This document shows, one piece after another, positions 1-64,000 of a stretch of DNA of 64,000 bases. The notes beneath the pieces are model-generated. The model had not been told where the DNA came from and did not search any database. It worked only from the letters and a program-made list of their open reading frames with translations. The stretch is taken from the sequence record NC_061448.1; one strand, 5' to 3'. Made by a program: the position numbers and the translations under genes. How positions within the stretch are numbered: the stretch's first letter is position 1; every line of letters begins with the position of its first letter.

Positions 1-1455
1 CCAAAGATTAAGGAAGCATACAGGACGGCCATGATGGGCCGTCTTGGCGCTTCTCACTTTAGTTCGGAAGTCACTCGCAAAGCATTCCGCCGCATAACTA
101 AGCTGGTGGAAGTTAAGAGCGAAATAATTGAATGGGACGACTTGCTGGAAGACCCTAACCTGAGTGAAGAGTTCAGGGACAGTCTGCGTGAAGCAGAGGA
201 AACTCCAGCGAAGACCATGAAAGGGTTCGATAAGATCTACGATAGTCTGGAGAAGTATCGCCAGCGTCGTGACATTATGAACCTGGGTAAGATGATTGCC
301 AAAGACTTCGGGGAAGCTGACCCGGAAGAGTTCGACGAGCAGACGTATATGCAAGAGCTGGCCGATAAGCTCGGGCAAGCGCAGCGGGGCACACGAACGA
401 CAGAGAAGGTCTGGACGTTTGGTGGCAAGAAGTCGAACGCAACCAAGTTAGCGAAGCAGGTAATCACTAACCCGAAAGAAGTGATGTACAAGACCGGCTT
501 CACAAGCTACGACAAAAAGAACGGCGGTTGGCCGACGACTGGCGTAGTGTTGTTAGCAGGTTCAACGTCAGGCGGTAAGTCTGTGCTGTCAATGAACATC
601 GCAGACCGCATGGCGAAGATGAATGGCATACACTGTTTGAAAGTCACTCTTGAGATGACAGCCGAGCAGGAAATGAAGCGTATGCTGTCCATGATCAGTG
701 GCATCGACTTCTGGAAGATCAAGCAGGGTAAACTCTCGCAGCGTGAGCAGAAAGAACTGCTGAAAGCCGCGAAGAAGTACGACAAGATCATGAGCAAGTC
801 GAAGGGACGTAACTCGTTCACTTCACCTGAGCGTGGCATGTCGATTGATGACGTTCTGTATATGTCGATTCCATATGGCGTACACGTAACGTTCATTGAC
901 TACGTTGGTCTGCTTGAAGGTATCGACAACGACAACCAGTGGCGCGAGCTGTCTACTGTTGTTCGTAAAGCGAAAGTACACGCGTCAGCAACAGGCCAGC
1001 TTGTTGTTATCCTGTGTCAGCTTGATGATCAGTCTGGACGTATTCGTTACTCTGGCGGTATGCGTGAGCACGCCGACGTTGTGTGGGCATGGAACTACTC
1101 TGACCCGGAAGTGCGTGAAGGTAAAATCATTCCTGTTCAGGTAATGAAAGCGCGTGACGGTGAACTGTTCGAGATGCCTCTGAAAGACGTGTTTGAGAAA
1201 ATGCGTGTTGAAGATGCAGACGAGGGCACGGAGGTTCCTAAATCGAAAGCTATCTCTGCTGATGATATGGAGGGTGGCGGAGAGTCCAAGAAGAAATTCG
1301 GAAAAGGTAATTTCAAGAAGAAGGATAAGATTGAGATTAAGAAATCTCGTCGTGGTGCTGCTGCGTTCCTCAATTCAGGCAACGATAGCGATGACGACGA
1401 CGATGACGACTTACCGAAGAAAAAGAAGAAGCGTAAATCGTATGACGTAGCTTAG
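1..1455 (+). CDS. dnaB: DnaB-like (SF4) replicative helicase, 5'-truncated by the window edge
   Basis: Walker A AGSTSGGKS, TLEMTAEQ, FIDYVGLL, VILCQL and QVMKARDG motifs. The frame is open back to base 1 (PKIKEAYRTAMM), so the true start lies upstream. Confidence 0.85.
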   Translation, partial: PKIKEAYRTAMMGRLGASHFSSEVTRKAFRRITKLVEVKSEIIEWDDLLEDPNLSEEFRDSLREAEETPAKTMKGFDKIYDSLEKYRQRRDIMNLGKMIAKDFGEADPEEFDEQTYMQELADKLGQAQRGTRTTEKVWTFGGKKSNATKLAKQVITNPKEVMYKTGFTSYDKKNGGWPTTGVVLLAGSTSGGKSVLSMNIADRMAKMNGIHCLKVTLEMTAEQEMKRMLSMISGIDFWKIKQGKLSQREQKELLKAAKKYDKIMSKSKGRNSFTSPERGMSIDDVLYMSIPYGVHVTFIDYVGLLEGIDNDNQWRELSTVVRKAKVHASATGQLVVILCQLDDQSGRIRYSGGMREHADVVWAWNYSDPEVREGKIIPVQVMKARDGELFEMPLKDVFEKMRVEDADEGTEVPKSKAISADDMEGGGESKKKFGKGNFKKKDKIEIKKSRRGAAAFLNSGNDSDDDDDDDLPKKKKKRKSYDVA

Positions 1456-1463
1456 GAGTCTTC

Positions 1464-1706
1464 ATGGACAATATCGCATGGGCAGTCTTTGACGACGAAG
1501 CCCGCAACAACATAGACAAGGATTATGTCTATCACGTTCGCACCAAGGAGGGTGCTGAACTCTCTGGCATGTACCCGAATGGCAATGGGTTCCACTGTCA
1601 GAATCCCGGTGAACCTAATCGTACTGACATGAGTGACGTTTCTCACTATGCAGTGCAGATGAAGTTCGACGATCACGCCGACAAGTACGTGTTCAAACGT
1701 GGGTAA
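1464..1706 (+). CDS. hypothetical protein
   Basis: GGAG SD before ATG; overlaps the next gene. Confidence 0.7.
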   Translation: MDNIAWAVFDDEARNNIDKDYVYHVRTKEGAELSGMYPNGNGFHCQNPGEPNRTDMSDVSHYAVQMKFDDHADKYVFKRG

Positions 1707-2502
1707 GCATTACGAAGGCCCATACGGACTTGTTGAGTCTGACAACATGGTTCCCCGCTGGACGTACCCTGTTAAGCATGGACAGATACGCCGAGTAGAA
1801 GCGTGGGAACTTGATAAGATGCCAAACACCACTATGCGTGTGCGTATGGTGAATGACATTCATGCAATCCACAGTACACCTGTAGAGGAACACGATGACG
1901 ACTCACTCGACCTCGACGAAGAAGCCGCAGCGATCTCAAAAACTGAGTCCCGACTTCTTATCAAGCCTCGACTCAATGAAGTCCGTTCCCGTAAAAATAA
2001 AGACCACGTTGGTCCAGAAAACGTCTTCACAGTCCCTGCCGAAGTAATCGACGGCACACTGGACAGTGTTGACGATCACGCGAAAACGTTCCGTGACTAT
2101 CTGCTGCATCAGGTATTCAGCCCGATACTTGGGTTTGATATTGCAGCCGGTGAAGTAGAAGCAATCTCGAAAGACTGTCTCAAAACAGACCTAGAGATTG
2201 ATAGCGAGCTTGTGCCTTACATTGAGCGCGTAGGGCTTGCTAACATCATCGGTGTGATGCTGTCGAAGTCGCAGTCAGTGCCTGAGTCTGTACGCACAGA
2301 CGTGCTGAAAGACTGGCTAATCAAATCGTTCGATGACGTGCGAGCAGAGCACAAAGCGAAGACAGGCAGTAATACGTTACGTGCCCAGCTTCGTCGCTTG
2401 ATGCACGGTAACGACGAGCTGGTTGCCAAGGGTGCTGGCATAGGTACAACACGCGGATTTACTGAATACAGGAAGAAACAGAACGAGAATGGCCAAGCCT
2501 AA
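1699..2502 (+). CDS. hypothetical protein; candidate terminase small subunit by position only
   Basis: 267-aa ORF overlapping the terL start; no diagnostic motif recognised. Confidence 0.55.
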   Translation: MGKHYEGPYGLVESDNMVPRWTYPVKHGQIRRVEAWELDKMPNTTMRVRMVNDIHAIHSTPVEEHDDDSLDLDEEAAAISKTESRLLIKPRLNEVRSRKNKDHVGPENVFTVPAEVIDGTLDSVDDHAKTFRDYLLHQVFSPILGFDIAAGEVEAISKDCLKTDLEIDSELVPYIERVGLANIIGVMLSKSQSVPESVRTDVLKDWLIKSFDDVRAEHKAKTGSNTLRAQLRRLMHGNDELVAKGAGIGTTRGFTEYRKKQNENGQA

Positions 2503-5317
2503 AAAAGGCCCAGCGTTCACGATACGTCCGAAACGAATAGCTGCATTCGATGCGCTGCTTGGTGACGACGTTAAAGTGGACGCCTCATCCGACGTAGATT
2601 TTTTGTCGGAGAATAGTTCGAGTGCGATTAACTTTCTCGAAAAGGGCGAGGTTAACATTGTTGACCTCGTTGAAGGTGCTTTAGAACAACGCACACTTGT
2701 GCCGCGTGATTTGAAGTTTGATGACAGTTCAATGCCCCGCGCCAAGAACTTCCTTGAGTGGTGTACTAGTCCCGACTTCTTAAAAGCCGACCCGTATCTC
2801 GAACAGGCCATGATTGGTCTGCGCTTGTTTGGTGAGATCTGCGTTAAGTGCTCACCGAACTTGCAATGGATGTACACTGAAAACCATGAGCCACAAGAAA
2901 CGACTGCCGCGATAGAGACACACTTACACCTGCTACACAATGGTGTGTGCCCTCATTGCGGCGCTCGTCGTTCTGAGATGATTCGCAGGAAAGAGATGAA
3001 CTTCTACAACGAACTGGCGGTGAACGCCGGACAGCGTTGTGTGATTGCTTCAACTCCTGTGTTGACCTCTCGTGGCGTCATGCCTATCGGACACATGATG
3101 ATTGGTCATGACAGTCCTGGGTTCCACAAGCCGCAGCGTAACTTCAATGCGCATAACGGTCGTGAGATCAAGAACGTCAGTCAAGTCTACGTGTCCGATG
3201 AAGCACCAACCAAAGTCGTCACGCTCGCTAACGGCATGTGGATTGAAGCAACCCATGAGCACCCTGTGCGCACTGAGCAAGGCTTTAAGAAAGTGTCTAA
3301 GCTGCGTGGCGGTGAGCGTATCGAAATCAAACTCGGTACGAACTCATGGGGCAAGATACAGCGTCCAGTCTCTATCTACGATGCTGGTCTGTCTACGCGA
3401 GAAGAAGCGCTGCGCTATATTGCTGAACGCAGTGTGCCTCTCGGCGAAAAGATGCAGTACGTTACCGAAGACCCAGATGCACTTCAAATGGTGTGGTCGA
3501 TTCTAATCAACGCTGGTCACATGCCGCAGATCGTTCACGGTACGCGCATGTGGAGCTTGGTGTATGACTTGACTGAACAACCAGAATGTCGCTCTGTTCA
3601 CGTTGAGGTAATCTCCGTTGATGATGGTACTCCGCAGGTCACGTATGACTTGCAGATGGAAGGACTGCCGCAGTTCGTTGCGTCTGGCCTTGTGCACCAC
3701 AACAGCGGGAAGTCAGTTGTAGTAGCGATGATCTCGACCTATCTTACGCACAGGCTGCTTATGTCGCAGTCGCCTACTGGCATCTTGGGTATCGACAGCA
3801 CAACCGTATTGCACGGTACGTTCGTTGCCCTGACCCAGAAGCAAGCGTCTGATACACTCTGGACTCCGTACTTCAACTACATCATGGGTAGTCCGTGGTT
3901 CCAAGCATATCATGATCTGATTCGCAAACACGAGCGTCGTTATGGCATCGAGGTGATGAAGATTCGCGACACGTTCGTACTATACGGACACAGGAACTTC
4001 GTTATCTATCCTGCCGGGCCTGATGGTCGTATTCTTCGTGGTCGAACCCGTGTACTGGCGGTAATCGACGAAGTGGCGTATTTCGACAACGACGCCCAAT
4101 CCAAGAAGATCAAAGTCAGTGCTGGTGCAGTGTACGGCGCACTCGACCGTTCACTCGCAACTGTTCGTTCTGCCGAGATGCGGCAAGTCGAATCTGGTTA
4201 TGATGAAGCATTCACGGGATATTTCTGTAACATCAGTAGTCCGGTTCACGCCCGTGATAAGATTAACGAATTGCTTCGTATGTCAGTAGGATCTGAGAAG
4301 CTGCTGGGTATTCATGCTCCTACATGGAAGATGAACCCGACAATGCCGCGCACCTCTGAGTTCTTAGTCGAAGCGTTTCGTCGTGACCCGGTAGGTGCAG
4401 CCCGAGATTACGGAGCAGAAGCACCGTTGTCTGCTAACCCATTCATCACGCAGCCTACGTTTATCGCAGATGCTATACGTGAGAAAGGTCGTTCGATGTG
4501 TACGTATACCCATCACATCATTCGACACAAAGACGGTGAACGCCAGCGCTATGGTAGTCTCGTCAAAGCGGCAACGACAACCAAAGCGTCGATACTTGCA
4601 ATTGACGCAGGCTTCTCGAACAACAGCTTCGCACTCGTCACAGGCTCACGCGATGACGCAGGGATTATCAGTGTCGATTGTCTGGTAGAGATCGTACCGA
4701 AGCCCGGCATCCCTCTGAACTACACCCTCATATTTGACGAGCTATTGATTCCGCTATGTCGTGCGCGTAACGTTCGCGTAATGCTTGCTGACCAGTGGCA
4801 GTCACTCAAGTTGTTGCAGGATGCGAAACTGAAAGTGGATTCCATCGAGGAGTCCGACCAGTACAGCTTGAAGTATCAGGATATGTGGACTGTTAAGACG
4901 ATGTTCGAATCGCAGCCTAGTCGTATCAGTCTGCCTCGAATGACTCACGCTAAGACTATCGCTGACACTTTGAAATACGATGGTGATGAATACCCTCAAT
5001 GCTTCGAGAACAAACCAACAGAGCACTTGATCATGCAGTTGCAGACTGTGCAAGATACAGGCCGCAGCGTAATCAAGAACACAGGGGCAACCGATGACTT
5101 GTGGCGAGCAATGGCACTCATGGTCTACGGATTCGAGTGTGGTGAGTACGACGAGTATCTGACGAAAGCGCCAGAGGTAGCTATGAATCGTGACCCGAAT
5201 CGCTTGGGTCGCGTGGCACATAGACTCAACTCTGGCACTGCGGGTAGTTCACGACAGGCGCTGTCTGGTGGTCGAGTTCTTGGTTCTGCTCGTACCCGAA
5301 TGATTGGCCGTAAATAA
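2489..5317 (+). CDS. terL: terminase large subunit precursor containing an intein
   Basis: After intein removal, Walker A reads AGQR-SGKS. Walker B VLAVIDEVAY, RNase H-like nuclease motif ILAIDAGFSNNSFAL and C-terminal DDLWRA are present. Confidence 0.9.
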   Translation: MAKPKKGPAFTIRPKRIAAFDALLGDDVKVDASSDVDFLSENSSSAINFLEKGEVNIVDLVEGALEQRTLVPRDLKFDDSSMPRAKNFLEWCTSPDFLKADPYLEQAMIGLRLFGEICVKCSPNLQWMYTENHEPQETTAAIETHLHLLHNGVCPHCGARRSEMIRRKEMNFYNELAVNAGQRCVIASTPVLTSRGVMPIGHMMIGHDSPGFHKPQRNFNAHNGREIKNVSQVYVSDEAPTKVVTLANGMWIEATHEHPVRTEQGFKKVSKLRGGERIEIKLGTNSWGKIQRPVSIYDAGLSTREEALRYIAERSVPLGEKMQYVTEDPDALQMVWSILINAGHMPQIVHGTRMWSLVYDLTEQPECRSVHVEVISVDDGTPQVTYDLQMEGLPQFVASGLVHHNSGKSVVVAMISTYLTHRLLMSQSPTGILGIDSTTVLHGTFVALTQKQASDTLWTPYFNYIMGSPWFQAYHDLIRKHERRYGIEVMKIRDTFVLYGHRNFVIYPAGPDGRILRGRTRVLAVIDEVAYFDNDAQSKKIKVSAGAVYGALDRSLATVRSAEMRQVESGYDEAFTGYFCNISSPVHARDKINELLRMSVGSEKLLGIHAPTWKMNPTMPRTSEFLVEAFRRDPVGAARDYGAEAPLSANPFITQPTFIADAIREKGRSMCTYTHHIIRHKDGERQRYGSLVKAATTTKASILAIDAGFSNNSFALVTGSRDDAGIISVDCLVEIVPKPGIPLNYTLIFDELLIPLCRARNVRVMLADQWQSLKLLQDAKLKVDSIEESDQYSLKYQDMWTVKTMFESQPSRISLPRMTHAKTIADTLKYDGDEYPQCFENKPTEHLIMQLQTVQDTGRSVIKNTGATDDLWRAMALMVYGFECGEYDEYLTKAPEVAMNRDPNRLGRVAHRLNSGTAGSSRQALSGGRVLGSARTRMIGRK
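3038..3703 (+). mobile_element. 222-aa intein in the terL Walker A motif, no intact homing endonuclease
   Basis: Block A CVIASTPVLTSRG, block B ATHEHP, blocks F/G YDLQMEGLPQFVASGLVHHN, +1 Ser. Confidence 0.9.
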
Positions 5318-5357
5318 GCTAATTTAATCGGGACAAGTTATTACGAGGAATAAGATC

Positions 5358-5573
5358 ATGAGTAAGCACTACAACCCGTTGCTGAACAACAACACTGTAA
5401 AGTCAGAGTCAAGCGCTACACAGGTGGACAGTACGAGTGCCGCATTCGTTGTTGAAAGCGCTAACGTCTGTCCTAAGTGCAGTTCTTCTACAGTGCCGAC
5501 ACAATTGCTCTCAGGTGAGGGCGTTATGTTTTGCACTAGCTGCCGCGTGAGTCTCGCAATCCCTTTGAAGTGA
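5358..5573 (+). CDS. small zinc-ribbon protein
   Basis: CPKC...CTSC; GAGG SD; lies between terL and the portal. Confidence 0.75.
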   Translation: MSKHYNPLLNNNTVKSESSATQVDSTSAAFVVESANVCPKCSSSTVPTQLLSGEGVMFCTSCRVSLAIPLK

Positions 5574-5580
5574 GGTAAAG

Positions 5581-7515
5581 ATGGGTATTCAGGTTGGTCG
5601 TCGTCAACTGGGCGGCGCACCCCAAGAGCCTGCGAAGAAGAAACAAAGTTCTCTCGGAGCAGCCTCTTTACCACGCGAGATAGGCAAAGCAATCCGCAGT
5701 GAGAGTTCACGTCGTCACAGTGACTTCGTATCTCAATCTGCGGGTGGCGCAGGAATGGCTGCCGGTAATATGCAAATTGGTACCGTACCCCTTGATATCG
5801 ACTTAGAGCCGATGATGGAAGGTATGGACTATGATGCTGACGACCGACAGCTATTCAACGTCTACCGCGATATGTATCACTTCGACCCAATCTGCGGCTC
5901 ATACGTAGACTTGTTTTCAACGCTGCCATTCTCCGATGTGAGTTTCAGTGGCGCGAAGGACAGTGTGCTTGAGCCGTACTACGAAGTGAACGAACGTCTG
6001 TCACTGACCACCAGTATGCCGAACATCACAACTGATATTCAGGTTACTGGCGCGTTCGTTGGCAGTATGATCTACAACAAAGACCGTAAGAAGTTCATCG
6101 ACCTGATGACGCACCGTTACGACAACATCGACGTAACGCCATTGCCGTTTATCAGTCAGGACCCTATGTTCGAGCTGCGCATCCCTCAGTACGTGAAGTC
6201 TGCTTTCGCTAAAGAAGGTAAACGTATTGACGCGCTGAAAAAAGAGCTGGGCAGTGGGTTCGTTGATAAGTTGATGAACGACACGACGATGGAACTCGAC
6301 CCCATCGGCACAATCTATATCCCACGTAAGACATTCAGCTTTGGCGAAGGTATCTCGGTGTTGCGCCGTGTGTTGCCTATCTGGTTGATCGAAAAGAACC
6401 TGTATCGTGGTACGCTGATTGAGTCTGGTCGTCGTCAACGCGGTATCTTACACGCCCAGCTGGGTGATGGTGATCAGTGGGAACCGTCGCAAGAAGAAAT
6501 GGACTTTATGACCGACCTTCTTCTGTCTGCGGATAGTGACCCGATTGGATCTATCATCACAACCCGACTCGGTGTGAACATCAGTGAGTTCCGTCAAGGC
6601 GGTGACTTCTGGAAAATCACGGACATCTGGGACCAGACTGCTCAATTCAAAATGCGAGCTATGGGTATCAGTGAAGCGTTCCTCAGCGGTGAAGCGAACT
6701 ATGACTCGGGCGCTGCTGGCCTGACGATCTTCGTTGAAGCGATGCGAGCGTTCCGTGATCATCTGACGCGTAAAGTCTACTATGAGAAAGTCTTCCCGCT
6801 TATCAGTATGATGAATGGCCTTGCTGTTCAGCGTAACGGTAAGATCATCAAGAAGAACAATCTCATGGAAGGTGGCCTGACCGAAGTAATGTACAAACTG
6901 AATGACGGCAGCAAGCTGTTTATTCCGAACGTGCATTGGTCTAAGCAACTGCGTCCTGACGTTGACCAAGCGATGATGGAAAACTTACGTGCGATGACTG
7001 AGCTGGGTGTTCCGGTTCCGTTACGTGCTATCGCTGCGGCTGGCGGGTATAACTTCGACCAGATTCTTATGGATCAGGATGAAGACCTCGCAATGCGTCG
7101 CAAGCTGATGGCGTATCGCAAACGTCAGTCTGAAATCGACGCTGAGTTCGCTCCGCCTGAGCCGGGCGCTGGTGGTGAAGGTGATAGCTTTAGTTCGACC
7201 AGTAGCATGTCTGCTGATCTCAAACGTCGCCGTCGTCACGTAGCTGGTATTGGTCTGTCGTCTGCTGTTCTCGGTGGCGAGCCGCGTAAGCTGCTTAATC
7301 GCGACTGGGGTGAGCGTTCTGAAATCTTCGAACTGTCCAAGACAGGTAAGAAGAAGCACGTCTTCCGTCAGTCTGTCGCTAACTCAAAAGCTAACGACCA
7401 GATCTGGAAAGCTGCGAAGAACTACGAAGCCAACAAAACGATGCCTCTTGACAATGGCAAGGTGTCATTCCAGCCGACTGCTCATGAGCTTCGTGCAATG
7501 TCGAGAATCCGTTAA
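5581..7515 (+). CDS. probable portal protein
   Basis: 644 aa, helical, directly downstream of terL; GAGG SD. Call rests on position and size. Confidence 0.65.
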   Translation: MGIQVGRRQLGGAPQEPAKKKQSSLGAASLPREIGKAIRSESSRRHSDFVSQSAGGAGMAAGNMQIGTVPLDIDLEPMMEGMDYDADDRQLFNVYRDMYHFDPICGSYVDLFSTLPFSDVSFSGAKDSVLEPYYEVNERLSLTTSMPNITTDIQVTGAFVGSMIYNKDRKKFIDLMTHRYDNIDVTPLPFISQDPMFELRIPQYVKSAFAKEGKRIDALKKELGSGFVDKLMNDTTMELDPIGTIYIPRKTFSFGEGISVLRRVLPIWLIEKNLYRGTLIESGRRQRGILHAQLGDGDQWEPSQEEMDFMTDLLLSADSDPIGSIITTRLGVNISEFRQGGDFWKITDIWDQTAQFKMRAMGISEAFLSGEANYDSGAAGLTIFVEAMRAFRDHLTRKVYYEKVFPLISMMNGLAVQRNGKIIKKNNLMEGGLTEVMYKLNDGSKLFIPNVHWSKQLRPDVDQAMMENLRAMTELGVPVPLRAIAAAGGYNFDQILMDQDEDLAMRRKLMAYRKRQSEIDAEFAPPEPGAGGEGDSFSSTSSMSADLKRRRRHVAGIGLSSAVLGGEPRKLLNRDWGERSEIFELSKTGKKKHVFRQSVANSKANDQIWKAAKNYEANKTMPLDNGKVSFQPTAHELRAMSRIR

Positions 7516-7850
7516 TGTACAACGTGTCAACGTGTCCAATTGACGGTGAGGAAAAGGTGGTTGTGTATCGCCACCCTATCTTTACCGATTACGGTTTAGG
7601 CTTAAAGATTAATCGCGATGGCGAGATGACAGTTGTAGAATGCAACATCGTCACTGGCGTAATCGACGGTCAGTCTAAGCTGGAAACCATCGCAGATCAC
7701 AGCGCTCCACTTGATGTTCAATTGTGGTGTTTTACGTGCATGGTGACTCTGCGAGAATCTGTAAATAGACAGAGCCTATCATTAGATGCTTCATTCCCGA
7801 ATAACGGGGGCATCGTTTATTACAACCAAAATCAGGAGAGTACATCGTGA
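7515..7850 (+). CDS. hypothetical protein
   Basis: TAATG coupling to the portal stop. Confidence 0.65.
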   Translation: MYNVSTCPIDGEEKVVVYRHPIFTDYGLGLKINRDGEMTVVECNIVTGVIDGQSKLETIADHSAPLDVQLWCFTCMVTLRESVNRQSLSLDASFPNNGGIVYYNQNQESTS

Positions 7851-8233
7851 GTGGATTATTCCCGCATCGCGTTATCGATCAAAAAGAAGGTTTCGTATTC
7901 ATCGTTCAGCCTGCTGACGATAACGATCCTGATGCAGTAGAAGCGGCACAGGAAGTTGAAGCCGTCCTGATAGAAGCGTGGCCGACTGCACCTTCTGAGC
8001 TGACCGTCGAAAACGTGAAAGACCCAGAAGAAGCAGAACTGATTTACGCTGACATTGCGCAACTGCTGGAAGAAGCAGAACGCGAAGAAGCGAAACAGAT
8101 CGTAATCACCAGCGTCGTTGTTGCTGGCAAACTGGCAATCGTCAACTGTATGCTCACCGGTGAGGATCTGGAAGACGAAGATGAAGACGAAGACGATGAT
8201 TCCGTTGAAGCCGACGAAGAAGACTTCGATTAA
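7847..8233 (+). CDS. highly acidic hypothetical protein
   Basis: GGAG SD, GTG start, D/E-rich C-terminus. Confidence 0.75.
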   Translation: MSGLFPHRVIDQKEGFVFIVQPADDNDPDAVEAAQEVEAVLIEAWPTAPSELTVENVKDPEEAELIYADIAQLLEEAEREEAKQIVITSVVVAGKLAIVNCMLTGEDLEDEDEDEDDDSVEADEEDFD

Positions 8234-8242
8234 CGTCTGTCG

Positions 8243-8262
8243 TGAGGACCTTCGGGTCCTCA
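8243..8262 (+). promoter_or_regulatory. UUCG hairpin covering the SD and the A of the AUG of the 8262 gene
   Basis: TGAGGACC-TTCG-GGTCCTCA(TG); no U-tract follows. Confidence 0.55.
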
Positions 8263-8396
8263 TGAATCTAGCCGACGCGAATGTCGCATACGCAGCAAAG
8301 TTCCTTACGAACAAGACAGATGACGAAGCCCGCGCTCTGCTTGCTGCAATCAAGAATGAGGAAGTAGAATCACTGTATAACTTCTTGGTGGCGTAA
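8262..8396 (+). CDS. 44-aa hypothetical protein (start corrected)
   Basis: MNLADANVAYAAKFL...; TAATG overlap with the next gene. Confidence 0.55.
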   Translation: MNLADANVAYAAKFLTNKTDDEARALLAAIKNEEVESLYNFLVA

Positions 8397-8893
8397 TGGA
8401 AACAAATTCAGTGGACGAAAGTCCTAATAACGCAAGGCATCGCATCTTCTACAAGCAGCCGAAACGAGTCCCTCCCTTCGATACAGCTTTCGTTCGTTCC
8501 TCAAACAAGGAAGGTCTGAAAGTTCTCCTATCGGCTGCTCCTGAACATTGTCAGATTATTTTGTTTACGGACGGTCCCGGCGCTGCTTACGCCATGAAAC
8601 GCCTCTTTAAGCGCAACTTCAAACTCTGTTCACATGCTCCACAACTTGACCTCAGGACTCTTACGTTCACAGGTCAGGTCGTTTTTCAGTTCGTTCGTGG
8701 TGGCGCGATGGTTGACCCACTATCGCGTTACTTCTGTGCTGGCGAAAGCTATCTGCATGAGCTTGCCCAGACGACGAAGATTGCCGAAGTCGATACAGAC
8801 ACGATTGATATGTTCTGTTGCGGCTTAGGGTTTCATAATGCGTTACGTGAGCGTGGTCGAGGTCGTTCTCTCGTATTCGCGGAGGAACAATGA
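8396..8893 (+). CDS. hypothetical protein
   Basis: coupled ORF in the + strand run. Confidence 0.7.
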   Translation: METNSVDESPNNARHRIFYKQPKRVPPFDTAFVRSSNKEGLKVLLSAAPEHCQIILFTDGPGAAYAMKRLFKRNFKLCSHAPQLDLRTLTFTGQVVFQFVRGGAMVDPLSRYFCAGESYLHELAQTTKIAEVDTDTIDMFCCGLGFHNALRERGRGRSLVFAEEQ

Positions 8894-9921
8894 GTGGTAG
8901 ATCGTTTGCCAGTATAGGGAAAACCCCTACACCTGGCTCAGTGCCAAAGATGAAGATCAAGTACGGCAAGAAGCCGATGCTTCACGTTGTTGATGCGTCG
9001 AACTGGATGTGCCGTGCTTACTTCGCTACGCAGAAAAGTCCTACGTATGCAAAAGACGGTACGCCGACTTATGGTCTGCGTCAGTTCCTGTATATGGTCA
9101 AGGACCTGATTGATATTGCTGCGAAAGACCCGAACGGTGCGTATCTCGCTTTCTGCTTTGACCCAAGCTCAAGCGATACGTGGCGCTATCGTGCAATTCA
9201 ACAATGGGCTTCTGAACACAAGAAGAAATACATTCGTCAAGTGTTCAAGAAGTCGAGCGACTACAAGGGCAACCGCGACCGAACTCAAACAGTAGAGCTT
9301 GGTCCGCAGATGACTCTTGCGCGTGAGATACTCCAAATGGCGGGGTACTATGTAGGGATTAAAAAGCCTTACGAGTGCGATGACCTTGTCGGTACGTTGA
9401 GCGACCGCTTCAAGCATGACTATCTGATCAAGCTGTATTCGCGTGATAAAGACTATGTGCAGTTGGTCGACCACAAGAACGTTGAGCTTATCATGCAAGC
9501 GCAGTCGAACGCTGCTGAACGCCGCTTCGATCTCAAAACAGCACAGGGCTTCTTCGGTGTTCCCGCCAATCGCGTTACTGATATGCTTGCACTGTGTGGT
9601 GACGGCGTTGATAACGTGCCCGGCATTCCTGGTCTTGGCGAGAAGACCTCGATTGAGCTTATCAACAAGTGGGGAGGCGCGTTAGGTATTCGTGACGCTC
9701 TGCTCAGTGGTAAACTCAAATCAAATGCTGGTTGGGCGAAAGCGCTGACCATGCAAGTACCAGCTATGGATATTGAATTGCAAATGGAGCTTGTAACTAT
9801 CGACCGTAACGTTCCGTGTTTGCCTCGCAACATCGAAGCGTTCGCCCCGAGCAGACCAGACATAAAAGCGCTGAAAGCAACTAAGAAGCGCCTGGCTCTG
9901 CCTCAACTATTACACGTCTAG
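8890..9921 (+). CDS. 5'-3' exonuclease / flap endonuclease (Pol I N-terminal, T4 RNase H family)
   Basis: VVDASNWMCRAYF, YECDDLVGTL, SRDKDYVQLV, helix-3-turn-helix GDGVDNVPGIPGLGEKTS. Confidence 0.92.
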   Translation: MSGRSFASIGKTPTPGSVPKMKIKYGKKPMLHVVDASNWMCRAYFATQKSPTYAKDGTPTYGLRQFLYMVKDLIDIAAKDPNGAYLAFCFDPSSSDTWRYRAIQQWASEHKKKYIRQVFKKSSDYKGNRDRTQTVELGPQMTLAREILQMAGYYVGIKKPYECDDLVGTLSDRFKHDYLIKLYSRDKDYVQLVDHKNVELIMQAQSNAAERRFDLKTAQGFFGVPANRVTDMLALCGDGVDNVPGIPGLGEKTSIELINKWGGALGIRDALLSGKLKSNAGWAKALTMQVPAMDIELQMELVTIDRNVPCLPRNIEAFAPSRPDIKALKATKKRLALPQLLHV

Positions 9922-9932
9922 TAGAGGATAGC

Positions 9933-10475
9933 ATGACGGAAAAGATTACGCAGTTGGAGAAATGGTATGATGCGGCGAAAGTCGCATTCAAGATGGGCAC
10001 AGTCAATCCTGATGGTGACGCTGCGCTGCTGTTGGCAATCCATAAACGTCTGGTGAAAGAAGCCGAAGACGCAGGTGACGAAGACACTGTGACCGCAGCT
10101 CGTCTGAATCTGGAAGAGTTCCTTGCAGACTTGCGCAAAGAGCTTCGCATGTACGACCTGATCTGTCGTCGCTTCAACACTGACCTGTACCCGAACATCA
10201 AAGTCGGTGATGACGTCAAAATCTATATCGCGCTCATGGCTCAAACGCCGGGTAGTGCTGTAATGGCAATGACGTACCTGTATCTCGCTCGCTGCTACAC
10301 GCTGCAAGACATGATACTGAACTTTCTCCCGAACGGCTTCCCTGCTCACGATGCTCTCGGTCTTACGTGGAGCATTCAGAAAGGGAACAGTGATGCGTTT
10401 ACCGGAAATCTGGTGGACGATATTGAAACTGTAAATAGCCTGTACAATAAGATGTATAGCTCGGGAGATAAGTAA
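9933..10475 (+). CDS. hypothetical protein
   Basis: GAGG SD, 180-aa ORF. Confidence 0.75.
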   Translation: MTEKITQLEKWYDAAKVAFKMGTVNPDGDAALLLAIHKRLVKEAEDAGDEDTVTAARLNLEEFLADLRKELRMYDLICRRFNTDLYPNIKVGDDVKIYIALMAQTPGSAVMAMTYLYLARCYTLQDMILNFLPNGFPAHDALGLTWSIQKGNSDAFTGNLVDDIETVNSLYNKMYSSGDK

Positions 10476-11068
10476 TGGATTTGTCCGCTATCGGTTACGC
10501 CCCGAAGCAGTTTCGAGTAATCCCCGTTGAGAAGGGCAATCTCGTTACTGACTTCATTCAAGGTAAGTTCCGCGTTATCGGCGTTGAGTGCAACGCTCGT
10601 GGTGCTTACGGTAGTCCTATTCAAAAGAGTATTGCACGTCGCTTCCCGGAAGTTGTGCGCAAGGTCGAATCAATCGACTACGAGCACGAACTGACAATCG
10701 GTAAGACGCACATGATCCGTGTCGGTACTCAATATCGCCGCAATCTGTTTGTTGCTAACATGCACATTGCTCGCGGTTTTGGTTTGGGTCTCAATGGTTC
10801 TTCTGCTGGTGCTCACAAGCCTATCAATCGTTTCAGTGAGAAGTTCCTCACGCGAGCGTTTGAAGACTTGCTGGAGCAGTGCGATAGAGAGAACATTGCA
10901 GTTGACCGGCAGATCGCTATTCAGCGTTTCTATGGCGGACTCGGCGGGGTTTCGTGGGAAGAAGTATGTGTGGTGCTCGACGCTATCTGCGAGAAGTATC
11001 AGTTCAACATGTACGCCTATCTCCCTCGTAACTACAACACTAACTTTGTGCGGGGCGTTGCGCAATAA
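10475..11068 (+). CDS. macrodomain protein (TARG1/DarG-like)
   Basis: EKGNLV, ECNARGAYGSPIQKSIARRFPE and FYGGLGGVSWEEV resemble GDL / NCxGxMGxGIA / GCGLGGLxW. Confidence 0.65.
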   Translation: MDLSAIGYAPKQFRVIPVEKGNLVTDFIQGKFRVIGVECNARGAYGSPIQKSIARRFPEVVRKVESIDYEHELTIGKTHMIRVGTQYRRNLFVANMHIARGFGLGLNGSSAGAHKPINRFSEKFLTRAFEDLLEQCDRENIAVDRQIAIQRFYGGLGGVSWEEVCVVLDAICEKYQFNMYAYLPRNYNTNFVRGVAQ

Positions 11069-11083
11069 CTCTGGGGTGTATTG

Positions 11084-11425
11084 ATGAATACAATACGCGG
11101 ATTTGATTGGCTCTTTTACGGAGATGGAACCGATAGTGGCCAACACTCAATTTTAAGTATCGTCGTTGAACAAGCGACGAAATCAATACAGGTAGAAGTG
11201 AAGCCGGGATGCGCCGTGCCTGTAATTCAAGCGATTCAGGAAAATGAAGTCCTGTACGCTCAAGCTGATAACGGTCTGTATCGAGTTCGCTATAGTTGCT
11301 CGTTCCGCAATCTTGATGCTAACGTTTTCCCGAAAGACAAAACAACCTTCCGTTTGAAACTCATTGCATGTGATTTTCTTGCGGGCGTAACAACGCACGA
11401 TAAGATGTCGGAGTACGTGCCATGA
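11084..11425 (+). CDS. hypothetical protein
   Basis: ORF in the + strand run. Confidence 0.65.
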   Translation: MNTIRGFDWLFYGDGTDSGQHSILSIVVEQATKSIQVEVKPGCAVPVIQAIQENEVLYAQADNGLYRVRYSCSFRNLDANVFPKDKTTFRLKLIACDFLAGVTTHDKMSEYVP

Positions 11426-12183
11426 TTACTGTACAGAAAATTGAAGCCCGTTTAAAGAGACTGGACTATACTCGGCCCTCACCTAGTCGTGAGATGCTTG
11501 AGGGACTTATGAAAGATGGACGCACACGCATTCTTAGCAAATCAGCTACGAGTGATCTGTGCAAAGACTCGTTGGAATACTTCGAGTTCTGTCTTTCTCA
11601 GGTCGGCTCTTTCTGTACTGCTTCGTACAATGCTGTGGAGATTGGTCTGTCTCTCAACATTCAACCTATCTACATCGCTGCTGCAATTCATCTTTACGGC
11701 AGTGACTGGGAGTTCCGTTTCCTTGAGCTTAAACGCTTCGGCCAGTTAGCTCGCGGTGATTACTCTGTGTGGAAATCTGCGGGCAAGTGGTTTGGTTTGG
11801 GTGAATGTCGTCGTCGCATGGTACGCGCTGGCGCAACATCTGAAATCTCAAGCGGACAGTCTATTCTGCGTATGGCAGTACGCAAAGGTGAGATGGACAA
11901 GATTCGTGAGATAGCAGAGAAGCATCCGCATCGCATGATGTCCATTCTCGATCCGAAACGCGAACCACTGTACACTGACCCTCGTATCGTTGCGTCTAAG
12001 AAAGCGCGTGAGAAAGCAAAAGCTGATGCCGCTGCCACCGGTAAGAAGTTAGCCGAGCCTCGTGCGTACAACGATCTTGCTGCTGTGTTCAACGGTCCTA
12101 TCACTCCTCCTGATAAGACTCGTGGCTTTAGCGATTCGTCTGAGACACGCGGTACAGTTAACGGTCGTCGTTTTCGCGTCTAA
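11422..12183 (+). CDS. hypothetical protein, basic
   Basis: GGAG SD, 253 aa. Confidence 0.75.
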   Translation: MITVQKIEARLKRLDYTRPSPSREMLEGLMKDGRTRILSKSATSDLCKDSLEYFEFCLSQVGSFCTASYNAVEIGLSLNIQPIYIAAAIHLYGSDWEFRFLELKRFGQLARGDYSVWKSAGKWFGLGECRRRMVRAGATSEISSGQSILRMAVRKGEMDKIREIAEKHPHRMMSILDPKREPLYTDPRIVASKKAREKAKADAAATGKKLAEPRAYNDLAAVFNGPITPPDKTRGFSDSSETRGTVNGRRFRV

Positions 12184-12233
12184 CATCTGCGAACGGTAAT
12201 TTCTGCTGTCAAAACAAATAACGGAATTTAATC

Positions 12234-13004
12234 ATGAGCAACGTTGATAAAACAATGCCTGTCGGCCGCTGGGAGTTCAATGAGCCAGTTGCTTCTGTGT
12301 TCGATAACATGCTGCAAAACTCAATCCCCTCCTACGACCGTATGCGTGATCTGACCTATCGTCTGGGTCGTCAGTTCGTAACTCCCGGTACTGCTATCGT
12401 TGACCTCGGTGCGTCACTCGGCCGCGCTATCGAACCGTTCTGTGCTGAGTTCGGTGAGTATCGTTACCATCACGCAGGTGACCGTCCTATTCCTGACGAA
12501 GAAGTCGGTAACCTGTACTGCTGCTACGAAGTCGCGCCAGCAATGCTTGAGCGTCTGCGTGAAAACGAAGTGCTGAAACAGGCTAAAGCGAAAATCAGTA
12601 GCGAGTCGCTGGTGGAAGTAGACACGTTCCGCTTCGACGAACAGGTTGAGTGTTCACTCATTCTGTCTGTGCTTACTCTCCAGTTCACGCCGATTGAACA
12701 TCGTCAGCACATTCTGGAGAAAGTGTACGATAGCCTTGAGAAAGGCGGCGCGTTCATCCTCGTTGAGAAAGTTCTCGGTGATGACAACTTCCTCGACCGT
12801 CTGCTGGTAGATACGTACTACGGCATGAAAGGCGATAACGGTTACTCGCAAGAAAGCATTGCGACGAAACGTAAAGCGCTTGAGGGCGTACTCGTACCTG
12901 TCAAAGCCGCGTGGAACGAAGAACTGCTGCGCAAAGCTGGCTTCGACCGCGTTGAATGTTTCTACCGCGATCTTAACTTCGCTGGATGGATCGCAATTAA
13001 GTAA
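12234..13004 (+). CDS. cmoA: carboxy-S-adenosyl-L-methionine synthase (CmoA homolog)
   Basis: Aligns by eye end to end with E. coli CmoA: WEFNEPVASVFDNMLQNSIPSY, DLGASLG, LTLQF, GGAFILVEK, NGYSQESIATKRKALEGVL, LRKAGF, LNF. The Arg199-equivalent is retained (12870-12872). Confidence 0.88.
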   Translation: MSNVDKTMPVGRWEFNEPVASVFDNMLQNSIPSYDRMRDLTYRLGRQFVTPGTAIVDLGASLGRAIEPFCAEFGEYRYHHAGDRPIPDEEVGNLYCCYEVAPAMLERLRENEVLKQAKAKISSESLVEVDTFRFDEQVECSLILSVLTLQFTPIEHRQHILEKVYDSLEKGGAFILVEKVLGDDNFLDRLLVDTYYGMKGDNGYSQESIATKRKALEGVLVPVKAAWNEELLRKAGFDRVECFYRDLNFAGWIAIK

Positions 13005-13011
13005 GGGAAGT

Positions 13012-14277
13012 ATGATGAAAGTAAACGGGCGTATCTTAGCAATCGTGCCTCACAAGACTCTTCTGGACAGAACCAAGTCTGGTGTTGGTGCGTACATTGA
13101 TGGACTCGAAGACTATGGCTTCTGCGACTTCATCACTGACGGTGAAAACAGCTCTGTTACCAAGAGCCAGTGGTTTAACTACGGTGATACCACTCTGAGC
13201 GACGGGTACAAAGTTGGTCACATTCAAAGTGCTCTGCTCGAAGCGCTTGATCGCACTCCGTATCGTGCAATCATCTGTAGCACCTACGAAGCTGTCGAAG
13301 CTGCTGTCGGCCTTGGGCTGCCTAAGATTATGCCTGTTTACTACCGTTCGCATAACAGCTTCCTGTTGACGCAAGACCTGAACGGACTTGGTGCTGAGAA
13401 GATGCACCGTGCGCTGCTGCAAGCTCCTGTTACAGGTCTGCGTATCTTAGCGAACTGCGACTCGACTGCGCGTGTGCTGTCTGAGATTTATAAAACTGAG
13501 GCTGCTGTCGCGTACAACGCATTCAGTGTATCAGACTACAATCCACCAGCGAAGCGTAAACCCTCGCTGCTGATTATCTGTCGCTACGAAAAGGTTAAGC
13601 GTCCTACGTTTGCTGCGCGTATCGCTGCTGCGTCTGGTCTGCCTGTTCGTGTGATGACCGGCTCTGACCGTCAAGTCAAGAGCTGGGAGAAAGAGCTTGC
13701 TGATGCAGGCGTGAAAGATTACCAAGTCGTTAGCGGTCTGTTCGGTGACGAGAAGATGGCGTTCATCGGACAATGTACCGTAGCGCTTTCGTGTGCCGAA
13801 GTAGAGTCATTCGCTAACGGTGTACGTGAGACTATCCCGTACTGCCCTACGTTCGTTGTGCAAACTTCTAAGTACGATTGGGCGCGAGACTATACGCGCT
13901 TCTGCTCTGAGAACAAGCACATCCACATTCGCACTGTTGATCGTGTGACTGCGAAAGAGGTGGAAGAACTCGGCAACGAGATTGCTTACTGGGCTTGCAC
14001 TAAGTACCTGACAAAAGCTGAACGTACTACGCTGCTGACCGAATGGTGCAAGCGCGTAGACAAAGGCTGGGCTGACTTCATGAAGAATGCAGTCGTGCCC
14101 GATGACGGCAAGCCGATGAAGACCGACCTGTCGAAAGAACTCGAAGAAAAAGGCGTAGTAGACTGGTCGAAGACGCAGACGTTAATGCGTACTGTAAAAG
14201 CTATACACAAGTGTCATGCTCGTATGGGCCTGACGTTCGATGGCACCAAAATCAAAACGAAAGGGAAGAAGAAATGA
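13012..14277 (+). CDS. GT-B fold glycosyltransferase (GT4-like or phage DNA alpha-glucosyltransferase-like)
   Basis: SGVGAY near the N-terminus, ICRYEKVKRP, ESFANGVRE (ExFG...E-like). Start corrected to ATG 13012. Confidence 0.7.
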   Translation: MMKVNGRILAIVPHKTLLDRTKSGVGAYIDGLEDYGFCDFITDGENSSVTKSQWFNYGDTTLSDGYKVGHIQSALLEALDRTPYRAIICSTYEAVEAAVGLGLPKIMPVYYRSHNSFLLTQDLNGLGAEKMHRALLQAPVTGLRILANCDSTARVLSEIYKTEAAVAYNAFSVSDYNPPAKRKPSLLIICRYEKVKRPTFAARIAAASGLPVRVMTGSDRQVKSWEKELADAGVKDYQVVSGLFGDEKMAFIGQCTVALSCAEVESFANGVRETIPYCPTFVVQTSKYDWARDYTRFCSENKHIHIRTVDRVTAKEVEELGNEIAYWACTKYLTKAERTTLLTEWCKRVDKGWADFMKNAVVPDDGKPMKTDLSKELEEKGVVDWSKTQTLMRTVKAIHKCHARMGLTFDGTKIKTKGKKK

Positions 14278-15308
14278 ACGTGATTGGTGATATCTATAAT
14301 ATTCCGCAACCGTACGCGATGTTCTGTGGTAACGCCACGACGAAAGCAATGGCGAAGATCACTGCCGGTATGGTTGAGTGGGCGTCAGAGAAAGTCTGCT
14401 GTGTAGTTGACGACGCTAACAACCTGTTCCCTGAAATGCCTCACGTTGAAATTCGTGACCTCGATAAGACCGATGCAGAAACTCTGGTTATCGGGTTTGC
14501 CCCGTTCGGCGGTCAGATTAACGAAGACATTGATCGCGCTATTCGCTCTGCGCTGTCTCGTGGCCTGAACGTTGCTGCTGCGCTGCACGTTAAGCTGGCA
14601 GACAATGCTGAATACTGCGCTCTGGCTAATCAGTATGGAGTGAAGCTGTATGACTTCCGCCACCACCCTGAGCAATATCCTCTGGGCACTGGTCTGCCTC
14701 GTGCCGGTGTTCGTGTTCTTACTGTTGGTACTGACTGTTCGTGCGGTAAGAAATACACTGCACTCGCACTGACCAAGAAGCTGACCGAGCTGAAACAGAA
14801 AGCTGTGTTCTGCGCTACAGGCCAAACGGGTTTCCTGATTAGCGGTCGTGGCATCAACAACGACACTGTGGTTGCTGACTTCCTTGCTGGTGCTGCTGAG
14901 TGGCTGTCACCTGCTGACGAAGAAGCTATCTATCTGATTGAGGGTCAAGGTGCGCTGCGTCATCCAGCTTACACTGGTGGCAGCATGAGTCTGATTGCTG
15001 GCTCTCAGCCCGACGCTCTCGTTGTCTGCCACACTGTTGGCCGCAACTTCATGCTGAACACCGAGCGTGAGATCAACCTCGTTGACGAGATCGCTGCTAA
15101 CATCGACGCTGCTGCGATGCACGACTGGTACCCTAAAGTTGTTGGTATCAGTATCAATTTCTGCGAAGTGAAGATGACGAAGAAAGAGCGTGAAGTATAT
15201 CTGCGTAGTCTTTCTTTGAGCAGTGGCTACGTGGCTTTCGACCCACAAGCCGGCGGTGAAGAGTTCGACCGCGTTGCTCACTACATCACGACGCTGAAAC
15301 GCCGATGA
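14274..15308 (+). CDS. DUF1611 family protein (DgcN-like, P-loop)
   Basis: VGTDCSCGKKYT, ATGQTGFLI, ADFLAGAAEWL, IEGQGALRHPAY, GSQPDALVVCH. Confidence 0.85.
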   Translation: MNVIGDIYNIPQPYAMFCGNATTKAMAKITAGMVEWASEKVCCVVDDANNLFPEMPHVEIRDLDKTDAETLVIGFAPFGGQINEDIDRAIRSALSRGLNVAAALHVKLADNAEYCALANQYGVKLYDFRHHPEQYPLGTGLPRAGVRVLTVGTDCSCGKKYTALALTKKLTELKQKAVFCATGQTGFLISGRGINNDTVVADFLAGAAEWLSPADEEAIYLIEGQGALRHPAYTGGSMSLIAGSQPDALVVCHTVGRNFMLNTEREINLVDEIAANIDAAAMHDWYPKVVGISINFCEVKMTKKEREVYLRSLSLSSGYVAFDPQAGGEEFDRVAHYITTLKRR

Positions 15309-16249
15309 AAGTCTTAATCGACCGTGCCGCGTTAGCGAGTAATGCGGCCTATTTAAACTCACTCGCTCCGTCCATGATTCCGGTTGTGAAAGGTAATTTC
15401 TACGGACATGGTTTAGATTGCGTGACAGCATTCGCCTTAGGGTTTGAGGTGCTCGCAGTTCATAGCGACCGCGAAGCACTTGCGCTGCGTCAGTTAGAAC
15501 TCGACAACACGCTGTTAGTTCTCGGCGGCACCGACAGTCTCATGTGGAATACAGTGCCTGTGCTGAACGCAGAGCAAGTCGGTACGTATGGAGGCCGATA
15601 CGCTGTGTTTGCTGATTGGGGTTGTCGTCGTATCAACGTCAAACCTGAACAGCTTACGCATCCACCAGCGTTGATTCTCGTTCACTCGGATGACTATCGT
15701 GTGCCTGTGTCTGAGTACGACGCTAACGAGATCGCCCAGCGCTACAACGTGCCTCTGTCTATGCTGTCTGTTGGTTCGAGCATGAACGTGCTTAATCAAT
15801 ACGCACCGAAGTTGAAGCCGCGTGTTGGCATGGCGCTTACCGGATATAGTAGCGATGAAACTGTGAACGGTAATTTGTGCGTAGCGAAGACAGTGCTTGC
15901 TCGTATCTGCGATAAGCTGGATGCGGGCCGAGTATTCGGTTACGGTGCATTAGTACCGAACTGCGCGGACAAGTTCTTGTACTCGATTGATGTGGGTTAC
16001 TACGACAACCTGTATCAGTCTGACAACAACACACCTGTGCATTGCCCTGACGTGCCACACGCGCAAGTCACGTTGCTCACAGGCGTTGCCCACGCAATCA
16101 GCATGAACCATGCCTTCGTATTGTCAGATACTGAGCTACCGTTTGACTCCGATATTGAACTACTCGGACCTAACGTTCGCGCAGACTATCTGGCTAAACT
16201 TCACGGAACAACAACTGCGAATATTTTAAGGCTGGGTAATCATGGCTAA
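15305..16249 (+). CDS. alr: PLP-dependent alanine racemase-like enzyme
   Basis: VVKGNFYGHG (PLP Lys29), PRVGMALTG, GYG, VGYYD, ISMN (vs VCMD). Confidence 0.82.
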   Translation: MKVLIDRAALASNAAYLNSLAPSMIPVVKGNFYGHGLDCVTAFALGFEVLAVHSDREALALRQLELDNTLLVLGGTDSLMWNTVPVLNAEQVGTYGGRYAVFADWGCRRINVKPEQLTHPPALILVHSDDYRVPVSEYDANEIAQRYNVPLSMLSVGSSMNVLNQYAPKLKPRVGMALTGYSSDETVNGNLCVAKTVLARICDKLDAGRVFGYGALVPNCADKFLYSIDVGYYDNLYQSDNNTPVHCPDVPHAQVTLLTGVAHAISMNHAFVLSDTELPFDSDIELLGPNVRADYLAKLHGTTTANILRLGNHG

Positions 16250-17111
16250 ACACGTTTTGCGCAAGCTGTTTGAACAGCACGTTAAAGCAGAGGTCAAAGA
16301 CAACAAGGTGGCAGTGCTGCTGTCCAGTGGTCTTGACGGACTCGTTAGCGGGCTTGCTGCCCATGACTTAGGAAAGAAGGTACACGCCTTTACTTTCCAG
16401 ATGGGCGACAACGAAAGTTTCGACAGCAAACACGCGCGTAAAGTCGCAGAGAAGATGGGCTGGGAGTTCACGCTTGTGAAAGTACCGACGTCTGACAGCG
16501 CTATCGTGCAGGGTTGGAAAGCGCTTCACGCGAAGTACCGCTGTGTTAAGAAGCGTGACTATGAGTGTGCATATCCTATGGTGTATTGCTACAAGGCAAT
16601 CAAGGATGCAGGTTACAAGTACGTACTGAGCGGCCTTGTCGCTGATGCTTACTTCTGTTTTGCGCGTAACACTCACATCGCTAAAATCAGCGGCCCGCAT
16701 AGCGTACTCGAAAAGTTCGACGAGTATCGCAAAGCATACTGGGCACCGTGGTTCAAGAACGGTAAGAAGTCTCTCGGCGTTGACGGTTATAACCCAAGCG
16801 GTATGCTGCAACACGAAATGCTGTGCGACTCTTTCGGCCTGACCCACGTTAACCCGTGGCTGATGAAGAAAGTCCATGACTACTTCATTGGTCGTTCGTG
16901 GCAAGAACTAAATCAACCCAAGCAGAAAATGCCAATAACAGAAGCATGGGCTGATCACATCGCGGTTGTAGGCCATCGCCCGCATCGCGGTTATCAAACA
17001 GAAGCTGGAGTACCTGCGTACTTCGAACGCTTACTGGATAATCCTGAGATCAACTTCAACGGTCGCAAGCGTGTTATGGATCTTGCGCGTGATTGGTCAA
17101 CGAGGACTTAA
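16242..17111 (+). CDS. asparagine-synthetase-like ATP-dependent amide ligase lacking the glutaminase domain (CmoY-like candidate)
   Basis: PP-loop VAVLLSSGLDG, FTF, D...ARKVAE, YVLSGLVADAYF; only 289 aa with no Ntn domain. Confidence 0.75.
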   Translation: MAKHVLRKLFEQHVKAEVKDNKVAVLLSSGLDGLVSGLAAHDLGKKVHAFTFQMGDNESFDSKHARKVAEKMGWEFTLVKVPTSDSAIVQGWKALHAKYRCVKKRDYECAYPMVYCYKAIKDAGYKYVLSGLVADAYFCFARNTHIAKISGPHSVLEKFDEYRKAYWAPWFKNGKKSLGVDGYNPSGMLQHEMLCDSFGLTHVNPWLMKKVHDYFIGRSWQELNQPKQKMPITEAWADHIAVVGHRPHRGYQTEAGVPAYFERLLDNPEINFNGRKRVMDLARDWSTRT

Positions 17112-17112
17112 T

Positions 17113-17733
17113 ATGTTTGTACACATCATTGACGGCAGTGTAGGCGGAAACTACGTAGCGGAGAAACTGCGTGAGGCAAATATCAATTGCCGCGTTCACT
17201 CTCCAAACAACCCACGTGTTCGTGCTGTTCATGCCCCGTACCCTTCTCTTTCGATGGGTCACACAGAGCAGGAGATTGACCATCATATCAGTCAAGTGCT
17301 CGGTACGTTTCGTGGTCTGTTCTTGATTAGCAGCTACGTGGGTTCGCTGGTGGCTCGCAACATGATTGACCAATGTGGCCAGAGTCACAACATCATTTAT
17401 TGCGATGATCTGCAATGTGGATCTATGCCTGTTGTTGCTTCCTCGATTTCTGTAAATGTATATCAGAAGCAACGACGACTCGGACGTATCGCTGGTCGAC
17501 TCAAGCACTTCGATGTTGACCACGAGTTCATTGTCGCAGACAAGGCTGTGCGTTTCGCGGCAGGGTCAGAGTTCGATGAACACGATGCACGTAAAGAACT
17601 GGACGACACGCCTAAGTTCTTATCGAGTCCGTCAATGATTGTTGCTGCACACAAACTCGGTGTGAAGCGCAGCATGTATCACAACTATGCAGGTCTGGTG
17701 CGAGAGTTCCTTGAAAAGCGCCAGCAGCAATAA
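17113..17733 (+). CDS. possible divergent Asp/Glu racemase (MurI)-fold protein
   Basis: N-terminal HIIDGSVGGNYVAEKL resembles MurI IGVFDSGVGGLSVL; the catalytic ACNTA motif is not clearly retained. Confidence 0.4.
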   Translation: MFVHIIDGSVGGNYVAEKLREANINCRVHSPNNPRVRAVHAPYPSLSMGHTEQEIDHHISQVLGTFRGLFLISSYVGSLVARNMIDQCGQSHNIIYCDDLQCGSMPVVASSISVNVYQKQRRLGRIAGRLKHFDVDHEFIVADKAVRFAAGSEFDEHDARKELDDTPKFLSSPSMIVAAHKLGVKRSMYHNYAGLVREFLEKRQQQ

Positions 17734-17745
17734 CGCGAGGGCACG

Positions 17746-18009
17746 ATGATTAATCGCTTTCAGTTAAAACGAGTTCCGGTGATTCAAGCCTGTCAGTGGA
17801 ACGGAGAAAACGTTGAGGAGATGAATGAGTTTCTCAACGGCAGCGGTTACGTTGTAGGGCGTTACGTTCAAATCGGAGTGACTGACCAGTATGGTAAGCC
17901 GACTCTTGCAAACGTAGCAGTTGGCAACTACGCAGTGAAAAACGAAGACGGTAAATACGACGCGATCACTGCGTCTGACCTGCACACTAATTACGTGTTG
18001 GCAGATTGA
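17746..18009 (+). CDS. conserved phage hypothetical protein
   Basis: KRVPVIQACQWNGEN N-terminal pattern common in phages; GAGG SD. Confidence 0.7.
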   Translation: MINRFQLKRVPVIQACQWNGENVEEMNEFLNGSGYVVGRYVQIGVTDQYGKPTLANVAVGNYAVKNEDGKYDAITASDLHTNYVLAD

Positions 18010-18013
18010 GGGA

Positions 18014-18472
18014 ATGATGAATCTTTTTTCTATTCTGAAACAGCAAGTGAAGAAAGCGCTGTCTACCGAAGCGAACCACGAACCGGAAGTACGCGCTCTG
18101 TTTGACTGGCGATACTCTGTTGAGATCAAAGGTCAGATGTACATTGTCGGCAAGACAGGGGCGAACACCTGCTTCTATATCGAGCCGGGAACGTCTGAGC
18201 CTATCGCGTGTTATCCTGACAAGTTGATCGAGAAGATTGACGAGTGGGGAGGCAGCAAGTACGTGTCGTTTGCAATCTACTTCAAACACTTCGACAGCCC
18301 GGTCGCCGAGAACTTAAAGACTCTCGAAAAGGCAATGTCCGGCAAGCCGAAGACGTTTAAGAAGGGTTACTTCATTTGCGGTGTAACTCCGAAAGGCAAG
18401 CGCATCAAACTCTATCGACTGCAACAGGGACTTAGCGGTATGCAGTGGGTGGAAGTCGAACCTAAAAAGTAA
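18014..18472 (+). CDS. hypothetical protein
   Basis: GAGG SD. Confidence 0.75.
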   Translation: MMNLFSILKQQVKKALSTEANHEPEVRALFDWRYSVEIKGQMYIVGKTGANTCFYIEPGTSEPIACYPDKLIEKIDEWGGSKYVSFAIYFKHFDSPVAENLKTLEKAMSGKPKTFKKGYFICGVTPKGKRIKLYRLQQGLSGMQWVEVEPKK

Positions 18473-18500
18473 TCACGGTCTGTCCGTGTGAGGAGCAAGT

Positions 18501-18794
18501 ATGATTAGTGACATTACAGAAGGTCACATTTATAAATCCCCAGGCAATAATCCCTATCAAGTGGACAGCATTGCCGCACACGGACAACATCAAGAACTCC
18601 AGATGATCGTCTACACTAACCTGTCAGACACTTCTGGTTTCCCTATCGGAAAGAAGTTAGTTCTTGAGCGTCATGTGTTCTGCAATCTGTTCTCTGAGTA
18701 CAATTCAGGAGAATACCATGAGCACAACAACGCTGTATCAACATCTGCTGACGAGAGGCCTAAATCCTGGCTCTTATCATTGCTGGCTAAGTGA
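18501..18794 (+). CDS. DUF1653-like SH3-fold protein
   Basis: GHIYKSPGNNPYQVDSIAAHGQHQELQMIVYTNL. Confidence 0.6.
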   Translation: MISDITEGHIYKSPGNNPYQVDSIAAHGQHQELQMIVYTNLSDTSGFPIGKKLVLERHVFCNLFSEYNSGEYHEHNNAVSTSADERPKSWLLSLLAK

Positions 18795-19234
18795 AACGCA
18801 AATGACCGTGCCGCTGTTCGGCTTTGACAGAGCACTGCGTGGTCTACAGGTCTACACACCAGATGCACCAAAGCACGACGCTAACCCGAAAGCATGTCGT
18901 TACTTCACGCAAGCATTCGGTGGCAAGCAGTTGGTGTGGGGATCAGAAATTAAACCTGTGCGGGTCGACCGTTTTCTTAACTGAGTCAGTATTCAAGGCA
19001 TGTGCGCTTCATCGTCTTGGACTCAACGCTTGGTCCGTTCTGGGTTCTGATGTTAGTCTACATCTCTATCGTCAGTTGCGTCTTCTAGGTCTACGCTTCG
19101 TTTGTCTCGGTGACGACGACGCAGCGGGTGAGAAATTCAGTCAGACGTTTAGACTGGGTGCCACCAGCAAAGACCTCGATGAAATGACAGACGAGGAACT
19201 TCTCGATTTAACAATGCCCTTCGTGAGGAAGTAG
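18718..19234 (+). pseudogene. primase-related Toprim protein split by a +1 frameshift (about 171 aa if joined)
   Basis: Frame A from ATG 18718 runs to LVWGSE and stops at 18984. Frame B continues LNLCGSTVFLTESVFKA...LGDDDAAG...KDLDE. Removing one A from GAAATTAAA (18946-18954) restores a single ORF. Confidence 0.65.
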
Positions 19235-19257
19235 CCCTGAAAACTTTCTGCGTGATA

Positions 19258-19422
19258 ATGTATGTCATCTGCATCATCTTTCTTGTACTTGCAGTCGGCA
19301 CTCTTGTACTGAATCTTTGGTTGAAGTGGGACCCTTCCTGCAATTTATCAATTGTTGGACTTGTCGCTGTGGGTCTCGGTAACTTCATGGTCTTTCGTTA
19401 TCTCCTTAAAGGATGTTCGTAA
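19258..19422 (+). CDS. 54-aa two-TM membrane protein (not in the ORF track)
   Basis: MYVICIIFLVLAVGTLVLNLWLKW...; fills the gap and has a TAATG overlap with the next gene. Confidence 0.6.
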   Translation: MYVICIIFLVLAVGTLVLNLWLKWDPSCNLSIVGLVAVGLGNFMVFRYLLKGCS

Positions 19423-19856
19423 TGGAAAAGAAACATAAAATCATCGTGCGTATTCTCGGTGATGTAGGTAGCGGTAAGTCTGCTGCGTACTGTCGCATTG
19501 CTGCGATGTTGAAAGACAGTGGCGCGACTGTTATTCATGCTGACGAGAAAGCGTGGAACATGTTGCAGAATGCAGGAGAAGCAGCCTCGGCCCAAGCGGA
19601 CCTGTATCAGTTTGCTCCTGAGATTACTCTGGAGGAAGCCTGCATTCGCACCGACTCTGCTATGTCGAAAAATCAGATCATGCAGTATTTCGCATACGCA
19701 CACTTACCGGCACATCTGCAACGTGTTAGCAAACCGTTCGCGCTGCTGGCGCAAGAGATGGATCAGTATCTGCCTGACGGTGCTGAGAAGTCTGCCGGTC
19801 TGCGTAAACTTCTCGAAGCCAAAGACTGCGCTGTTCGTGCAGTAGTCGCCAAGTAA
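19422..19856 (+). CDS. two-part protein: P-loop-like N-terminus and conserved helical-hairpin C-terminus
   Basis: GDVGSGKS; QYFAYAHLPAHLQ...GLRKLLEAKDCAVRA. Confidence 0.7.
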   Translation: MEKKHKIIVRILGDVGSGKSAAYCRIAAMLKDSGATVIHADEKAWNMLQNAGEAASAQADLYQFAPEITLEEACIRTDSAMSKNQIMQYFAYAHLPAHLQRVSKPFALLAQEMDQYLPDGAEKSAGLRKLLEAKDCAVRAVVAK

Positions 19857-19870
19857 TTCGGAGCGCAAAC

Positions 19871-20251
19871 ATGCCGCACTTTATTCGTCCTCCTGTTATT
19901 GTCAAGTCTGTGCCTACTGTATCTACTGCCTCGGCGACCGATGTTTTCGGTCTGTGCTCTCCAGTTAACCACGTCGTTAATCTTGGTGCAGTACAGGCGT
20001 TACATCGTGAGATGGTAGGCGCTGGCCACATCGATCAGTTTACTGCGGATATCGGTCTGCATCCAGACGACGTTCGTCCAGACAACGATCACGTAAGTGT
20101 TCCATCTCTCGCATTCTTCCTTGAAGGTGGTGAGTGTGAGATCTGGTACTTCTGCGGGCCTGAGCGCACTCTGGCTGAATGGGCTACTGTGCGTGATAAA
20201 GTTGAGCAAGCTGTGTTTGACAACTCGTATCATCATGAGATCGAAGCCTGA
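19871..20251 (+). CDS. hypothetical protein
   Basis: GGAG SD. Confidence 0.7.
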   Translation: MPHFIRPPVIVKSVPTVSTASATDVFGLCSPVNHVVNLGAVQALHREMVGAGHIDQFTADIGLHPDDVRPDNDHVSVPSLAFFLEGGECEIWYFCGPERTLAEWATVRDKVEQAVFDNSYHHEIEA

Positions 20252-20583
20252 TGCAATTGAATCTTATCTGCCCTCCGATTGACCTGCGTGAAGCGTATTA
20301 TATGCGGCACGACTTTACCAACGACCCGATCAACATTCAGAATATCCTCTCTGTTAAGGCTGATAAGTTTTGCGCCTACCCTGATGAAGAAGGTACGCCT
20401 GCGATCTTCTTCACGGTCACAGGCGCTAAAGAGCCGCTGATTTGGTTGTTCCCGAAACATCGTTTTGGTTTTGAGAAAGCCACTGCATTGCGCGATGCGG
20501 TACTCGAACAGATCGAGCGTGGTGATTACTCGCCTGACTTCACGACTACGCAATATCTTGAGGCGTTAAAAACAACCGGCTAA
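20251..20583 (+). CDS. hypothetical protein
   Basis: TGATG coupling. Confidence 0.7.
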   Translation: MQLNLICPPIDLREAYYMRHDFTNDPINIQNILSVKADKFCAYPDEEGTPAIFFTVTGAKEPLIWLFPKHRFGFEKATALRDAVLEQIERGDYSPDFTTTQYLEALKTTG

Positions 20584-20594
20584 AGGAGGCGATC

Positions 20595-20621
20595 ATGAAC
20601 GATTGGTTCTACGACTGGTAA
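20595..20621 (+). CDS. 8-aa micropeptide MNDWFYDW
   Basis: AAAGGAGG SD 5 nt before ATG, double TAA stop, terminator directly after. Confidence 0.45.
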   Translation: MNDWFYDW

Positions 20622-20627
20622 TAACTC

Positions 20628-20654
20628 AAAGGGTGGCCTAATGGCTGCCCTTTT
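20628..20654 (+). terminator. intrinsic terminator
   Basis: AAAGGGTGGCC-TAAT-GGCTGCCCTTTT. Confidence 0.8.
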
Positions 20655-20776
20655 CTGATCTTAGACAACTAAAATAAGCCCGTAGGGATAGCAAAGAACC
20701 ATGCGTAAAGCGTATAGAACCATGTGTAGACAGCGTAGAAACACCACCTTTTTCTTGAGCAGTGTCAAGCGCTTAA

Positions 20777-20788
20777 AATCTGTAAATC
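20777..20788 (+). promoter_or_regulatory. recurrent AATCTGTAAAT motif (putative phage promoter) before dam
   Basis: intergenic, 18 nt before the ATG; at least 15 CTGTAAA copies on the + strand. Confidence 0.55.
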
Positions 20789-20806
20789 AAGAGAAAGGAG
20801 AGCAAA

Positions 20807-21649
20807 ATGACCGTAATCAGTCCTATTCGTTATCAGGGCAATAAGCGAAGCCTTATCCCTCTTATTCTCGAACACACACCAAGCGTACAAGACTGTCCGC
20901 GTATGGTTGATGTGTTTGGCGGTAGCGCTACTGTCTGTGCGAACATGCCGCAGAAGTTTCGCGTCTACAACGAACTGAGTCCTCAGGTGTTTGAGATCGT
21001 CAAGATGCTTGTCGAGCAAGACCCGAAGAAAACTCTAGGTCAAGTCAAGCGTCTGGTGAAGCACTGGTGTCTGACAAACAGCAACGAAGAAAACTACGAT
21101 GCGTTCCGCGAAGTCGTCCAGAAGAAGCGAACGCCTATCTTGCATTACGTTGCGCACAGACACGCGCACTCGAACATGCTGCGATTCAACCAGCAGGGTA
21201 TCTATAACGTAGGCTTTGGCGATCGTGGTCTGATTGGTAAGTTCGATGAACTCGCCGATGAACTCACAACGTTTCACAGTCACATGCAGGGCGTTCACCT
21301 GACGAACATGAAGTACGGTAAGCTACTCGGTCGTCTAGGCAAACAACTGGACTGCAACACGTTCTGTTACTTTGACCCGCCTTATCTTGCGAGCGGTGCG
21401 ATGCAGTATGGCAAGTGGACTGAAAGCAATGAGCGCAACCTGCTTGCTACTCTCGAACATCTCAATCGTCTTGGCGTACCGTGGATGTTGAGCAACGTGA
21501 CAGAGCACCGACACTTCTCAAACGATTTGTTGAAGCGCTGGTTAAAGAAACACGCGACAACCGTGCTCTATCCAAACAAAAGCTATGCGATGAACAACGG
21601 TCAGAGTGGCTCGCATGGTACTGTTGAAATTCTGGCAATGAACTATTGA
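20807..21649 (+). CDS. dam: DNA adenine methyltransferase, T4 Dam-like (D12 class)
   Basis: YQGNK, VDVFGGS, HSNMLRFN...FG, YFDPPY. Confidence 0.88.
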   Translation: MTVISPIRYQGNKRSLIPLILEHTPSVQDCPRMVDVFGGSATVCANMPQKFRVYNELSPQVFEIVKMLVEQDPKKTLGQVKRLVKHWCLTNSNEENYDAFREVVQKKRTPILHYVAHRHAHSNMLRFNQQGIYNVGFGDRGLIGKFDELADELTTFHSHMQGVHLTNMKYGKLLGRLGKQLDCNTFCYFDPPYLASGAMQYGKWTESNERNLLATLEHLNRLGVPWMLSNVTEHRHFSNDLLKRWLKKHATTVLYPNKSYAMNNGQSGSHGTVEILAMNY

Positions 21650-21656
21650 GGTAATC

Positions 21657-21965
21657 ATGGACGCACCAATCGGTACAAATATGAAGTTGTGGAGTATTCT
21701 CTGTTCTCTTACGCGTGAGCTTGAGCGCATTAACACAGAGGCGTGGGGATTGTCGAAAGACCCGAAAGATACTTGCGGTGCAATCGGTATTGCTCTTCCT
21801 GACTACAACGAACCAACGTTGATCAAGGAAATTGAAATGCGAGCCACGCAGATCGAAAAGCGTAAGCGCTACATTGCAGGTATACAACACGGGGATGCAG
21901 CATATACCTTAGCGTGTGAGCAACGCGCTGACGAGCTGTACCAGAAATACTGCGGCAAGCGTTAA
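21657..21965 (+). CDS. hypothetical protein
   Basis: GAGG SD. Confidence 0.7.
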   Translation: MDAPIGTNMKLWSILCSLTRELERINTEAWGLSKDPKDTCGAIGIALPDYNEPTLIKEIEMRATQIEKRKRYIAGIQHGDAAYTLACEQRADELYQKYCGKR

Positions 21966-21975
21966 TCTGTAAAAC
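21964..21975 (+). promoter_or_regulatory. AATCTGTAAAA motif (putative promoter)
   Basis: at the stop of the upstream gene, about 40 nt before ATG 22017. Confidence 0.5.
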
Positions 21976-22016
21976 AATAACGTACCAACCATTTGACTAC
22001 ACATTAAGGATATAAG

Positions 22017-22598
22017 ATGAAAGAGTTTCTGTCTAAGTATTTCGACCTGCGTGAATACGATAGCTGGCCACTGGCTGCGCTGTTTATCGGTGCTGCGTTC
22101 GCAATCGCAAGTGACTTCCTGTTTGACTATAGTGCGCTCTGGCCTATGCTGGTGGTCTTCGCAATCTACTCGGTTGCTATCATCCTCGACATACGCAAAA
22201 TCATGGACGCAGGTAAAACTGCACCTTCGTGGGGTTGGCTGTTGTTCGTTCCCATCTACCTGTGGAAACGCGACACGCTTACGCAGAAGAAGAACCGCAA
22301 TATCTTCGCTGCATGGATGGTACTGTGTGTCCTGTCGTTTGGTAGCGGCTTCATCGCAATGGCGCAAGATAACACCAAGCTGGTCGAACAGGATGTGTGT
22401 CAAACTCTGGCTACACTTGACAGTCTGAAAGACAACAACATCTCCTGCGTTCGTGCGTACAACATGAAAGAGCAGTACGAGGGATACTGGAAGGGTACTG
22501 CCCATCTGTCTAACAACCGCGACGTAAACGTAAGTGCCGACTACAACAAACAGAAAGGCATGGTGTACGTTCAAATTCACAGTCTGCTGGAGGAATAA
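22017..22598 (+). CDS. multi-pass inner-membrane protein with a periplasmic C-terminal domain
   Basis: 3-4 hydrophobic segments, WGWLLFVPIYLWKR motif. Confidence 0.75.
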   Translation: MKEFLSKYFDLREYDSWPLAALFIGAAFAIASDFLFDYSALWPMLVVFAIYSVAIILDIRKIMDAGKTAPSWGWLLFVPIYLWKRDTLTQKKNRNIFAAWMVLCVLSFGSGFIAMAQDNTKLVEQDVCQTLATLDSLKDNNISCVRAYNMKEQYEGYWKGTAHLSNNRDVNVSADYNKQKGMVYVQIHSLLEE

Positions 22599-22599
22599 T

Positions 22600-23298
22600 A
22601 TGGAACAGGAACAAGATCTGCGTGATATGCCTCAGCATATCGTTAACGGCTTTTCATTCCGCGAAGGTTCAACCAAGCTCATGTCCTTCGCGTTGGACGT
22701 TGTGCGCCTAGGCGGTAAGATTGAAGAATCTTTCTGGACCGATCATCTCGTTGAAGACCTGAATAAGATTGACTTCATGAGTCTTGTTCACGTTACTGGC
22801 CCTGTGATTGATCGTCGTCAGTTTGATTTGTTCGAGTCGCTTGAGCGCTGTCGCAAGAACGCACACGTCCTGCTTGAAGCGATTATCTACGGTTACGATT
22901 TGCTGATGCAGGAACTGGAGACTGCTTTCCTCGAAGAAGACGGTGCCTCCCGTTTCATTCGTCGTAACAAAACGAACATGTTCAGCCGCGAACTGATTCA
23001 GTATCTGACGCGTCCTGCCGAAGAGAAAGACATTCTGATGCTTCACGCGTATCGTCGTCAGTCTGCTGGCCTGTGTGACGCCGAGCCTGTTCTGTTAGGC
23101 ATTCGCACAACTGACAGCAACCAGTTCGTTTGGAACGGTGAGTGGCGGGCGCTTCTGACTCTGCCGCTGGAAACGCGTAAGCACCATCTCAACACATGGT
23201 ACTTTAACCACGCGCTGACTGAACATCGCATGAAAGCAATGATCAGCGCGTATCTGCATCACAAATTCCCTGAGCAGTTCGGAGGCAAGAGTGCATAA
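22600..23298 (+). CDS. hypothetical protein
   Basis: GGAGG SD; start corrected. Confidence 0.75.
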   Translation: MEQEQDLRDMPQHIVNGFSFREGSTKLMSFALDVVRLGGKIEESFWTDHLVEDLNKIDFMSLVHVTGPVIDRRQFDLFESLERCRKNAHVLLEAIIYGYDLLMQELETAFLEEDGASRFIRRNKTNMFSRELIQYLTRPAEEKDILMLHAYRRQSAGLCDAEPVLLGIRTTDSNQFVWNGEWRALLTLPLETRKHHLNTWYFNHALTEHRMKAMISAYLHHKFPEQFGGKSA

Positions 23299-23761
23299 CA
23301 TCGCTGAACTGCGCGAGCGTCTGGTCAAGGCGCTCGACCTGTCTATCGTAAGCAGCGGTCCTTCTGCTTGTTACGTTGATGCAACAGGTAACCCGATGGG
23401 TCTGGTGAGTCACTGGCGCCCTGAGTCTGCTGAAAACATTGTGCTGATTATCGAGCGCTATGGTCTGCATGTCGAACGCACTGTCTCTCCGTATCATAAA
23501 CCAAAGCCCGGCGAAGAAGACAAAATTGTGTGGCAGTTCAACGTGTGGTCACGCAACCCAATCTATCGCACACTGTCTCAGGACTACGGACGTGCTCTGC
23601 AACACGGTCCGCGTATCGTTGGTCCTGATCTGACTACTGCTGTGTTCACATGGGCAGTGCTTCGTGCCGAACGTGTTAAACAACTGCGCGGATCGCCGGA
23701 AGCGAAGCACTACCACTTCGGTGCGCTGCGGGAGAAGGTGTATGTATCACCAGCTCAGTGA
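23291..23761 (+). CDS. hypothetical protein
   Basis: GGAGG SD, GTG start. Confidence 0.7.
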   Translation: MHNIAELRERLVKALDLSIVSSGPSACYVDATGNPMGLVSHWRPESAENIVLIIERYGLHVERTVSPYHKPKPGEEDKIVWQFNVWSRNPIYRTLSQDYGRALQHGPRIVGPDLTTAVFTWAVLRAERVKQLRGSPEAKHYHFGALREKVYVSPAQ

Positions 23762-24152
23762 CGACGCAACGTCCGATGAAATCCGCAAGTATTACGAGCA
23801 GATTCATCAGGACGCCGAAGCTATCATGCAGCAAGTGTGGTCGCTTCGTGGTTGGACTGTTCGATGGGAATGGCATAACGGCATTTGCGATGACTGCGAG
23901 TTCGTCTTCGATGAAACAGGCAAGTGCCGTGGCACGAAGTCAGATGCTATTCCCCAACAGGTTGGTATTGCTGACCGCATCGACGCGTTAAAGCTGACAG
24001 TCACGCATACCAAGAAATCTGTAAAGATCAGTAACAAGTTTGCTGATAAGCCAGTCGAAGGAAAAGGCCGTAATGTAAGGCTTGCCTATCTCGACTGGCT
24101 GCTTAACCTTGAAAAGCAGAAAGCTGAGGAGAAAAAGTGCGCTGCAACTTAA
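23742..24152 (+). CDS. hypothetical protein
   Basis: AAGG SD; start corrected. Confidence 0.65.
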   Translation: MYHQLSDDATSDEIRKYYEQIHQDAEAIMQQVWSLRGWTVRWEWHNGICDDCEFVFDETGKCRGTKSDAIPQQVGIADRIDALKLTVTHTKKSVKISNKFADKPVEGKGRNVRLAYLDWLLNLEKQKAEEKKCAAT

Positions 24153-24658
24153 ACGAATTACCGATGAACCTCGATCAAGCTGAACACATCATGGCCAGTG
24201 TGTTTACGCTTGCTGGTGCGTCGAAGTCAAAGCGTCGTGCTACTGCTGCGATGCTCATTCATTTCCATCACGGCTTTCCGACTGTAATCAGTAGCGGCGT
24301 GAACGGTACACAGCCGGGCGCGAGCAACGTCATGGAGAACGAAGACCTGACGCTTTCGCTCGACACTGTTATTCATGCTGAGGTGAATTGTCTCAATCGC
24401 ATGGAAGAACACAGCATGTGGGCAGAAGAAGAGGACATCTTGTTCTGCACTGATTCGCCGTGTCCGAACTGTCTCGCTGACCTCGAAGCTGAGGGCGTTA
24501 AGACAGTTGTGTATGCGCGTGAGTATCGCCTGACTGATCATCTCGACGCATCGAAGATCAAGATGTTCTGTCTCGATATGGACAGCGTTGTCCGACGTAT
24601 GCAGCACGGTATCGACCGCATCAATGACGTAATCGCAACAACACCAGCGTCTAACTAA
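24137..24658 (+). CDS. dCMP deaminase (zinc-dependent cytidine deaminase family)
   Basis: SGVNG, HAEVN, SPCPNC. Confidence 0.85.
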   Translation: MRCNLNELPMNLDQAEHIMASVFTLAGASKSKRRATAAMLIHFHHGFPTVISSGVNGTQPGASNVMENEDLTLSLDTVIHAEVNCLNRMEEHSMWAEEEDILFCTDSPCPNCLADLEAEGVKTVVYAREYRLTDHLDASKIKMFCLDMDSVVRRMQHGIDRINDVIATTPASN

Positions 24659-24683
24659 GACCAATAACTGAGAGGCTCTCAAC

Positions 24684-25430
24684 ATGAAATTTAGTTATCA
24701 ACCGTTTCAAGACTGGTCTAAGCCTAATGACGCGCAAGTGAAAGAAGTGGCAGATCAGGAAGACCGTATCTTTCTGGATTCGTTACAGGAGTTCGAAGAG
24801 ATGCAGCGGCGCAACATGCAGCGTTTTGCGCGTATGGTTGAATCTGATCCAAAGTTGAGGGCCCAAATGGAACAAGCTCGTCGTCACGACCACCGGCAGA
24901 AATTCGGTCCTATGGATTTTTCCAAAATCGAAGCGCGTGTAGCTGATACGTTTGCTCATTCGTCTGGTGTCGTTCGAGGTGTTGTTCAACGCTATCCGCG
25001 TATGTCAGATAATCTGCCTCGTGACGTTCTTATCAAAGCTGACGTAGCTCCGGGAAAACGTATGCTGCAAACTGATATTCATTTAGGCGACGTGAAGACT
25101 GATGACCTGTCGATGGCGATGATCACCGCAGCATTCGCTCTTAGCGGCGAGCAGCTTGGAGTAATCCCTGCTCCTGGTGGCGGTCAGTTCGTGGAACCGG
25201 AAACGCATCTGCCTCTGCACTATCTGCACTCTGATACAGGACCTATCGTCGATTTCAAAACATCAGGCGATCCAAAAGGTCCTCAGCCGACTGGTCGTGC
25301 GCTACGTGTTAGCCGAGGCTCTGATTGGTCTGCTGAACGTCGTGATCGTGCTGCAACGTCTGCGTCAGATCGCAAGAAACTCCGTGCTAAGACACGCGCC
25401 CAGAAGAAAGCACGTCGTAAACAACGTTAA
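24684..25430 (+). CDS. hypothetical protein with a basic C-terminus
   Basis: GAGG SD. Confidence 0.75.
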   Translation: MKFSYQPFQDWSKPNDAQVKEVADQEDRIFLDSLQEFEEMQRRNMQRFARMVESDPKLRAQMEQARRHDHRQKFGPMDFSKIEARVADTFAHSSGVVRGVVQRYPRMSDNLPRDVLIKADVAPGKRMLQTDIHLGDVKTDDLSMAMITAAFALSGEQLGVIPAPGGGQFVEPETHLPLHYLHSDTGPIVDFKTSGDPKGPQPTGRALRVSRGSDWSAERRDRAATSASDRKKLRAKTRAQKKARRKQR

Positions 25431-25439
25431 GGAACAGCC

Positions 25440-25928
25440 ATGTCTGATTTTAATGAGTTCAAAGATGGTTTTCTTCGAGCAGTTGGCGTAGACCCAAAGT
25501 TGCTCGACTTACCAGAAGACCCAGATGGTGCTGAAATCTTTAACAGCCTGTCTTCTAAAGATCAGCGCAAAGTCCGAGCAGGTCTTGCGCTGATGCAACT
25601 CCAAATTCCGGATGAAGTTCGTTATGAGTTACTGACGAACCATCTCGATGAAACTGAGCGTCTGGTAGATAACGCGTTTCAGGACCTGAGTGCCTCGCTT
25701 GTGAACAAGTTGGCGCAAGCAGGTAACGCGGAAACTAAATCGACACTCGGTAGTGTTCGTCTTGCTATGCTGATGAACATTCTGGGTTTTGATGATGCCA
25801 CTCTTAATGGCGTCTTGACTGACCCAAGTCTCGCTCGTCGCGCCAGCCTCGTTGCTGTGACGTGTATGAACGAGATGGGTCAAAAAATCCAACAATTGTA
25901 CGACGAGAAAAACAATGAGCCAACCTAA
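25440..25928 (+). CDS. hypothetical helical protein
   Basis: AAGGA SD. Confidence 0.75.
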   Translation: MSDFNEFKDGFLRAVGVDPKLLDLPEDPDGAEIFNSLSSKDQRKVRAGLALMQLQIPDEVRYELLTNHLDETERLVDNAFQDLSASLVNKLAQAGNAETKSTLGSVRLAMLMNILGFDDATLNGVLTDPSLARRASLVAVTCMNEMGQKIQQLYDEKNNEPT

Positions 25929-26061
25929 CGAAGCACCTAAAGCAGACGACATGGACCTGAGCATGAACATCCCAGGTCTTGACCCTGATGCAGTAGCACC
26001 TAACGGTGTTGATGCAGCAGCATCTGATGAAGGTTGTGAAGGCGGCGCCTGTAAAATCTAA
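25915..26061 (+). CDS. 48-aa peptide ending in a ribonucleotide-reductase-type tail GCEGGACKI (not in the ORF track)
   Basis: MSQPNEAPKADDMDLSMNIPGLDPDAVAPNGVDAAASDEGCEGGACKI; 14-nt overlap with the upstream stop. Confidence 0.65.
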   Translation: MSQPNEAPKADDMDLSMNIPGLDPDAVAPNGVDAAASDEGCEGGACKI

Positions 26062-26101
26062 CTCATGGGGCCTAGTGCCCCATTTCTGTTTGGGGAACAG
26101 T

Positions 26102-26629
26102 ATGCAAACAGCGTATCGTTGTAAGCACTGCAAGTATGTCCACATTGGCAAAGTCAGTAGCTGTGACTGTCAGGGCAGCACAAAATTCGAATACACGTTG
26201 GTGCAAATCATCGACGTGCCTGAGAACGAGGAGCAAGTCCCTCAGTTCAAAGATCTCAAACACTCTCGCGCTCAACGTTACGTCAATGTGAAAGACGGTA
26301 CGTATGGCAACGGCATTTATGAGTTGCGTGAGAAGCGTGAAGGTGAGCGTTATTGGTGGACGCATCTCGGTCAGATGCAGAGTGGTCTGGACAGCACTGA
26401 CGCAGGCTATCAGATGTGTGAAGATAACCGCAAAGCTAACTGTGTGTTGGCCGCCGCTGGTCCTGTGATGCTCGAAGCACTGTACATGACCTATCAGTAT
26501 TTCCATCGTAAGCGTCTGGTGCAAGGCTCTACGCCTCAGACAGATATGCGCATCTCGATCATCGCTGATGCTATTCGTCAGGGCACTGACCTGTCTGTGT
26601 TCGACACCTATCAACATCCTAAGGAGTAA
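26102..26629 (+). CDS. hypothetical protein with an N-terminal Cys cluster
   Basis: CKHC...CDC; start corrected. Confidence 0.7.
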   Translation: MQTAYRCKHCKYVHIGKVSSCDCQGSTKFEYTLVQIIDVPENEEQVPQFKDLKHSRAQRYVNVKDGTYGNGIYELREKREGERYWWTHLGQMQSGLDSTDAGYQMCEDNRKANCVLAAAGPVMLEALYMTYQYFHRKRLVQGSTPQTDMRISIIADAIRQGTDLSVFDTYQHPKE

Positions 26630-27229
26630 GTGATGTACCAACAACTAAAAGAAAAGCTGGTGGCATACGGCGTTGCTATTCATAATCGTCGTCAGGAGAA
26701 GCGCAGACGCGAAGCAGCGGATCGTGTGCTCAAGCACGATGACATTCGTGGCGGTCAGGTGTGGACGAACATCAAAAACAACTCACCGTATCAGGTGCTG
26801 TTCCTGACCAATCTTTACAACGACGGTCCTATTCAGGTTGTGTATTCACAGCACTGGGCCTACATCTACTCTATGCCCGTTGAAGACTTCTTCGAACAGT
26901 TCACGCACAACCTGACGATAGACAACACTCTGGCCAGTGCGCATGATGACCTGATGGCTATGGCAACGAACATGCGTGGCAGCACTCGTCTGCGTCTGCC
27001 ACAGGAGGGTGAACGCTGGACGCGTGTTGATCAAATACCGAATGGTTTCAGTGAAGACCGTATGCCTGTGTTTCGCAAACAGCCTGTCACTGTTGAAGTG
27101 CAGGGCATAGTTGAACAGAGTCCGGCGCATCCATTCGTGTTGTTCAAAGAAGGCGGTGAGCGCAAAGTCCTGAACCTGTATATGTTCTTAAACTGCTATA
27201 GCCCTGAAGGTGAAGCCGATGCTGTTTGA
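26630..27229 (+). CDS. DUF1653-like domain protein
   Basis: WTNIKNNSPYQVLFLTN...VVY...; AGGAG SD. Confidence 0.7.
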   Translation: MMYQQLKEKLVAYGVAIHNRRQEKRRREAADRVLKHDDIRGGQVWTNIKNNSPYQVLFLTNLYNDGPIQVVYSQHWAYIYSMPVEDFFEQFTHNLTIDNTLASAHDDLMAMATNMRGSTRLRLPQEGERWTRVDQIPNGFSEDRMPVFRKQPVTVEVQGIVEQSPAHPFVLFKEGGERKVLNLYMFLNCYSPEGEADAV

Positions 27230-27866
27230 TATCCTGAAAGCTATTCCTGCAATCATCCTGTGCTATCTCGTCTGGCGTTATGTCACTAAGAAAGTCGAAC
27301 GTGATCGCCACTTGATTAAGGCGCAAGAGCAATACAATCGCGGTCGTCTTGATCGCGGTAACGTCTGGATTCATTTGAAGACAGGTCGTCCTTATACAGT
27401 GCTCGGTCTGACCAACACAGGCGTGAATAAGTCCAACTGGCGTAATGATTGGGAAATCAATGTCATCTACACCAACGACTTCGAACAGATCTGGAACAGA
27501 CCGTTCAGTGAGTTCTGCCACAAGTTCACGCACGTTAGTCGCGGTGAAAATGAAGAACATTTCACTATTACACTGATGGGTATGCAGATGGAGGCCAACA
27601 CTCGCATCCTTATTCCTCGTGAAGGTGAGATGTGGTTTGAAGGTACTGTACACGCAACACCGCCAGAATTAGTAGCGCAGGGTCATGCACCACAGGTTGT
27701 GTCTCAACGTCGTGCGCACATTGATATGGTGCTAGGCGTAGGCGAAGCGCATCCGGTCGTTGTATATACTGTAAATGAAAAGCAGACAGCAATGTTGCTT
27801 TCGCAATTCATTTTCATCTATCGCAAAGAGGTGTCCTTCGATGGAACAACCAGCTCTTGTGTTTAA
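27219..27866 (+). CDS. membrane-anchored DUF1653-like protein, paralog of the upstream gene
   Basis: N-terminal TM; WIHLKTGRPYTVLGLTN...VIY; IPREGEMW vs LPQEGERW. Confidence 0.7.
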   Translation: MLFDILKAIPAIILCYLVWRYVTKKVERDRHLIKAQEQYNRGRLDRGNVWIHLKTGRPYTVLGLTNTGVNKSNWRNDWEINVIYTNDFEQIWNRPFSEFCHKFTHVSRGENEEHFTITLMGMQMEANTRILIPREGEMWFEGTVHATPPELVAQGHAPQVVSQRRAHIDMVLGVGEAHPVVVYTVNEKQTAMLLSQFIFIYRKEVSFDGTTSSCV

Positions 27867-28188
27867 ATATGTGATGTTCGTTAGGACGCGCAACAAAGAG
27901 CGTACTGACGGCGTTCACTTGCCTGTTATCTTCCCGACTCATATCATGCACTCTGATATGGGGGATGCGATGCGTGGCTACGGTATGTCTAATGGTTATC
28001 AGGACAATCACTACCACCAGCGTGTTGAACCAATCTCTGCGGGCTTCATCAATCTGCGAACGCTTCAATGCTTCGGTGAGTCTGAATCTCTGGAACTGAA
28101 ATCACGTCCAGAAGACAGCGCGATTATCGCAGAGTACATGAAGACTCAGGGTAAAGGTGCAGAAGCTCCGCCGGAGGATGACGAGTAA
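27841..28188 (+). CDS. hypothetical protein
   Basis: GAGG SD; start corrected. Confidence 0.65.
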   Translation: MEQPALVFKYVMFVRTRNKERTDGVHLPVIFPTHIMHSDMGDAMRGYGMSNGYQDNHYHQRVEPISAGFINLRTLQCFGESESLELKSRPEDSAIIAEYMKTQGKGAEAPPEDDE

Positions 28189-28526
28189 TGGACATTCTCA
28201 AAGCATTCCTGAACAGTCCGTTTTGGGCCAGCCCGGCCTCAGCGTTCGTCGTGCCTGTCGTGCTTATCGGTTTCTTTATCACGACCGAGTATCTTGAGCG
28301 CAGAACGTTTCGTTTGTCTCGCAAAGCATTCGCAGACGGCTGGGACCCGAAGAAGAACACACGCTTTCGTCACAAGTGGTTTCCATTCATGACGTGTCGC
28401 GTTGACTTCTATTCGAACAGTCCGAACGACAAGTTCACGCCGTCAGTATTCGTTCAAAGGGGTGGTGGGCGTTACGTTGAATTGCCCGCCTCTGTCTTAC
28501 GTTATCGCTATAACGAGATCAAATAA
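28188..28526 (+). CDS. small membrane-anchored protein
   Basis: N-terminal hydrophobic helix; TAATG coupling. Confidence 0.7.
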   Translation: MDILKAFLNSPFWASPASAFVVPVVLIGFFITTEYLERRTFRLSRKAFADGWDPKKNTRFRHKWFPFMTCRVDFYSNSPNDKFTPSVFVQRGGGRYVELPASVLRYRYNEIK

Positions 28527-28876
28527 TGCCTCCTGTAATTCGTTTCAACGAGCAAACCCGCGAACTGCTGAGAAAGACATTCGGCATTGATTCACCTTTC
28601 ATTGTCGTGCGTCGTGAGCGCATCATCGAAGACGATAAGCCTTTCGGTGAGCGTGTCTATTTGAACAACGGCATTTACACCGTGACCGTACCTAACGTAC
28701 AGGGTCTCGATCTCGGCGATAAGCTGTATCTCGCAGAAGATATGGAAGTGTATGAGTGGCACCCGCACTTCGGTCTTCATCCTACCATCTATCCTTCTGT
28801 AAGCAACAACCAGAAGACTGCGCTCTCATTCGGCCTTCATCCTATCATCTATCATAAAGACAGTCGGAACTCTTAA
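28526..28876 (+). CDS. hypothetical protein with a short internal repeat
   Basis: FGLHPTIY / FGLHPIIY. Confidence 0.7.
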   Translation: MPPVIRFNEQTRELLRKTFGIDSPFIVVRRERIIEDDKPFGERVYLNNGIYTVTVPNVQGLDLGDKLYLAEDMEVYEWHPHFGLHPTIYPSVSNNQKTALSFGLHPIIYHKDSRNS

Positions 28877-29979
28877 TGAACAAGCAACCTCTTGATCTGC
28901 GCGATCCAAATCAGTACGAAGTTTATTCTCTGCATTGCGTAGACGAACAGTACATCAACCTCGGTAACGCTATTCTGGCTTGTGGTACTGACGAGCACGA
29001 CAACGGCCGCACCAACGATTCGTGGCGTACTCTGATTGGCATCGGCTTCCAGTTATCTAACACGTTGATCGCTTTCCCTGCGTTGCTGTCTGCGCGTAAG
29101 AACTGGTACGCTGCTGTTGATGAAACCTGCTGGTTCATGCGCGGCGACACGAACATCAGTTCGCTCAACTCCAAAATCTGGGACAGCTGGGCAGACGAAG
29201 ACGGTGAGTGTGGTCCTATCTATGGTCTGATGTGGCGCATGTGGCCTGACATTAAAACGTTCCCGACTATTGAGTCGATGAAAGAGCGTCAGATCAGCGA
29301 TGCAGAAATCGAGCGCATCGCCAAAGAAATCAATCGCATGAAAGCGGCAGGCTACACTGAAACAGAAATGGCCGATGGTCGTGTATGCTACGAAGGTACG
29401 ATTGACCAGTTCGCTAATGCGCTGCGTGACGTTATGGATCGTTCGCGCTCCCGTCGTATTCGCGTTCAGGCATTCAACCCAGGCTATCAGCATATGCAGG
29501 GTCTGCCTCCGTGTCATACGGAGTTTGAGTTCAATGTGACTCAACCAACTCCGTATGAGATTGCTCAGATGGAGGCGCGTGGCATGGCATCTTCCGACGC
29601 ATCGTTGCATATCGTTGTGACCATGCGTTCCAATGATGTGCTGCTGGGGCGTCCCTTCAACATCATGGGCTACAGCGCAATGCACCAACTGATTGCCAAG
29701 TGGGCTGGGTTGAACGTCGGTAGCTTCACGCTCAACACGACGAACACGCACCTGTACACGCATCACTTCGAAGCGTTCGAACAGCAGAAGCAACAGTGGG
29801 CAGCGCTCAGTGATCTGATGAAGAAAACTGGTCAGCCTATTCAGTACCCGCTGCTCGAAATCAGCGACGACATTCTCGGCCTGACGCCGGAAGAGTTGTT
29901 GGACAACGCAAACGCCGAGTGGTTCCAACTTCTCGACTACTCCCCTGCACCAATGGTTAAAGGACGTGTGACCAAATGA
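28876..29979 (+). CDS. thyA: thymidylate synthase (ThyA/Td type)
   Basis: GPIYG, SRRI, LPPCH, MRSND, GRPFN, NTHLYTHH. Confidence 0.92.
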   Translation: MNKQPLDLRDPNQYEVYSLHCVDEQYINLGNAILACGTDEHDNGRTNDSWRTLIGIGFQLSNTLIAFPALLSARKNWYAAVDETCWFMRGDTNISSLNSKIWDSWADEDGECGPIYGLMWRMWPDIKTFPTIESMKERQISDAEIERIAKEINRMKAAGYTETEMADGRVCYEGTIDQFANALRDVMDRSRSRRIRVQAFNPGYQHMQGLPPCHTEFEFNVTQPTPYEIAQMEARGMASSDASLHIVVTMRSNDVLLGRPFNIMGYSAMHQLIAKWAGLNVGSFTLNTTNTHLYTHHFEAFEQQKQQWAALSDLMKKTGQPIQYPLLEISDDILGLTPEELLDNANAEWFQLLDYSPAPMVKGRVTK

Positions 29980-30617
29980 GCTTCATTCTGATTAAGCGCC
30001 TCAGTGCGTTCATGTACGTAGGCTACGCAGAGAAAGAGCTGTATATTCCTCGTCGTGGTGTTGAGCAAGTTCACGTTGTCATCCCTGACCCGAAAGGCGA
30101 CGACGAACCTATTCTGGACATGCGAGCGCGTTGCATCTATCATCTGCCGCACAACTGTTTCATTCTGCAAGCAACGCAGGACGACGAAGCCTCTGAGACA
30201 ATGTGTGCTATGAAGTCGCATTGTCAGTACAACGAAGGTCTGTTCCAGAAGTCAGTGCATGGTCGTGAACAAGCTGCCCTTAGCCTGATCATGAACGAAC
30301 TGCGCGATGCAGAAACAGACCATCCGACGTGGCCGGAAGAATGTATTCACGCTGCGTCTATCGTCGTCGAAGAAGCAGGTGAGTTGTTGCGTGACTGCGC
30401 TACGTTTGAAGAAAACGGTGATGAACGTCTGATCGTTAACATGCAGATGGAAGCGGTGCAGACAGGCGCAATGGCTGTGCGTTTCCTCAAGAATCTGCCG
30501 TTCAGCCAGAAGCGTACAATCCCGCACAACGCACTGCGTTCTATCCTCGATTCTGAAATGACACCAGAAGAACAACTGATCGAGTTGCGTCGTCTGGTGC
30601 AAAATGGAGTGAGCTAA
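29976..30617 (+). CDS. protein with a C-terminal MazG-like NTP pyrophosphohydrolase domain
   Basis: IVVEEAGELLRD...EAVQTGAMAVRFL. Confidence 0.6.
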   Translation: MSFILIKRLSAFMYVGYAEKELYIPRRGVEQVHVVIPDPKGDDEPILDMRARCIYHLPHNCFILQATQDDEASETMCAMKSHCQYNEGLFQKSVHGREQAALSLIMNELRDAETDHPTWPEECIHAASIVVEEAGELLRDCATFEENGDERLIVNMQMEAVQTGAMAVRFLKNLPFSQKRTIPHNALRSILDSEMTPEEQLIELRRLVQNGVS

Positions 30618-31507
30618 TGAAGCTATTAGGATATGCTGCATGTGGCGGCACACCCTTTCGTATTCTGCGCGTAGAAGACAATGGCCAACTCACTGACGGT
30701 ACACACGAACGTATTGACCTGTTCGGTTGTATCTTCACTAACGTTGACGTGTCACACGACATTGATACCGGTCTGGCTATTCTCGCTCTGCCTACAGCGA
30801 ATGACTGGCGTGTTAATCTGACCAACCCTATGTTCACTAAAGAGTACATGGACTGGTTCAATGGCTACTCGCCGACAATCGAAGTCCTGCTCGATGCACA
30901 CAAGCTGAAAGCACTTCTGCCTAACATCACGCAGGAGTTTGACCAGTTCGTTGCGTGGCTGAAAGAGCAAGTAGCGAAGATGCCTACGCTCGAAGTTGTC
31001 TTTGATCGTGACACACTGAAAGCGGTTAAGACAGGAAACAAGTACGACATTTGGATGTTGTACAAACACTACCTGATGGTCGACGGCAATCTGATTGTGA
31101 CGCGCAACCCTGAAGGCGATGTTATCTTCCACGATGCGCACATCTCTGAAAAGGGTACGCAGCATTGGTTGCTTGAGCACAACAAAGAGATGATGCGCCT
31201 TGCAGCGGAAAACGATCTGCTTGCAGCGTACATCACTTTCGGCGTTGACCGTGGCAGACCTAACTACCAGTACACGTTCGTTGCGCACGATGGTGGCTAC
31301 ATGCACCGTCCAGTAGATGATGCAGAGTTCACGCACATCTCAATTCGCGGTCAGAGGCCTGTCGTGTTGTTCAAAGATGAAGGTGCTAATCTGAATCTCA
31401 CTGTCAACATCGACCAGCACTTCCCGCAGAAGTATCTGGACTTCACGCGTACTGCTCGCCCTACCATCGGCTACAATCACGCGCTGAATCTGATTCGTTT
31501 CATCTGA
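30617..31507 (+). CDS. hypothetical protein
   Basis: 296 aa, TAATG coupling. Confidence 0.75.
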   Translation: MKLLGYAACGGTPFRILRVEDNGQLTDGTHERIDLFGCIFTNVDVSHDIDTGLAILALPTANDWRVNLTNPMFTKEYMDWFNGYSPTIEVLLDAHKLKALLPNITQEFDQFVAWLKEQVAKMPTLEVVFDRDTLKAVKTGNKYDIWMLYKHYLMVDGNLIVTRNPEGDVIFHDAHISEKGTQHWLLEHNKEMMRLAAENDLLAAYITFGVDRGRPNYQYTFVAHDGGYMHRPVDDAEFTHISIRGQRPVVLFKDEGANLNLTVNIDQHFPQKYLDFTRTARPTIGYNHALNLIRFI

Positions 31508-31557
31508 GGCGCTGTCTCTTGTTCAGCATAATTTAAGTGTCTAACAGGAGACTTGCC

Positions 31558-31893
31558 ATGAAATATGATCCGAAGAAAGACTTCCATCCCTTCCAGTATC
31601 TGGGCGCGCCTAAAGTTCCGCACACAGGCTTCTTAGGCAGTACAGTGAACTTAGTCGAGAACGACGTAAACATCGGTCAAGACGAATGCACGTTTGAGTT
31701 CACTGTCGCCCAGATGAATGAGATGGACAGAGGTACTGTTACGTTCCGGGCGAAAGACTCGGGCGGAGGTATCGACATTAAGAAATGCTCGGTCTCTGGT
31801 CTGAAAATGGTAATTAAGCTGGACCGTCGCGTTGTACAGTTCGGCAAAGTTCAGGTCGAATGGCAAACGACACCCCGACACTATTACTACTAA
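31558..31893 (+). CDS. hypothetical beta-rich protein
   Basis: AGGAG SD; start corrected. Confidence 0.7.
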   Translation: MKYDPKKDFHPFQYLGAPKVPHTGFLGSTVNLVENDVNIGQDECTFEFTVAQMNEMDRGTVTFRAKDSGGGIDIKKCSVSGLKMVIKLDRRVVQFGKVQVEWQTTPRHYYY

Positions 31894-31903
31894 TCTGTAA
31901 AGA
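31892..31903 (+). promoter_or_regulatory. AATCTGTAAAG motif (putative promoter) before the ParB-MTase pair
   Basis: about 32 nt before ATG 31936. Confidence 0.5.
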
Positions 31904-31935
31904 CAGAGAAAGAGCAACCGATAAGAGATACGACA

Positions 31936-32640
31936 ATGGCAAAAACTGCTATCAAAGCAAAGGACGGAAAAAAGAAAGACGGGTTGAAGTTTGATCTCAA
32001 AAAACTCAACTCAGTCGCTCAACTGAAAGGCGCTGACTATAACCCGCGTTTCATTACAGACAGTCGCTTGAAAGCACTCGAAGGTTCTTTGGGTAGCTTC
32101 GGCGACTTGTCTGGTATCGTGTTTAACAACAACGTCAAATCCGGTGTGTTGATCTCAGGCCACCAGCGTCTGAAATCTATCGACGGTTGGAAGACTCGTA
32201 TCGAGATCCAAAAGACCGTTGACAAACACGGCACTATCGCTCTGGGCTACATCCACGCGACGCATCCGAAGAAGTCTGATAAAGTGATCAGCATTCCTCT
32301 GCGTATCGTGAACTGGACCGATAAGAAAGCGGAGTACGCAGCGAACATCGCAGCGAACGCCCACGGCGGTGAGTTCGATAACAAGAAGCTCGCCAAGCTG
32401 GTGGAAAAACTCGATCTCAACACAATCAAGCCGCAGTTACTCGGCCTTGACCCGTTAGAGATTCGCGGTCTGCAACAAAAGCTGAAAGTACAGGCTGTTG
32501 TGCAAGACGACAAACGCGCTGGCAAGACTACCGGCCAGATGAACGGTAGTACCGGTAAGTTCAATGAGTACAACGCTGACGATGTTGGCGATACTCTGAA
32601 CTGCACCTGCCCGCGCTGTGGATTTAAGTTCGAGGGATAA
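31936..32640 (+). CDS. ParB/Sulfiredoxin-like N-terminal domain protein with a C-terminal zinc ribbon
   Basis: YNPRFI, SLGSFG, ISGHQRL, NAHGGEFD, CTCPRCGFKF. Confidence 0.8.
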   Translation: MAKTAIKAKDGKKKDGLKFDLKKLNSVAQLKGADYNPRFITDSRLKALEGSLGSFGDLSGIVFNNNVKSGVLISGHQRLKSIDGWKTRIEIQKTVDKHGTIALGYIHATHPKKSDKVISIPLRIVNWTDKKAEYAANIAANAHGGEFDNKKLAKLVEKLDLNTIKPQLLGLDPLEIRGLQQKLKVQAVVQDDKRAGKTTGQMNGSTGKFNEYNADDVGDTLNCTCPRCGFKFEG

Positions 32641-32641
32641 T

Positions 32642-34771
32642 ATGATCATCAAGCCGCCTACGATGAAGGAAATCAACAAGCTGGATAAACCCTGGCGTGG
32701 TATGAGTTTCTTCGCAGGTTGCGGTGGTTCTTCTACCGGTCACAAGATGGCCGGTATCAATATCTTGCTGAGTAACGAGTTTGTTGACCCAGCAAGAGAG
32801 TCATACGAAGCGAACCACCCGACAACGAAAGTGCTGCCTCATGACATTCGCCGCCTCGACCCCGGTAAGCTGTTACGTTACTGCGGTCTGGATAAAGGTG
32901 AACTTGATTTACTTGACGGTAGTCCTCCTTGCTTTACCGAAGACACTATCATTCATACAGCAGACGGCATGAAGTTCATCTCGGACATGAACGTCGGCGA
33001 CAGAGCGATGACCAGTGTCGGGCAGTATTACCCTGTATACGACACAATGGTCAGACCGTATGTCGGTACGATGCACAAAGTCGAAACGCTGATCAGCAGC
33101 AACAACGCAACGCCTGAGCATCCGTTCTTTGTTAGACGTGCGCTGGCGGAAGGCGGTTACTCTGATCCGTTCTGGTGTGATGCGAAAGACGTGCAAGAAG
33201 GCGACTTGCTTGGCACTCCTCGCGTTACGCCTGATCAACAGCCGGGCGTGTATTACGATCAGATTGCGCAACTGCCGAAGATGATTCAGCAGTGGGTGTG
33301 CATCCCTGAGTTCTGGTGGATGGTAGGACACTGGTGTGATCGCGGTTCAATCGAAACAGTTAGCGGCGTTGAAGTCGTTAGCTTCGAATCGCACACCAGC
33401 CTTGAAAACGCGATGATTGAGCAGGCGTTTGACGCGCTTAAACTCAGTAGCCTGAATCGCATTGACACGATGACTGCGCAACGCAAAACGTTCCGTACTG
33501 TTATCGACGCAGAGCTGGTGCAGTTCTTACGCCGCTTCGTCAGTCAAGGCAACAACACGTTCTCCCGTCGTCTGCCAGCAATGATGTTCCACATGAACAC
33601 CGAGTTGAAACAACAATTCATTCTCGGTTGTGCGGGGCATGACTATGTGACTGCGATGGGCACTGGCCTTGCTATCACATCAAACAGCAAACGCTTCCTG
33701 CTTGAGCTTAACTACCTGTGCTGTTCTGCATTCAATCGTCCTCTGTTTGACGGAATGATTTGGGGAGATGTTTACTTCGGTAGTCCACTGACGCCGCGCG
33801 AGCGTAACAGTTCGCGTGAGCACATCGGCTACCTGTTCTTGCAGGACGAGCACAACTTCTTCCACGAGTTCAGCGATAGCGATTCACATCTCTGGACCGA
33901 AGTGATTGAGAACCTTGCGTATCAGGCAACGTGCGACGTGTACAACTTCTCTGTTGAAACAGACGAAACGTATGTGGCTAACGGTGTTGTCGTTCACAAC
34001 TGCAAAGGCTTCTCGACTGCTGGCGTGAAAGAAGAAGGCTGGGGCAAAGAAGTTAAGTACAGCGACAATAAATATCAGCAGGTAGATGACCTGTTCGATC
34101 AGTATTGTCGTATGCTGCAAGGTATGCAGCCTAAAGTGTTCACTGCGGAAAACGTTAGTGGTCTTGTGAAGGGAATCTCGAAAGGGTACTTCCTTGAGAT
34201 CATGAAGACGTTCGACAAGCTCGGCTACTACGTGCGAGCACCGATGTTGAATGCGTGTTGGCTCGGTGTACCGCAGTCGCGTGAGCGTATCATCTTCATG
34301 GGTGTGCGCAAAGACGTAGCACATGCGCTTGGTTATAAAAATGCGCGTGAAGCTGTGCCTGATGTTATCCCGTGCGATACGCAAGCCTTCCTCGGCGATG
34401 CGTTGCCTCACATCTTACGATACAAGACGACGCAGAAAGACCTGATCAAGTATCTGCCCTCAGTTAACGGACCGATGCCAACGATTACAGCGTCTGATGC
34501 AATCGCGTATGAAACAGCGCGTTTCTCGTCTGCTGGGTTTATCGAAGACAACAAAGGTCATCGCCGTAAACTGACTATCGACGAACTGCTGGTAGTTTCG
34601 GGAATGCCGTCTGACTATAAGCTGGTTGGCAAATTCGAAGAACAGTGGGAACGTCTTGGTCGTGTCTGTGTGCCAGCAATGACACACGCAGCATCGAAGG
34701 CTTTCATCGAACATATTCTTTTGCCTTACGCGAAGAAGAAAAAGAAAAAGCCAGGCGATATATTTAAGTAA
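32642..34771 (+). CDS. C5-cytosine DNA methyltransferase-fold enzyme with an intein; predicted carboxymethyltransferase (CmoX-like)
   Basis: Motif I FAGCGG, IV SPP-C-KGFS after splicing, VI ENV, VIII QSRERI, IX RKLTIDE...GMPSDY, X LGRVCVP (Arg at the canonical GN Asn). Confidence 0.88.
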   Translation: MIIKPPTMKEINKLDKPWRGMSFFAGCGGSSTGHKMAGINILLSNEFVDPARESYEANHPTTKVLPHDIRRLDPGKLLRYCGLDKGELDLLDGSPPCFTEDTIIHTADGMKFISDMNVGDRAMTSVGQYYPVYDTMVRPYVGTMHKVETLISSNNATPEHPFFVRRALAEGGYSDPFWCDAKDVQEGDLLGTPRVTPDQQPGVYYDQIAQLPKMIQQWVCIPEFWWMVGHWCDRGSIETVSGVEVVSFESHTSLENAMIEQAFDALKLSSLNRIDTMTAQRKTFRTVIDAELVQFLRRFVSQGNNTFSRRLPAMMFHMNTELKQQFILGCAGHDYVTAMGTGLAITSNSKRFLLELNYLCCSAFNRPLFDGMIWGDVYFGSPLTPRERNSSREHIGYLFLQDEHNFFHEFSDSDSHLWTEVIENLAYQATCDVYNFSVETDETYVANGVVVHNCKGFSTAGVKEEGWGKEVKYSDNKYQQVDDLFDQYCRMLQGMQPKVFTAENVSGLVKGISKGYFLEIMKTFDKLGYYVRAPMLNACWLGVPQSRERIIFMGVRKDVAHALGYKNAREAVPDVIPCDTQAFLGDALPHILRYKTTQKDLIKYLPSVNGPMPTITASDAIAYETARFSSAGFIEDNKGHRRKLTIDELLVVSGMPSDYKLVGKFEEQWERLGRVCVPAMTHAASKAFIEHILLPYAKKKKKKPGDIFK
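32930..34000 (+). mobile_element. 357-aa intein inserted just before the catalytic Cys; degenerate LAGLIDADG-like region
   Basis: Block A CFTEDTIIHTADG, block B ATPEHPF, relics MVGHWCDRGSI and FILGCAGHD, blocks F/G VYNFSVETDETYVANGVVVHN, +1 Cys. Confidence 0.92.
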
Positions 34772-34779
34772 GGGCGTGT

Positions 34780-34884
34780 ATGTTCTATGCAGGGTTAGGA
34801 ATAGGCATCGTGATTGGAATCGTCCTCACGTTGTTCTGTCTGTGGTTTTTCTTCCTGAAGGACTTCGCGGTATTCAGACCGTGA
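34780..34884 (+). CDS. 34-aa single-TM membrane peptide (not in the ORF track)
   Basis: MFYAGLGIGIVIGIVLTLFCLWFFFLKDFAVFRP; AAGGG SD. Confidence 0.5.
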   Translation: MFYAGLGIGIVIGIVLTLFCLWFFFLKDFAVFRP

Positions 34885-34917
34885 TCAACGAGGACAAGGA
34901 CGTCCGGGAGAATTGAA

Positions 34918-35478
34918 ATGTCATACTGTTTAGTTCGTTCAATGATGATTGCGCATGTGCAAGATGGCCAGCTGGTTTGTTCTAAGTACAAGATCAAACT
35001 CGGTGGCGATAACTCAACGCATTTGTTCAACTTCATGCACCGCATCTTCTTTGAGTTCAATGGGCACATCCTGTTGGAAGACGAAGCGGACCGTGACCTG
35101 ATGCCTACGCTTAACTATCGCAAGATGGCCAAAGTGCTCGAAGGTAATGGCAGCGTGTTCAGTCGTATCGTTCAGCTCGCGTTAAAGCATGGCGTTAACT
35201 GTCGTCTGGTCAATTGCTTCAAAGACAGCGACGTGGGCTTCATGTTCTATTTGCTGCAACCTACCGCAGTCGCCTGTCAGATTCTTGAGACAGACAAAGA
35301 AGAACTGATTGGCAAAACGTTGCTGGTGGGTGCAGACACTGACGTTGATTACGTTGGTCGCAATATCGTGCCTGTTATCTGCGATGAAAACTTCGACGTG
35401 GATGACAAGCTGTTAGGCAACAACATGTTCTCGCTGTACGATGATAGCAGCAAGCTCATGGTAATGGTCGGTAAGTAA
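34918..35478 (+). CDS. hypothetical protein
   Basis: GGAG SD. Confidence 0.7.
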   Translation: MSYCLVRSMMIAHVQDGQLVCSKYKIKLGGDNSTHLFNFMHRIFFEFNGHILLEDEADRDLMPTLNYRKMAKVLEGNGSVFSRIVQLALKHGVNCRLVNCFKDSDVGFMFYLLQPTAVACQILETDKEELIGKTLLVGADTDVDYVGRNIVPVICDENFDVDDKLLGNNMFSLYDDSSKLMVMVGK

Positions 35479-35479
35479 C

Positions 35480-35647
35480 ATGATACGCTACCCGATAATC
35501 TTCTTCGCTACATGGATTCTGGTAGCGTACTCATTATCGACAATGGACGTTACTTACGAATGGTGTGAGAAGATTGGCATGGTGTCTGGTGCTGTTCTCA
35601 CGCACTTTGAAATGAAATGGCAGCGCTTCATTAAGGAGCATTGCTGA
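35480..35647 (+). CDS. 55-aa membrane or secreted peptide (not in the ORF track)
   Basis: MIRYPIIFFATWILVAYSLST...; begins 1 nt after the upstream stop. Confidence 0.5.
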   Translation: MIRYPIIFFATWILVAYSLSTMDVTYEWCEKIGMVSGAVLTHFEMKWQRFIKEHC

Positions 35648-35720
35648 AACCCGCCGAGTGATCGGCATCTCGGTGTGTAGCACAAACGTGACTGCACCCT
35701 CTACCTAAAAGGTATGTACT

Positions 35721-36389
35721 ATGACTAAGCAACACACTTCGTATTCTTCTGCTTTTGCAATCGGTGAAATGGCTCTGCTGTCTCTCGATAACTTCGGTGA
35801 GAACAAAGTACCGTACGGCGTTATTGAAGGCTGCATGTTCTACGGCGAGCAGCGCATGTTTCGCGTCAGTCTGTTTGTGAACGACGGATCAGAGAACAAG
35901 CCGTCAGCGTTCCTGCATCAGGGTCGTCCTGTTGACGGTTTCCTTGCAGACGATCTGAAAGCTATCACCGACTATCAGTACGCAGACCACATTGGTCATG
36001 TCGGCCGCTTCGAAGATCCAAAGCACGAAGCTATCGGTGACACTCAGTTCAAGACAGGTCAGCTGGTAGAAGTTGATATTGACCTTGAGATTCCGGGTGA
36101 GTACGACAAGTTCAACATCCCTGTGATGATCACTGGTGTTACTTACGTTGAAGGTAAAGTGCTGTACGAAGTGAGCATTCAACGTGCTTACTACGTTGAT
36201 GGTCGTATCACTGGTGGACGTCTGGTGCGTGATACTCTCAGCAACATCGACAGCATCTATATCAAGCCTATGCACGGCTGGCCGAAGACCTGTCTCGAAA
36301 CAAAAGATGACTTTCGCCTGAACGGTACTGTCACTGGTCGTGTGAGTTGTGCGACTGAAAACCAGAGCGCTGAACCGCGTTCTAAGTAA
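35721..36389 (+). CDS. hypothetical protein with two tandem SH3-like repeats
   Basis: FAIGEMALL...FRVSL vs FKTGQLVEV...YEVSI. Confidence 0.7.
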   Translation: MTKQHTSYSSAFAIGEMALLSLDNFGENKVPYGVIEGCMFYGEQRMFRVSLFVNDGSENKPSAFLHQGRPVDGFLADDLKAITDYQYADHIGHVGRFEDPKHEAIGDTQFKTGQLVEVDIDLEIPGEYDKFNIPVMITGVTYVEGKVLYEVSIQRAYYVDGRITGGRLVRDTLSNIDSIYIKPMHGWPKTCLETKDDFRLNGTVTGRVSCATENQSAEPRSK

Positions 36390-36396
36390 CATCATG

Positions 36397-36421
36397 TGGG
36401 TGGCTTCGGTCGCCCATTTTT
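36397..36421 (+). terminator. intrinsic terminator
   Basis: TGGGTGGC-TTCG-GTCGCCCA-TTTTT. Confidence 0.85.
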
Positions 36422-36429
36422 GTATCTGA

Positions 36430-36441
36430 ATACTGTAAATA
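36430..36441 (+). promoter_or_regulatory. ATACTGTAAATA motif (putative promoter)
   Basis: directly after the terminator, 16 nt before ATG 36458. Confidence 0.55.
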
Positions 36442-36457
36442 TCTGACAGGAGGAAAC

Positions 36458-36802
36458 ATGAAAGAAGATCCGTACGGCATTCGAGACTTCATTAAGGGTC
36501 GCCTCGATGAAGAAACGAAGGACATTGCTATGAGCGATGACATGGTGCTTAGTCGCACTCGTGATATTGCTGGTGGCGTTGTCCGAGCTATCACGCGCAC
36601 TATGCGTAGTGATGGTTTCAGCATTACCTGCGACAGCACCAACAACACGCAGGAGATGATCGATAGCAATGTTCTGGCTGTTAACATCGTTGTCAACGAT
36701 CCACTACTGGTCAATCAATTACTCAGAGGGAACGACAATGCTAAAACGTCTATTAGCCTTGTTCTGCCGGAAAAAGAAGAAGCCCGCTCAAAAGAGCTTT
36801 GA
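36458..36802 (+). CDS. hypothetical protein
   Basis: AGGAGG SD. Confidence 0.75.
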   Translation: MKEDPYGIRDFIKGRLDEETKDIAMSDDMVLSRTRDIAGGVVRAITRTMRSDGFSITCDSTNNTQEMIDSNVLAVNIVVNDPLLVNQLLRGNDNAKTSISLVLPEKEEARSKEL

Positions 36803-37184
36803 AGAAAAGCTGCACCAGCTCGGCGGGTATCAGCCTACCGAGAAGACTAGCGACTATGATCTGACTGCGCGAGTTGATCGTCACGGCCGAACGCATTTTG
36901 CCAAAGACGAAAAGCCATTTAAGACTACGCCTATGCCTCCACGTAAAAACTTCAATGGTCAGACTCGTCGCGGTATGACAGTCGATCAGAACTCGTTGCG
37001 TCTGCACCAACAAGACGACATGATGCTGGGAATGTCTCTCATAACGCCTCCGCCCATTCGTGCGCACGAAGATATTTGCCGTGTAGATAGCACACCGAGC
37101 TATCGTCATAGTGATCCAGACCCAAGCCCCTCTTATGATGGCGGTTCTGATTCTGGCTACAGTGGAGGAAGTGGTTGTGATTAA
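36738..37184 (+). CDS. hypothetical protein with a Ser/Gly/Asp-rich C-terminal tail
   Basis: GAGG SD; PSYDGGSDSGYSGGSGCD. Confidence 0.7.
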   Translation: MLKRLLALFCRKKKKPAQKSFEEKLHQLGGYQPTEKTSDYDLTARVDRHGRTHFAKDEKPFKTTPMPPRKNFNGQTRRGMTVDQNSLRLHQQDDMMLGMSLITPPPIRAHEDICRVDSTPSYRHSDPDPSPSYDGGSDSGYSGGSGCD

Positions 37185-37545
37185 ACGTCTAGCTAACTGG
37201 ATAGGCTTGATGCTTATCTCAGAACAGAACAAGCGCAAGCTGCGTCAGCACGAAGCAATGATGCGCGCCTGTACTGACGTGTATGACTGGTGTGGTGCAG
37301 ACCTGCCTCAGACTGCCGAAGCTGTTGAGTATGTTCGCACACGCGCTCTCGGTTATGAGAACCGTTTGAATATCCACAACGGTAAAATCATGACGCCGTA
37401 TGAAGCGCACACAGGAATCAGTAACTGGCGTGACGCCATGCGTAGTAAGTATCTGCACAGTGAAGTGGACTTTGACGGCAAGACGTTCAGCGCGCCTAAG
37501 TCAGAAGAGAAAGACTGGACTGTCAAAAGCGTTTCTGTAAACTAA
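37177..37545 (+). CDS. hypothetical protein
   Basis: GGAGG SD, GTG start. Confidence 0.65.
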   Translation: MIKRLANWIGLMLISEQNKRKLRQHEAMMRACTDVYDWCGADLPQTAEAVEYVRTRALGYENRLNIHNGKIMTPYEAHTGISNWRDAMRSKYLHSEVDFDGKTFSAPKSEEKDWTVKSVSVN

Positions 37546-37574
37546 CAGCACGATCAACATATACCGAGAAAAAT

Positions 37575-37784
37575 ATGCTTCTAGTCAATTGTGCTTTTGC
37601 TTGGGTTATTGTGGGATTGTTTGTCTCTATGGCGGCGACAATGAGCTTGCTGGGTGAGATGACTTTTCGCAGACGAAACAGAACCATGTTGATGATTATC
37701 GTCCACATGTTCGCTGTAGTCATTGTCTGGCCGATCGTCCTGTTAGCCAACCGTAAGTACCAGAAGATACTGAATCGTTTTTAA
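37575..37784 (+). CDS. two-TM membrane protein
   Basis: two hydrophobic helices. Confidence 0.7.
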   Translation: MLLVNCAFAWVIVGLFVSMAATMSLLGEMTFRRRNRTMLMIIVHMFAVVIVWPIVLLANRKYQKILNRF

Positions 37785-37802
37785 CTATACCGAGAATAAA
37801 CT

Positions 37803-38270
37803 ATGGAACGTAACACTGACGAAAAGACTGTTGTGCTGGATGTAGACGTGTACAACACTCTTGTACGATACGCAGAGTGCGGTGAGCGCGACTGCGGGAC
37901 TAACTTCTTTGGGAAATCCGTGAAAGAACTCGAAAGACATGCACGACATTTCAACCCGCATCTACGTCCTCCATTCGAGCAGATGCTTGAGAACGAGCGT
38001 CTGGGTAAAGCAGAACGTCGTCGCCTCGTGAAGAAAGCTCGTCGCCTCAGTTCGCAGCGTGAGCCTGTTCGTTTCCTCGTTGACCACCAGCACAAGGTCA
38101 TCTATCCGATTATCATTACCGGCGTGTCGTCTGACAATCAACTGCGTTTGAAGTATCACGCACTGTCTGACGGCTGGGACTCATGTGCTATGGTTGATCG
38201 CATCTTCGAAACACCAGAAGAGTTGCCTCAGTCGTATCGTATGCTCCGTGAAGGAGAGAAGACAGAATGA
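37803..38270 (+). CDS. hypothetical protein
   Basis: 155-aa ORF in the + strand run. Confidence 0.7.
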   Translation: MERNTDEKTVVLDVDVYNTLVRYAECGERDCGTNFFGKSVKELERHARHFNPHLRPPFEQMLENERLGKAERRRLVKKARRLSSQREPVRFLVDHQHKVIYPIIITGVSSDNQLRLKYHALSDGWDSCAMVDRIFETPEELPQSYRMLREGEKTE

Positions 38271-38668
38271 AAGCACTGTCTATTCGCCAACCATGGGCGT
38301 GGCTGATTACTCAAGGCCATAAGAAGATTGAGAACCGTACGTGGGACACAAAGAAGCGCGGACGTTTTCTTATTCACGCCAGCTCGAAGCGTCCCTCAGA
38401 TGACGACATGCAGAAGGCCAAAAAGATCTGCGACAAACTGCATATCAAGCTGCCTGAGAAGCATGAGTTCGTGTTAGGCTCTATCGTTGGTTACGCTACG
38501 CTGTGTGGCACGACAACGAAATCCGATGACCCATTCTTCTTCGGTCCTGTTGGTCTGCAACTGAAAGACTGTCGCGCTACCGAGCCTGTTCGTTTCAAAG
38601 GCGCTCTCAGTTTCTTCAACACACCGTACTGTGTCGTAGGCGGTAATGTGATCTTGTCGCCACGATGA
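38267..38668 (+). CDS. ASCH domain protein
   Basis: MKALSIRQPWAWLI, GHKKIENRTW, RGRFLIHAS, GSIVG, FKGALSFF. Confidence 0.9.
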   Translation: MKALSIRQPWAWLITQGHKKIENRTWDTKKRGRFLIHASSKRPSDDDMQKAKKICDKLHIKLPEKHEFVLGSIVGYATLCGTTTKSDDPFFFGPVGLQLKDCRATEPVRFKGALSFFNTPYCVVGGNVILSPR

Positions 38669-38877
38669 GGCCCATACTGGTTGTCCATAACGGCAAGATG
38701 CTGCCCGCGCAACTGGTAAACGAAGATCGCAATGACGTGTACTTTGTTCGGCATATAAAAGTGCGGGACGTGAACATGTACGTTACAGGACTCGCACCAG
38801 TTGCTGCTGTTGTGTTTCTCTATGGCTACTCGCCTACTGCTGATGACTATGAGGTTGTCAGGCAGATGCGTCATTAA
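38665..38877 (+). CDS. hypothetical protein
   Basis: ATGA overlap. Confidence 0.6.
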   Translation: MRPILVVHNGKMLPAQLVNEDRNDVYFVRHIKVRDVNMYVTGLAPVAAVVFLYGYSPTADDYEVVRQMRH

Positions 38878-38881
38878 AACT

Positions 38882-38908
38882 AAGGGTGGCCTCCGGGTCG
38901 CCCTTTTT
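38882..38908 (+). terminator. intrinsic terminator
   Basis: AAGGGTGGCC-TCCG-GGTCGCCCTTTTT. Confidence 0.85.
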
Positions 38909-38944
38909 GCGTAATTTCTCCGTAATTAACAGGAGGATTTGCAC

Positions 38945-39916
38945 ATGTTATTCACATTGGGTTCATGTAGAAAGCGTTTCGATAACCACCAGAACACTGC
39001 ACTGAACTTTGGTATCGTATTTGACCAAAACATTTCGAAAGACCAAGCGTTCTCAGATTGGCCGGGCTGTGTGCCACGCGCTATTGCTGCGTGTACAACT
39101 AAGAATGGAAATCAACTGGCTACTGGACAAGTGCAGGGTATGCGAGGCAATCGCTTGTACGCAGCAACCATGTACAGTCCATCACGTAAGAAGTCCTATT
39201 CTGATTCTATTCCTGCGCTGACTCTGGCCGACCTGAGACTCGTGCTTCCTGCGCCTATGGTAAGTTCGTCAGATGCACCTGCATTTGGTGAAGGTGGATA
39301 TGTACTGGCAGAACGTTCAGTCACGTACATGTTCCGAAGCCCAGGCACACCACAAGCGTACGGTACTTACTCTACGTATCAAGGGTACACGTCACACTCA
39401 GGGTCTGATGTTATCTACACCGATACGTCTGTTAACTCTGTACTCTATACTCTTAGCGGTCGTATACCTGCTACTGTTGAAGGGTCCGTGGTGGGTTCGT
39501 ATCAGAGCTACACAGCGTCTGCTATTGTCGGCTACATGGCCGTAGGTCCTTCGCAAGGTGCTGGCTACATGTTCGGTACTATCGACGGTGGCTATCGTCT
39601 ACAGCAGTCAGGACGTAACGCACAAGGTCAGTTCTGGTCTAACCCTGCGCAGTTTCTTGACGGCAATGGCATTAGCGGCAGTGTTGCTGCGAATGCTGAC
39701 ACTAACCTCAGAATCTCTATGGCTGTATCTGGTGCGAACGAAACGCCAGTACCTAGCTGGATGGGCGCTCTTATCTACATCGGTAAAAGCTACTTCATGA
39801 TGCGCTATGACTTCGATACTGACCTAACAAGCAACGCAACACTCGTCCCAGGCAATAGCGCCAGCTTCACATTCAACGGTCAGAACTACGCTTATCCTGA
39901 TCGTATCAATCTATAA
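38945..39916 (+). CDS. probable virion or fibre-type protein, distant relative of the 48-61 kb array
   Basis: S/G/T/Y/N-rich; C-terminal NATLVPGNSASFT resembles array DATVVPGQEQSVGAFT; AGGAGG SD. Confidence 0.55.
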   Translation: MLFTLGSCRKRFDNHQNTALNFGIVFDQNISKDQAFSDWPGCVPRAIAACTTKNGNQLATGQVQGMRGNRLYAATMYSPSRKKSYSDSIPALTLADLRLVLPAPMVSSSDAPAFGEGGYVLAERSVTYMFRSPGTPQAYGTYSTYQGYTSHSGSDVIYTDTSVNSVLYTLSGRIPATVEGSVVGSYQSYTASAIVGYMAVGPSQGAGYMFGTIDGGYRLQQSGRNAQGQFWSNPAQFLDGNGISGSVAANADTNLRISMAVSGANETPVPSWMGALIYIGKSYFMMRYDFDTDLTSNATLVPGNSASFTFNGQNYAYPDRINL

Positions 39917-39924
39917 GGAACACT

Positions 39925-40341
39925 ATGCTACCGTTTGCACCAAAGACCCGCGTAGTCAGTATGCGTAATGGCAACAAGGACTACGACGTGCGTATCGACC
40001 GTGAGACTAAGTGGGGCAACAAGTTCTATATGACCCATGAGACTGTGGCCGAACGCGATAGAGTATGCGACGAACACGAAATAGATTTGTGGTTAAAGAT
40101 CTACGACGGTGAGATACGCATAGGACATTTGCTTGAACTCTACGGCAAGCGTCTTGGTTGTTGGTGCAGCCCTAAGCGCTGTCATGGTGACGCGTTAGCA
40201 AGAGCAGCAGAATGGGCGTACAATGCAAACTGTAAATGGGAACGTATAAAAGCCACTTACAGGAAGCGTCGCCGTGCCGCAGCTAAAGCCAATCGTCAAA
40301 AAGACAGGAAGAAAGTTCCTCGCAAAAAGTCCCTCTCTTAA
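39925..40341 (+). CDS. DUF4326 domain protein
   Basis: YDVRIDRETKWGNKF, LYGKRLGCWCSPKRCHGDAL. Confidence 0.85.
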   Translation: MLPFAPKTRVVSMRNGNKDYDVRIDRETKWGNKFYMTHETVAERDRVCDEHEIDLWLKIYDGEIRIGHLLELYGKRLGCWCSPKRCHGDALARAAEWAYNANCKWERIKATYRKRRRAAAKANRQKDRKKVPRKKSLS

Positions 40342-40840
40342 AGCAGTCAATTGGGAAGTGTATGTGAGTCCATTCAGCGGTACTGCTTACGGGCAGTTCG
40401 CTGTAGCGTGGGGAGATTCCTACGTTGTGATTCACACACTCGACGCAACTGACGCACTCCGCGATACCTGTGATCAACTCTATCTGGACAAGTTAGACAA
40501 GATCATTATCAGCCTTAGCACATTCATGGATTTGTTGGGCACCACAAATACCGGCCATTGCCGTGAGTGGTTGAACCCGATTGAAACTGGAGCCACAGGG
40601 AGCGTGGCATTCTGCTATTCTGTTGCCCCAAAAGAAGCCACCATATATTTCGAACTTGCCTCATGCACGGAGAAGATCCGCTTCTACCCTGCACCTACAG
40701 GCCGTAGTAGACTACGTAATCTCAAGACCTACCTTGGACGTCTGCACAAAGAGCTGGTGGTGCATAGACAGGCCATGTCTGAAACTATGAGCGTAGTCAA
40801 CGAAACAAGGGCTATGTTGAAATCTGTAAATAAAGCATAG
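40274..40840 (+). CDS. hypothetical protein (start uncertain)
   Basis: ORF in the + strand run. Confidence 0.6.
   Translation: MPQLKPIVKKTGRKFLAKSPSLKAVNWEVYVSPFSGTAYGQFAVAWGDSYVVIHTLDATDALRDTCDQLYLDKLDKIIISLSTFMDLLGTTNTGHCREWLNPIETGATGSVAFCYSVAPKEATIYFELASCTEKIRFYPAPTGRSRLRNLKTYLGRLHKELVVHRQAMSETMSVVNETRAMLKSVNKA
40821..40832 (+). promoter_or_regulatory. AATCTGTAAATA motif (putative promoter)
   Basis: about 37 nt before ATG 40870. Confidence 0.55.
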
Positions 40841-40869
40841 AATCACTATACCTAGAATAAGGACCTATT

Positions 40870-41196
40870 ATGGCTATGACAGAATTGCAGTTCGCACTAT
40901 CCTTGTTTTCTCAGAAATGCTCTGAGGCAGCGGTCCTCGCTAATGAGGCCCAGCAGTTTGGACTTGAGCACAGAAACAGTAGCGGCGAGACGGTTGAGGA
41001 GCGCCTGTACAGCAACATGCGAGATATTGAAGCATCACGGTATCTGGTTGAAGAAAAGACGCGTGGGTTTGAATACGTGCCTGACCTGATTCGTTCTTTG
41101 GATCGCATGGATGAAATGAAAGCACTCATGGAACAGGCCAAAGATAATGGTCAAGTGTTCCGTGAAGATGAAGACCTTGAAGACGAGGACGAATAA
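40870..41196 (+). CDS. hypothetical protein, degenerate MazG-like pattern
   Basis: KCSEAAVLANEAQQFGL...ERLYSNMRDI resembles EECAEV...KALRFGL...ERL..E..DL. Confidence 0.55.
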   Translation: MAMTELQFALSLFSQKCSEAAVLANEAQQFGLEHRNSSGETVEERLYSNMRDIEASRYLVEEKTRGFEYVPDLIRSLDRMDEMKALMEQAKDNGQVFREDEDLEDEDE

Positions 41197-41198
41197 TA

Positions 41199-41711
41199 AT
41201 GGGCTACACACTGATCGTTCAACACAACATCAAGCTGAAACCAAATACGCCAAAGCGCGTCCTGAATAAGATTCGTGCGTGGCATCGTGAGCCATGGGCG
41301 TTCGACCATCTATTTATCCACTTCGGAATCGACGTCCACAAAGCGCTTGGTGCAGGTTGTGGTGGTAAGTGGGGAAGTCTTAAAGCCAAACGCGTCTTCA
41401 ATACAGGCAGTGGTGTTGTGCCTCACATCAAAACTACCGCACTGTTTAGTCGCGGCGAAAAGGGTGTTGACGCGTTGCTGCCGTTCTTCGACTGTCTGGC
41501 CGAGTATGTAGCGAACACAGACGAAGTGATTGCTGTCATTCGCGGCGAAGACGGTCTGTTTGATCATAACGAAGGGCAGTCTAATATGTTTGAAGACGTG
41601 CCTAAAGCCTATGGCTACTATGAAGTGCGCATCGTAAACGACCACGCCAAAATCGAATGGGTGGTTAATGATATTTATGAACAATTACCTTGGGTAACCT
41701 ATGCTTACTAA
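41199..41711 (+). CDS. hypothetical protein
   Basis: GAGG SD. Confidence 0.7.
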   Translation: MGYTLIVQHNIKLKPNTPKRVLNKIRAWHREPWAFDHLFIHFGIDVHKALGAGCGGKWGSLKAKRVFNTGSGVVPHIKTTALFSRGEKGVDALLPFFDCLAEYVANTDEVIAVIRGEDGLFDHNEGQSNMFEDVPKAYGYYEVRIVNDHAKIEWVVNDIYEQLPWVTYAY

Positions 41712-42375
41712 CATCGCTCGCCTCGTCGCTACACAAGCTCACACCGGTCAGGTACGCAAGTACACTAACGAACCCTACATCAATCACCCGCTGCGTGTTG
41801 CACAATGGCTGTCGCAGTTTAACGTTGGTGAATTGATTGAAGCCGCTGCTATCTGCCACGATGTTATCGAAGACACAGGCGTAAGCCACAGTGCTCTCGA
41901 ACTGACTGTCGGTACTCAGGTCGCTGATTTGGTCCTTGAAGTGACCAACAACGAATACCCTGAAGGTACGCCGCGCGTTGAGAAATACTGGGGCAACATC
42001 ACCAAGCTGCTGCAAGCGAGTCATCAGGCGCAGACGCTCAAGTGCGGTGACATTTACGATAACTGCAAAGACGTGTACGAGCTGGACGCTTCATATGCTG
42101 CACGTTACATCGCAGAGAAGTTCTTCCTCGTTCGTCTGTTCACTCGCGCACAGGGCGACGTCCGCACTGCTACGCTGAACCTGCTGTCTGAAATCTATAA
42201 CAGCATGTCTGACGGTCATCGCATCTACTGTCTGGAGTATATGCAGCGTCTGGAGCGTGAATGCCCAGACAGCCTGTTGATCCATTTCCACAATGCGCTG
42301 ACCGAAGCACAGAACTACAACGGCTACACGCTGCGTATCGGAGATTCATATGGAACTGAAACTGCCTCCGTTTAA
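41701..42375 (+). CDS. stand-alone RelA/SpoT-type HD hydrolase (small alarmone hydrolase / MESH1-like)
   Basis: AHTGQVRK...PYINHP, AAICHDVIEDT, LVLEVTN, LKCGDIYDN. Confidence 0.85.
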   Translation: MLTNIARLVATQAHTGQVRKYTNEPYINHPLRVAQWLSQFNVGELIEAAAICHDVIEDTGVSHSALELTVGTQVADLVLEVTNNEYPEGTPRVEKYWGNITKLLQASHQAQTLKCGDIYDNCKDVYELDASYAARYIAEKFFLVRLFTRAQGDVRTATLNLLSEIYNSMSDGHRIYCLEYMQRLERECPDSLLIHFHNALTEAQNYNGYTLRIGDSYGTETASV

Positions 42376-42724
42376 AACGCGTGATACCCGCGTCGAGCAC
42401 ATGACCATTCGAGACAAACAAGCCACTGCTATCATGCGCGTCAACGAGACTCGCTGGTGGGGTTTCAAAAAGCGTGAGCTGTGTGTTGTCATCAACTGCC
42501 GTAAGATAACGCGCAAAGAACCTGAATGGGCATCGTATGTTAAATGGGAAGACGGTTATATGGTCGCTCCTGTTTGCAGCGATAGTGATGTGCTCGAAGT
42601 AGCGAACCGTACGTTGCGTGATATGCGTAACCTGCACTTTAAAGACTTCGACCAACTACTGGCTTATCGTCTGTCGATTCACATAAGGAAACATCATGGC
42701 CGCCTTATCACTGCATCTGTTTGA
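42350..42724 (+). CDS. hypothetical protein
   Basis: GGAG SD. Confidence 0.7.
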   Translation: MELKLPPFKTRDTRVEHMTIRDKQATAIMRVNETRWWGFKKRELCVVINCRKITRKEPEWASYVKWEDGYMVAPVCSDSDVLEVANRTLRDMRNLHFKDFDQLLAYRLSIHIRKHHGRLITASV

Positions 42725-43079
42725 GAACGTAGCGAACGAACAGGAGTTTGCTGAACGTCGCTTCCACAAAAGCATTATGTTCATGCACGGTGTGTCGTCG
42801 AATAGTCCGTACGCAAAAGACAGTCTGCCTGTAACGTTCGCTGTGTACGAAATCGGAGACACCCGCACGTATGCTGCAACTGTTGGGCACAAGCTGTCCG
42901 AACAGCTACAGAATGCGATGAACCTTGAACCTGTGCGTGTGTGGCAGTTGGTTCGTCGTGGTAACAACGTGTTCTTTGTAGGCGAAAGCTCCGAAGCAAT
43001 CGTCGCAGATAACGTTGTGCCTTTAGAGATTCGTGTTGAAGGAGGGCAAGATGCTGAACGCTGCTGGTCCCGCGCTTGA
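42696..43079 (+). CDS. hypothetical protein
   Basis: AAGGA SD. Confidence 0.7.
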   Translation: MAALSLHLFENVANEQEFAERRFHKSIMFMHGVSSNSPYAKDSLPVTFAVYEIGDTRTYAATVGHKLSEQLQNAMNLEPVRVWQLVRRGNNVFFVGESSEAIVADNVVPLEIRVEGGQDAERCWSRA

Positions 43080-43707
43080 GCTGACAACCAAAGATGTTGA
43101 AGCGTACTGGCGTGGTCGTGCGTACATTGAAGCGGCTCGTTTAGCGCACGATGCGCACGACGACAAGACCGCTAACACAATGACGTATCAGGCGATTGAG
43201 CCTTATCTCGAACAGGGTCGTGCTGCTATTGCTGAGGAACGCGAAGCGCATACAGGTGATGATTTACCTGACGCTGTGTTTGAAGAAGGGCAGACGCTTG
43301 AAGCACGTTTCGTTGTGCTACTTGCTCTGATGCTTGATAGTGATCGACAGGAAGTTGGCGGGAAGACGATTCTTTCTATGGCGCATCTGTCTGCGGCTGC
43401 GCGAGATAAGAAGATCGTTTTAGTGCTTAACGGTCATGACACGGCGCTTGCTCGTAGCCTTGCGCTTGAGTCGGGCTACGAAGTGTCTGAGGCAGGTCTG
43501 GTTAGTCTGGCTGAAATGTCGGCTAAGATGATTCGACGCACTGAGATGACGGGTTTCTTTGAACTAGATACTCCTCGTGTGCGCAAAGAGCCTGACCATA
43601 ATCTGAATGCAGTACGTCAGAAGCACAATCGTGTAGGCAGACATTCAGGCCACCAGCGTTTCAACGCGAAGCCTGCTCGTCAGAACTTCAAAGGCCGAGG
43701 CCGATGA
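43051..43707 (+). CDS. hypothetical protein with a basic C-terminus
   Basis: GGAGG SD; start corrected. Confidence 0.7.
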   Translation: MLNAAGPALELTTKDVEAYWRGRAYIEAARLAHDAHDDKTANTMTYQAIEPYLEQGRAAIAEEREAHTGDDLPDAVFEEGQTLEARFVVLLALMLDSDRQEVGGKTILSMAHLSAAARDKKIVLVLNGHDTALARSLALESGYEVSEAGLVSLAEMSAKMIRRTEMTGFFELDTPRVRKEPDHNLNAVRQKHNRVGRHSGHQRFNAKPARQNFKGRGR

Positions 43708-44084
43708 TTCACGAAATGTATGCGATTGAGTACGCGAACAATATTCCCACGCGTATTCACGTATTCAAAGCAGAAGCAGACTCACAGCAATCTGATTATC
43801 GTGCGCTCGTCAGCATGGGCGCTTTCGATAAGCGTATGGGTTTGATATGTGCGCGTGACCTCACGGCAAAACGTTTCTGGTTGAAACGCAAGTTCGAATG
43901 GGAACAACTGGTGGAGAGCGACAGGCGTATGATGCGTCTACGTCATTCTCCTATTTGGGTTAATCTTCCAAAGCAGATACACGAAGACCTCTGGACCTTC
44001 TATCGTGCAGTCGGCTGGGACTACAAGCAGAAGAAATTCGTTGACCAAAAATCCACTATCTCTGCCACAACAGCACCCGCTTGA
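43704..44084 (+). CDS. hypothetical protein
   Basis: GAGG SD, ATGA overlap. Confidence 0.7.
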   Translation: MIHEMYAIEYANNIPTRIHVFKAEADSQQSDYRALVSMGAFDKRMGLICARDLTAKRFWLKRKFEWEQLVESDRRMMRLRHSPIWVNLPKQIHEDLWTFYRAVGWDYKQKKFVDQKSTISATTAPA

Positions 44085-44197
44085 TGTGGTATCGACGCGC
44101 ACAGGGGTTTTCCTTGATGTGCTTAATAATGAAAAGACACCAGCAGGTGAATGTATCAGCCGTGTTGTAGATGCTGTCCTTGCTGAGGGGAACGACC

Positions 44198-44542
44198 ATG
44201 TTGAAAGATTGGTTGATAACAACGGAGACAGTCGTACACACGCTGACAGTTGATACCAAAGAAGGTACAGCAGTTGGTCTTGTCGAGACTATCTACTACG
44301 GTCCTAAACGTTTAGGCAAGCGCATCATTCACAGCACAAGCATCGCCTGCACCTGTCATGATATTTATCGTCGTCACTTGACGTGGACAGATGCAAACAG
44401 CATGTCTGACTTGCTTCCTAAGTACAACACAGCGAAGTCATTGTGTCGTAGACTACGCACGGAACTTAACAAACTCGTTGCAGAAGGTAAAGTAAATGGC
44501 GAGTCCATTAGCGGAAATCAACATAGGCAGCCCGTTGCCTGA
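44198..44542 (+). CDS. hypothetical protein
   Basis: GAGGGG SD; start corrected. Confidence 0.65.
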   Translation: MLKDWLITTETVVHTLTVDTKEGTAVGLVETIYYGPKRLGKRIIHSTSIACTCHDIYRRHLTWTDANSMSDLLPKYNTAKSLCRRLRTELNKLVAEGKVNGESISGNQHRQPVA

Positions 44543-45221
44543 TAGCGGTGATCTGATCTTCAAGCAGATTCTCGACGGTAGCATTGAGATTCTGGATAGC
44601 ACACTCGACCTGCATAAGCAAAGCAGTGTGCTACTGCGTAGCACCAAAGAGCTGGGTATTGATATACTCAACGGTACTTGGACTTATACGCCTCAATACA
44701 CGTATGAGAACAGACACCCTCTGGCGTATACGTTCGGCCACATGATGGCTGACCCGAAAAGCACGTATCAAGATCTGGCAAAAGAGCTTACAACCAAAGC
44801 GGAGCAGGACATGTTCTATGCGCCGTTGCGTAAGCTCCGTGCTTTCATGATCAATCACGACACAGTTACAGGCAAAACTGATCTGCGTATGCCTGATGCG
44901 TGGGTAGTGAAGATTGACGAAACGCTGACCATGCGCGACTTCATGGGTGTAGTTGAAGGCTACGTCCAGTCAGAACAACGCCAAGAAATCTCGGCTGTTG
45001 TCTTTGAGAAGTATTACGCTACAGGCGAAAGCACGAAAGAAGCCAAAGCGCGTCTGGTCTTCCGTGACGATAAGCTGCACATCGTTGACTATGACCGTTT
45101 CATTCCGGGCGTGAACATGATGTTTCCCATGACGTCCATCTTCAAGTTCATATCACGCCCGTGGGATCACGGTATGACGCAGAGCGTGTTTAAGCTGTAT
45201 CGCTCGTTAGTAAATCTGTAA
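44496..45221 (+). CDS. hypothetical protein
   Basis: 241 aa, AAGG SD. Confidence 0.7.
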   Translation: MASPLAEINIGSPLPDSGDLIFKQILDGSIEILDSTLDLHKQSSVLLRSTKELGIDILNGTWTYTPQYTYENRHPLAYTFGHMMADPKSTYQDLAKELTTKAEQDMFYAPLRKLRAFMINHDTVTGKTDLRMPDAWVVKIDETLTMRDFMGVVEGYVQSEQRQEISAVVFEKYYATGESTKEAKARLVFRDDKLHIVDYDRFIPGVNMMFPMTSIFKFISRPWDHGMTQSVFKLYRSLVNL

Positions 45222-45224
45222 ATA
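45213..45224 (+). promoter_or_regulatory. AATCTGTAAATA motif (putative promoter)
   Basis: overlaps the upstream stop; about 53 nt before ATG 45278. Confidence 0.55.
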
Positions 45225-45277
45225 CTAACTGCTAAAGTTATCTGTCTAATCTAACTATCAAACGAAAGGAACGAAAC

Positions 45278-45982
45278 ATGGCTTCTAAAGAACGCGGCGG
45301 TGTTGTGGACAATTCAAGCAAATCAGCAAAAGCTGGTGGTGCTGGTAAACGTGTCACTGCACCTGTATACAACGGTGCCCAAACTTCTGCTCACGTAGCA
45401 TCTGCTGCATCAACAGCAAGCCCGGTCGCTGGTGTATCTCTCGCGGCGCAACTCTACAGCCGAGCTGATAGCCTGCGCTACGCCACTTCTACTCTGGCCG
45501 ATACGTTGCAGCGTCTGGGCCTGTACGAACCGGCTCCTGCCAAAGGCGAAGATCTGGCATCTGGTGCACACGATAACGTGCTGCGTGTTATCAACGAAGA
45601 CCTGAACAGTGCGATGCGTTTCGCCAACAACGTTGTGTACTCGTCTGTCTACGGTGACGGCGAAGAAGAAGATTGCGGCAAAGACTGTGACGCAGAGAAA
45701 GAAGTTCAGGGCGCTATTCACAAAACGCAATTCGGCCGCAGCGTCTATGGTGATGCACAAAGCGCCATCGTGCGTCTGCTGTCTATTCAGAGCATGGCCA
45801 ACCGTATCAATCTGTCTCTGGTTGGCGTTGAAGGTCCTGCTGACTGCCGCGCTTCTCAGGTAGTTGACAGCGTTCACAACTGTCTGTGCAATCTGGCGGA
45901 TCACATCGACGATACCGTCACGACGCTGCACCGCGTTAACTCTGACCTGACCATCAACCTGCTGGGAGTTATTTCAGAATGA
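45278..45982 (+). CDS. hypothetical helical protein
   Basis: AAGGA SD, strongly biased codon usage. Confidence 0.8.
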   Translation: MASKERGGVVDNSSKSAKAGGAGKRVTAPVYNGAQTSAHVASAASTASPVAGVSLAAQLYSRADSLRYATSTLADTLQRLGLYEPAPAKGEDLASGAHDNVLRVINEDLNSAMRFANNVVYSSVYGDGEEEDCGKDCDAEKEVQGAIHKTQFGRSVYGDAQSAIVRLLSIQSMANRINLSLVGVEGPADCRASQVVDSVHNCLCNLADHIDDTVTTLHRVNSDLTINLLGVISE

Positions 45983-46995
45983 TCGACTTCGCTACTGTTA
46001 AATTCGACGAAGACCGTCAACCGTACGTTGTTGAGCGCGGTGCGAAAGGCAAGTTCACTCGTCGCTATCTGAACGACGCCGAACAACAAGCGCACAAAGA
46101 GTGGGACGTCAAGCGTGTTAGCAAACTGAACGAAGCTGCTGTTCGTCCGGCTCGCGGCCAGACTGAATCTTTCCAGCACGTTGATACTGTGGGTACTGAT
46201 CGTGCCTCAGCGCGTAACTCTACTATGCGTACCGGCTACGGTTTGGCAGACGGTCCTACTGGTCCTGTGGGTCCTGGGCCTTGTCCTCGTGGTACCTGCG
46301 GTACGGAAGGTGAAGCAGGTTTTCCTATTCCTCCGTCAATCGAAAGCGGCCCAGATACAGAAGTGCCAATCGGCCCGCGTGTTGCACGTCGCTCTGTCAA
46401 TCTGATGGACAGCATTGCGCATCTGACTATCGCTCTGTATGAGTTCGGTGCGATTGACAACGCCTGTGTTGCTGATCTGCGTTCTCGCGTCCTTGACCTG
46501 TTTAATGGTCAGAACGAAGCTGATTCAGAAGATCGTATTCTCCCAGAAGACGAGCTGGTTCCTGCATACGACTATGTCCGCAGCATGGCATATTACATGC
46601 ACACTGCGTACTCCGAATCTCGTACTCAGGCTCCGTTGAAAGTTACAGGCTGGCACGCCGCGCCAATCATCACTTTGACTCAGTTCCTGATGGGTCAGGT
46701 ATTCCCTGACGGTGACATGGCATCTCGTGCTCAGTCTGGTGTGCTGCTGAATCGTGCAGACGAAGATATTCGTGCGCTCGCTCTGGACATCGTTACTGTC
46801 TACAACAACATTCAGGCTGACATTAGCGAAGCAGGTAATCGTCTGCTGGGTGAAGCACCTGAAGAAATCGGCGAAATCAATGTAGGCTTCGGCGAACTGT
46901 CTAAGATCGATGTTGTGCGTGGCGTTGACGAAATGCTGGAGTATCTGGTGATTCGTATCGACAGCCTGACGCAGATGATCAACGACCAACTGTAA
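45979..46995 (+). CDS. hypothetical protein with a short Gly/Pro-rich linker
   Basis: GPTGPVGPGPCPRGTCGTEGEAG segment. Confidence 0.8.
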   Translation: MIDFATVKFDEDRQPYVVERGAKGKFTRRYLNDAEQQAHKEWDVKRVSKLNEAAVRPARGQTESFQHVDTVGTDRASARNSTMRTGYGLADGPTGPVGPGPCPRGTCGTEGEAGFPIPPSIESGPDTEVPIGPRVARRSVNLMDSIAHLTIALYEFGAIDNACVADLRSRVLDLFNGQNEADSEDRILPEDELVPAYDYVRSMAYYMHTAYSESRTQAPLKVTGWHAAPIITLTQFLMGQVFPDGDMASRAQSGVLLNRADEDIRALALDIVTVYNNIQADISEAGNRLLGEAPEEIGEINVGFGELSKIDVVRGVDEMLEYLVIRIDSLTQMINDQL

Positions 46996-47011
46996 TCTGC
47001 TGTGGAAATAG

Positions 47012-47048
47012 AAAAGGGCGGCCCTCGTGATTGAGAGTCGCCCTTTTT
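47012..47048. terminator. bidirectional intrinsic terminator at the +/- strand junction
   Basis: AAAAGGGCGGCCCTC...GAGAGTCGCCCTTTTT between convergent genes. Confidence 0.85.
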
Positions 47049-47051
47049 GCG

Positions 47052-47516
47052 TTATAGCGCTAAACCTATTCCGATAGCTGCTGCAATACGCGTCAACCAC
47101 AATTGAAAATCTGCTGACTTCTGATCTTCAATTCGTGCCTTACGCTCTGCTGCTAAGTCATCGGATAATCCATTCGCTCTCACCTCTTCGGCTTGAGCCA
47201 AACGCAGTAGTTTGTTGCGTTCATCAATCGTCAGATTCAGCACATCGAGTAGCTTGTTTCGTTCCTCGGTGCGCGTCTTGCCTGACTCATACAGATTAAT
47301 CAAATCAACCATTCCCTTGTTATCGAGCACTGCAACCTTCTTGTCGTCTACAACTTTGATAACGACCTGTGGCTTGGCAGGAACAGCTTCCTTTTCCCAC
47401 TCGACTTTGTTGATCTGCTGAATATCTTGCATGGTTGTTTTCTTGGTCGCGTCGATGTTAGACAACGAACTGCAACCAGTCACTAGCAAGCACAGGAGTA
47501 ACGTGATTATTTTCAT
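47052..47516 (-). CDS. outer-membrane lipoprotein, spanin-like
   Basis: lipobox LVTG-C with +2 Ser, coiled coil, hydrophobic C-terminus. Confidence 0.7.
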   Translation of the reverse strand: MKIITLLLCLLVTGCSSLSNIDATKKTTMQDIQQINKVEWEKEAVPAKPQVVIKVVDDKKVAVLDNKGMVDLINLYESGKTRTEERNKLLDVLNLTIDERNKLLRLAQAEEVRANGLSDDLAAERKARIEDQKSADFQLWLTRIAAAIGIGLAL

Positions 47517-47809
47517 AGCTTATTGTACCTGTCCACCAGCTCGTCCATGCTGTCATCTTCACTAGGAGGCTTAACGTCAGTCTCAGGCTTCCGCGTGTTC
47601 AGATCTTTCACCGCATCGTTAACAGTCTTGCTGTCTTGGACTTGGTTCTCGATTGCTGCTTCACGCGTATTCTCAGCGGCTTTCTGCTCACCTGTAGTCG
47701 TTGAAGGACTTGTCTTCGGACGGCGGAACAACAGCACACCGACAACAAGCACAACAACAGATGCGAAAACCTTCCAGTATTTCATAAACACTTCAATAGC
47801 CTTAGACAT
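47513..47809 (-). CDS. inner-membrane-anchored protein, i-spanin-like
   Basis: N-terminal TM followed by RRPK and a hydrophilic helical domain; overlaps the lipoprotein gene; start corrected. Confidence 0.6.
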   Translation of the reverse strand: MSKAIEVFMKYWKVFASVVVLVVGVLLFRRPKTSPSTTTGEQKAAENTREAAIENQVQDSKTVNDAVKDLNTRKPETDVKPPSEDDSMDELVDRYNKL

Positions 47810-47823
47810 AATCACGCACTCCA

Positions 47824-48132
47824 CTATTCGTCTGTCTTTTCTTCCTGCTTCTGCGCTTTAGACGTTTGCGTGTTGATAAGGTTCTCAACAGTGAATGCCA
47901 AAGAGAAGTAGGTGAGATGGTCCGTCTGGTTGTTCACCAGCATACCGATAAACATACCGGTAGAAACAAACACGGCGCCAATGGAAGCGATTGGATTCAG
48001 CGTCCAATACTCTTTCCAGTTCAGGCCTTCCCGCTTAGTCTTGACAACATAGTTAGTCAAAACCCCGCCGATGTATGAGAACAGGAAGGCCACAATTTGA
48101 ATCGTCGGCATTTGTGACAGTGCATCAGTCAT
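47824..48132 (-). CDS. probable holin (about 3 TM)
   Basis: three hydrophobic helices and a charged C-tail, next to spanin-like genes; start corrected. Confidence 0.55.
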   Translation of the reverse strand: MTDALSQMPTIQIVAFLFSYIGGVLTNYVVKTKREGLNWKEYWTLNPIASIGAVFVSTGMFIGMLVNNQTDHLTYFSLAFTVENLINTQTSKAQKQEEKTDE

Positions 48133-48154
48133 TGTGCAATACTCCATATTAGAC

Positions 48155-48183
48155 AAAAAGAAAGGGCAGCCGAAGCCGCCCTT
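48155..48183 (-). terminator. intrinsic terminator
   Basis: AAGGGCGGC-TTCG-GCTGCCCTTTCTTTTT on the - strand. Confidence 0.85.
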
Positions 48184-48188
48184 ATCGA

Positions 48189-48428
48189 TCAAAGTTGATC
48201 AGCTGTAATCTGACCATCTTGATACAGTTCACGCTTACGCGTTTTCCACGCCGAGGAGACTTCTGAGAAGAACTCCTTCATGCGGTCGTCGTCAAGTTCA
48301 AACGGTTGCTGTACGCCATACTTCTCGCACATACCGTTAAACGTTGTCGCATACTCCTGTTGGAGCAGGGATTTGTCTGCGCTCACGCTCGTGTATTGCT
48401 GCGCTTTTAACGCTACTGTTAGTTGCAT
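48189..48428 (-). CDS. small hypothetical protein
   Basis: GAGGA SD; KYGV..P.ELDDDRMKEFF pattern. Confidence 0.75.
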   Translation of the reverse strand: MQLTVALKAQQYTSVSADKSLLQQEYATTFNGMCEKYGVQQPFELDDDRMKEFFSEVSSAWKTRKRELYQDGQITADQL

Positions 48429-48463
48429 GATACCGTCCTCTTAATGTGTACTCGCATAAATTA

Positions 48464-49063
48464 TCATGCGAATTTCAAAACGAGGTCGTTGACAATCACT
48501 GCTTTCGACTGGTCAGTGACAGCGGTATTGTTTGCATACACTTTACCACCAACAAGTTTCAAGTCAGCGTTTGAGTTCTCACTGCCAACACTACAGATAG
48601 CGAGGAACGCGACACCTGCATCGTTGTTGCCTGTCTGCAAGTTAATCGTGTTTGAGTACGCACCCGCAACGATACACCAAGTAGGCGTTTCATCTTTCAG
48701 GAAGTAACACGAACGATTATCACTGTACGAAACAGCAAGACGCATGTTCATCGCAGACGCAAGCAGCACAGGAACGTTAGCGGCGTTGAGAGTCATCGCA
48801 GCTTTGTTACCTGTCACACCGCCAACGTAGTCAGCAACGCGAGCGGACAACAGAGGACCGATGCGCGTATAGATTGCGTTGTTACCCGCCAACTGAGTTG
48901 CCTCTGCAAGCAGCTCCTGCACTTCTGCTTTAGTCGGCATCGCACCTGTATAAAACAGAATTGAGTTGGTGGTATTGGTGAACGATGTAGGTACTGCTGT
49001 TCCTACAAGACCGTTATACGCGTTACGCATCATCGCGTTTGCAGTAGCAGGGAGCATTTTCAT
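48464..49063 (-). CDS. array virion protein, short type
   Basis: FYTGAMPT...SVGSENSNADLKLVGG...DLVLKF. Confidence 0.75.
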   Translation of the reverse strand: MKMLPATANAMMRNAYNGLVGTAVPTSFTNTTNSILFYTGAMPTKAEVQELLAEATQLAGNNAIYTRIGPLLSARVADYVGGVTGNKAAMTLNAANVPVLLASAMNMRLAVSYSDNRSCYFLKDETPTWCIVAGAYSNTINLQTGNNDAGVAFLAICSVGSENSNADLKLVGGKVYANNTAVTDQSKAVIVNDLVLKFA

Positions 49064-49974
49064 TACACACCCTCCAGGAAGTTATCCGCGATACGAATCG
49101 TGAAATCAGATACAGCCATAGTACCATACTGACCAATCGAAGACGTGCCCAGAGTAATGTCAGTACCTACATCAAGCACAATGCCGTAGTAATCTTCCGG
49201 CACAGAACCCATATAAGTAGCGACGCCGGTAGGCACTGCGAGAGTCAGCGGCACAAGCACCACATGCGTGAATGCAGCAACAACGAAGTCACTCGCTTTC
49301 TCTGCATACGGCGTGAACAACAACTGGTTGGTTGTTGACGTGCCGTTCATGCTCAGGCGAAGTTTACGCGCAACAATATCAAGACCGTCGTTCATGCCAC
49401 TGACAACAACGATACGCGTCCAGACGAGAGTAGTAGGGTCCTGATACTCAAGACGGATGTTGCCTACGTTCAAGATGCTTGCGTTGGGCACAAAGAAAGA
49501 ACGGAAGCGCAGAGTACGACCGTAATCGTATTCAACCGTATCGTTAGCATCCCACGAAGGAGTTATGCCGGTAGTCACATCAGAACAAGCAGCAACGTTT
49601 GCCAGCACCTGTTGAGGAGTCTTCGACCAACCCGCTTGAGGAGTATAGCGAGAATACTCAGGGTAGACCGCATACGTCTGCACAGCTTGCTTGGTCAGTG
49701 GGTCAAACGTAACACGACCCTGGCCATATCCACCGATAGGCATCAGACTACGCACACGCGAGAACTGACGACACAGAATACCGTTAGCGTCTGCTACTTG
49801 CGTTTGGTACTTTAACTCAACAGCAGCGCGTGAACTCGCAACCAAATCGACGAACGCTTTAGGTACGCTGTTACTATTGCCGTTGCGAAAGAACGCTGCC
49901 CAGCCACTGGTATTAGCTGACGTACCGACTGTTTGCAGTAGCTGATACAGCGCTTGCTTTTCAGAGGTAATCAT
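49063..49974 (-). CDS. array virion protein, long type with a discoidin-like insert
   Basis: VEYDYG...VWTRI...ARKLRL. Confidence 0.72.
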   Translation of the reverse strand: MITSEKQALYQLLQTVGTSANTSGWAAFFRNGNSNSVPKAFVDLVASSRAAVELKYQTQVADANGILCRQFSRVRSLMPIGGYGQGRVTFDPLTKQAVQTYAVYPEYSRYTPQAGWSKTPQQVLANVAACSDVTTGITPSWDANDTVEYDYGRTLRFRSFFVPNASILNVGNIRLEYQDPTTLVWTRIVVVSGMNDGLDIVARKLRLSMNGTSTTNQLLFTPYAEKASDFVVAAFTHVVLVPLTLAVPTGVATYMGSVPEDYYGIVLDVGTDITLGTSSIGQYGTMAVSDFTIRIADNFLEGV

Positions 49975-49983
49975 AGATCCTCC

Positions 49984-50517
49984 TTAGAATTTGATACGCA
50001 GATCAGCAAGACGCACAGGCTGGTTGAGCGCAACAGTACCGCCGAAGATTCGCAGGTCAGCTGAGGAGTTTTCATCACCCACAGTGCCAGTAATAACTAC
50101 CGTGGCGTTGGTGCCAGCAACAAAGCCCGCCCAAGTATCCGCCGCAGAGGCAGCGGTAGTCATACGTAGCATGAACCACGTAGGAGTTCCGGCAGCCGCC
50201 ACAGTAGCGAGATTAGACTGACCGCCAATGGGCAGCGACAGAATGTTGTTGTCGTAGTCCATGACAGGCTGAATAGACTGAACTACACAGTTAGCCAGCA
50301 TCTGCGTCTGAGTTGCGAAAGCAGCGATAGCGGCGGCGTTCCACGTAAATTGAGAGGCAGTTGTTGTGTTCAGTGCAGTTAACTGGTCGTCAGTAGGAGG
50401 AGTGCCTGAGAACAGCGCAACATGAATCAAGTTTGCTGCGATGTTTGAGCCGGGAGTCATACGCTGAAAGAGAGCAGCCATTGCCTGAGTGCTATTGTAT
50501 GCTTTAGACGCGCGCAT
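49984..50517 (-). CDS. array virion protein, short type
   Basis: LFSGTPPT...GTVGDENSSADLRIFGG...DLRIKF; start corrected. Confidence 0.75.
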   Translation of the reverse strand: MRASKAYNSTQAMAALFQRMTPGSNIAANLIHVALFSGTPPTDDQLTALNTTTASQFTWNAAAIAAFATQTQMLANCVVQSIQPVMDYDNNILSLPIGGQSNLATVAAAGTPTWFMLRMTTAASAADTWAGFVAGTNATVVITGTVGDENSSADLRIFGGTVALNQPVRLADLRIKF

Positions 50518-50518
50518 A

Positions 50519-51583
50519 TTAGTAAACCTCCAGTGTTGCAGGACGGTAGGTGACAGTGAACGCACCGACAGATTGTTCTTGCCCAGGCACAACGGTAGCG
50601 TCGTTGAGCAGAAGATCGAAGTTAGTGCTCTGTTTGAGGTCGTCAGTAACCGTCAGTCCGTAATGAGAGAAGATGCGGCTGAACGACACAGGGTTGATGT
50701 TCATACCGATTGAGATACTTCCCCATGAAGAGCCGTAGATAACAGGCATCATCACTGCATGTTGGATCTTGCCCAGAGTACGAGGTGCAGTACCCGCAGC
50801 GTAGTCGCCATAGAAGTGCAGAGCAAACACACCGTAGCCCGTAGACGCAAACGGGTTAGTCGCAGCTTTAGACACAAGGCGGAAGCGACGTCCCTGAATA
50901 GTTGCAGGAAGCTGGTAGAACTTCTCTGAGTTGGCCGTGTTGATAGTCAGATTTGCAGTTACGTTGGCAACATCAGTCCAAGTGCTACCTACCTGCATCT
51001 GCAACCAGATAGCGTTTGCTACGGCTGTGTTTAAAACGTTGTTCGTACCTGCGGTCTGCGTGAATGCTCCGAGAGAGTTAACAACAACCTCAGCACCAAA
51101 ATCATATTCAGCAATAGTCCACGAACCATCCGCGTTAGCAGTCTTAACAGGCATTACAGAAGAAGTCGCAGACGGCGCAGCACACGGTCCCTGAACAGCA
51201 GATGTTGTTGAGCAGCAGCGATGCCACAAGATAGAAGCGAACAGCATGTCCAGTTGATACTGGTAGTTCGTGACGTTGGCGATAAGATCTTGGTACGACG
51301 CACTGTATCCCGCAAAAGTAACTTTAGGCAGAACGCGTTTACCACGGAAGCCTTGAGCAGTAGTCCACGCCGGTGGAGGTGAAGTCTGGTAGCTGGTGCT
51401 GTTAGGAATAAGGTTCTGTTGGCCGCCACCCGCTTGGGACTGTAAGAACGCGCGGCCAGATACCATGTTGTTCAGCAGCGTTTGCATGTCGTAGTTGACG
51501 GCAGCAGGAAGATTCCCTTCCATGAATGCACCGTACACGACGGTCAGTGCGTTTTGGTAAATCGGTAGAATTTTCATATTCAT
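50519..51583 (-). CDS. array virion protein, long type with a discoidin-like insert
   Basis: IAEYDFGAE...TWTDV...LPATIQGRRFRL. Confidence 0.75.
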   Translation of the reverse strand: MNMKILPIYQNALTVVYGAFMEGNLPAAVNYDMQTLLNNMVSGRAFLQSQAGGGQQNLIPNSTSYQTSPPPAWTTAQGFRGKRVLPKVTFAGYSASYQDLIANVTNYQYQLDMLFASILWHRCCSTTSAVQGPCAAPSATSSVMPVKTANADGSWTIAEYDFGAEVVVNSLGAFTQTAGTNNVLNTAVANAIWLQMQVGSTWTDVANVTANLTINTANSEKFYQLPATIQGRRFRLVSKAATNPFASTGYGVFALHFYGDYAAGTAPRTLGKIQHAVMMPVIYGSSWGSISIGMNINPVSFSRIFSHYGLTVTDDLKQSTNFDLLLNDATVVPGQEQSVGAFTVTYRPATLEVY

Positions 51584-51614
51584 GCCCTTGGTTTAAAGAC
51601 AGTTCAAATTAATG

Positions 51615-51638
51615 ACGTGGCAGCCGAAGCCACCACGT
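51615..51638 (-). terminator. UUCG hairpin between cassette pairs (weak terminator or processing site)
   Basis: ACGTGGTGGC-TTCG-GCTGCCACGT, no strong U-tract. Confidence 0.55.
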
Positions 51639-51643
51639 GTGTC

Positions 51644-52168
51644 TTACAGTTGAATGGTAAGATCGAGGAAGCGATATGCTTGACCTGTCTTAATCGTGCC
51701 GCCAATGAACTGTAGTTCTGCATCACTGCCTTGAGCACCGACACTACCAATCCAGAACGGACCAGTAAGACTCGCACTATAGTTGAACCCAGCCCAGTTG
51801 TTCGATGCGTTTGCAGGCAGAATGCGAGCTACATAGAACGTCGGTGTACCATCCGCAATGCCTGTCAGTGTAGAAGCCTGGCCAGCAAGGGGCAGCGTAA
51901 CGGTACGCGCATTGACGTTGACGATAGGCGTGATTGCAGCAGACGCAAGAACACCAAGAAAGTCAGCAGACGTCAGACCTAAGTTAGTAACAATCGTGCT
52001 CCAGTTGAGCAAGCTGTTCACAGTCCCTGGTCCCATCAGATCGAGTGCTTTACTGATCTTAGGCGCAGTGCCTTTGAACAGACCGATGTGAAGCCCGTTA
52101 GCTACAATCGCCGTAGCAGGAAACGCAGCATTCATCTGAGCAAGCGAAAGACCTTTGTTACTAATCAT
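51644..52168 (-). CDS. array virion protein, short type
   Basis: LFKGTAP...GSVGAQGSDAELQFIGG...DLTIQL. Confidence 0.75.
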   Translation of the reverse strand: MISNKGLSLAQMNAAFPATAIVANGLHIGLFKGTAPKISKALDLMGPGTVNSLLNWSTIVTNLGLTSADFLGVLASAAITPIVNVNARTVTLPLAGQASTLTGIADGTPTFYVARILPANASNNWAGFNYSASLTGPFWIGSVGAQGSDAELQFIGGTIKTGQAYRFLDLTIQL

Positions 52169-53241
52169 ACGCCCCTCCCGACGATTGCATCTTGTTTAAC
52201 ACGGAACATCGGCACAGGCGGTTCACCAAGCGCAGTGCTGTACGTTGTGTCAGGCATCACCACGTCATACGAACCTGCTTGCTTGAGATCGTCTGTGACA
52301 GTGAAGTGCGTCATGCTGAAATACCGTCCTGCAACAGTCGCTTCTACAGCAGGCCAGTTGAAGTGCCACTGGGTGCTATTCGCGTAGCTGGCGTTTGCTA
52401 TCAGGTTCAGTACAGACATATGCTTATACTTACCTAACGTGCGCGGTTTCGTTCCGGTATAGTTACCATAGAACTGCAAGCTAAACGGATAATGCCCTGT
52501 AGTAGACCACGGCCACGCGACTGTTTTGTTAATCAGGCGGAACTTCTGTGCCTTAACAGAAGTCGGCAGAGTGTAGGCCACGGCAGACCAGTTAGACGTA
52601 GTGCGCACATTCGCATAGCAGTCAACAGCATCTACCCACTGACCATCGACGTATGCTTGCAGCCAAGTACCGTTAGTGCCAAGTACCATAAGAGCAGCAA
52701 CAGCAGCACCGATAGAGACACCAACCAGCCCTTTTACTTCCATCTCAGCGCCAAAGTCATATTCAGCGATCAGCCAGTTGCCAGCTTCTGTCAGACTGTA
52801 CTGAGGACTCAAAAACAGAGCGGTATTGATTGAGAACTGAGTACCAACTGTGCCCATCTTGTGTGCTAAGATGGTTGTGGCAACACTCTCATTATACTTG
52901 CCGACAGTGGCAGGAAAACGTGCGTCCAGAGCAGGTAGACGAACTTTAGGCACGACACGCTGCATCGCATTGATAGCAGCACCGTAACCCAAGTTACCAC
53001 TGAACTCTACCCACGCAGGATAGAAGTTCGTGCTCAGGAATGTTGATGCAGTTACAGGAGTAAACTGCCAGCGAAACGGTGCACCCGACACAGGTTGCTT
53101 TTGAAGCAGACGAATAGCGATAGCATCATTGAACGTGCTGTGAATGCCACGCTCGCCACCAGCAGGTACATCCGTGTCGTACAACAGACCGAGAGAAAAC
53201 ACGGAGGCTACGTTCGCTGATTGATACGGAAAGAGTTCCAT
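52165..53241 (-). CDS. array virion protein, long type with a discoidin-like insert
   Basis: IAEYDFGAE...QWVDA...LPTSVKAQKFRL; clear paralog of 50519-51583. Confidence 0.75.
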   Translation of the reverse strand: MELFPYQSANVASVFSLGLLYDTDVPAGGERGIHSTFNDAIAIRLLQKQPVSGAPFRWQFTPVTASTFLSTNFYPAWVEFSGNLGYGAAINAMQRVVPKVRLPALDARFPATVGKYNESVATTILAHKMGTVGTQFSINTALFLSPQYSLTEAGNWLIAEYDFGAEMEVKGLVGVSIGAAVAALMVLGTNGTWLQAYVDGQWVDAVDCYANVRTTSNWSAVAYTLPTSVKAQKFRLINKTVAWPWSTTGHYPFSLQFYGNYTGTKPRTLGKYKHMSVLNLIANASYANSTQWHFNWPAVEATVAGRYFSMTHFTVTDDLKQAGSYDVVMPDTTYSTALGEPPVPMFRVKQDAIVGRGV

Positions 53242-53250
53242 AGCGCGTCC

Positions 53251-53829
53251 TTAGCTGAATGTGATGTTGTTGAGAGAGATAGTGCCATTCAGGTTGAACG
53301 TACCATCACCGTTGTCAGTGAGCGAAGCACCCATGCTGATCAAATCTTGCGGGGTGAACTCAAGCACGGAGGCAATCGTCGCAGTACCTGTAGTCATAGC
53401 AGTTGTGTTACTGCCGAGCATCAGATACATACGATTGAATGCTTTTGCGTAGCTGAAACGACCGAGCAGGTTGTTCAGGTCCAGTGTACGCTTACCACCA
53501 CCAGCATTAATGATGCGGACGTTACCGGAAGAAGCAAATGCAGTGTCCATGACGACACCCGGCGCGTTTGCTGTCAGATAAGTACGCAGCGTGTTAAGAC
53601 TGAACAGGGCTTGTGCTTGGTTATGCCACACTGAATCAGGTATCGTGTCACCCGAAGAAAACACAATCACTGCGGTAGGCTCTGTCGAGATATGACTGCC
53701 ACCCGCTTGTAGCGTGTTTGCGTTGTAGCTGGCCAGAGTGGACGGGGCCCACGGTTGGTCTATTGTAGGGTTGACAGCAGACCCTAAAGAATCGCCACGC
53801 ATATTGAGCATCGCTTTAGAGATATACAT
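53251..53829 (-). CDS. array virion protein, short type (divergent)
   Basis: IVFSSGDTIP pattern; coupled to its long partner. Confidence 0.7.
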   Translation of the reverse strand: MYISKAMLNMRGDSLGSAVNPTIDQPWAPSTLASYNANTLQAGGSHISTEPTAVIVFSSGDTIPDSVWHNQAQALFSLNTLRTYLTANAPGVVMDTAFASSGNVRIINAGGGKRTLDLNNLLGRFSYAKAFNRMYLMLGSNTTAMTTGTATIASVLEFTPQDLISMGASLTDNGDGTFNLNGTISLNNITFS

Positions 53830-54734
53830 CAGCTACTCCTTTGTGTGAAGCGAAGTTTAGGACAGTACATCATGTTCTTCCGATTAGGGATAACCTGATC
53901 AGTTAACTTGAATGGACCCTGAGTACCTACAGCGCCCGCAGTATACATGATCTCGTCGCTGTAATTAATGTCACCGTGCGTGAACGTGTTGCAGTGCGCG
54001 AGTGCTGCCCACGTAGGTGAAGTCACAACACTCGCAGAAGGTACGTCCACAGAACTAAGCAGAATGCGCATAGCACTCTGAGTAGTCAGGTTTGCAGATT
54101 TAAAGCGATAACGCTTAGACGCTTTAGGTGCAGACAGAGCCAACACCGTAGCGTCACCCGTGATAGACGTTGCAGTACCGAGTGTCGATTCAGTCTGACC
54201 ATCATCTGATAGTGCAACCAACTGGAAACCATCAGTCACGGTGCTATTGAATTTCAGGTGAGTCACAGTAACAGCAGCGTCGAACTCAACGTCAATATCA
54301 ACGCCAGCAAAACGAGTAGCAGGAACAGCAACGCTACCAGCACCCATAATCAAGGAGATGTTACGATCAGTAAGGCCTGAACGAGTGATACGATTAGGCA
54401 CAAGTTGAGATACCACAATAGCAGCAGTGCCAACGGTCCCATAGTACGATACCCCTTTAGGGATGTACTGAGATTGAAGGGCAAGTGCGATGACGTTGCC
54501 GTTCTCAATTCCAGTAATAGGGTTTCGCACGATACCGATAGACTGGTTGTACATATCGGCAAGTGACTTATTGTTGAAGGCCGCATCAAAGCCTTCTTTC
54601 GACGTAGGCAGTTTGCCACTGAACGCGAAGATATTCCAACCAGCGCCAACGTTAGGGTCGTTGACCAAGTTGGCCGTGTTCGCGTTAGAGCCAACAACTG
54701 ACTGCGCCATAGTACGTGTGTTAATGATCTTCAT
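53829..54734 (-). CDS. array virion protein, long type with a discoidin-like insert
   Basis: AFSGKLPT...DVEFDAAVTV...SAPKASKRYRF. Confidence 0.72.
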   Translation of the reverse strand: MKIINTRTMAQSVVGSNANTANLVNDPNVGAGWNIFAFSGKLPTSKEGFDAAFNNKSLADMYNQSIGIVRNPITGIENGNVIALALQSQYIPKGVSYYGTVGTAAIVVSQLVPNRITRSGLTDRNISLIMGAGSVAVPATRFAGVDIDVEFDAAVTVTHLKFNSTVTDGFQLVALSDDGQTESTLGTATSITGDATVLALSAPKASKRYRFKSANLTTQSAMRILLSSVDVPSASVVTSPTWAALAHCNTFTHGDINYSDEIMYTAGAVGTQGPFKLTDQVIPNRKNMMYCPKLRFTQRSS

Positions 54735-55189
54735 TAGCTCACCACCGGTGCAACAGATTTGTTATTTGCTTTCGTGTCAGACAGGTCAAGCGCAGGAACC
54801 GACACACGGAATACGATGTTGTCGTACAGTGGATCGATTGTCTGGTCAGTGACGAAAGAGCCTGTGACGAGAGCAGCATCAATACGAGTAGCCGGAAGAC
54901 TAGACGCGAACGTGCGTGGCGTAAACTTCGACTGCACCTGAGTAACGAGAGCACCCACCAGAACAATCTGATCAACCATGTTGACTTGTTGCGCCTTGAT
55001 CTGTGTGCGATGATACATAACAAGGCTAAGCTGGTCAGCGTCAGTTAGTTGCTGGCGCGTTGTTGCCGAAACACCTTCTGACGTGCTGCGCTTAAGGGGC
55101 TGAGAGTTGGCACTGATCTCAATCTGCGACATAACGAACACGAAGTCAGCAAAGAGATCCGGGTCATACGCAATAACTGGTACGAACAT
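54734..55189 (-). CDS. array virion protein, short type (divergent)
   Basis: 151 aa, coupled. Confidence 0.65.
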   Translation of the reverse strand: MFVPVIAYDPDLFADFVFVMSQIEISANSQPLKRSTSEGVSATTRQQLTDADQLSLVMYHRTQIKAQQVNMVDQIVLVGALVTQVQSKFTPRTFASSLPATRIDAALVTGSFVTDQTIDPLYDNIVFRVSVPALDLSDTKANNKSVAPVVS

Positions 55190-55190
55190 G

Positions 55191-56282
55191 TTATGCTCCT
55201 TGTCTCAGACGATAGTTGTTGATGATAGGAGTGTACGCTGCATTTGCACTCGCACCATAACCACCATTCACCTGCTGTACGGTCGTAGACACAGGTTTCT
55301 GAATTGCGTAGACAAACTGATCCACTTGCGTTCCATCGAGGAAGACTGTGTGCGTGTTGGTGGACGCATCGTACACATATTTGAAGTGAACGACACTGCC
55401 GGACCATAGAGCGGCATACGGTGAGATGGGACGAACAACCTTTGCAGGCGTACTGCTCTGGTTTGCGTTGTTCCAAATCAACAGACCCTTCTCGTTAGAG
55501 CGGTCGAATGCAATAGACAGTCGGTCTGTCAGACCTGTGCCAATTCGAAGCGGCGACCATTCAGCATAGTCAGCGTTACCTGACTGGTGATAATCACACT
55601 CGATAGTGAACGACTTGCTGCAATCGAAGTTCGGTACAGATGGGGTAGAGATGATACCGTTAGTACCCAAGTCGAAGCCTGAACCGTCGGCCATGATTTT
55701 GACATTCGAGGTAGTGAATGCAAGACCGGTGTAGTCAGTGAACGCACCAGTGTTGAAGCTACCTGTATCGAACGCTATTACTTCTGTGCCTGTCAAACCA
55801 GTAACGCCTGTAGTCTCAGTCCACATCTGCGTCAGGCTAATAGAGAACGCGAGAATGGTAATCTGCGTCTTGTAGCCGTTCGGGTCGAACTTAATGTTCA
55901 GGTCAGGATAGAGCAGAGTAACGTCAGTGCCCACAGTCAGACAGATAGGCAGGATGCCACCGAGAATCAGATTGGTTGGAACACCCTCTGCGGTTGCAGT
56001 AAGCAAACAGTCAGAGATAGACAGCTTATTACGGTCGATAGTGCGAACGCAGTTAGTGCCTTTAGCAAGCACGGTACAGATACCACTTGACGCAGCGAGA
56101 GCAGCATCGAACACATACCCAGCACCAGTAGCCGCCTGAAAGTTCAGGCACTTGTTAATGTCTGCTTCGGTGTAACCAGCATTGAGCTTCACCAGATAGC
56201 ATGACTTATCGTCCGCTGTAGTCTGAGCAAACAGGCGCGTCAACTGAGGCACAGCAGAGTTTGCGAATAACTTATAGTTCAT
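55191..56282 (-). CDS. virion protein with a C-terminal LamG/concanavalin-A-like domain
   Basis: SFTIECDY...WSGSVVHFKYVYD...TVFLDGTQV...INNYRL; start corrected. Confidence 0.7.
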   Translation of the reverse strand: MNYKLFANSAVPQLTRLFAQTTADDKSCYLVKLNAGYTEADINKCLNFQAATGAGYVFDAALAASSGICTVLAKGTNCVRTIDRNKLSISDCLLTATAEGVPTNLILGGILPICLTVGTDVTLLYPDLNIKFDPNGYKTQITILAFSISLTQMWTETTGVTGLTGTEVIAFDTGSFNTGAFTDYTGLAFTTSNVKIMADGSGFDLGTNGIISTPSVPNFDCSKSFTIECDYHQSGNADYAEWSPLRIGTGLTDRLSIAFDRSNEKGLLIWNNANQSSTPAKVVRPISPYAALWSGSVVHFKYVYDASTNTHTVFLDGTQVDQFVYAIQKPVSTTVQQVNGGYGASANAAYTPIINNYRLRQGA

Positions 56283-56283
56283 G

Positions 56284-57240
56284 TTATACCTCGGTAGACA
56301 GACGAAGCTGGGCGACAGAAGCGAACTCACCAGGACCGAGCGAAGTAGTCATCAACTCGATAGGCTTGCCACTACCAATCGCACCCACCTCACAGGCGAA
56401 GTAAGTAGGGACATAGCTGCCGTTAGCAAGAGCACCGTAGTTAGTGTCTTGGATAACCACCAGCGCTGTCTTGATTGTCTTGTACGCAGCATTGCGGCCA
56501 ATATCAGATGAAGTCACAGGCAGCACACGACGAGAGCCTGACGTCTGAATGAAGCGATAGCGTTTCGCAGCAGGAACAGCAGTGGCAATCATGTTGCCCT
56601 CTTGGTTCGCAGCAAGCGTCCACGCGACAGCAGTACCAACGACACCTGCATCGTCGATAGGAGCAATCGTACCAGCACATGCTGTAGACATATCGCTAAC
56701 GTCAGACAGCACAGAGTCAATCGTCACAGTGTAATCATAGGTCAGGTCGACAGTAGACAAGTGAATGCCCGGCATCAGTGCGTCGTGTGGAATACCTGCG
56801 TAATCCCACGGACGATAACCGGCAGCACCGATACCCCACAGTGCTTTGTTACCTGCATCGTTGCTGTTCGTGTACCCTGTTTGAATCTGAACAGACGCAG
56901 CGCCGTTATATCCGATAGGTCGTGCTTTAGAAGGGTAGTGGATAGTCGCACCGTTCTTGATCTCATACACATGACCTGAACGAGCTTTCCAACCTTCCTG
57001 CTGATCCATCAGAGGCAACAGACCTTCTGTTATAGGTCGAAGTGTCAGACGAGTAGCAGCAACAGCGTTATCGAACAGGTTGCGCATGTCGAGCAAATGC
57101 TGGGAGAAGTTACCCTGATCAGCCATCTCAGTGTCAAAGAAGAACACGTTGACAACATGACCATTAGCAGCGTTCGATGCCCAGCCGGAGCCAAGCGACA
57201 GCACACTGAAAGGCAGTAAGTTGTGTCCTAAGATGCGCAT
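56284..57240 (-). CDS. array virion protein, long type
   Basis: FFFD...LTYDYTVTIDSV...AAKRYRF...EVGAIGSGKPIEL. Confidence 0.7.
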   Translation of the reverse strand: MRILGHNLLPFSVLSLGSGWASNAANGHVVNVFFFDTEMADQGNFSQHLLDMRNLFDNAVAATRLTLRPITEGLLPLMDQQEGWKARSGHVYEIKNGATIHYPSKARPIGYNGAASVQIQTGYTNSNDAGNKALWGIGAAGYRPWDYAGIPHDALMPGIHLSTVDLTYDYTVTIDSVLSDVSDMSTACAGTIAPIDDAGVVGTAVAWTLAANQEGNMIATAVPAAKRYRFIQTSGSRRVLPVTSSDIGRNAAYKTIKTALVVIQDTNYGALANGSYVPTYFACEVGAIGSGKPIELMTTSLGPGEFASVAQLRLSTEV

Positions 57241-57737
57241 TAGAACTCCTTAGAATCTTTGACAACGGTAGCGAGGAACTTACCGTTACGCAGGTTGGAT
57301 GCAGACAGAATCAAGTCAGCACCGGAGCCAGCAGCACCGATAGTCAGAATCAAGAAGCCACCGTAAGGCGTGCTTGAGATATCCTTGTTGAAGACAATCA
57401 CGTTGTACGTGTTCAACAGGTCGCTGATAGTTCCAGCGAAGGTACCTTGCAGCGTAGCGCTCAGACGGAACTTATACTTATTTTCCTGACCGTGAATCCA
57501 ACGCACAGGGTTAACAGTAACAGAAGTCAGGTCAAGCACCGCTGTAGCACCTATTGCAGTCTGCACTGTAGTGCCGTCGGCAACAACAATGTTCGCAGGG
57601 TCAGGTACTTTAGCGAGGCAGATTGTCTTCTGCATGTTCGATAGGCCGTACTTCAACGGAGGATCAGTTGCAGGACGTTTACCCGCATCTGGAATCACAA
57701 TACCGTTGGCGACCAAAGGGAATGAAACTATTTCCAT
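57240..57737 (-). CDS. array virion protein, short type
   Basis: LTIGAAGSGADLIL motif. Confidence 0.72.
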   Translation of the reverse strand: MEIVSFPLVANGIVIPDAGKRPATDPPLKYGLSNMQKTICLAKVPDPANIVVADGTTVQTAIGATAVLDLTSVTVNPVRWIHGQENKYKFRLSATLQGTFAGTISDLLNTYNVIVFNKDISSTPYGGFLILTIGAAGSGADLILSASNLRNGKFLATVVKDSKEF

Positions 57738-57808
57738 TGTATATCTCCAGTTGACTCGCTTTAAATTACTGACAAGTGATCTTCATCAGGAATCAGTGTA
57801 GATGTTTA

Positions 57809-58702
57809 CTAAAGTTTAACAACAGGTGCATCGAGAAAGAATTTCTCATTCAGCATATTCTGTAGGCTAAGATTAATCACTTTGGTTCCACCAGCGCCTG
57901 TACTTGCGCTGTCATCATAATCTTCGCCTCGCTTGAGCACAATCATTTCATACTCTGTGGCGTCACCTGTTATCTTTCTTCGACGCGTACGGACAGCACC
58001 CATCCATGTGCAATAACTACTGCCACCGGAAACAACACCAGACATAGTGACGTTCTCTACTGGTCCTGAGTCTTTAGACACAGAGGTAACTGCCGCACTT
58101 CCGAATTGAAAGTTACTGAACGCACCTATACCCCACGCATTATTTGTCGTAATGTAGAATTTTCCACTAACAGATCTGTAGTTACCGAACTCGCTGCCGC
58201 TGTATTGAGTTTTTGACGACATACCTGAAAGTGTGTTCACATTAATGGTGGTTGTATAGAGACCGGCAATCGAGCCTCCTGCTTCGTACTTGTACGTTGT
58301 GAAGTTACCAGTTGCGAGTTGTCCGGTTCCTGTAGGAGGAACAAGAAAATACTTTATCTGACCGCCCGTGATTCTGGCATCAGTAGGAACTGAGTACCCC
58401 TTTCCATACGCGTAGCTATCTTCGAACAAAGTCCAACGTTGCCAATAATCTCTGACAGCACTAGTAATACCGAACGTAGGGATTTTATGTAGAACTACTG
58501 GGATGGTCGTGCTACGTACCGGACCAGACTGCACATAACTGTTAGTGGCTGCCACAGTCAGTGCAAAACAGTTAAAGGCTTGCTTGTACCAATCATCAAT
58601 GCTTTTAATAGAAGCAACATTGGTGCCACTATCAAACAGAAATAAACCATTCTGTAGAGAATCAGGTCGTACCGGCCTGTTAGAGAAGCTAACGAATTGC
58701 AT
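57809..58702 (-). CDS. array virion protein (G/S/T-rich)
   Basis: LFLFD N-terminal pattern. Confidence 0.7.
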   Translation of the reverse strand: MQFVSFSNRPVRPDSLQNGLFLFDSGTNVASIKSIDDWYKQAFNCFALTVAATNSYVQSGPVRSTTIPVVLHKIPTFGITSAVRDYWQRWTLFEDSYAYGKGYSVPTDARITGGQIKYFLVPPTGTGQLATGNFTTYKYEAGGSIAGLYTTTINVNTLSGMSSKTQYSGSEFGNYRSVSGKFYITTNNAWGIGAFSNFQFGSAAVTSVSKDSGPVENVTMSGVVSGGSSYCTWMGAVRTRRRKITGDATEYEMIVLKRGEDYDDSASTGAGGTKVINLSLQNMLNEKFFLDAPVVKL

Positions 58703-58712
58703 GGCATTTCCC

Positions 58713-59762
58713 TTAGAGCCTGTACCGACTCTCTATAAACAAACTTGAATATCCCTTAAGTGTAGCGCTCGGTATTTCATTCGGTACAATGTCGGACACA
58801 ACATCAAAGTCCACACTTGCCTTAGTCACGACAACATACACAGGTGCACCTTTCGCAAACGCGATTGCCATTGCTCCCCACTTGATTGCGTAAGCAGGAG
58901 TATCTGCATGAGTGCCTTGACCGAAGTAGCATTTGTCTACAGTGCTCGGTGAGTTGCTGTAGGCACCTGCGCTGTATGTCGTTGAATAAGACCAACCGCC
59001 ACCAGAGAAATAGTTCGTACCATACACACGAGTCTGATAGGGTTGAAACAGTCGAGGGAACGTTGTGTTTGCAAAGTTACCGTGATTATACGGCGTGTTG
59101 GCACTAGTGTTATTCAACGGCATTGTATTGACCGTAACAGTCGCAGTGTCCGCAGCAACATTGAACGAAGTAATGCCGACGTTCTGCAAGGACGACGTGA
59201 TGTTGTTTGACCAATAGCCTATTCCACTACCACCGCCACCCGTAATTGTACCGCTTGTACTCTGACTCATACCGACAGATGTTGTTGGTACAGAATACAC
59301 GCTCATGCTGTAGCCTGAACCATCAATAGCAGGCATCACCATATCGTTGTATGCAGGTACAAGAGGTGCAGGGTTGTTGTATGTGTCGAGCAGACTGCCT
59401 GTTCCCCATTGGGTAGTGCTTGTGTCATCATCCTTGCCAATAGCGTAGTATCGACAGAACATATCGAACGCAGACACAACACGGTTGCCGCCTGTATCAG
59501 AGTAGCCTGCTTTACGCACACCAGGAACATAGTTGTAGTACAGGTTGTTTCCCTTCCATCCTGCACCGCGAACACACTGCATCTGATTCTGGTCATCCAC
59601 CAGCGCACAGAACGAGCGAGACAGATTGAACTTACTGATTACATCAGGATAAGCTGACTTGTCTGTAGGAGGTTCCACGTCATCAGAGAACAAGAACATA
59701 CGGCGTCTGGCCATTTCGATCTTCTTCTCCAGCAACTGAGCTCCGTTAGATATGAAAAGCAT
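58713..59762 (-). CDS. array virion protein (G/S/T/Y/N-rich)
   Basis: MFLFSD N-terminal pattern; IKWGAMA. Confidence 0.7.
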   Translation of the reverse strand: MLFISNGAQLLEKKIEMARRRMFLFSDDVEPPTDKSAYPDVISKFNLSRSFCALVDDQNQMQCVRGAGWKGNNLYYNYVPGVRKAGYSDTGGNRVVSAFDMFCRYYAIGKDDDTSTTQWGTGSLLDTYNNPAPLVPAYNDMVMPAIDGSGYSMSVYSVPTTSVGMSQSTSGTITGGGGSGIGYWSNNITSSLQNVGITSFNVAADTATVTVNTMPLNNTSANTPYNHGNFANTTFPRLFQPYQTRVYGTNYFSGGGWSYSTTYSAGAYSNSPSTVDKCYFGQGTHADTPAYAIKWGAMAIAFAKGAPVYVVVTKASVDFDVVSDIVPNEIPSATLKGYSSLFIESRYRL

Positions 59763-59772
59763 AACTATTCCC

Positions 59773-60873
59773 TCATAGATTGATTGCTGTAGGACTATTC
59801 ACGTATGCAACAACACTGTCAGATACGATCAAGTCAGATACAGCAGCAATGTCCGTGCCAACCTGTTTTAGATCATCCTGCTCAGTGTCACCGATAGACA
59901 GAGACAGCAACTGTAGGCCAAAAGGATTCTCAAGCGCTATGGCTGCATGTTTAAGTATGCACGGAGGACTATCTTCGTTAGAGCCTACCATCTGTACATA
60001 CACAGGTTCATCATTATACATTGTGGGCCACGTCCCACCTAAGCCACTATAGGAGAAACGCACAGTCCCACCTCCTATAGGCCACATCTGTGTTTCGTTC
60101 TGAACGGCCATGAACATAATCGCAGGTATAGCGACTGAGTAAAACGCAGGCTGAACTATCTGCAACGCAGAACCATTACCGTAACTTTTAGATGTGTCCT
60201 GAGTCGTCAGATTTGTCTGAGTGAGCAAAGAGTTATTGCTCGGTGTATACGCACCAGCAGAAAACTGAATTGTATAACGATAGTTCCATCCAAGCCATGA
60301 ACTTGACTCACTCTTGGTAAGAGGCTGAGCCTGACCTCCAGCAAAACGGGGCACACACCAAACTCCACCTGTTGCGGCTTGTCGAATAGAAGCATTGACT
60401 GCTTGGGGAACGAAGTACATTCTGTTCTCAAGTTCATCCATCAGATTGCCGTATACTTGACCTATCACTTTGTTTATGAAAGGCGTAGACATATCAATGA
60501 GTGTGCCTTGAACAGTAGCACCTGCAACAACGGTACAGAAGCGTCGTGCATGGTCATCAAGTGTCTTGTTATCCGTGTTAGACCCGTAATAATACCAGTC
60601 TTTGCTTGTGGTATTCCTAGAGAAGCCTGACACGTCTGCGGTGTGTGCAAGATAATACTTGTTGTTCTTGATTCCTGACAGTGCAGTAGTCTTTAGCTTG
60701 TTGCCAGTTAATCCCCACGATGTTCCTCGGCAATTCGCTAGGCTCTTGAGCAACTCAGATCGAGACTGTTGCACCGTCGCTCTGTCCACAGTATCATCAA
60801 ACAGAAACATAGTGGACAGTGCATCCTTGCGCATCTTATTTGTCTTTACCGCGCCGACAGAATGAAATTGCAT
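59773..60873 (-). CDS. array virion protein
   Basis: MFLFDD N-terminal pattern; LKHAAIA...SIGDTEQDDL; start corrected. Confidence 0.7.
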   Translation of the reverse strand: MQFHSVGAVKTNKMRKDALSTMFLFDDTVDRATVQQSRSELLKSLANCRGTSWGLTGNKLKTTALSGIKNNKYYLAHTADVSGFSRNTTSKDWYYYGSNTDNKTLDDHARRFCTVVAGATVQGTLIDMSTPFINKVIGQVYGNLMDELENRMYFVPQAVNASIRQAATGGVWCVPRFAGGQAQPLTKSESSSWLGWNYRYTIQFSAGAYTPSNNSLLTQTNLTTQDTSKSYGNGSALQIVQPAFYSVAIPAIMFMAVQNETQMWPIGGGTVRFSYSGLGGTWPTMYNDEPVYVQMVGSNEDSPPCILKHAAIALENPFGLQLLSLSIGDTEQDDLKQVGTDIAAVSDLIVSDSVVAYVNSPTAINL

Positions 60874-60903
60874 ATCACACCCTTGAAAATTGTGGCACAA
60901 GGT

Positions 60904-60933
60904 AAAATGGCCCGTACCGTTAAGATACAGGCC
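60904..60933 (-). terminator. probable intrinsic terminator
   Basis: GGCCTGTATC-TTAAC-GGTACGGGCC-ATTTT. Confidence 0.6.
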
Positions 60934-60939
60934 AATAGG

Positions 60940-61521
60940 TTACACTAGCAGACGACCTGCGATAGTAATTGCGACGCCGTTCAGTGTAGTGTCAGCAGTG
61001 TCCGGTGCAATAACGCGAAGCTGATCGCCCGCGACCAGAATAATCTCTTGGTCTTGATAAGCTACTAGTGGTGCAAATACACCAGTCTTAGAGCCAGCAC
61101 CGAAAGTGATAGTACCAAGCTGAATGACAGCCTGAGTAGTCGTATCATATGCGCTTACTTTGAATGCGGAGATTGCAGTAGCAGCAACATCAGCAACGGC
61201 CATAGAGCCGGCAAAGTTTTTAATGATTGCGGTTGTGCGCACAGACAGGTAGCGAGCGATCTCCTGACCACCAGCGTAGCGCTTGAGAACACTCATGCCT
61301 ACGTCATAGGGATTTACAGACTGTAACTGATTAACCCACTTGCTGCGTACTTGAGAGTACACATACAGGCCAGGTTGACTAGCACCAGATACAGCAGTCA
61401 GGTTCCACACGCGCCCGTTGGAAGGGTTAGATGGAAAGGTAGGGCCAGATGAATTAGGGTCACCTGGTGCGCGGACGATCTGCGCTTGTTCGCCTGCGAG
61501 TTGAAGACCATACGTTAACAT
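60940..61521 (-). CDS. fibre-associated virion protein
   Basis: GPTFPSNPSNGRVW...LYVY...KWV N-terminal module and a beta-rich C-terminus. Confidence 0.7.
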   Translation of the reverse strand: MLTYGLQLAGEQAQIVRAPGDPNSSGPTFPSNPSNGRVWNLTAVSGASQPGLYVYSQVRSKWVNQLQSVNPYDVGMSVLKRYAGGQEIARYLSVRTTAIIKNFAGSMAVADVAATAISAFKVSAYDTTTQAVIQLGTITFGAGSKTGVFAPLVAYQDQEIILVAGDQLRVIAPDTADTTLNGVAITIAGRLLV

Positions 61522-61532
61522 TGTTTATCTCC

Positions 61533-61754
61533 TTAGGCGATTCGCACTTGACCCGTAACTGCATACGGGAAAGTAACTTTGACAGTATTGTCATCGACGA
61601 TAATCACATCGAGCGGAAGAACCTGATGAAGTTTCCCATCAGGCTGCATCGTTGCTGTAGTAATCGCGACCATACGACCGAAGTTATGCGTAATCGTCCA
61701 TTCAGAAGCGGCCTCTTCCTGTTTAAAGGTACGACCCATCGAATAGTTGATCAT
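61533..61754 (-). CDS. small virion protein with one W-x-I-x-HN repeat
   Basis: ASEWTITHNFG...VKVTF. Confidence 0.7.
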   Translation of the reverse strand: MINYSMGRTFKQEEAASEWTITHNFGRMVAITTATMQPDGKLHQVLPLDVIIVDDNTVKVTFPYAVTGQVRIA

Positions 61755-61765
61755 GCGAATCTCCC

Positions 61766-62362
61766 TTAGTACAGAATAACAGTACCAGACTCAGGATTCT
61801 CGAAAGTAATCGTAAGCTGGTTAGTGCTATCATGCACAATAGATTTCGGCTGTACTTCTTCCGTGCCTTGATAGACACGCACAGCAGGATTATAACCGAG
61901 GTTGTGAGTTACTACCCACGAAGCTGAATCTTCGAAAGATGCAGTGAACGCAACGGTAGGTGCAGGCTGACCGTTCTCAACACCAGACAGCAACACAGCA
62001 GTACCGGCAACGGGCTCAGGCCACAGAATGATTGTGGTGTCAGCGTCTTGTGCGTGAATAGAGGACGGCATAACAACATCACCATTCTCGTCGTAGCACT
62101 GAACGAGCGGCGTTGCGATGTTCATGTTGTGCTTCACTTCCCAGCGTGAAGATGCGGACGCTTGTGCGTAGCGGTACATCGTCATCTGTTGAGTCAGTGG
62201 AACCCAGATAGGCAGGTCACCTAACTCTACACAGAACATCAGGCGCTTGTCCATGAAGATAGCCATACCCGGTTGCGGGTTTTCAGGCCAATCTTGAACT
62301 TCTGCGAACTTGAAGTTCTTGATCGAGCCAAACTCTAAATCGAGCGTCCCGAGGACTTTCAT
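61766..62362 (-). CDS. virion protein with two W-x-V-x-HN repeats
   Basis: RWEVKHNMN and SWVVTHNLGYNPAV; start corrected. Confidence 0.72.
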   Translation of the reverse strand: MKVLGTLDLEFGSIKNFKFAEVQDWPENPQPGMAIFMDKRLMFCVELGDLPIWVPLTQQMTMYRYAQASASSRWEVKHNMNIATPLVQCYDENGDVVMPSSIHAQDADTTIILWPEPVAGTAVLLSGVENGQPAPTVAFTASFEDSASWVVTHNLGYNPAVRVYQGTEEVQPKSIVHDSTNQLTITFENPESGTVILY

Positions 62363-62381
62363 AAATCTTCTCCTGAAAGGT

Positions 62382-62410
62382 AAAAAGGGCAGGCAGATGC
62401 CCACCCCTTT
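62382..62410 (-). terminator. intrinsic terminator
   Basis: AAAGGGGTGGGC-ATCT-GCCTGCCCTTTTT. Confidence 0.75.
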
Positions 62411-62429
62411 ATTATGCTACTTAATCGAA

Positions 62430-64000
62430 TTACGCTTCTGGTTCAACGTAGGCGTTAGTACCAGTTACGAATGCGATTGCGACTTTCTTCGCAGTAGTCA
62501 GCTCGACACGCAGGCTGTTAGCGTCGATGAACACGATTTCATCAGGGATGATCTGATAACCAGTGTCATCAACAACGGTAACAGTACCGTACTTAACGCC
62601 AGCGTTGTGTGTGAAGGTGTGCGCAGTCGCAGCAGCATCACCAGCAGCAGTCTTATCGTACTGGTACAGTTTAGCAGCAGCGCCACCAGTAGAACCAGCG
62701 ATAGCGTCGTCAACGTACTTCTTGCTCACAGCAGAAGTGTCGGTCAGCGGGTCAGTACCAGTCAGGTTCAGCGCTTCAACATCACCGCCAGTTGCGTCGA
62801 TGAAGCCACCAGCAGTTTTAACCGCAGCAACGTCAACGATGATTTTGCTGTTATCGACGTCCTGTTTCAGGCCAGTGCCGAGGGCAGCAGGAGAAACTTC
62901 TGCGTAACCAACACCGCCTTCTGCGATTGCGATACCGTCAACGGTACGAGACAGACTAGAGCCGTCCAGTTTAACGCGAGTAGAACCGGCATTATCTTCC
63001 AGACCACCAGCAGCATCTAGCTTCGCAGTAACAGCGTTGCTAACGATCTGAACACCAGCGCCAACTTTAACGTTAACGACGTTGCCAGCTTTTTCCAGAC
63101 CGTCACCAGCGTTAAACTCAGAAGCACCGCCGAAGGTAGTCCAGATAGTACCGTCGAAGCGACGATATTCTTTGATCGCTTTAACCCAGGTCACAGCACC
63201 GCCAGCTTCGCTGTCAGTCGGGTCGAATACGATTTCGAACGCTGTGCCGTTGTAGCGCACGATCATGTTGTCAACCAGACCGGTGATGCTACCGAAGTTC
63301 GGGTTGATCTGGTCAGCGGCCAGAATGATGTACTGCTTGCCAGCTACCAGCTCTGGGTCGAGAGTACCGTCTTCCTGAATCGCGTCAGAGTCGTGCAGCC
63401 AGTCGATGCCAGCGATAGCGTTGTCAATATCGATCTTACGCGCAGCGTCGTTCGGGTTAGCAGGAGCAGCCAGGTTAGCAATGGTATTGCCGTCTGCGTC
63501 GAGGTCACCGGTCAGCTTGCCATTAGCAGCGTCCAGTTTACCCGCCAGCGCAGTTTCGTTCGCGTTAGCTTTGTTGCTAACAGCGGTGATCTGAGACTGG
63601 ATGTTAGAGCTTGCGCCGGACAGATAACCCAGTTCAGCAGCAGTAACGTTGGAGGTTTGCAGTTCGCTATCAGCGCCAGCAATCACAACGCCGTTCTCAG
63701 TCAGGCCGGAGATTTTGTCTTGCTTGGTAGCAACAACAGTCTCAACGTGTTTCTTAGAGACAGCAGCGTTATCACCAGAAGCAGACTGGTCAGGACCAGA
63801 CAGTTCGAGGTCAGCAGTCATCGCCACGGTACCGTCAGCAAGGATTGCACCTTCTACTGAACCGCCACCAGCGCCGAACTCTTTGATTTCAGTACCGTCG
63901 AAGTATTTGTACTTCTTATCGACGCTGTTGTACCAGATACGGGCTTCTTGCGATGCAACCAGATCGCCAACAGCCGGGTCGGCAGCCAGAACTTCTGGAC
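62430..64000 (-). CDS. long fibre or structural protein, 5'-truncated by the window edge
   Basis: The frame stays open to base 64000 (PEVLAADPAVG...). It contains IANLAAPANPNDAARK, AVSKKYVD, AGDGLEK repeats and a C-terminal HTFTHNAG repeat. Confidence 0.8.
   Translation of the reverse strand, partial: PEVLAADPAVGDLVASQEARIWYNSVDKKYKYFDGTEIKEFGAGGGSVEGAILADGTVAMTADLELSGPDQSASGDNAAVSKKHVETVVATKQDKISGLTENGVVIAGADSELQTSNVTAAELGYLSGASSNIQSQITAVSNKANANETALAGKLDAANGKLTGDLDADGNTIANLAAPANPNDAARKIDIDNAIAGIDWLHDSDAIQEDGTLDPELVAGKQYIILAADQINPNFGSITGLVDNMIVRYNGTAFEIVFDPTDSEAGGAVTWVKAIKEYRRFDGTIWTTFGGASEFNAGDGLEKAGNVVNVKVGAGVQIVSNAVTAKLDAAGGLEDNAGSTRVKLDGSSLSRTVDGIAIAEGGVGYAEVSPAALGTGLKQDVDNSKIIVDVAAVKTAGGFIDATGGDVEALNLTGTDPLTDTSAVSKKYVDDAIAGSTGGAAAKLYQYDKTAAGDAAATAHTFTHNAGVKYGTVTVVDDTGYQIIPDEIVFIDANSLRVELTTAKKVAIAFVTGTNAYVEPEA

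Follow-up and report, generated by a model that had tools for sequence, protein, structure and literature searches.

Gene content and organisation of the cluster

The analysed window is a stretch of 64,000 nucleotides from the record NC_061448.1, the source of which is Erwinia phage pEa_SNUABM_1 (Alexandravirus), a jumbo phage. An earlier note on this DNA had reported four open reading frames with overlapping or near-abutting junctions, and these plus-strand frames match the RefSeq calls gp018–gp021 of NC_061448.1. The features considered here are as follows.

12234..13004, + strand: gp016, CmoA-like carboxy-S-adenosylmethionine (Cx-SAM) synthase
13015..14277, + strand: gp017, probable GT-B (GT4-like) glycosyltransferase, present only in some relatives
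14274..15308, + strand: gp018, DUF1611/DgcN-like putative D-amino-acid N-acyltransferase
15305..16249, + strand: gp019, PLP enzyme of the alanine racemase family, short at 314 aa
16242..17111, + strand: gp020, CmoY-type ATP-dependent amide ligase with a PP-loop and without a glutaminase domain
17113..17733, + strand: gp021, Asp/Glu-racemase-fold protein without conserved cysteines
31936..32640, + strand: gp050, ParB-like by RefSeq annotation only, directly upstream of CmoX
32642..34771, + strand: gp051, intein-interrupted CmoX-type cytosine-C5 carboxymethyltransferase

The junctions from gp017 to gp021 consist of overlaps of 4, 4 and 8 nt followed by a 1-nt gap, and the pairwise dN/dS values of the six cluster genes range from 0.02 to 0.20. 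The cluster consists of genuine, closely spaced genes that evolve under purifying selection. The order of the last four is DUF1611, Alr-like, ligase and MurI-like; the two racemase-fold genes flank the ligase, as had been described, but they do not flank DUF1611, which precedes both.

CmoA, CmoX and the probable carboxymethylcytosine core

In the recently discovered CmoA/CmoX/CmoY pathway, a carboxymethyl group is placed on cytosine in phage DNA and an amino acid is then joined to it, and the biochemistry described includes the 5cxmC-glycine amide (PMC12783734). The gp016 protein matches the CmoA model TIGR00740 with an E-value of 4e-43 and 147.8 bits, while the biochemically validated SpCmoA reaches only 115.6 bits on that model, and the two proteins share 31% identity (E 5e-28). 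Conservation of gp016 across all related jumbo phages amounts to 75–96%, and CmoA is the first gene of the cluster in every relative. Both RefSeq and PHROG label gp016 as a 'tRNA methyltransferase'.

The gp051 gene is located 15 kb downstream of the cluster, and CmoX is thus nonadjacent in the pEa_SNUABM_1 genome. The protein contains PF00145 and Hint/intein domains and is divided into an N-extein (32642–32929), an intein of 357 aa (32930–34000) and a C-extein (34001–34768). Its best match in the PDB was 8yf3 (SpCmoX), with an E-value of 5.7e-53 compared with only 7e-15 for M.HaeIII, and the spliced protein is 40.7% identical to SpCmoX. The SPPC motif is intact as GSPP/C, the catalytic Cys being the +1 residue of the C-extein, and the motif ERLGRV keeps the equivalent of SpCmoX Arg350, the carboxy-SAM arginine that replaces the motif-X Asn. 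An intein-bearing CmoX was found in 50/50 Erwinia/Dickeya records. The ParB-like label of the upstream gene gp050 obtained no support from Pfam or NCBIfam searches; ParBc proteins are frequent companions of CmoX (PMC12783734).

The amide ligase gp020

The gp020 protein matches the Asn_synthase family PF00733 (E 6.5e-15), and no glutaminase domain was detected in it by the Pfam domain search. It is 34% identical over 276 aa (E 1e-51) to SpCmoY, a validated 5-carboxymethylcytosine:glycine ligase whose substrate is achiral glycine and which requires no helper enzyme (PMC12783734). The PP-loop residues S28, G30 and D32 of gp020 are invariant among CmoY variants. The protein is basic (pI 9.3) and carries an insertion of ~20 residues relative to SpCmoY.

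Gene neighbourhood in relatives and the variable slot

In two contigs (L112 and L113) the neighbouring genes differ, yet CmoX, DUF1611, Alr-like, CmoY and CmoA occur as five contiguous genes, and the CmoX found there carries the motifs SPPC and GRAVPP. The identity of these proteins to those of the window is 56% for DUF1611, 51% for the Alr-like protein, 77% for the CmoY ligase and 42% for CmoA. This five-gene contiguity is decisive for the association of the Alr-like and DUF1611 proteins with the CmoA/CmoX/CmoY pathway.

No significant HMM match was obtained for gp017, which is a basic protein (pI 8.9). All of its sub-threshold HMM matches were glycosyltransferases (E 0.13–0.6 in the PDB and 0.12 for Glyco_transf_4 in Pfam), and an analysis of language-model features gave a score of 0.98, with 193 features shared with viral and cellular GT4 clusters. 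It is probably a GT-B (GT4-like) glycosyltransferase, an assignment that we treat as a lead and not as proof. The content of the equivalent slot varies among relatives, comprising a 2OG-Fe oxygenase in Y3, a glycosyltransferase with or without Alr, or divergent ligases. As a pattern, such swapping of apparent tailoring genes is the combinatorial one typical of hypermodification clusters.

The DUF1611 protein gp018 and the alanine racemase-like protein gp019

Both DUF1611 domains were recognised in gp018 (DUF1611_N, PF17396, E 4e-17; DUF1611_C, PF07755, E 7e-49). The DgcN-like character proposed in the earlier note is borne out by a match to PDB 7xrj with an E-value of 2e-56 and by 292 bits on the NCBIfam model NF041892 (DgcN), a score that lies under the equivalog cut-off of 480 bits. 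The protein is acidic (pI 5.55). In the phage database, DUF1611 is restricted to 34 Erwinia/Dickeya records; a gp020-type ligase adjoins it at every locus examined. AD1-type phages possess DUF1611 together with this type of ligase but carry no racemase. The bacterial DUF1611 gene has an enolase-type (MR_MLE) racemase as a neighbour in 4/4 metagenome loci tested.

The gp019 protein belongs, as had been claimed, to the PLP-dependent alanine racemase family with the lysine intact. It matches Ala_racemase_N (PF01168, E 6e-11), and the NCBIfam alr and vanT models match it in both its N- and C-terminal parts, although with 24–37 bits it misses the alr/dadX/vanT equivalog cut-offs of 168–600. The PLP-binding lysine K29 lies in VVKGNFYGHG (consensus VxKxNxYGHG), is invariant in six homologues and aligns with K34 of E. 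coli Alr. In the alanine racemase family (PF01168 plus PF00842) the second catalytic base is Tyr265' (G. stearothermophilus numbering) of the C-terminal beta domain, and an Arg faces the pyridine nitrogen. The family-invariant residues R173 and Y213 (FGYG) of gp019 align with E. coli Alr R209 and Y255, in an alignment at ~26% identity. The ESM Atlas model (pTM 0.87) superimposed on alanine racemase models with a TM-score of 0.87 over 308/314 residues. By alignment, Ala stands at the carbamylated-lysine position and in place of the entry-way Tyr (E. coli AYEL), and the MD motif reads MN; these changes hint at a substrate range different from or wider than that of alanine racemase. The protein is acidic, with a pI of 5.5.

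The rarity of such genes in phages, which the earlier note had stressed, was confirmed with E. coli Alr as the query, which matched 32/50,697 phage records, 8 of them from the pEa_SNUABM_1 clade. Among the matches listed outside this clade, most resemble bacterial sequence or unannotated fragments.

The MurI-fold protein gp021

Structure prediction of 17113–17733, on which the earlier note had let its reading depend, yielded the Asp/Glu racemase fold. The AF2 model, built on a 25-sequence alignment, had a pLDDT of 92.3 and a pTM of 0.88, and the best 45 matches in a Foldseek search of the PDB were all Glu, Asp or allantoin racemases (E 1e-5, TMq ≤0.63). In VIA-align, Z-scores of 13.9–8.1 were obtained for 11 racemase-superfamily chains, the next value being 7.8, with 181–185 of the 206 residues aligned; comparisons with AFDB and Atlas structures agree on the same fold. 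No sequence match to any family was found (Pfam with 11 members and E ≤10; PDB), and hhalign against E. coli MurI aligned just 18 residues with a probability of 0.7%.

The invariant residues of gp021 are D7, S74, S78, D86, S172 and Y192, and no invariant Cys occurs across the 25 family members. Ser74 and Ser172 would correspond, judging by the order and spacing of the motifs, to C92 and C204 of E. coli MurI. With invariant Ser at the expected catalytic sites and no invariant Cys, a canonical two-base racemase is unlikely. In our view gp021 does not act as a second racemase; it would be a non-canonical representative of this superfamily that serves as a ligand-binding partner or else has altered chemistry.

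Comparison with known systems

The closest counterpart is the CmoA/CmoX/CmoY system of Synechococcus phage S-B43, with which pEa_SNUABM_1 shares homologues of all three proteins and the occurrence of the CmoA and CmoY genes in one cluster. The S-B43 pathway has three genes only and uses glycine. Unlike there, DUF1611 always accompanies the ligase here, and pEa_SNUABM_1 adds the Alr-family racemase, the GT-B-like protein and the MurI-fold protein; its CmoX has an intein and lies 15 kb off, and its ligase is basic with the ~20-residue insertion.

With the DgcN-DgcA system of D-glutamate catabolism (NF041892; 7xrj), gp018 shares the two-domain DUF1611 architecture and a racemase gene as partner. 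The partner here is of the PLP-dependent Alr type and not of the enolase superfamily, and the context is DNA modification. To Alr/DadX and to the broad-spectrum and serine racemase (VanT) relatives of fold-type III, gp019 is linked by the PLP lysine motif, the catalytic Tyr, the pyridine-binding Arg and the fold, but it is ~45–70 residues shorter. The resemblance of gp021 to MurI and the Asp/Glu/hydantoin racemases (PF01177) comprises the two-domain alpha/beta fold, an FDSGVGG-like motif near the N-terminus whose Asp is invariant, and a set of four motifs in matching order and with matching spacing; gp021 is ~50 residues shorter and lacks HMM-level similarity.

The same logic is found in thymidine hypermodification (5-hmdU kinase, amino-acid:DNA transferase), where a reactive handle at pyrimidine C5 receives a free amino acid that is tailored combinatorially by PLP enzymes, acetyltransferases, oxygenases and others (PMC8989533). 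In the present case the base would be cytosine, the handle a carboxylate instead of a phosphorylated hydroxymethyl group, and the enzyme families different.

Proposed pathway and alternative explanations

Given a CmoY-homologous ligase, CmoA at the start of the cluster and a CmoX in the phage, the module most likely serves DNA hypermodification rather than general D-amino-acid metabolism, and the cluster most likely covers the steps of ligation and tailoring in a cytosine hypermodification pathway. We consider it likely that the gp016–gp021 genes and gp051 form a Cx-SAM-dependent pathway of the CmoA/CmoX/CmoY type, with tailoring by gp018 and gp019 as proposed below.

Judging from homology to characterised enzymes, gp016 would make carboxy-SAM, spliced gp051 would carboxymethylate the C5 of cytosine in phage DNA to 5cxmC, and gp020 would adenylate the 5cxmC carboxylate and form an amide with an amine, most likely that of an alpha-amino acid. 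Gene association, catalytic residues and charge suggest PLP-dependent racemase activity of gp019 towards the free amino acid, whose D-form it would probably supply to the pathway; on the same grounds, DgcN-like gp018 would N-acylate the same or a related D-amino acid, and GT-B-like gp017 may glycosylate the DNA-borne adduct. Charge enters as a split between basic proteins (CmoX, CmoY and GT-like) and acidic ones (CmoA, DUF1611 and Alr-like); the acidity of SpCmoY makes this a weak argument. In the case of a diamino acid, one amine would stay free for ligation after acylation by gp018. Once an amino acid is linked by its alpha-amine, a DgcN-type N-acetyltransferase has no group left to acetylate, and the order of the steps is therefore speculative. 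As the earlier note suggested, the putative product may be neither D-Ala nor D-Glu but a different D-amino acid. A more specific and rather doubtful proposal is that virion DNA of pEa_SNUABM_1-type phages carries 5cxmC amidated with a D-amino acid from the phage PLP racemase, the adduct being acylated and/or glycosylated and gp021 working with the ligase.

Tailoring could also follow ligation: in an amino acid attached to DNA by its side-chain amine, the alpha-amine and carboxylate would be free, and gp019 would epimerise or otherwise PLP-transform it before N-acetylation by gp018. We regard this as unlikely, as the active site of the Alr fold is buried at the dimer interface and suited to small substrates, and gp018 and gp019 are acidic (pI 5.5), whereas the pI exceeds 9 for the phage's CmoX and CmoY, which act on DNA. 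It would nevertheless agree with the translational coupling of the gp018 and gp019 genes to the ligase, with the acetylation of the alpha-amine of D-amino acids by DgcN-type enzymes (per the name of NF041892), and with thymidine hypermodification, in which PLP enzymes and acetyltransferases act directly on DNA-appended amino acids (PMC8989533).

A further alternative, which we find quite improbable, places gp021 alone outside the pathway, as a catalytically dead MurI mimic directed against the host that titrates a partner or ligand of MurI or modulates DNA gyrase. Some bacterial MurI proteins do inhibit DNA gyrase. The gene is missing from the L112/L113 cluster and from SNUABM_7-type phages, and its link to the pathway may therefore be mere inherited gene order; the protein is 74–78% conserved beside ligases just 25% identical to gp020, has no invariant Cys and is mildly basic, compared with the acidic E. 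coli MurI. Against this, gp021 and the ligase gene abut or overlap, both here and in several distantly related phages, and gp021 was found only in phages carrying CmoA and a CmoY-type ligase.

The earlier note had read the locus as a free-standing D-amino-acid module, having missed the CmoA, CmoX and CmoY context. Such a module would comprise two racemases, a D-amino-acid acetyltransferase and a ligase, would make or consume a D-amino acid or a peptide containing one in order to take over the host or manipulate its cell wall, and would have nothing to do with DNA; this has little probability. Against it stand the homology of the ligase to CmoY (E 1e-51), the place of CmoA at the head of the cluster in every relative, the position of the DUF1611, Alr-like and ligase genes in L112 and L113, enclosed by CmoX and CmoA, and the lack of conserved cysteines in the gp021 family. 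In its favour are the confirmed racemase folds of gp019 and gp021, the DgcN-like nature of gp018 and the bacterial pairing of DUF1611 with an enolase-type racemase of D-Glu catabolism, as seen at the four loci mentioned above. Least probable of all is an RNA target, in which CmoA and the ligase would modify tRNA or other RNA (as bacterial CmoA does for cmo5U34) and the accessory enzymes would tailor it: PP-loop enzymes often modify tRNA and the database label of gp016 points that way, but a CmoB homologue was absent from the genes examined, and the phage C5 DNA methyltransferase homologue has the Cx-SAM-binding Arg and SpCmoX as its best structural relative. The nearest characterised relative of the ligase likewise acts on DNA (PMC12783734).

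The cytosine hypermodification pathway as such is already known; with the racemase-like, D-amino-acid-acyltransferase-like and Cys-less MurI-like additions found here, the DNA of these phages may bear a new base. If the proposal is true, this would be, as far as we know, the first nucleobase modification containing a D-amino acid, and gp021, as a Cys-less protein of the MurI fold, would represent a functionally new branch of the racemase superfamily.

Organisation of the gene block

The genome of Erwinia phage pEa_SNUABM_1 (NC_061448.1, Alexandravirus) is 267 kb long; the DNA analysed is its initial 64 kb, and the coordinates used here are also those of the genome. The genes reported in the earlier note at 14274-17733 were found as described, four closely packed genes on the plus strand, with gp016 and gp017 lying upstream. 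The genes of this block, together with the distant gp051, are as follows.

12234-13004, gp016, CmoA-like carboxy-SAM synthase
13015-14277, gp017, probable GT-B/GT4-like glycosyltransferase, overlapping gp018 by 4 nt
14274-15308, plus strand, gp018, DUF1611/DgcN-like protein
15305-16249, plus strand, gp019, Alr-like PLP protein of 314 aa
16242-17111, plus strand, gp020, PP-loop ligase
17113-17733, plus strand, gp021, protein with a predicted MurI fold
32642-34771, gp051, CmoX-type C5-methyltransferase with an intein of 357 aa at 32930-34000

The successive junctions from gp017 to gp021 are overlaps of 4, 4 and 8 nt and a final gap of 1 nt between gp020 and gp021. Pairwise dN/dS among four related phages was between 0.02 and 0.20 for six of the six genes gp016-gp021, which shows that all of them are under purifying selection. 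A scan of the block revealed no promoter- or terminator-like signals above chance that would divide it, and PADLOC returned nothing meaningful on this DNA.

Homologues of CmoA, CmoX and CmoY

In Synechococcus phage S-B43, carboxy-SAM is made by CmoA; CmoX, which is homologous to C5-methyltransferases and bears Arg350 and an SPPC motif, carboxymethylates cytosine in DNA, and CmoY, an asparagine-synthetase-like ligase, joins glycine to the carboxymethylcytosine in an ATP-driven reaction (PMC12783734, December 2025). A single end product, the glycine amide, was shown in that work, and other ligase clusters were predicted to use unknown amines. Erwinia, DUF1611, racemases and inteins are unmentioned there, and the literature search found no other paper that connects them.

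The gp016 protein scored 147.8 bits against TIGR00740, a model on which the validated phage enzyme SpCmoA scores 115.6 bits, and judged by its sequence it is a CmoA homologue. The gp020 protein is of the asparagine-synthetase PP-loop type without a glutaminase domain. With SpCmoY it has 34% identity across 276 residues (E 1e-51) and the PP-loop residues in common. The gp020-type ligases differ from SpCmoY in having some 20 inserted residues, located around WFKNGKKSLGVDGY (16242-17111 compared with L007 4884-5699), and in their PP-loop, which reads SSGLDG instead of SGGVDS. They are also unusually conserved across distant phages, with 77% identity versus 42-56% for the adjoining genes.

The best solved relative of gp051 is by far SpCmoX (8yf3, E 5.7e-53, versus 7e-15 for M.HaeIII). 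The intein is inserted exactly before the catalytic cysteine (SPP/C...HN/C), so that the cysteine of SPPC is the +1 residue of the C-extein, and the conceptually spliced protein has 40.7% identity to SpCmoX, with the arginine preserved (ERLGRV). An intein-bearing CmoX is present in all 50 of the 50 Erwinia/Dickeya phage records of the clade, with 56-100% identity over the full length, while the homologue in phage contig L112 is intein-free.

CmoY-like ligases were also noticed in further jumbo phages, Pseudomonas phage PaBG (KF147891.1, 127002-129856) and Yersinia phage fHe-Yen9-02 (OR620964.1). In PaBG the ligase has a CmoX-like methylase some 1.5 kb away, so a CmoA/X/Y-type pathway probably occurs in a wider range of jumbo phages.

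Candidate tailoring proteins gp017, gp018 and gp019

The gp018 protein carries both DUF1611 domains (E 4e-17 and 7e-49). Its likeness to DgcN, claimed in the earlier note, is borne out by a score of 292 bits against NCBIfam DgcN, which is under the 480-bit equivalog cut-off, and by the match to PDB 7xrj (E 2e-56).

The match of gp019 to Ala_racemase_N is confined to residues 5-77 (E 6e-11), and NCBIfam alr models match its C-terminal part as well. The racemase fold that had been proposed for this protein is upheld by its ESM Atlas model (pTM 0.87), which superposes on alanine racemase models with a TM of 0.87 over 308 residues. Three residues are invariant in an alignment of gp019, five homologues and E. 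coli Alr: the PLP lysine K29 (VVKGNFYGHG), R173, which faces the pyridine nitrogen, and the second catalytic base Y213 (FGYG). By the same alignment, at 26% identity, gp019 differs from E. coli Alr at three sites that would correspond to the carbamylated lysine, to the tyrosine of the entry-way (AYEL in E. coli, TANIL in gp019) and to the MD motif (MN in gp019).

No significant HMM match was obtained for gp017; its weak matches, below significance, were every one a GT-B glycosyltransferase, and language-model features group it with viral GT4-like clusters (0.98).

Such genes are unusual in phages, as had been supposed: E. coli Alr matched 32 of 50,697 phage records, eight of them from this Erwinia/Dickeya clade, and E. 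coli MurI matched 22, none from Erwinia or Dickeya phages. Most of the other Alr-matching records listed resemble bacterial contigs or unannotated fragments.

Predicted fold of gp021

Sequence relatives of gp021 were not detectable beyond a small phage family, and an exhaustive search of 1.8 billion representatives returned five clusters. Pfam and PDB profile searches gave no match, even using a profile, and the link to MurI failed at the sequence level by hhalign against E. coli MurI, global hhalign, pairwise alignments and an internal-repeat test. A genome scan for MurI yielded only sequences at least 87% identical, of no use for building a profile. The AF2 model computed with 17 close homologues was unusable (pLDDT 44), and it was the addition of remote homologues that gave a usable one (25 sequences, including members 22-30% identical; pLDDT 92.3, pTM 0.88).

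In the Foldseek search of the PDB, each of the best 45 matches of this model was a glutamate, aspartate or allantoin racemase (E 1e-5 to 2e-3, highest TM 0.63), and the AlphaFold DB clusters gave the same families. VIA-align, which does not depend on Foldseek, ranked eleven racemase-superfamily chains at the top, with Z of 13.9, 13.6 and 13.3 for MurI, 12.5 and 11.4 for aspartate racemase, 10.7 for allantoin racemase and 9.3 for hydantoin racemase; the chain that came next, an unrelated one, had a Z of 7.8. The best ESM Atlas match was a PF01177 cluster (TM 0.68), and independent BFVD models of the homologues from Erwinia phage Y3 (TM 0.94) and SNUABM_5 (TM 0.79) agree with the gp021 model. 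The predicted fold of gp021 is thus the MurI fold. An alpha/beta hydrolase, suggested by language-model features, was rejected, as hydrolase models reached a TM of at most 0.51 against 0.68 for the racemase cluster and a Z of 13.9 for MurI.

The earlier note had taken gp021 for a second putative racemase and named absence of the Asp/Glu racemase fold from 17113-17733 as one refuting outcome. Structure prediction found that fold, but the catalytic cysteines are missing: no cysteine is invariant among the 25 sequences of the family, in which D7, L19, L63, R67, S74, S78, D86, G89, S91, S172 and Y192 are. Four motifs, counted by hand from the MurI sequence, share order and spacing between the two proteins.

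Motifs paired between gp021 and E. coli MurI
gp021 IIDGSVGG (D7); MurI FDSGVGG (D28)
gp021 ISSYVGS (S74); MurI ACNTAS (C92)
gp021 VASSISV (S110, S113); MurI LATRGTV (T135, T138)
gp021 FLSSPS (S172); MurI LGCTHF (C204)

In the model, S74 and S172 both stand at the start of a helix, immediately after a strand, and we infer that they are the equivalents of the MurI catalytic cysteines; pairwise sequence alignments left the mapping of the catalytic positions unsettled. Whichever mapping is used, a conserved two-thiol mechanism is ruled out for the family. Possible roles for the protein are to bind a ligand as a partner of the ligase, to catalyse a changed chemistry or to act on the host as a mimic of MurI.

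Gene association in related phages

The region between the conserved genes gp015 and gp022 was compared among related jumbo phages.

Genes between gp015 and gp022 (GT, glycosyltransferase-like gene)
SNUABM_1, SNUABM_17, SNUABM_3: CmoA, GT, DUF1611, Alr, CmoY, gp021
AD1, Alexandra: CmoA, DUF1611, CmoY, gp021
SNUABM_7: CmoA, GT, DUF1611, CmoY, 84-aa ORF (L008 5508-5762) replacing gp021
SNUABM_2, SNUABM_35: CmoA, ligase only 25% identical, gp021
Y3: CmoA, ligase, 2OG-Fe(II) oxygenase (L020 6271-6909), gp021
SNUABM_5, metagenomic contig: still more divergent versions of the ligase and gp021

The final bases may differ in phages that have other genes between the ligase and gp021 or gp022. In the metagenomic jumbo-phage contig L006, a 196-aa protein of unknown type (7399-7989) occupies the slot after the ligase.

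DUF1611 occurs in 34 records of the phage database, all of this clade, and adjoins a gp020-type ligase in every locus examined; racemase and GT-like genes stand beside this pair in some phages. A scan of genome contigs for phage-type DUF1611 found none, and a metagenome scan found one phage-type locus together with bacterial DgcN-like loci.

The most informative association is that of two distant Alr-like homologues (48-51% identity), located in contigs L112 and L113, whose surroundings are different (DnaG primase, Acb1, sigma factor, RecA). There, CmoX, DUF1611, Alr-like, CmoY and CmoA genes are contiguous, with identities of 56% for DUF1611 (to gp018), 51% for the Alr-like protein, 77% for CmoY and 42% for CmoA; this CmoX has SPPC and GRAVPP and no intein. 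The contiguity of the five genes links both DUF1611 and the racemase with the carboxymethylcytosine pathway and shows that this core can do without gp021 and the GT-like protein.

Bacterial DUF1611 homologues (36-43% identity to gp018) have an enolase-superfamily (MR_MLE) racemase gene directly 3' in four of the four loci tested, all on metagenome contigs (L123, L126, L135 and L141); two of these loci also have a gene for a hexapeptide-repeat transferase on the upstream side. Given this DgcN-DgcA arrangement, the pairing of DUF1611 with a racemase recurs in the phage, although with a racemase of a different kind, the Alr type.

Proposed pathway

The most likely reading of the 14274-17733 module is that it provides ligation and tailoring in a DNA hypermodification pathway of the CmoA/CmoX/CmoY type. 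The earlier note had proposed a D-amino-acid module with two putative racemases flanking the ligase; its racemase folds and DgcN likeness stand, but the CmoA/CmoX/CmoY context was missed and the second "racemase" is without catalytic cysteines. By homology to characterised enzymes, gp016 would produce carboxy-SAM, spliced gp051 would form 5-carboxymethylcytosine (5cxmC) in DNA and gp020 would then join 5cxmC to an amine, probably an alpha-amino acid, as an amide.

In the supply branch that we favour, gp019 would convert an L-amino acid into its D-form, gp018 would acylate a D-amino acid and gp020 would attach the product. Ligation via the alpha-amine would leave nothing to acetylate, which implies a diamino-acid substrate or another order of steps. 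Alternatively, gp018 and gp019 may tailor an amino acid already attached to DNA, as in thymidine hypermodification, where PLP decarboxylases and acetyltransferases tailor DNA-borne amino acids (PMC8989533). The computed pI is basic for the proteins with a known or expected action on DNA, spliced CmoX (9.1), gp020 (9.3) and gp017 (8.9), and acidic for CmoA, DUF1611 and the Alr-like protein (5.0-5.6). This weakly suggests small-molecule substrates for gp018 and gp019 and is the ground for favouring the supply branch; as SpCmoY is acidic too, it is a weak indicator.

Other genes

In all relatives the Cmo cluster is immediately preceded by a conserved gene, gp013 (10475-11068). It matches PHROG 335 ("phosphatase", E 4.5e-27), and its AD1 orthologue is annotated as O-acetyl-ADP-ribose deacetylase (macro domain). 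A long thymidylate-synthase-family protein, gp046 (28876-29979), has 367 aa on a profile of 266 positions and therefore contains insertions; gp036 (24164-24658) is a dCMP deaminase. The pyrimidine nucleotide metabolism of these two might bear on DNA base composition. A Dam-like D12-class N6-adenine DNA methyltransferase, gp030 (20807-21649), is found in every relative with 52-98% conservation, so the DNA of this phage probably has another modification that is independent of the first.

Significance

The CmoA/CmoX/CmoY pathway is already known; undescribed is the enlarged form in which an intein splits CmoX and DUF1611, an Alr-family racemase, a GT-like protein and a Cys-less MurI-fold protein are added. 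Among the ligase clusters predicted to use other amines (PMC12783734), the pEa_SNUABM_1-type cluster is a specific example from phages in culture, and its ligase is always accompanied by a DgcN-like enzyme. Since the phages and their hosts are in culture, its chemistry is open to direct test, and AD1, Alexandra, SNUABM_7, SNUABM_2 and Y3 are natural "knock-out" relatives for assigning chemical steps to genes. Site-specific labelling of DNA is a possible use for the gp020-type ligases. Such assignments would extend known DNA chemistry, perhaps as far as D-amino acids and glyco-amino-acid adducts, would give the DUF1611 family another physiological role and would define, within the glutamate-racemase fold, a Ser/Ser member.

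What the first reader, a model, noticed from the sequence alone, without database searches (positions are those of the whole stretch)
25915..26061. Free-standing mimic of the ribonucleotide reductase C-terminal redox tail
The 48-aa ORF is an acidic flexible linker ending DEGCEGGACKI-stop. E. coli NrdA ends DDGCESGACKI, where Cys754/Cys759 carry electrons from thioredoxin or glutaredoxin to the active site (established). No RNR catalytic domain is adjacent. The peptide could re-reduce host or phage RNR in trans to raise dNTP supply, serve a tail-less RNR encoded elsewhere, or act as a decoy for Trx/Grx. It lies between dCMP deaminase and thymidylate synthase. I know of no described stand-alone RNR tail.
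Basis: partly seen in the sequence, partly recalled or inferred. Interest (0 to 1): 0.78.

Follow-up and report, generated by a model that had tools for sequence, protein, structure and literature searches.

The report
Free-standing ribonucleotide reductase redox tail
A giant phage with no ribonucleotide reductase of its own encodes a 48-residue disordered peptide that copies the cysteine-bearing tail of its host's enzyme; it belongs to an apparently undescribed family of stand-alone "tails" that probably plug into the enzyme that makes DNA building blocks.

Summary
Window 25915-26061 (+) is gp039 of Erwinia phage pEa_SNUABM_1, a 48-aa acidic, predicted-disordered peptide ending DEGCEGGACKI. 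Solved E. coli R1 ends QDDGCESGACKI (Cys754/Cys759), Erwinia NrdA ends the same way, and 113 of 120 NrdAs not chosen by the motif end C-x-[GS]-G-[AG]-C-K-[IL].

The phage has no RNR of any class and no recognisable thioredoxin or glutaredoxin.

gp039 is not an oddity. About 150 protein clusters of 34-245 aa end exactly with this tail. They occur in SPN3US-like jumbo phages, in unrelated small phages and in Neisseriaceae chromosomes (in Neisseria between iscS and iscU). They share an extra block (VEGGVD) that NrdA lacks, and no full-length RNR matches the family profile. Invariant residues are written with all synonymous codons.

Strongest functional clue: in one phage lineage a family member fused to a deoxyribonucleotidase lies 54 bp upstream of a class Ia nrdA that has lost its cysteine tail. 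A second fusion is to a MazG-type pyrophosphohydrolase.

Best reading: a trans-acting RNR redox tail, here aimed at host NrdA. The direction of the effect (booster, competitor or docking tag) is unresolved. I found no prior description.

The parts
25915..26061 (+). gp039 (MPK71_gp039, YP_010302161.1): 48-aa acidic, predicted-disordered peptide; member of the free-standing RNR-tail family (phrog_24014 / 14561 / 38753)
26026..26058 (+). NrdA-tail-like C-terminus D38-I48 (DEGCEGGACKI); Cys41 at 26035-26037 and Cys46 at 26050-26052 correspond to Cys754 and Cys759 of E. coli R1; the stop codon follows directly, as in NrdA
25969..26013 (+). Family-specific block upstream of the tail: IPGLDPDA (aa 19-26) and the VAPNGVD stretch (equivalent to VEGGVD in relatives); conserved in free-standing peptides, absent from NrdA tails; function unknown
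26065..26093 (+). Terminator-like hairpin (7-bp stem, 5 G-C pairs) plus T-tract, starting 4 nt after the stop codon; suggests gp039 ends a transcription unit (suggestive only)
25440..25928 (+). gp038, 162-aa protein of unknown function; its stop overlaps the gp039 start by 14 nt, which suggests translational coupling; a gene of similar size precedes the peptide in the other jumbo-phage genera, but no sequence similarity is detectable
24684..25430 (+). gp037, 248-aa protein of unknown function with a basic C-terminus; same operon-like block
24164..24658 (+). dCMP deaminase (gp036), upstream nucleotide-metabolism neighbour
28876..29979 (+). Thymidylate synthase (gp046), downstream nucleotide-metabolism neighbour

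Best explanation
gp039 is a free-standing, trans-acting version of the C-terminal redox tail of class Ia ribonucleotide reductase (NrdA). The peptide is disordered and ends with the same C-x-G-G-A-C-K-I carboxy-terminus that NrdA uses to carry electrons from thioredoxin or glutaredoxin to its active-site cysteines. The phage has no RNR and no redoxin of its own, so the inferred targets are the host's NrdA and the host's Trx/Grx. Proposed mechanism: the peptide's Cys41/Cys46 pair is reduced by host redoxins, enters the NrdA active site as the tethered tail does, and re-reduces the active-site disulfide. This would add a second, diffusible electron shuttle and raise dNDP output while the phage replicates a 267-kb genome. 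Shown: the motif identity, the conservation, the predicted disorder, the absence of a phage RNR, the family's fusion and adjacency to nucleotide-metabolism genes, and a natural pairing of tail-less NrdA with a separately encoded tail in a relative. Inferred: binding to NrdA and to Trx/Grx, disulfide exchange, and the stimulatory direction.
For: (1) The tail is 9/11 identical to Erwinia NrdA and its 8-mer is identical to that of Pectobacterium and Yersinia NrdA. E. coli R1 ends QDDGCESGACKI. 113 of 120 NrdAs not selected by the motif end C-x-[GS]-G-[AG]-C-K-[IL].
(2) 150 of 157 family proteins end exactly at ...C-K-[I/L], as NrdA does. The invariant residues use all synonymous codons and all three stop codons.
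(3) The peptide is predicted to be disordered, like the NrdA tail (PMC9669993).
(4) In L142/L143 a family member (P0132) lies 54 bp upstream of a phage class Ia nrdA-nrdB. That NrdA stops at ...NTRDGSGDQL, with no counterpart of Erwinia residues 741-761. The P0132 tail is 55-63% identical to the free peptides.
(5) The tail is fused to a 5'-3' deoxyribonucleotidase (E=3e-15) and to a MazG-type pyrophosphohydrolase (E=2e-30). The free gene sits among dCMP deaminase, ThyA and MazG genes.
(6) The phage has no RNR of any class and no recognisable Trx/Grx.
(7) Re-reduction through the tail limits turnover, and a second reductant acting while the tail is away raises activity (PMC4078304).
(8) A separately encoded redox domain exists in class II RNRs, namely nrdJb (PMC5704485).
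Against: Host NrdA already has its own tethered tail, which has a large local-concentration advantage over a free peptide, so the benefit of an extra shuttle is not obvious. Only one lineage (five contigs) shows a tail-less NrdA beside a tail gene; viral and metagenome scans found no second case. Bacterial NrdAs with cysteine-free tails have no family gene within 10 kb. N. gonorrhoeae RNR works with Trx/TrxR alone (PMC8865847, PMC8994553), yet Neisseria keeps the peptide, so it is not needed as 'the' tail there. The conserved block upstream of the tail is unexplained by a pure shuttle model. There are no expression data for gp039 or its SPN3US homologue gp234. No tool here could test binding.
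Confidence: 0.48

Rival explanations
1. Competitive inhibitor or decoy. The free tail occupies the NrdA active-site channel, or soaks up reduced Trx/Grx, so the enzyme's own tail cannot regenerate the active site. In effect this would be a prokaryotic and phage analogue of yeast Sml1. It could shut down host dNTP synthesis during takeover or, in Neisseria, tie RNR activity to Fe-S status.
For: Same motif evidence as above. Host NrdA already has a tail, so a free copy is more obviously a competitor. The family-specific upstream block could add affinity, as expected for an inhibitor. Small acidic disordered phage proteins often act as mimics that block host proteins (general knowledge). Sml1 is reported to inhibit RNR by interfering with regeneration through the R1 C-terminus (Zhang et al. 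2007, cited in PMC5704485 and PMC4078304; the paper itself was not readable here). In Neisseria the gene lies in the IscR-controlled isc operon.
Against: A phage without an RNR needs host dNDP synthesis or salvage, and the gene sits with dTTP-synthesis genes. In L142 the tail-bearing protein is the only candidate tail for the adjacent tail-less NrdA, so there it must be productive. Fusion to dNMP/dNTP-processing enzymes fits cooperation better than blockade.
Confidence: 0.24
2. Docking tag or adaptor. The tail is a short linear motif that anchors whatever carries it to NrdA or to a redoxin, assembling a dNTP-synthesis complex. In gp039 the conserved N-terminal half would bind a phage partner, for example the translationally coupled gp038, with redox chemistry secondary.
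For: The tail is appended to at least two different enzymes (deoxyribonucleotidase, MazG-type pyrophosphohydrolase) and to several unknown domains of 78-124 aa. The family has a second conserved block (IPGLD/VEGGVD) with no counterpart in NrdA. The gp038 stop overlaps the gp039 start. A multi-enzyme dNTP synthetase complex is described for phage T4 (general knowledge).
Against: Both cysteines are invariant in all family members, which a pure docking motif would not require. gp038-like neighbours are not conserved in sequence across genera, and small phages and Neisseria lack them. Most members are bare peptides with no cargo.
Confidence: 0.16
3. A function unrelated to RNR, such as metal or Fe-S handling: an acidic CxxxxC peptide acting with IscS/IscU. 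On this view the likeness to the NrdA tail is convergent.
For: In N. meningitidis, N. flavescens, N. oralis and others the gene lies between iscS and iscU, about 70 bp upstream of iscU. One database protein joins the IscU N-terminus to the peptide. Acidic small proteins such as IscX and CyaY act in Fe-S assembly (general knowledge).
Against: Other Neisseriaceae carry the gene at unrelated loci. The phage members sit with nucleotide-metabolism or replication genes, not Fe-S genes. Eleven-residue identity with NrdA, ending at the same carboxy-terminus, is too specific for convergence.
Confidence: 0.06
4. A non-functional remnant of a captured nrdA 3' end, or a chance ORF.
For: It is short, has no Pfam or NCBIfam family, and is annotated as hypothetical.
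Against: It is conserved across five jumbo-phage genera and beyond, while flanking genes diverged past detection. The conservation is at protein level through synonymous codon changes. There are 76 representatives at E<=1e-3 in an exhaustive search. The family block upstream of the tail is not NrdA-derived.
Confidence: 0.02

Closest known systems
C-terminal redox tail of class Ia RNR alpha subunit (E. coli NrdA/R1, Cys754/Cys759)
   Same: Same terminal motif D-D-x-C-x-[GS]-G-A-C-K-I ending at the carboxy-terminus, the same CXXXXC spacing, an acidic preceding segment, and predicted disorder.
   Different: It is not attached to any catalytic barrel and is encoded by a phage with no RNR. It carries an additional conserved block (IPGLD...VEGGVD) that NrdA tails lack. 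Family HMMs score NrdA tails about 15-20 bits lower than family members, and no full-length RNR reaches E<=1e-3 with the family profile.
NrdJb, the separately encoded cysteine-rich domain of split class II RNR (NrdJa+NrdJb)
   Same: A redox C-terminal module of an RNR encoded by its own gene (PMC5704485, PMC9669993). The L142 arrangement (tail gene next to a tail-less nrdA) is the class Ia counterpart.
   Different: NrdJb is a folded IscU-like plus zinc-finger domain of more than 200 aa and belongs to class II. gp039 is a 48-aa disordered peptide with two cysteines and no zinc-finger pattern, and in this phage there is no cognate RNR gene at all.
Sml1 (yeast) and related small intrinsically disordered RNR regulators
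   Same: A small disordered protein proposed to act at the step where the R1 C-terminal cysteine pair regenerates the active site (Zhang et al. 2007, as cited in PMC5704485 and PMC4078304).
   Different: There is no sequence relationship. Sml1 is an inhibitor and does not carry the tail motif. The direction of gp039's effect is unknown.
Glutaredoxin domain fused to NrdB (Facklamia ignava)
   Same: Another case in which the RNR electron-delivery chain is rearranged at the gene level (PMC6187632).
   Different: There the redoxin is fused to the enzyme. Here the enzyme's own tail is detached and free-standing, or fused to other nucleotide-metabolism enzymes.

Membership tests
Class Ia ribonucleotide reductase alpha subunit (NrdA) | ATP-cone, all-alpha domain and ten-stranded catalytic barrel (Pfam PF03477, PF00317, PF02867; NCBIfam NF006578) | tested here: not met
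   No Pfam or NCBIfam hit for gp039. There is no RNR domain anywhere in the phage genome. Control NrdAs from Erwinia and Escherichia match over their full length.
Class Ia ribonucleotide reductase alpha subunit (NrdA) | Disordered C-terminal tail with the CXXXXC pair at the extreme C-terminus (C-x-[GS]-G-[AG]-C-K-[IL]) | tested here: met
   gp039 ends CEGGACKI, and 113/120 NrdAs end with this pattern. E. coli R1 ends CESGACKI. AlphaFold2 predicts no secondary structure, pLDDT 59.5.
Free-standing RNR-tail peptide family (phrog_24014 / phrog_14561 / phrog_38753; unnamed, function unknown) | Short acidic protein or C-terminal module with the block [FDGV or IPGLD]-x-V-E-G-G-V-D, then 3-5 residues, then D-D-x-C-x-G-G-A-C-K-[IL] and the stop | tested here: met
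   PHROG hits at E=5e-15, 5e-14 and 4e-9. Profile searches give 101 and 76 members. Alignment A2 has invariant C41, G44, A45 and C46. Reciprocal HMM scores are 35-38 bits within the family against 18-21 bits for NrdA tails.
NrdJb / class II cysteine-rich domain | Folded IscU-like domain plus four-cysteine zinc finger and a terminal cysteine pair | tested here: not met
   gp039 has only two cysteines, is 48 aa long, and is predicted to be disordered. It has no Pfam NifU_N or zinc-finger hit.
Thioredoxin / glutaredoxin / NrdH redoxins | Thioredoxin fold with a CXXC active site | tested here: not met
   No Pfam hit, CXXXXC spacing, and no predicted secondary structure.
NrdB C-terminal tail mimic (peptides that compete for the beta-tail groove of NrdA) | Match of the N-terminal half to the NrdB C-terminal 10-mer (D-D-L-S-[DN]-F-[QE]-L type) | tested here: not met
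   A PSSM from 42 unique NrdB tails was compared with composition-preserving shuffles. Median z was 0.2-0.3, and 0-7% of peptides reached p<0.05.
Sml1-like RNR inhibitors | Binds R1 and blocks regeneration by the R1 C-terminal domain | not testable with these tools
   There is no sequence family to test against, and binding cannot be assessed here.

The most novel reading that the evidence does not exclude
Phages, and Neisseriaceae, encode a diffusible copy of the class Ia RNR redox tail that plugs into NrdA in trans. In phages lacking an RNR it would reprogramme the turnover of the host enzyme, and in at least one phage lineage it has fully replaced the enzyme's own tail. This would be a new class of RNR accessory factor and a new mode of viral control of host dNTP supply. 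The Neisseria copy, linked to the isc operon, would connect RNR regeneration to Fe-S status.
Probability: 0.5. Interest if true: 0.85.

Novelty: new variant of a known kind. Interest (0 to 1): 0.8.

Why it matters
Ribonucleotide reductase is the only de novo source of DNA precursors, and its re-reduction through the C-terminal cysteine pair is a slow, regulated step. A family of stand-alone tails would show that this step can be supplied or intercepted in trans by a 40-60-residue peptide. That would give RNR enzymologists a natural reagent for an old question: how the tail reaches the active site and the redoxins. It would also reveal a previously unseen way for viruses that lack an RNR to manipulate host dNTP synthesis. 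It would explain how class Ia enzymes with cysteine-free tails, found here in one phage and one bacterial lineage, can still turn over. The presence of the same peptide in N. meningitidis and N. gonorrhoeae, where RNR is being pursued as a drug target (PMC8865847), makes its role relevant to understanding that target.

Tried and rejected
(1) phmmer of the peptide against PDB sequences found nothing at E<=10, because the motif is too short. The comparator was obtained instead by scanning genomes with a back-translation of the phage's own tail and by querying the PDB with a fetched NrdA.
(2) 'Tail-less RNR elsewhere in this phage' is rejected. tblastn with NrdA and NrdB, a Pfam sweep of 31 ORFs of >=480 aa, and the RefSeq annotation all found none.
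(3) 'The N-terminal half mimics the NrdB C-terminal tail' is rejected by the PSSM and shuffle test.
(4) 'A conserved gp037-gp038-peptide-MazG module' is not supported. The neighbours are similar in size and order only. No similarity was detectable between this phage and the SPN3US, CR5 or Stratton neighbours, and no MazG homologue was detectable in this genome.
(5) 'The CTGTAAA DNA motif explains the tail' is rejected.
(6) The Pseudomonas and Aeromonas phage tblastn hits are chance-level (E=3-8, inside structural genes).
(7) The Psychrosphaera 24-codon hit (L038) is an ordinary nrdA whose frame is interrupted twice, probably by assembly errors, and is not a natural split.
(8) A search for a second tail-less-NrdA-plus-tail-gene locus in viral and metagenome collections, and near bacterial tail-less nrdA genes, found none.
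(9) The literature contains no paper with the tail string, no description of a stand-alone class I tail, and no expression data for SPN3US gp234. Zhang et al. 2007 could not be read.

Full report
WHAT IS THERE. The window is the first 64 kb of Erwinia phage pEa_SNUABM_1 (Alexandravirus, 266,939 bp), and window coordinates equal record coordinates. It runs from ATG to TAA and encodes 48 aa with 10 acidic and 2 basic residues, a pI of 4.05, and the ending DEGCEGGACKI. RefSeq annotates it as gp039, hypothetical protein. Its start overlaps the stop of gp038 by 14 nt. A terminator-like hairpin with a T-tract begins 4 nt after its stop; this is suggestive only. The dCMP deaminase lies two genes upstream and thymidylate synthase six genes downstream.

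IS THE LIKENESS TO THE RNR TAIL REAL? I used no remembered sequence. A degenerate back-translation of the phage's own last eight codons plus a stop was scanned over one genome per bacterial species. Examples from Erwinia and Escherichia are full-length class Ia NrdA (NCBIfam NF006578, 1-761 of 761), and the Pfam barrel ends at about residue 731. Three Erwinia species end QDDGCESGACKI, 9 of 11 identical to gp039. Pectobacterium, Brenneria, Yersinia and Proteus end ...CEGGACKI, the identical 8-mer. Solved E. coli R1 chains (2r1r_A and others) end QDDGCESGACKI at residue 761, which places the cysteines at 754 and 759. In a sample of 120 NrdAs chosen by similarity of the catalytic domain and not by the motif, 113 end C-x-[GS]-G-[AG]-C-K-[IL]. 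According to the literature this disordered cysteine pair re-reduces the active site and is itself reduced by thioredoxin or glutaredoxin, and CXXXXC is the E. coli-type variant (PMC9669993; PMC4078304).

THE PHAGE HAS NO RNR. tblastn with Erwinia NrdA and NrdB against the whole genome gives nothing except the gp039 tail itself, which is the best NrdA hit in the genome. A Pfam sweep of all 31 ORFs of >=480 aa finds no RNR domain of any class. The annotation lists none. Among 75 small ORFs there is no thioredoxin- or glutaredoxin-fold domain. ORFs of 136-479 aa were not swept by Pfam.

IT IS A FAMILY. tblastn finds homologues in Alexandravirus, Derbicusvirus (including Cronobacter phage CR5), Erskinevirus, Machinavirus and Seoulvirus, where it is SPN3US gp234. 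A profile search of 5.8 billion proteins gave 101 short proteins. An exhaustive HMM search of 1.84 billion representatives gave 76 at E<=1e-3. All are 35-245 aa long and none is a full-length RNR. Of 157 family proteins collected, 150 end exactly at ...C-K-[I/L]; the other seven look like shifted or extended gene calls.

Phage members share IPGLDPDA-x-VEGGVD upstream of the tail, and bacterial members share LDNLD-x-LL-x-x-FDGV-x-VE-x-GVD. Reciprocal HMMs score phage against bacterial members at a median of 35-38 bits, but NrdA tails at only 18-21 bits. The family is therefore distinct from NrdA and shares with it only the last ~11 residues. The conservation is at the protein level. In 20 distinct phage tail DNAs the invariant Cys, Gly, Cys, Lys and Ile use every synonymous codon, and all three stop codons occur. 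The neighbouring genes of SPN3US, CR5 and Stratton are not detectable in this phage by tblastn, whereas the peptide is. AlphaFold2 with the family alignment predicts no secondary structure (pLDDT 59.5, pTM 0.17).

WHERE ELSE IT OCCURS. Family members occur in ~30-47-kb phage contigs with a PolA replication module, in SU10-portal phages, and in Neisseriaceae chromosomes. In N. meningitidis, N. flavescens, N. oralis and others the gene lies between iscS and iscU, about 70 bp upstream of iscU. Other Neisseriaceae carry it at unrelated loci. The Neisseria enzyme does not need the peptide as its tail. Purified N. gonorrhoeae alpha2beta2 turns over with thioredoxin, thioredoxin reductase and NADPH alone (PMC8865847 and PMC8994553). 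In addition, 7mdi_A, which is N. gonorrhoeae NrdA (PMC11226230), aligns to its last residue with a tail-bearing query but not with a tail-less one.

THE FUNCTIONAL CLUES. Two natural fusions attach the tail to nucleotide-metabolism enzymes. P0132 is a 5'-3' deoxyribonucleotidase (phrog_2643, E=3e-15; tblastn to annotated phage nucleotidases) followed by the family block and tail. P0139 is a MazG-type nucleotide pyrophosphohydrolase (phrog_671, E=2e-30) followed by the tail. The P0132 tail is 55-63% identical to the free peptides over 40 residues.

P0132 lies 54 bp upstream of a phage class Ia nrdA (1008 aa with an intein) and nrdB, next to DHFR, on contigs from different samples. That NrdA ends ...TLYYHNTRDGSGDQL, and Erwinia residues 741-761 have no counterpart. 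This is a natural pairing of a tail-less class Ia RNR with a separately encoded tail. The five closest NrdAs (76% identical, in bacterial nrdA-nrdB-yfaE operons) also have cysteine-free tails, as does one NrdA on a 391-kb contig. No family gene lies within 10 kb of those. Further viral and metagenome scans found no second split locus.

HOW IT MOST LIKELY WORKS. Shown: motif identity with host-type NrdA; placement at the extreme C-terminus; invariant cysteines; predicted disorder; no phage RNR or redoxin; association with nucleotide metabolism; and one lineage where the tail has left NrdA. [quoted passage not shown] The published model that tail cycling limits turnover, and that a second reductant raises activity, makes this plausible (PMC4078304). 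I put this at about 0.48.

The main rival (0.24) is the opposite sign: a competitor or decoy, analogous to Sml1. A third reading (0.16) is a docking tag that recruits cargo or partners to RNR; the diversity of fusions favours it, and the invariance of both cysteines weakens it. An Fe-S-related role (0.06) rests only on the Neisseria context. Chance or a gene remnant (0.02) is contradicted by the conservation.

COMPARISON WITH WHAT IS KNOWN. It works like the NrdA tail but is not an NrdA, since no catalytic domain is present. The only separately encoded RNR redox module I found described is NrdJb of split class II enzymes, a folded IscU-like plus zinc-finger domain (PMC5704485, PMC9669993). gp039 meets none of NrdJb's defining features. 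It is a member of three PHROG families of unknown function. Full-text searches found no paper containing the tail string and no description of a stand-alone class I tail. These searches cover open-access text only.

VERDICT. The exact function is inferred and its direction is unresolved. I rate the novelty as a new variant of a known kind (an RNR redox tail encoded apart from the enzyme, here by a virus that lacks the enzyme) and the interest as 0.8.

Noticed in passing
window, 17 sites (e.g. 20780, 21967, 31895, 36433, 40824); copy at 26049 inside gp039: CTGTAAA occurs 17 times against 7.8 +/- 2.8 expected, 16 of them on the + strand. The extended context is about A-A-T-CTGTAAA-T, and many copies lie 20-50 nt upstream of + strand gene starts, so this is a candidate phage promoter element. 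The copy in gp039 lacks the extended context.
   Followed up: partly
L087:5063-5191 (N. meningitidis); also L013, L023, L090, L104: Neisseria chromosomes carry a 42-aa family member between iscS and iscU, about 70 bp upstream of iscU. The database clusters have hundreds of members. It is annotated as hypothetical where annotated at all. One database protein (P0110) joins IscU residues 1-50 to the peptide.
   Followed up: partly
L168:932-3208 and L170:934-3210 (bacterial nrdA-nrdB-yfaE operons); L169:10001-12244 (391-kb contig): These class Ia NrdAs have C-terminal tails without cysteines (P0161-P0164, P0167; P0202). How these enzymes are re-reduced is unknown. No family peptide gene lies within 10 kb.
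   Followed up: partly
L142:1215-6180 (metagenomic phage contig): Gene order is DHFR, then a deoxyribonucleotidase with the RNR-type tail (P0132), then an intein-containing tail-less nrdA, then nrdB. The phage NrdB tail (...SLGDLEDL) also differs from the enterobacterial type.
   Followed up: yes
window 24684-25928 against L002-L009: gp037 and gp038 have positional counterparts of similar size in the SPN3US, CR5, Stratton and Caitlin phages, but with no detectable sequence similarity. gp037 ends in a strongly basic stretch.
   Followed up: partly
phage genome outside the window (L130-L133): The Pfam sweep picked up intein/HINT domains, a VgrG3-like C-terminal domain, PAAR and Tlde1 domains, a C-5 cytosine methylase and a Csm6 HEPN-like domain among the phage ORFs.
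   Followed up: no
L038 (Psychrosphaera algicola): An ordinary nrdA whose reading frame is interrupted twice, so that its tail appears as a separate 24-codon frame. This is most likely an assembly artefact.
   Followed up: yes

Follow-up and report, generated by a model that had tools for sequence, protein, structure and literature searches.

An intein-interrupted CmoX homolog with arginine in motif X, a probable DNA cytosine C5-carboxymethyltransferase of Erwinia phage pEa_SNUABM_1

Introduction

Does a homolog of the DNA cytosine C5-methyltransferases that carries an arginine in place of the motif X asparagine still transfer a methyl group, or is it a natural carboxymethyltransferase? This question is raised by gene gp051 of pEa_SNUABM_1, a jumbo phage of Erwinia that belongs to Alexandravirus and of which bases 1-64000 were analysed here (the window in the following). 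An earlier note on this DNA had proposed that an Asn-to-Arg change in motif X marks a natural DNA carboxymethyltransferase and links the enzyme to a distant cmoA gene. The canonical enzymes M.HhaI and M.HaeIII (PF00145) share with gp051 the fold, motifs I, IV, VI, VIII and IX and the covalent attack of a cysteine on C6. They have, however, a motif X asparagine (GNSV or GNAV), use SAM and make 5-methylcytosine (5mC), whereas gp051 has an arginine.

SpCmoX (PDB 8YF3) of Synechococcus phage S-B43 is a natural DNA cytosine C5-carboxymethyltransferase (Yang et al., Nat Commun 2025, PMC12783734). The wild-type enzyme uses carboxy-SAM (Cx-SAM) exclusively, its residue R350 touches the carboxymethyl group, or carboxylate, of this cofactor, and its target motif is GC (PMC12783734). 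The same work reported 5,615 candidates, found that a ParBc protein and an AMP-forming ligase (CmoY) often accompany CmoX, showed experimentally that SpCmoA is active and described a glycine amide (PMC12783734). Use of carboxy-SAM made by a phage CmoA by an Arg-type C5-methyltransferase homolog was thus demonstrated in a cyanophage in 2025, and the finding in pEa_SNUABM_1 therefore confirms and does not discover. The idea of the earlier note was right, but it is no longer new, the CmoX family having been published in December 2025.

Results

Gene gp051, here cmoX, occupies positions 32642-34771 of the window, on the plus strand like all features given below with coordinates, and encodes a precursor of 709 aa (about 80 kDa) made up of an N-extein, an intein and a C-extein. 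It matches PF00145 with an E value of 1.3e-37 in Pfam. The longest open reading frame offers a second possible start, GTG at 32618. This start was rejected and ATG at 32642 preferred since the latter has a GAGG Shine-Dalgarno sequence ahead of it, is the start used by RefSeq and agrees with the N-termini of homologs. The N-extein (32642-32929, 96 aa) contains motif I, FAGCGGSSTG (32711-32740), as well as the NEF motif and D68, which are cofactor contacts, and ends with GSPP (32918-32929). The C-extein (34001-34771, 256 aa plus the stop codon) begins with motif IV, CKGFSTAG (34001-34024), whose first residue is both the +1 cysteine and the catalytic cysteine, and continues with the ENV motif VI (34145-34165), the QSRER motif VIII (34271-34291), motif IX (34565-34618) and motif X.

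Motif X reads WERLGRVCVP, as the earlier note had it, and its arginine codon CGT lies exactly at the claimed positions 34661-34663. The start given for the motif had to be corrected: 34645 is one base ahead of the tryptophan codon and the true span is 34646-34675. The arginine is R674 of the precursor and R317 of the spliced protein (R682 and R325 when counted from GTG 32618). We assigned the motif X column by aligning a profile of 21 family members to PDB chains. In this alignment the arginine occupies the asparagine column of M.HaeIII (MIGNAVP) and of M.HhaI (QFGNSVV, N304), from which it follows that it truly replaces the asparagine; the motif X asparagine that faces the SAM methyl group in canonical C5-methyltransferases is absent from gp051. 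Judged from its conservation, this is no chance substitution, since the arginine is invariant in alignment A1 and is found in 115 of the 120 closest database homologs and at 79 of 80 IMG/VR loci. The motif X consensus of the CmoX family is WERLGR[AS]VPP, as against Q.GN[AS]VP in canonical C5-methyltransferases. The residues that follow the arginine in gp051 are VCVP, where the family has [AS]VPP.

The closest structurally known protein is SpCmoX itself. PDB entry 8YF3 was the top PDB match of gp051 (phmmer E 6e-53, profile E 4e-90, Foldseek E 1.5e-30), and the gp051 model, with a pLDDT of 89, superposes on it with a Foldseek TM of 0.73-0.77. In blastp, spliced gp051 aligns with SpCmoX at 35% identity over 353 aa (E 9e-67). 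All nine SpCmoX residues named in PMC12783734, namely F25, E47, F48, D69, S95, P96, P97, C98 and R350, are conserved in the pairwise alignment; besides R350, the cofactor contacts F25, E47, F48 and D69 are among them. Both proteins have the C5-methyltransferase fold, the SPPC catalytic motif and an arginine replacing the motif X asparagine, and in both phages a CmoA and a CmoY-type ligase accompany the enzyme. The catalytic motif takes the form GSPP-intein-CKGFS in gp051, so that the mature motif depends on splicing, as predicted below. The arginine of gp051 aligns with R350, the Cx-SAM contact, which bears out the proposal that a basic residue at this position pairs with the carboxylate of carboxy-SAM. 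From this homology and from the gene context described below, with a wild-type relative that accepts only Cx-SAM, we conclude that gp051 is very probably the precursor of a CmoX-family DNA cytosine C5-carboxymethyltransferase, as had been proposed. What the analysis shows for gp051 is homology, conserved residues, co-occurrence of genes and purifying selection, whereas activity, splicing, cofactor use, target sequence and final chemical structure are inferred.

The two enzymes also differ. The SpCmoX locus has cmoA and cmoY adjacent to the enzyme gene, whereas in pEa_SNUABM_1 they are 16-20 kb off, a ParB-like gene lies upstream of cmoX and three additional enzymes are encoded near the ligase. 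Unlike SpCmoX, gp051 is interrupted at its catalytic cysteine by an intein of 357 aa, and its motif X runs on as VCVP. The target-recognition region (TRD) of gp051 does not align with that of SpCmoX, and its target motif may therefore differ from GC. Against the CmoX reading we counted the identity of only 35% to the characterised enzyme, the unaligned TRD, the VCVP after the arginine, the sub-threshold scores of CmoA and of the Pfam intein models described below and the inactivity of SpCmoX R350N with both cofactors.

The role of the arginine can be judged from two other proteins. M.MpeI N374K, a CpG carboxymethyltransferase made by engineering (reference 21 in PMC12783734, where the parallel is drawn too), is the precedent named in the earlier note; there a basic residue in place of the motif X asparagine confers use of carboxy-SAM, and the arginine of gp051 would do the same. 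In M.MpeI, however, this is an engineered lysine in a Mycoplasma CpG methyltransferase, whereas gp051 has a natural arginine in a dedicated phage clade, and M.MpeI is only distant kin of gp051 (4DKJ, E 7e-4). In SpCmoX, the R350N variant was inactive with SAM as well as with Cx-SAM (PMC12783734). By analogy, the motif X arginine would be necessary, yet not the sole determinant of cofactor choice, since the variant takes neither cofactor. For the same reason the R-to-N revertant of gp051 that the earlier note had suggested as a check is not expected to restore methylation.

The intein (32930-34000, 357 aa, about 41 kDa) starts with C1 (CFTEDT), has TPEH as block B and ends with VVVHN. All residues of a class 1 intein are present, namely the N-terminal cysteine, the block B TxxH, the His-Asn end and the +1 cysteine, and we infer from them that the insertion is a class 1 intein that is spliced out. 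It breaks the catalytic SPP|C motif in 51 of 51 related cultured-phage records. Could the insertion have crippled the gene, with splicing absent or rare and phage DNA not carboxymethylated by gp051? It does separate the catalytic cysteine from its SPP context. The Pfam models Intein_splicing (E 3.9e-7, 30.4 bits, cut-off 35.8) and Hint_2 (E 4.8e-5) both stayed under their thresholds, the intein sequence had no significant match in the PDB (E 0.44), and its centre of about 200 aa had no match in Pfam, NCBIfam, PHROG functions or PDB, no homing-endonuclease family being recognisable there. The NCBIfam model intein_Cterm, at 23.2 bits, scored above its cut-off of 15.6. A crippled gene is nevertheless hard to reconcile with the conservation of this locus. 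The residues essential for splicing, namely C1, the block B TxxH, the terminal HN and C+1, are invariant in 8 relatives although the intein diverges by up to 64%; strong purifying selection acts on both exteins (dN/dS 0.02-0.15); and the intein-bearing reading frame is open in all 51 related records. Inteins of other sizes (257 aa and about 170 aa) sit at the identical site in the metagenomic homologs P0006 and P0027, and intein-free homologs with 70% identity to gp051 run uninterrupted through GSPPCKGFS, the exact empty site. The dN/dS of the intein is 0.11-0.21. The low dN/dS of exteins and intein, the invariant junctions and the uninterrupted GSPPCKGFS of the intein-free homologs thus show that the cmoX gene is maintained, and a loss of function through the intein appears highly improbable to us.

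The cmoA gene (gp016, 12234-13004) encodes a carboxy-SAM synthase homolog and lies 19,638 nt upstream of cmoX. The protein matches E. coli CmoA 4GEK with an E value of 3.5e-31 and has 30.7% identity to SpCmoA. Its best NCBIfam match is CmoA (TIGR00740, E 4e-43), at 147.8 bits under the cut-off of 193.3. A link between the motif X arginine and this distant gene, as proposed earlier, is borne out by sister phages: CmoA, the intein-bearing CmoX and the ligase are found together in all 51 records of cultured jumbo phages of Erwinia, Dickeya and Yersinia, whereas the JA11-like Dickeya phages, collinear sisters, have none of the three genes. The three were thus gained and lost jointly, being present in AD1 and Y3 and absent from JA11.

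The suggested check for co-occurrence across phage genomes also gave a strongly positive answer. A CmoA-like gene was detected at 70 of 71 Arg-type IMG/VR loci from outside Alexandravirus, with a median distance to cmoX of 54 nt, and at none of the three informative Asn-type loci (Fisher p 6e-5, without any correction for phylogeny). Asn-type locus L093 was left out of this comparison because it ends 139 nt past the gene and is uninformative. A first count of 36 out of 80 loci, made with only the CmoA of the window as query (E 1e-5), was an undercount. With SpCmoA as an added query, a divergent CmoA-like gene was found in 34 more loci; the best NCBIfam and PDB match of these divergent proteins is CmoA.

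These data bear on the simplest alternative, that gp051 is an ordinary C5 DNA methyltransferase which makes 5mC from SAM, the arginine being a quirk of the lineage and cmoA serving tRNA modification or SAM depletion. GenBank indeed labels the orthologs as DNA-cytosine methyltransferase, cmoA is 19.6 kb distant and not adjacent, and every canonical C5-methyltransferase motif is present, except that motif X lacks its invariant asparagine. The nearest characterised relative, SpCmoX, refuses SAM, however, and the distribution of CmoA-like neighbours over Arg-type and Asn-type loci as well as the co-variation of cmoA, cmoX and ligase argue against this alternative. So does the contiguity of the module in Pseudomonas jumbo phage PaBG and in loci L009 and L010. 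These three carry orthologous genes for a ParB-like protein, an Arg-type CmoX (45-52% identity), CmoA and an Asn-synthase-like protein, and L010 also has the DUF1611 gene; in contrast to their contiguous modules and intein-free cmoX, the pEa_SNUABM_1 clade has two loci and an intein. We consider an ordinary methyltransferase very unlikely.

The remaining members of the pathway are encoded in the window as well. Gene gp020 (16242-17111) encodes a CmoY-type AMP-forming amide ligase with an Asn-synthase ATP-PPase domain (PF00733, E 6.5e-15) and without a glutaminase domain; it has 34% identity to SpCmoY (E 2.5e-52, tblastn match on S-B43). The ParB-like gene gp050 (31936-32640) has its stop 1 nt ahead of the cmoX ATG. 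Its assignment comes from PHROGs (phrog_620, E 2.4e-31), a Pfam search of gp050 having given no match, and the adjacency of ParB-like and CmoX genes recurs in PaBG, L009, L010 and TurkishDelight. As far as homology can tell, the CmoX pathway is complete within the window, with CmoA, a CmoY homolog and a ParB-like partner.

A further reading to be weighed is that gp051 transfers another group, from another SAM analogue, or acts on RNA or free nucleotides and not on duplex DNA. Its TRD and the residues after the arginine are unlike those of SpCmoX, and at roughly half of the metagenomic loci the CmoA-like protein encoded with the enzyme is highly divergent; both points would fit such a reading. 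In pEa_SNUABM_1, though, gp016 is a clear CmoA homolog with CmoA as its best NCBIfam match, gp051 resembles the DNA C5-methyltransferases in fold, in its motif IX/TRD arrangement and in having a ParB-like DNA-binding partner, and the CmoY homolog needs a carboxylate handle. Another group or substrate is, in our estimation, the least probable of the alternatives weighed here, and carboxymethylation of DNA cytosine remains our preferred reading.

Between cmoA and the ligase gene lie three candidates for tailoring of the product. Gene gp017 (13015-14277) encodes a probable GT-B (GT4-like) glycosyltransferase: 3 of 8 homologs match PF00534, and the best Foldseek matches of its AF2 model (pLDDT 80) are the glycosyltransferases SenB, GlgM, MshA and BshA, with E values of about 1e-9 to 1e-10. 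Gene gp018 (14274-15308) encodes a DUF1611 / DgcN-like P-loop N-acyltransferase homolog (PF07755, E 7e-49; PF17396; DgcN NF041892, E 4.9e-87, under its cut-off), a homolog of which sits between cmoX and the ligase gene in IMG/VR locus L010. Gene gp019 (15305-16249) encodes an alanine/serine-racemase-like PLP enzyme of fold type III (PF01168, E 6e-11), with PDB alanine racemases matching at E 2.5e-5 and support from NCBIfam. The cassette beside cmoA differs among sibling phages, with at least five different kinds among about 50 sequenced siblings, and pEa_SNUABM_1 adds the glycosyltransferase-like, DgcN-like and racemase-like genes. The AD1 cassette consists of DUF1611 and CmoY, pEa_SNUABM_2 has the second type of ligase, and Y3 pairs a ligase with an 'oxygenase'. 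Among six cassette variants, gp019 is restricted to the pEa_SNUABM_1 version and is absent from AD1, pEa_SNUABM_13, pEa_SNUABM_2 and Y3.

Discussion

A mechanism in line with these observations would start with phage CmoA (gp016), which would turn SAM and prephenate into carboxy-SAM. The 709-aa precursor of gp051 would remove its 357-aa class 1 intein and join ...GSPP to CKGFS..., forming the SPPC loop, and the +1 cysteine of splicing would be the same residue that later attacks C6 of cytosine. The mature enzyme of 352 aa and about 39 kDa would bind carboxy-SAM, the motif X arginine forming a salt bridge with its carboxylate, flip out the target cytosine and turn it into 5-carboxymethylcytosine by transfer of the carboxymethyl group onto C5. 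The CmoY homolog gp020 would then adenylate the carboxylate of this base and ligate an amine, most likely an alpha-amino acid, and the glycosyltransferase-like, DgcN-like and racemase-like neighbours may tailor the product further. DNA modified in this way would be expected to withstand host restriction.

A wider idea may be offered tentatively. In the jumbo phages of Erwinia, Dickeya and Yersinia, 5-carboxymethylcytosine could possibly serve as the attachment point of several different, undescribed hypermodifications, with cassettes swapped between siblings. The set of pEa_SNUABM_1 (GT-B glycosyltransferase, DgcN-like acyltransferase, racemase-like PLP enzyme and CmoY) might build an adduct larger than the published glycine amide, such as an amide with a (D-)amino acid to which a sugar or an acyl group is then added, and protein splicing at the CmoX catalytic cysteine might gate the whole pathway.

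The intein in SPP|C, the distance of 19.6 kb between cmoA and cmoX and the variable tailoring cassette are not described in the published paper. Text and supplements of Yang et al. (PMC12783734) contain no mention of Erwinia, Dickeya, inteins, DUF1611 or racemases, and in the literature searched, DNA modification in Alexandravirus, AD1 or Y3 was not the subject of any paper, nor did a biochemical or mass-spectrometric result turn up for gp051, its phage or any other Alexandravirus. With this locus the CmoX system is placed in phages that can be cultured and whose hosts are enterobacteria-like, and the JA11-like phages are a natural knockout lineage for the whole system. Together with this lineage, the siblings with their varied cassettes therefore form a convenient panel for finding new 5cxmC-derived bases and what these may protect against. 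The cmoX intein, for its part, is a clean case of an active-site cysteine of an enzyme doubling as the +1 nucleophile of an intein. The split of the gene by this intein accounts for the RefSeq annotations of cmoX as hypothetical protein and of cmoA as tRNA methyltransferase, both of which need correction.

A minor observation concerns gp046, a ThyA-like protein of 367 aa, which was considered as a pyrimidine hydroxymethylase competing for C5. We left it as ThyA because its score exceeds the NCBIfam thymidylate-synthase cut-off.

Results

The arginine codon in motif X of gp051 (32642-34771, plus strand) is CGT at 34661-34663 and lies within WERLGRVCVP (translation of 34646-34675), as the earlier note had stated; its start coordinate for the motif was one base too early. 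A profile made from 21 family members was aligned to solved structures and placed this arginine in the column of the Asn of 'MIGNAVP' in M.HaeIII and 'QFGNSVV' in M.HhaI, which confirmed the proposed Asn-to-Arg change. The residue was invariant throughout the family alignment A1 and was found in 115 of the 120 nearest protein-database homologs (Asn in five, Met in one) and in 79 of the 80 loci fetched from IMG/VR. Judged from this conservation, it is not a random substitution. Asn-type members occur within the Arg clade at 38-49% identity, and the motif X residue has switched more than once. These nested members read GN[AS]VPP, often with PPCQ, and Flavobacterium phages have Met at this position (LIGMSVPP) and no phage cmoA; non-Arg members include the database homologs P0057, P0065, P0074, P0101 and P0116 and the loci L053 and L086 (Flavobacterium phage FpV9). 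The motif X string (ER.G[RN]...) occurred twice in some database homologs of 510-613 aa (P0074, P0078, P0086, P0098), which may reflect fusion or partial duplication of methyltransferase genes, or else errors in gene calling.

The best solved-structure match was 8YF3, with E 6e-53 for the gp051 precursor and 4e-90 for the family profile. This is SpCmoX of Synechococcus phage S-B43, a natural DNA cytosine C5-carboxymethyltransferase whose product is 5-carboxymethylcytosine (Yang et al., Nat Commun, December 2025, PMC12783734). Its cofactor carboxy-SAM (Cx-SAM) comes from phage CmoA, and the wild type takes Cx-SAM only. In the crystal structure Arg-350 stands in place of M.HhaI Asn-304 and touches the carboxymethyl group, and the R350N variant accepted neither cofactor. 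The same work described CmoY, an Asn-synthetase-like ligase that attaches glycine to the carboxylate, found host CmoA to be sufficient in E. coli, and listed 5,615 candidate CmoX sequences (SPPC plus R350), often accompanied by CmoA, ligases and ParBc proteins (PMC12783734).

We retrieved the S-B43 locus for a protein-by-protein comparison. Spliced gp051 was 34.8% identical to SpCmoX over 353 aa (E 9e-67), gp016 30.7% identical to SpCmoA (E 1e-28) and gp020 34% identical to SpCmoY (E 2.5e-52). The paper names nine SpCmoX residues (F25, E47, F48, D69, S95, P96, P97, C98, R350), and gp051 keeps every one of them, R350 being aligned with the window's Arg. Against PDB folds, an AlphaFold model of spliced gp051 (pLDDT 89) matched 8YF3 best (E 1.5e-30, TM 0.73-0.77), with M.HhaI and M.HaeIII ranking lower. 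The reading as a natural DNA carboxymethyltransferase was correct by homology and agrees with the published SpCmoX discovery, its M.MpeI precedent included; the parallel with engineered M.MpeI N374K is drawn in PMC12783734 itself. The enzyme type is already published; gp051 adds another member.

The Pfam DNA_methylase match of gp051 (PF00145, E 1.3e-37) came in two pieces with a Hint/intein region between them. The order is ...LDGSPP / CFTEDTIIH...(357 aa)...ANGVVVHN / CKGFSTAG..., and the insert shows the hallmarks of class 1 inteins (Cys1, block B TPEH, terminal His-Asn, +1 Cys). It scored above the cut-off of the NCBIfam intein C-terminal model and below those of Pfam Intein_splicing and Hint_2. 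Removal of residues 97-453 yields GSPPCKGFS, and homologs without an insert, as much as 70% identical, have exactly this sequence. This places the intein within motif IV, so that the methyltransferase fold's catalytic cysteine doubles as the +1 nucleophile of the intein. Metagenomic homologs P0006 and P0027 carry different inteins, of 257 and about 170 aa, at the same SPP/C site. In the cultured phages of the clade, an intein directly precedes the C-extein in all 51 records (48 Erwinia, 2 Dickeya, 1 Yersinia).

Divergence is much more rapid in the intein than in the exteins, with identities in Yoloswag of 36% for the intein and 76% for the C-extein. Comparison of gp051 with five IMG/VR contigs of the same phage clade gave dN/dS of 0.02-0.15 for the exteins and of 0.11-0.21 for the intein in the four comparisons with estimable dS, dS being saturated in the fifth and most divergent one. 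Junction residues were invariant in 8/8 aligned relatives. A dead gene crippled by its intein is unlikely, given that selection is purifying and the splice residues are intact, and the precursor is, by its pattern of substitutions, evidently a maintained, working gene. As to its start, a longer alternative exists at GTG 32618; ATG 32642 was taken because a GAGG Shine-Dalgarno precedes it and the RefSeq start and homolog N-termini agree. Lactococcus phage 949-like phages have distant relatives of the intein (20-23% identity) in NrdD, and Pseudomonas phage Lana has one in a methylase. A second intein is probable in the window, since its terminase large subunit (2489-5317, unusually long at 942 aa) gave a weak Intein_splicing match (residues 226-405, E 1e-4, below cut-off) and terminase inteins have been reported for this phage group (PaBG paper).

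The cmoA homolog gp016 (12234-13004) lies upstream of cmoX, with 19,638 nt separating the two. It matched E. coli CmoA (4GEK) with E 3.5e-31, and its top NCBIfam match was CmoA, with a score below the equivalog cut-off. Four further genes, gp017 to gp020, follow downstream of it. The first, gp017 (13015-14277), is GT-B glycosyltransferase-like. Alone it had no family match, and the call comes from Pfam matches of its homologs (PF00534) and from the predicted fold (pLDDT 80), for which the glycosyltransferases SenB, GlgM, MshA and BshA were the best matches. To our knowledge, no sugar transferase has been described before within a cytosine-carboxymethyl cassette. gp018 is a DgcN-like DUF1611 protein, gp019 an alanine-racemase-like PLP enzyme and gp020 a CmoY homolog. 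The latter is 33-34% identical to the glycine ligase SpCmoY, and the ligases beside cmoA in pEa_SNUABM_2 and PaBG are about 23-24% identical to gp020. With gp020 nearer to SpCmoY than those ligases are, its substrate is probably an alpha-amino acid. A ParB-like gene directly upstream of cmoX (phrog_620, E 2.4e-31) agrees with the ParBc association reported by Yang et al. (PMC12783734). Between the two modules lie a Dam-like N6-adenine methyltransferase (20807-21649), a dCMP deaminase (24164-24658) and a thymidylate synthase homolog (28876-29979, 367 aa with an insertion of ~100 aa), all three also present in JA11.

The earlier note held that the Arg links the enzyme to the distant cmoA, and proposed to check whether the two co-occur. 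Eight of the 80 IMG/VR loci come from the window's own clade, in which a 10-kb flank is too short to reach cmoA, and were set apart. A CmoA-like gene was found in 70 of the 71 other Arg-type loci, with a median distance to cmoX of 54 nt, and in none of the three Asn-type loci with informative flanks (L053, L090, L094). Fisher's exact test gave p = 6e-5, a value that overstates the evidence because the loci are phylogenetically related. About 31 of the 70 loci have clear CmoA homologs (E < 1e-39) and the other ~39 a divergent subfamily, about 20% identical to SpCmoA. For 5/5 sampled divergent members the best NCBIfam match was CmoA, with scores far below curated cut-offs, and for the one member searched the best PDB match was E. 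coli CmoA. Genes of this subfamily (about 39 IMG/VR loci within L018-L078, e.g. L046:2971-3621) lie immediately downstream of Arg-type CmoX genes, and their products may make either carboxy-SAM or a different SAM derivative.

The cultured phages provide a second, independent line for the link: CmoA, CmoX C-extein, intein and ligase had identical counts (48 Erwinia, 2 Dickeya, 1 Yersinia), and the Dickeya jumbo phages JA11, JA13 and JA29, collinear with the window's phage and 70% identical in portal protein, have none of the four. The flanks gp013-gp015 and gp024-gp025 lie next to each other in JA11, the cmoA cassette being missing from this position, and its thyA region is not followed by a ParB-cmoX pair. 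Its stretch 9000-36000 (L098) is collinear with window 8890-39916, without the gp016-gp023 cassette and ParB-cmoX. JA11-like phages are thus a natural lineage that either lost both modules or never acquired them. Table 5 of Day et al. (2018, PMC6143709) had already listed a methyltransferase, Asn synthase, cytosine methyltransferase and upstream 'repressor' as shared by AD1 and Y3 and missing from JA11. PaBG, a more distantly related jumbo phage, and loci L009 and L010 have contiguous ParB, CmoX, CmoA and ligase genes, with DUF1611 also in the L010 module. Moraxella phage Mcat8 (L087, 40.7-kb genome) is a counter-example to strict co-occurrence: it has an Arg-type CmoX homolog (VERMGRMVAP) and no phage cmoA match, and presumably uses host CmoA. 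The proposed link between Arg and cmoA held, with 70/71 against 0/3 and the JA11-like phages lacking both. A plain 5mC methyltransferase is unlikely in light of this co-occurrence, of the missing motif X Asn and of a nearest characterised relative that refuses SAM.

Discussion

From homology, residue conservation, gene context and selection, we infer the following pathway. CmoA would turn SAM and prephenate into carboxy-SAM. Splicing of the 80-kDa precursor would release a 41-kDa intein and leave an enzyme of 39 kDa. In this mature form the enzyme would hold carboxy-SAM via the motif X Arg and carboxymethylate C5, attacking C6 with its Cys in the usual covalent mechanism. gp020 may then adenylate the new carboxylate and join it to an amine, with further tailoring of the product by gp017, gp018 and gp019. 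A different donor or substrate is a remote possibility to which nothing points.

The cassette (13015-17111), between cmoA and conserved downstream genes, is swapped among very similar jumbo phages. We compared it with those of AD1 (L082), Y3 (L083), pEa_SNUABM_2 (L084), pEa_SNUABM_13 (L095), Yoloswag (L096) and fHe-Yen9-02 (L097) and found at least five gene combinations, with CmoA 80-95% identical between phages with different cassettes. In the window, cmoA is followed by GT, DgcN-like, racemase-like and CmoY genes; pEa_SNUABM_13 has GT, DgcN-like and CmoY, AD1 DgcN-like and CmoY, pEa_SNUABM_2 a different ligase, and Y3 and Yoloswag a ligase, a small gene and an 'oxygenase'. This suggests several different 5cxmC-derived hypermodifications inside one phage clade. 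As far as searchable, the text and supplements of PMC12783734 contain neither the catalytic-motif intein, nor the split of the pathway into two loci, nor the cassette polymorphism beside cmoA. These three points, which are predictions, make these phages well suited as a panel for experiments, for which JA11-like phages would serve as negative control.

Over a 5-kb stretch that includes the finding, the window matches Erwinia phage pEa_SNUABM_1 (MZ443776.1 / NC_061448.1) with 100% identity. This is an Alexandravirus jumbo phage with a genome of 266,939 bp and Erwinia amylovora as host, and record coordinates equal window coordinates. RefSeq NC_061448.1 labels cmoA (12234-13004) 'tRNA methyltransferase' and cmoX (gp051, 32642-34771) 'hypothetical protein', and an ortholog in the Y3 record is already named carboxy-SAM synthase; the two RefSeq labels are outdated, not contradictory.
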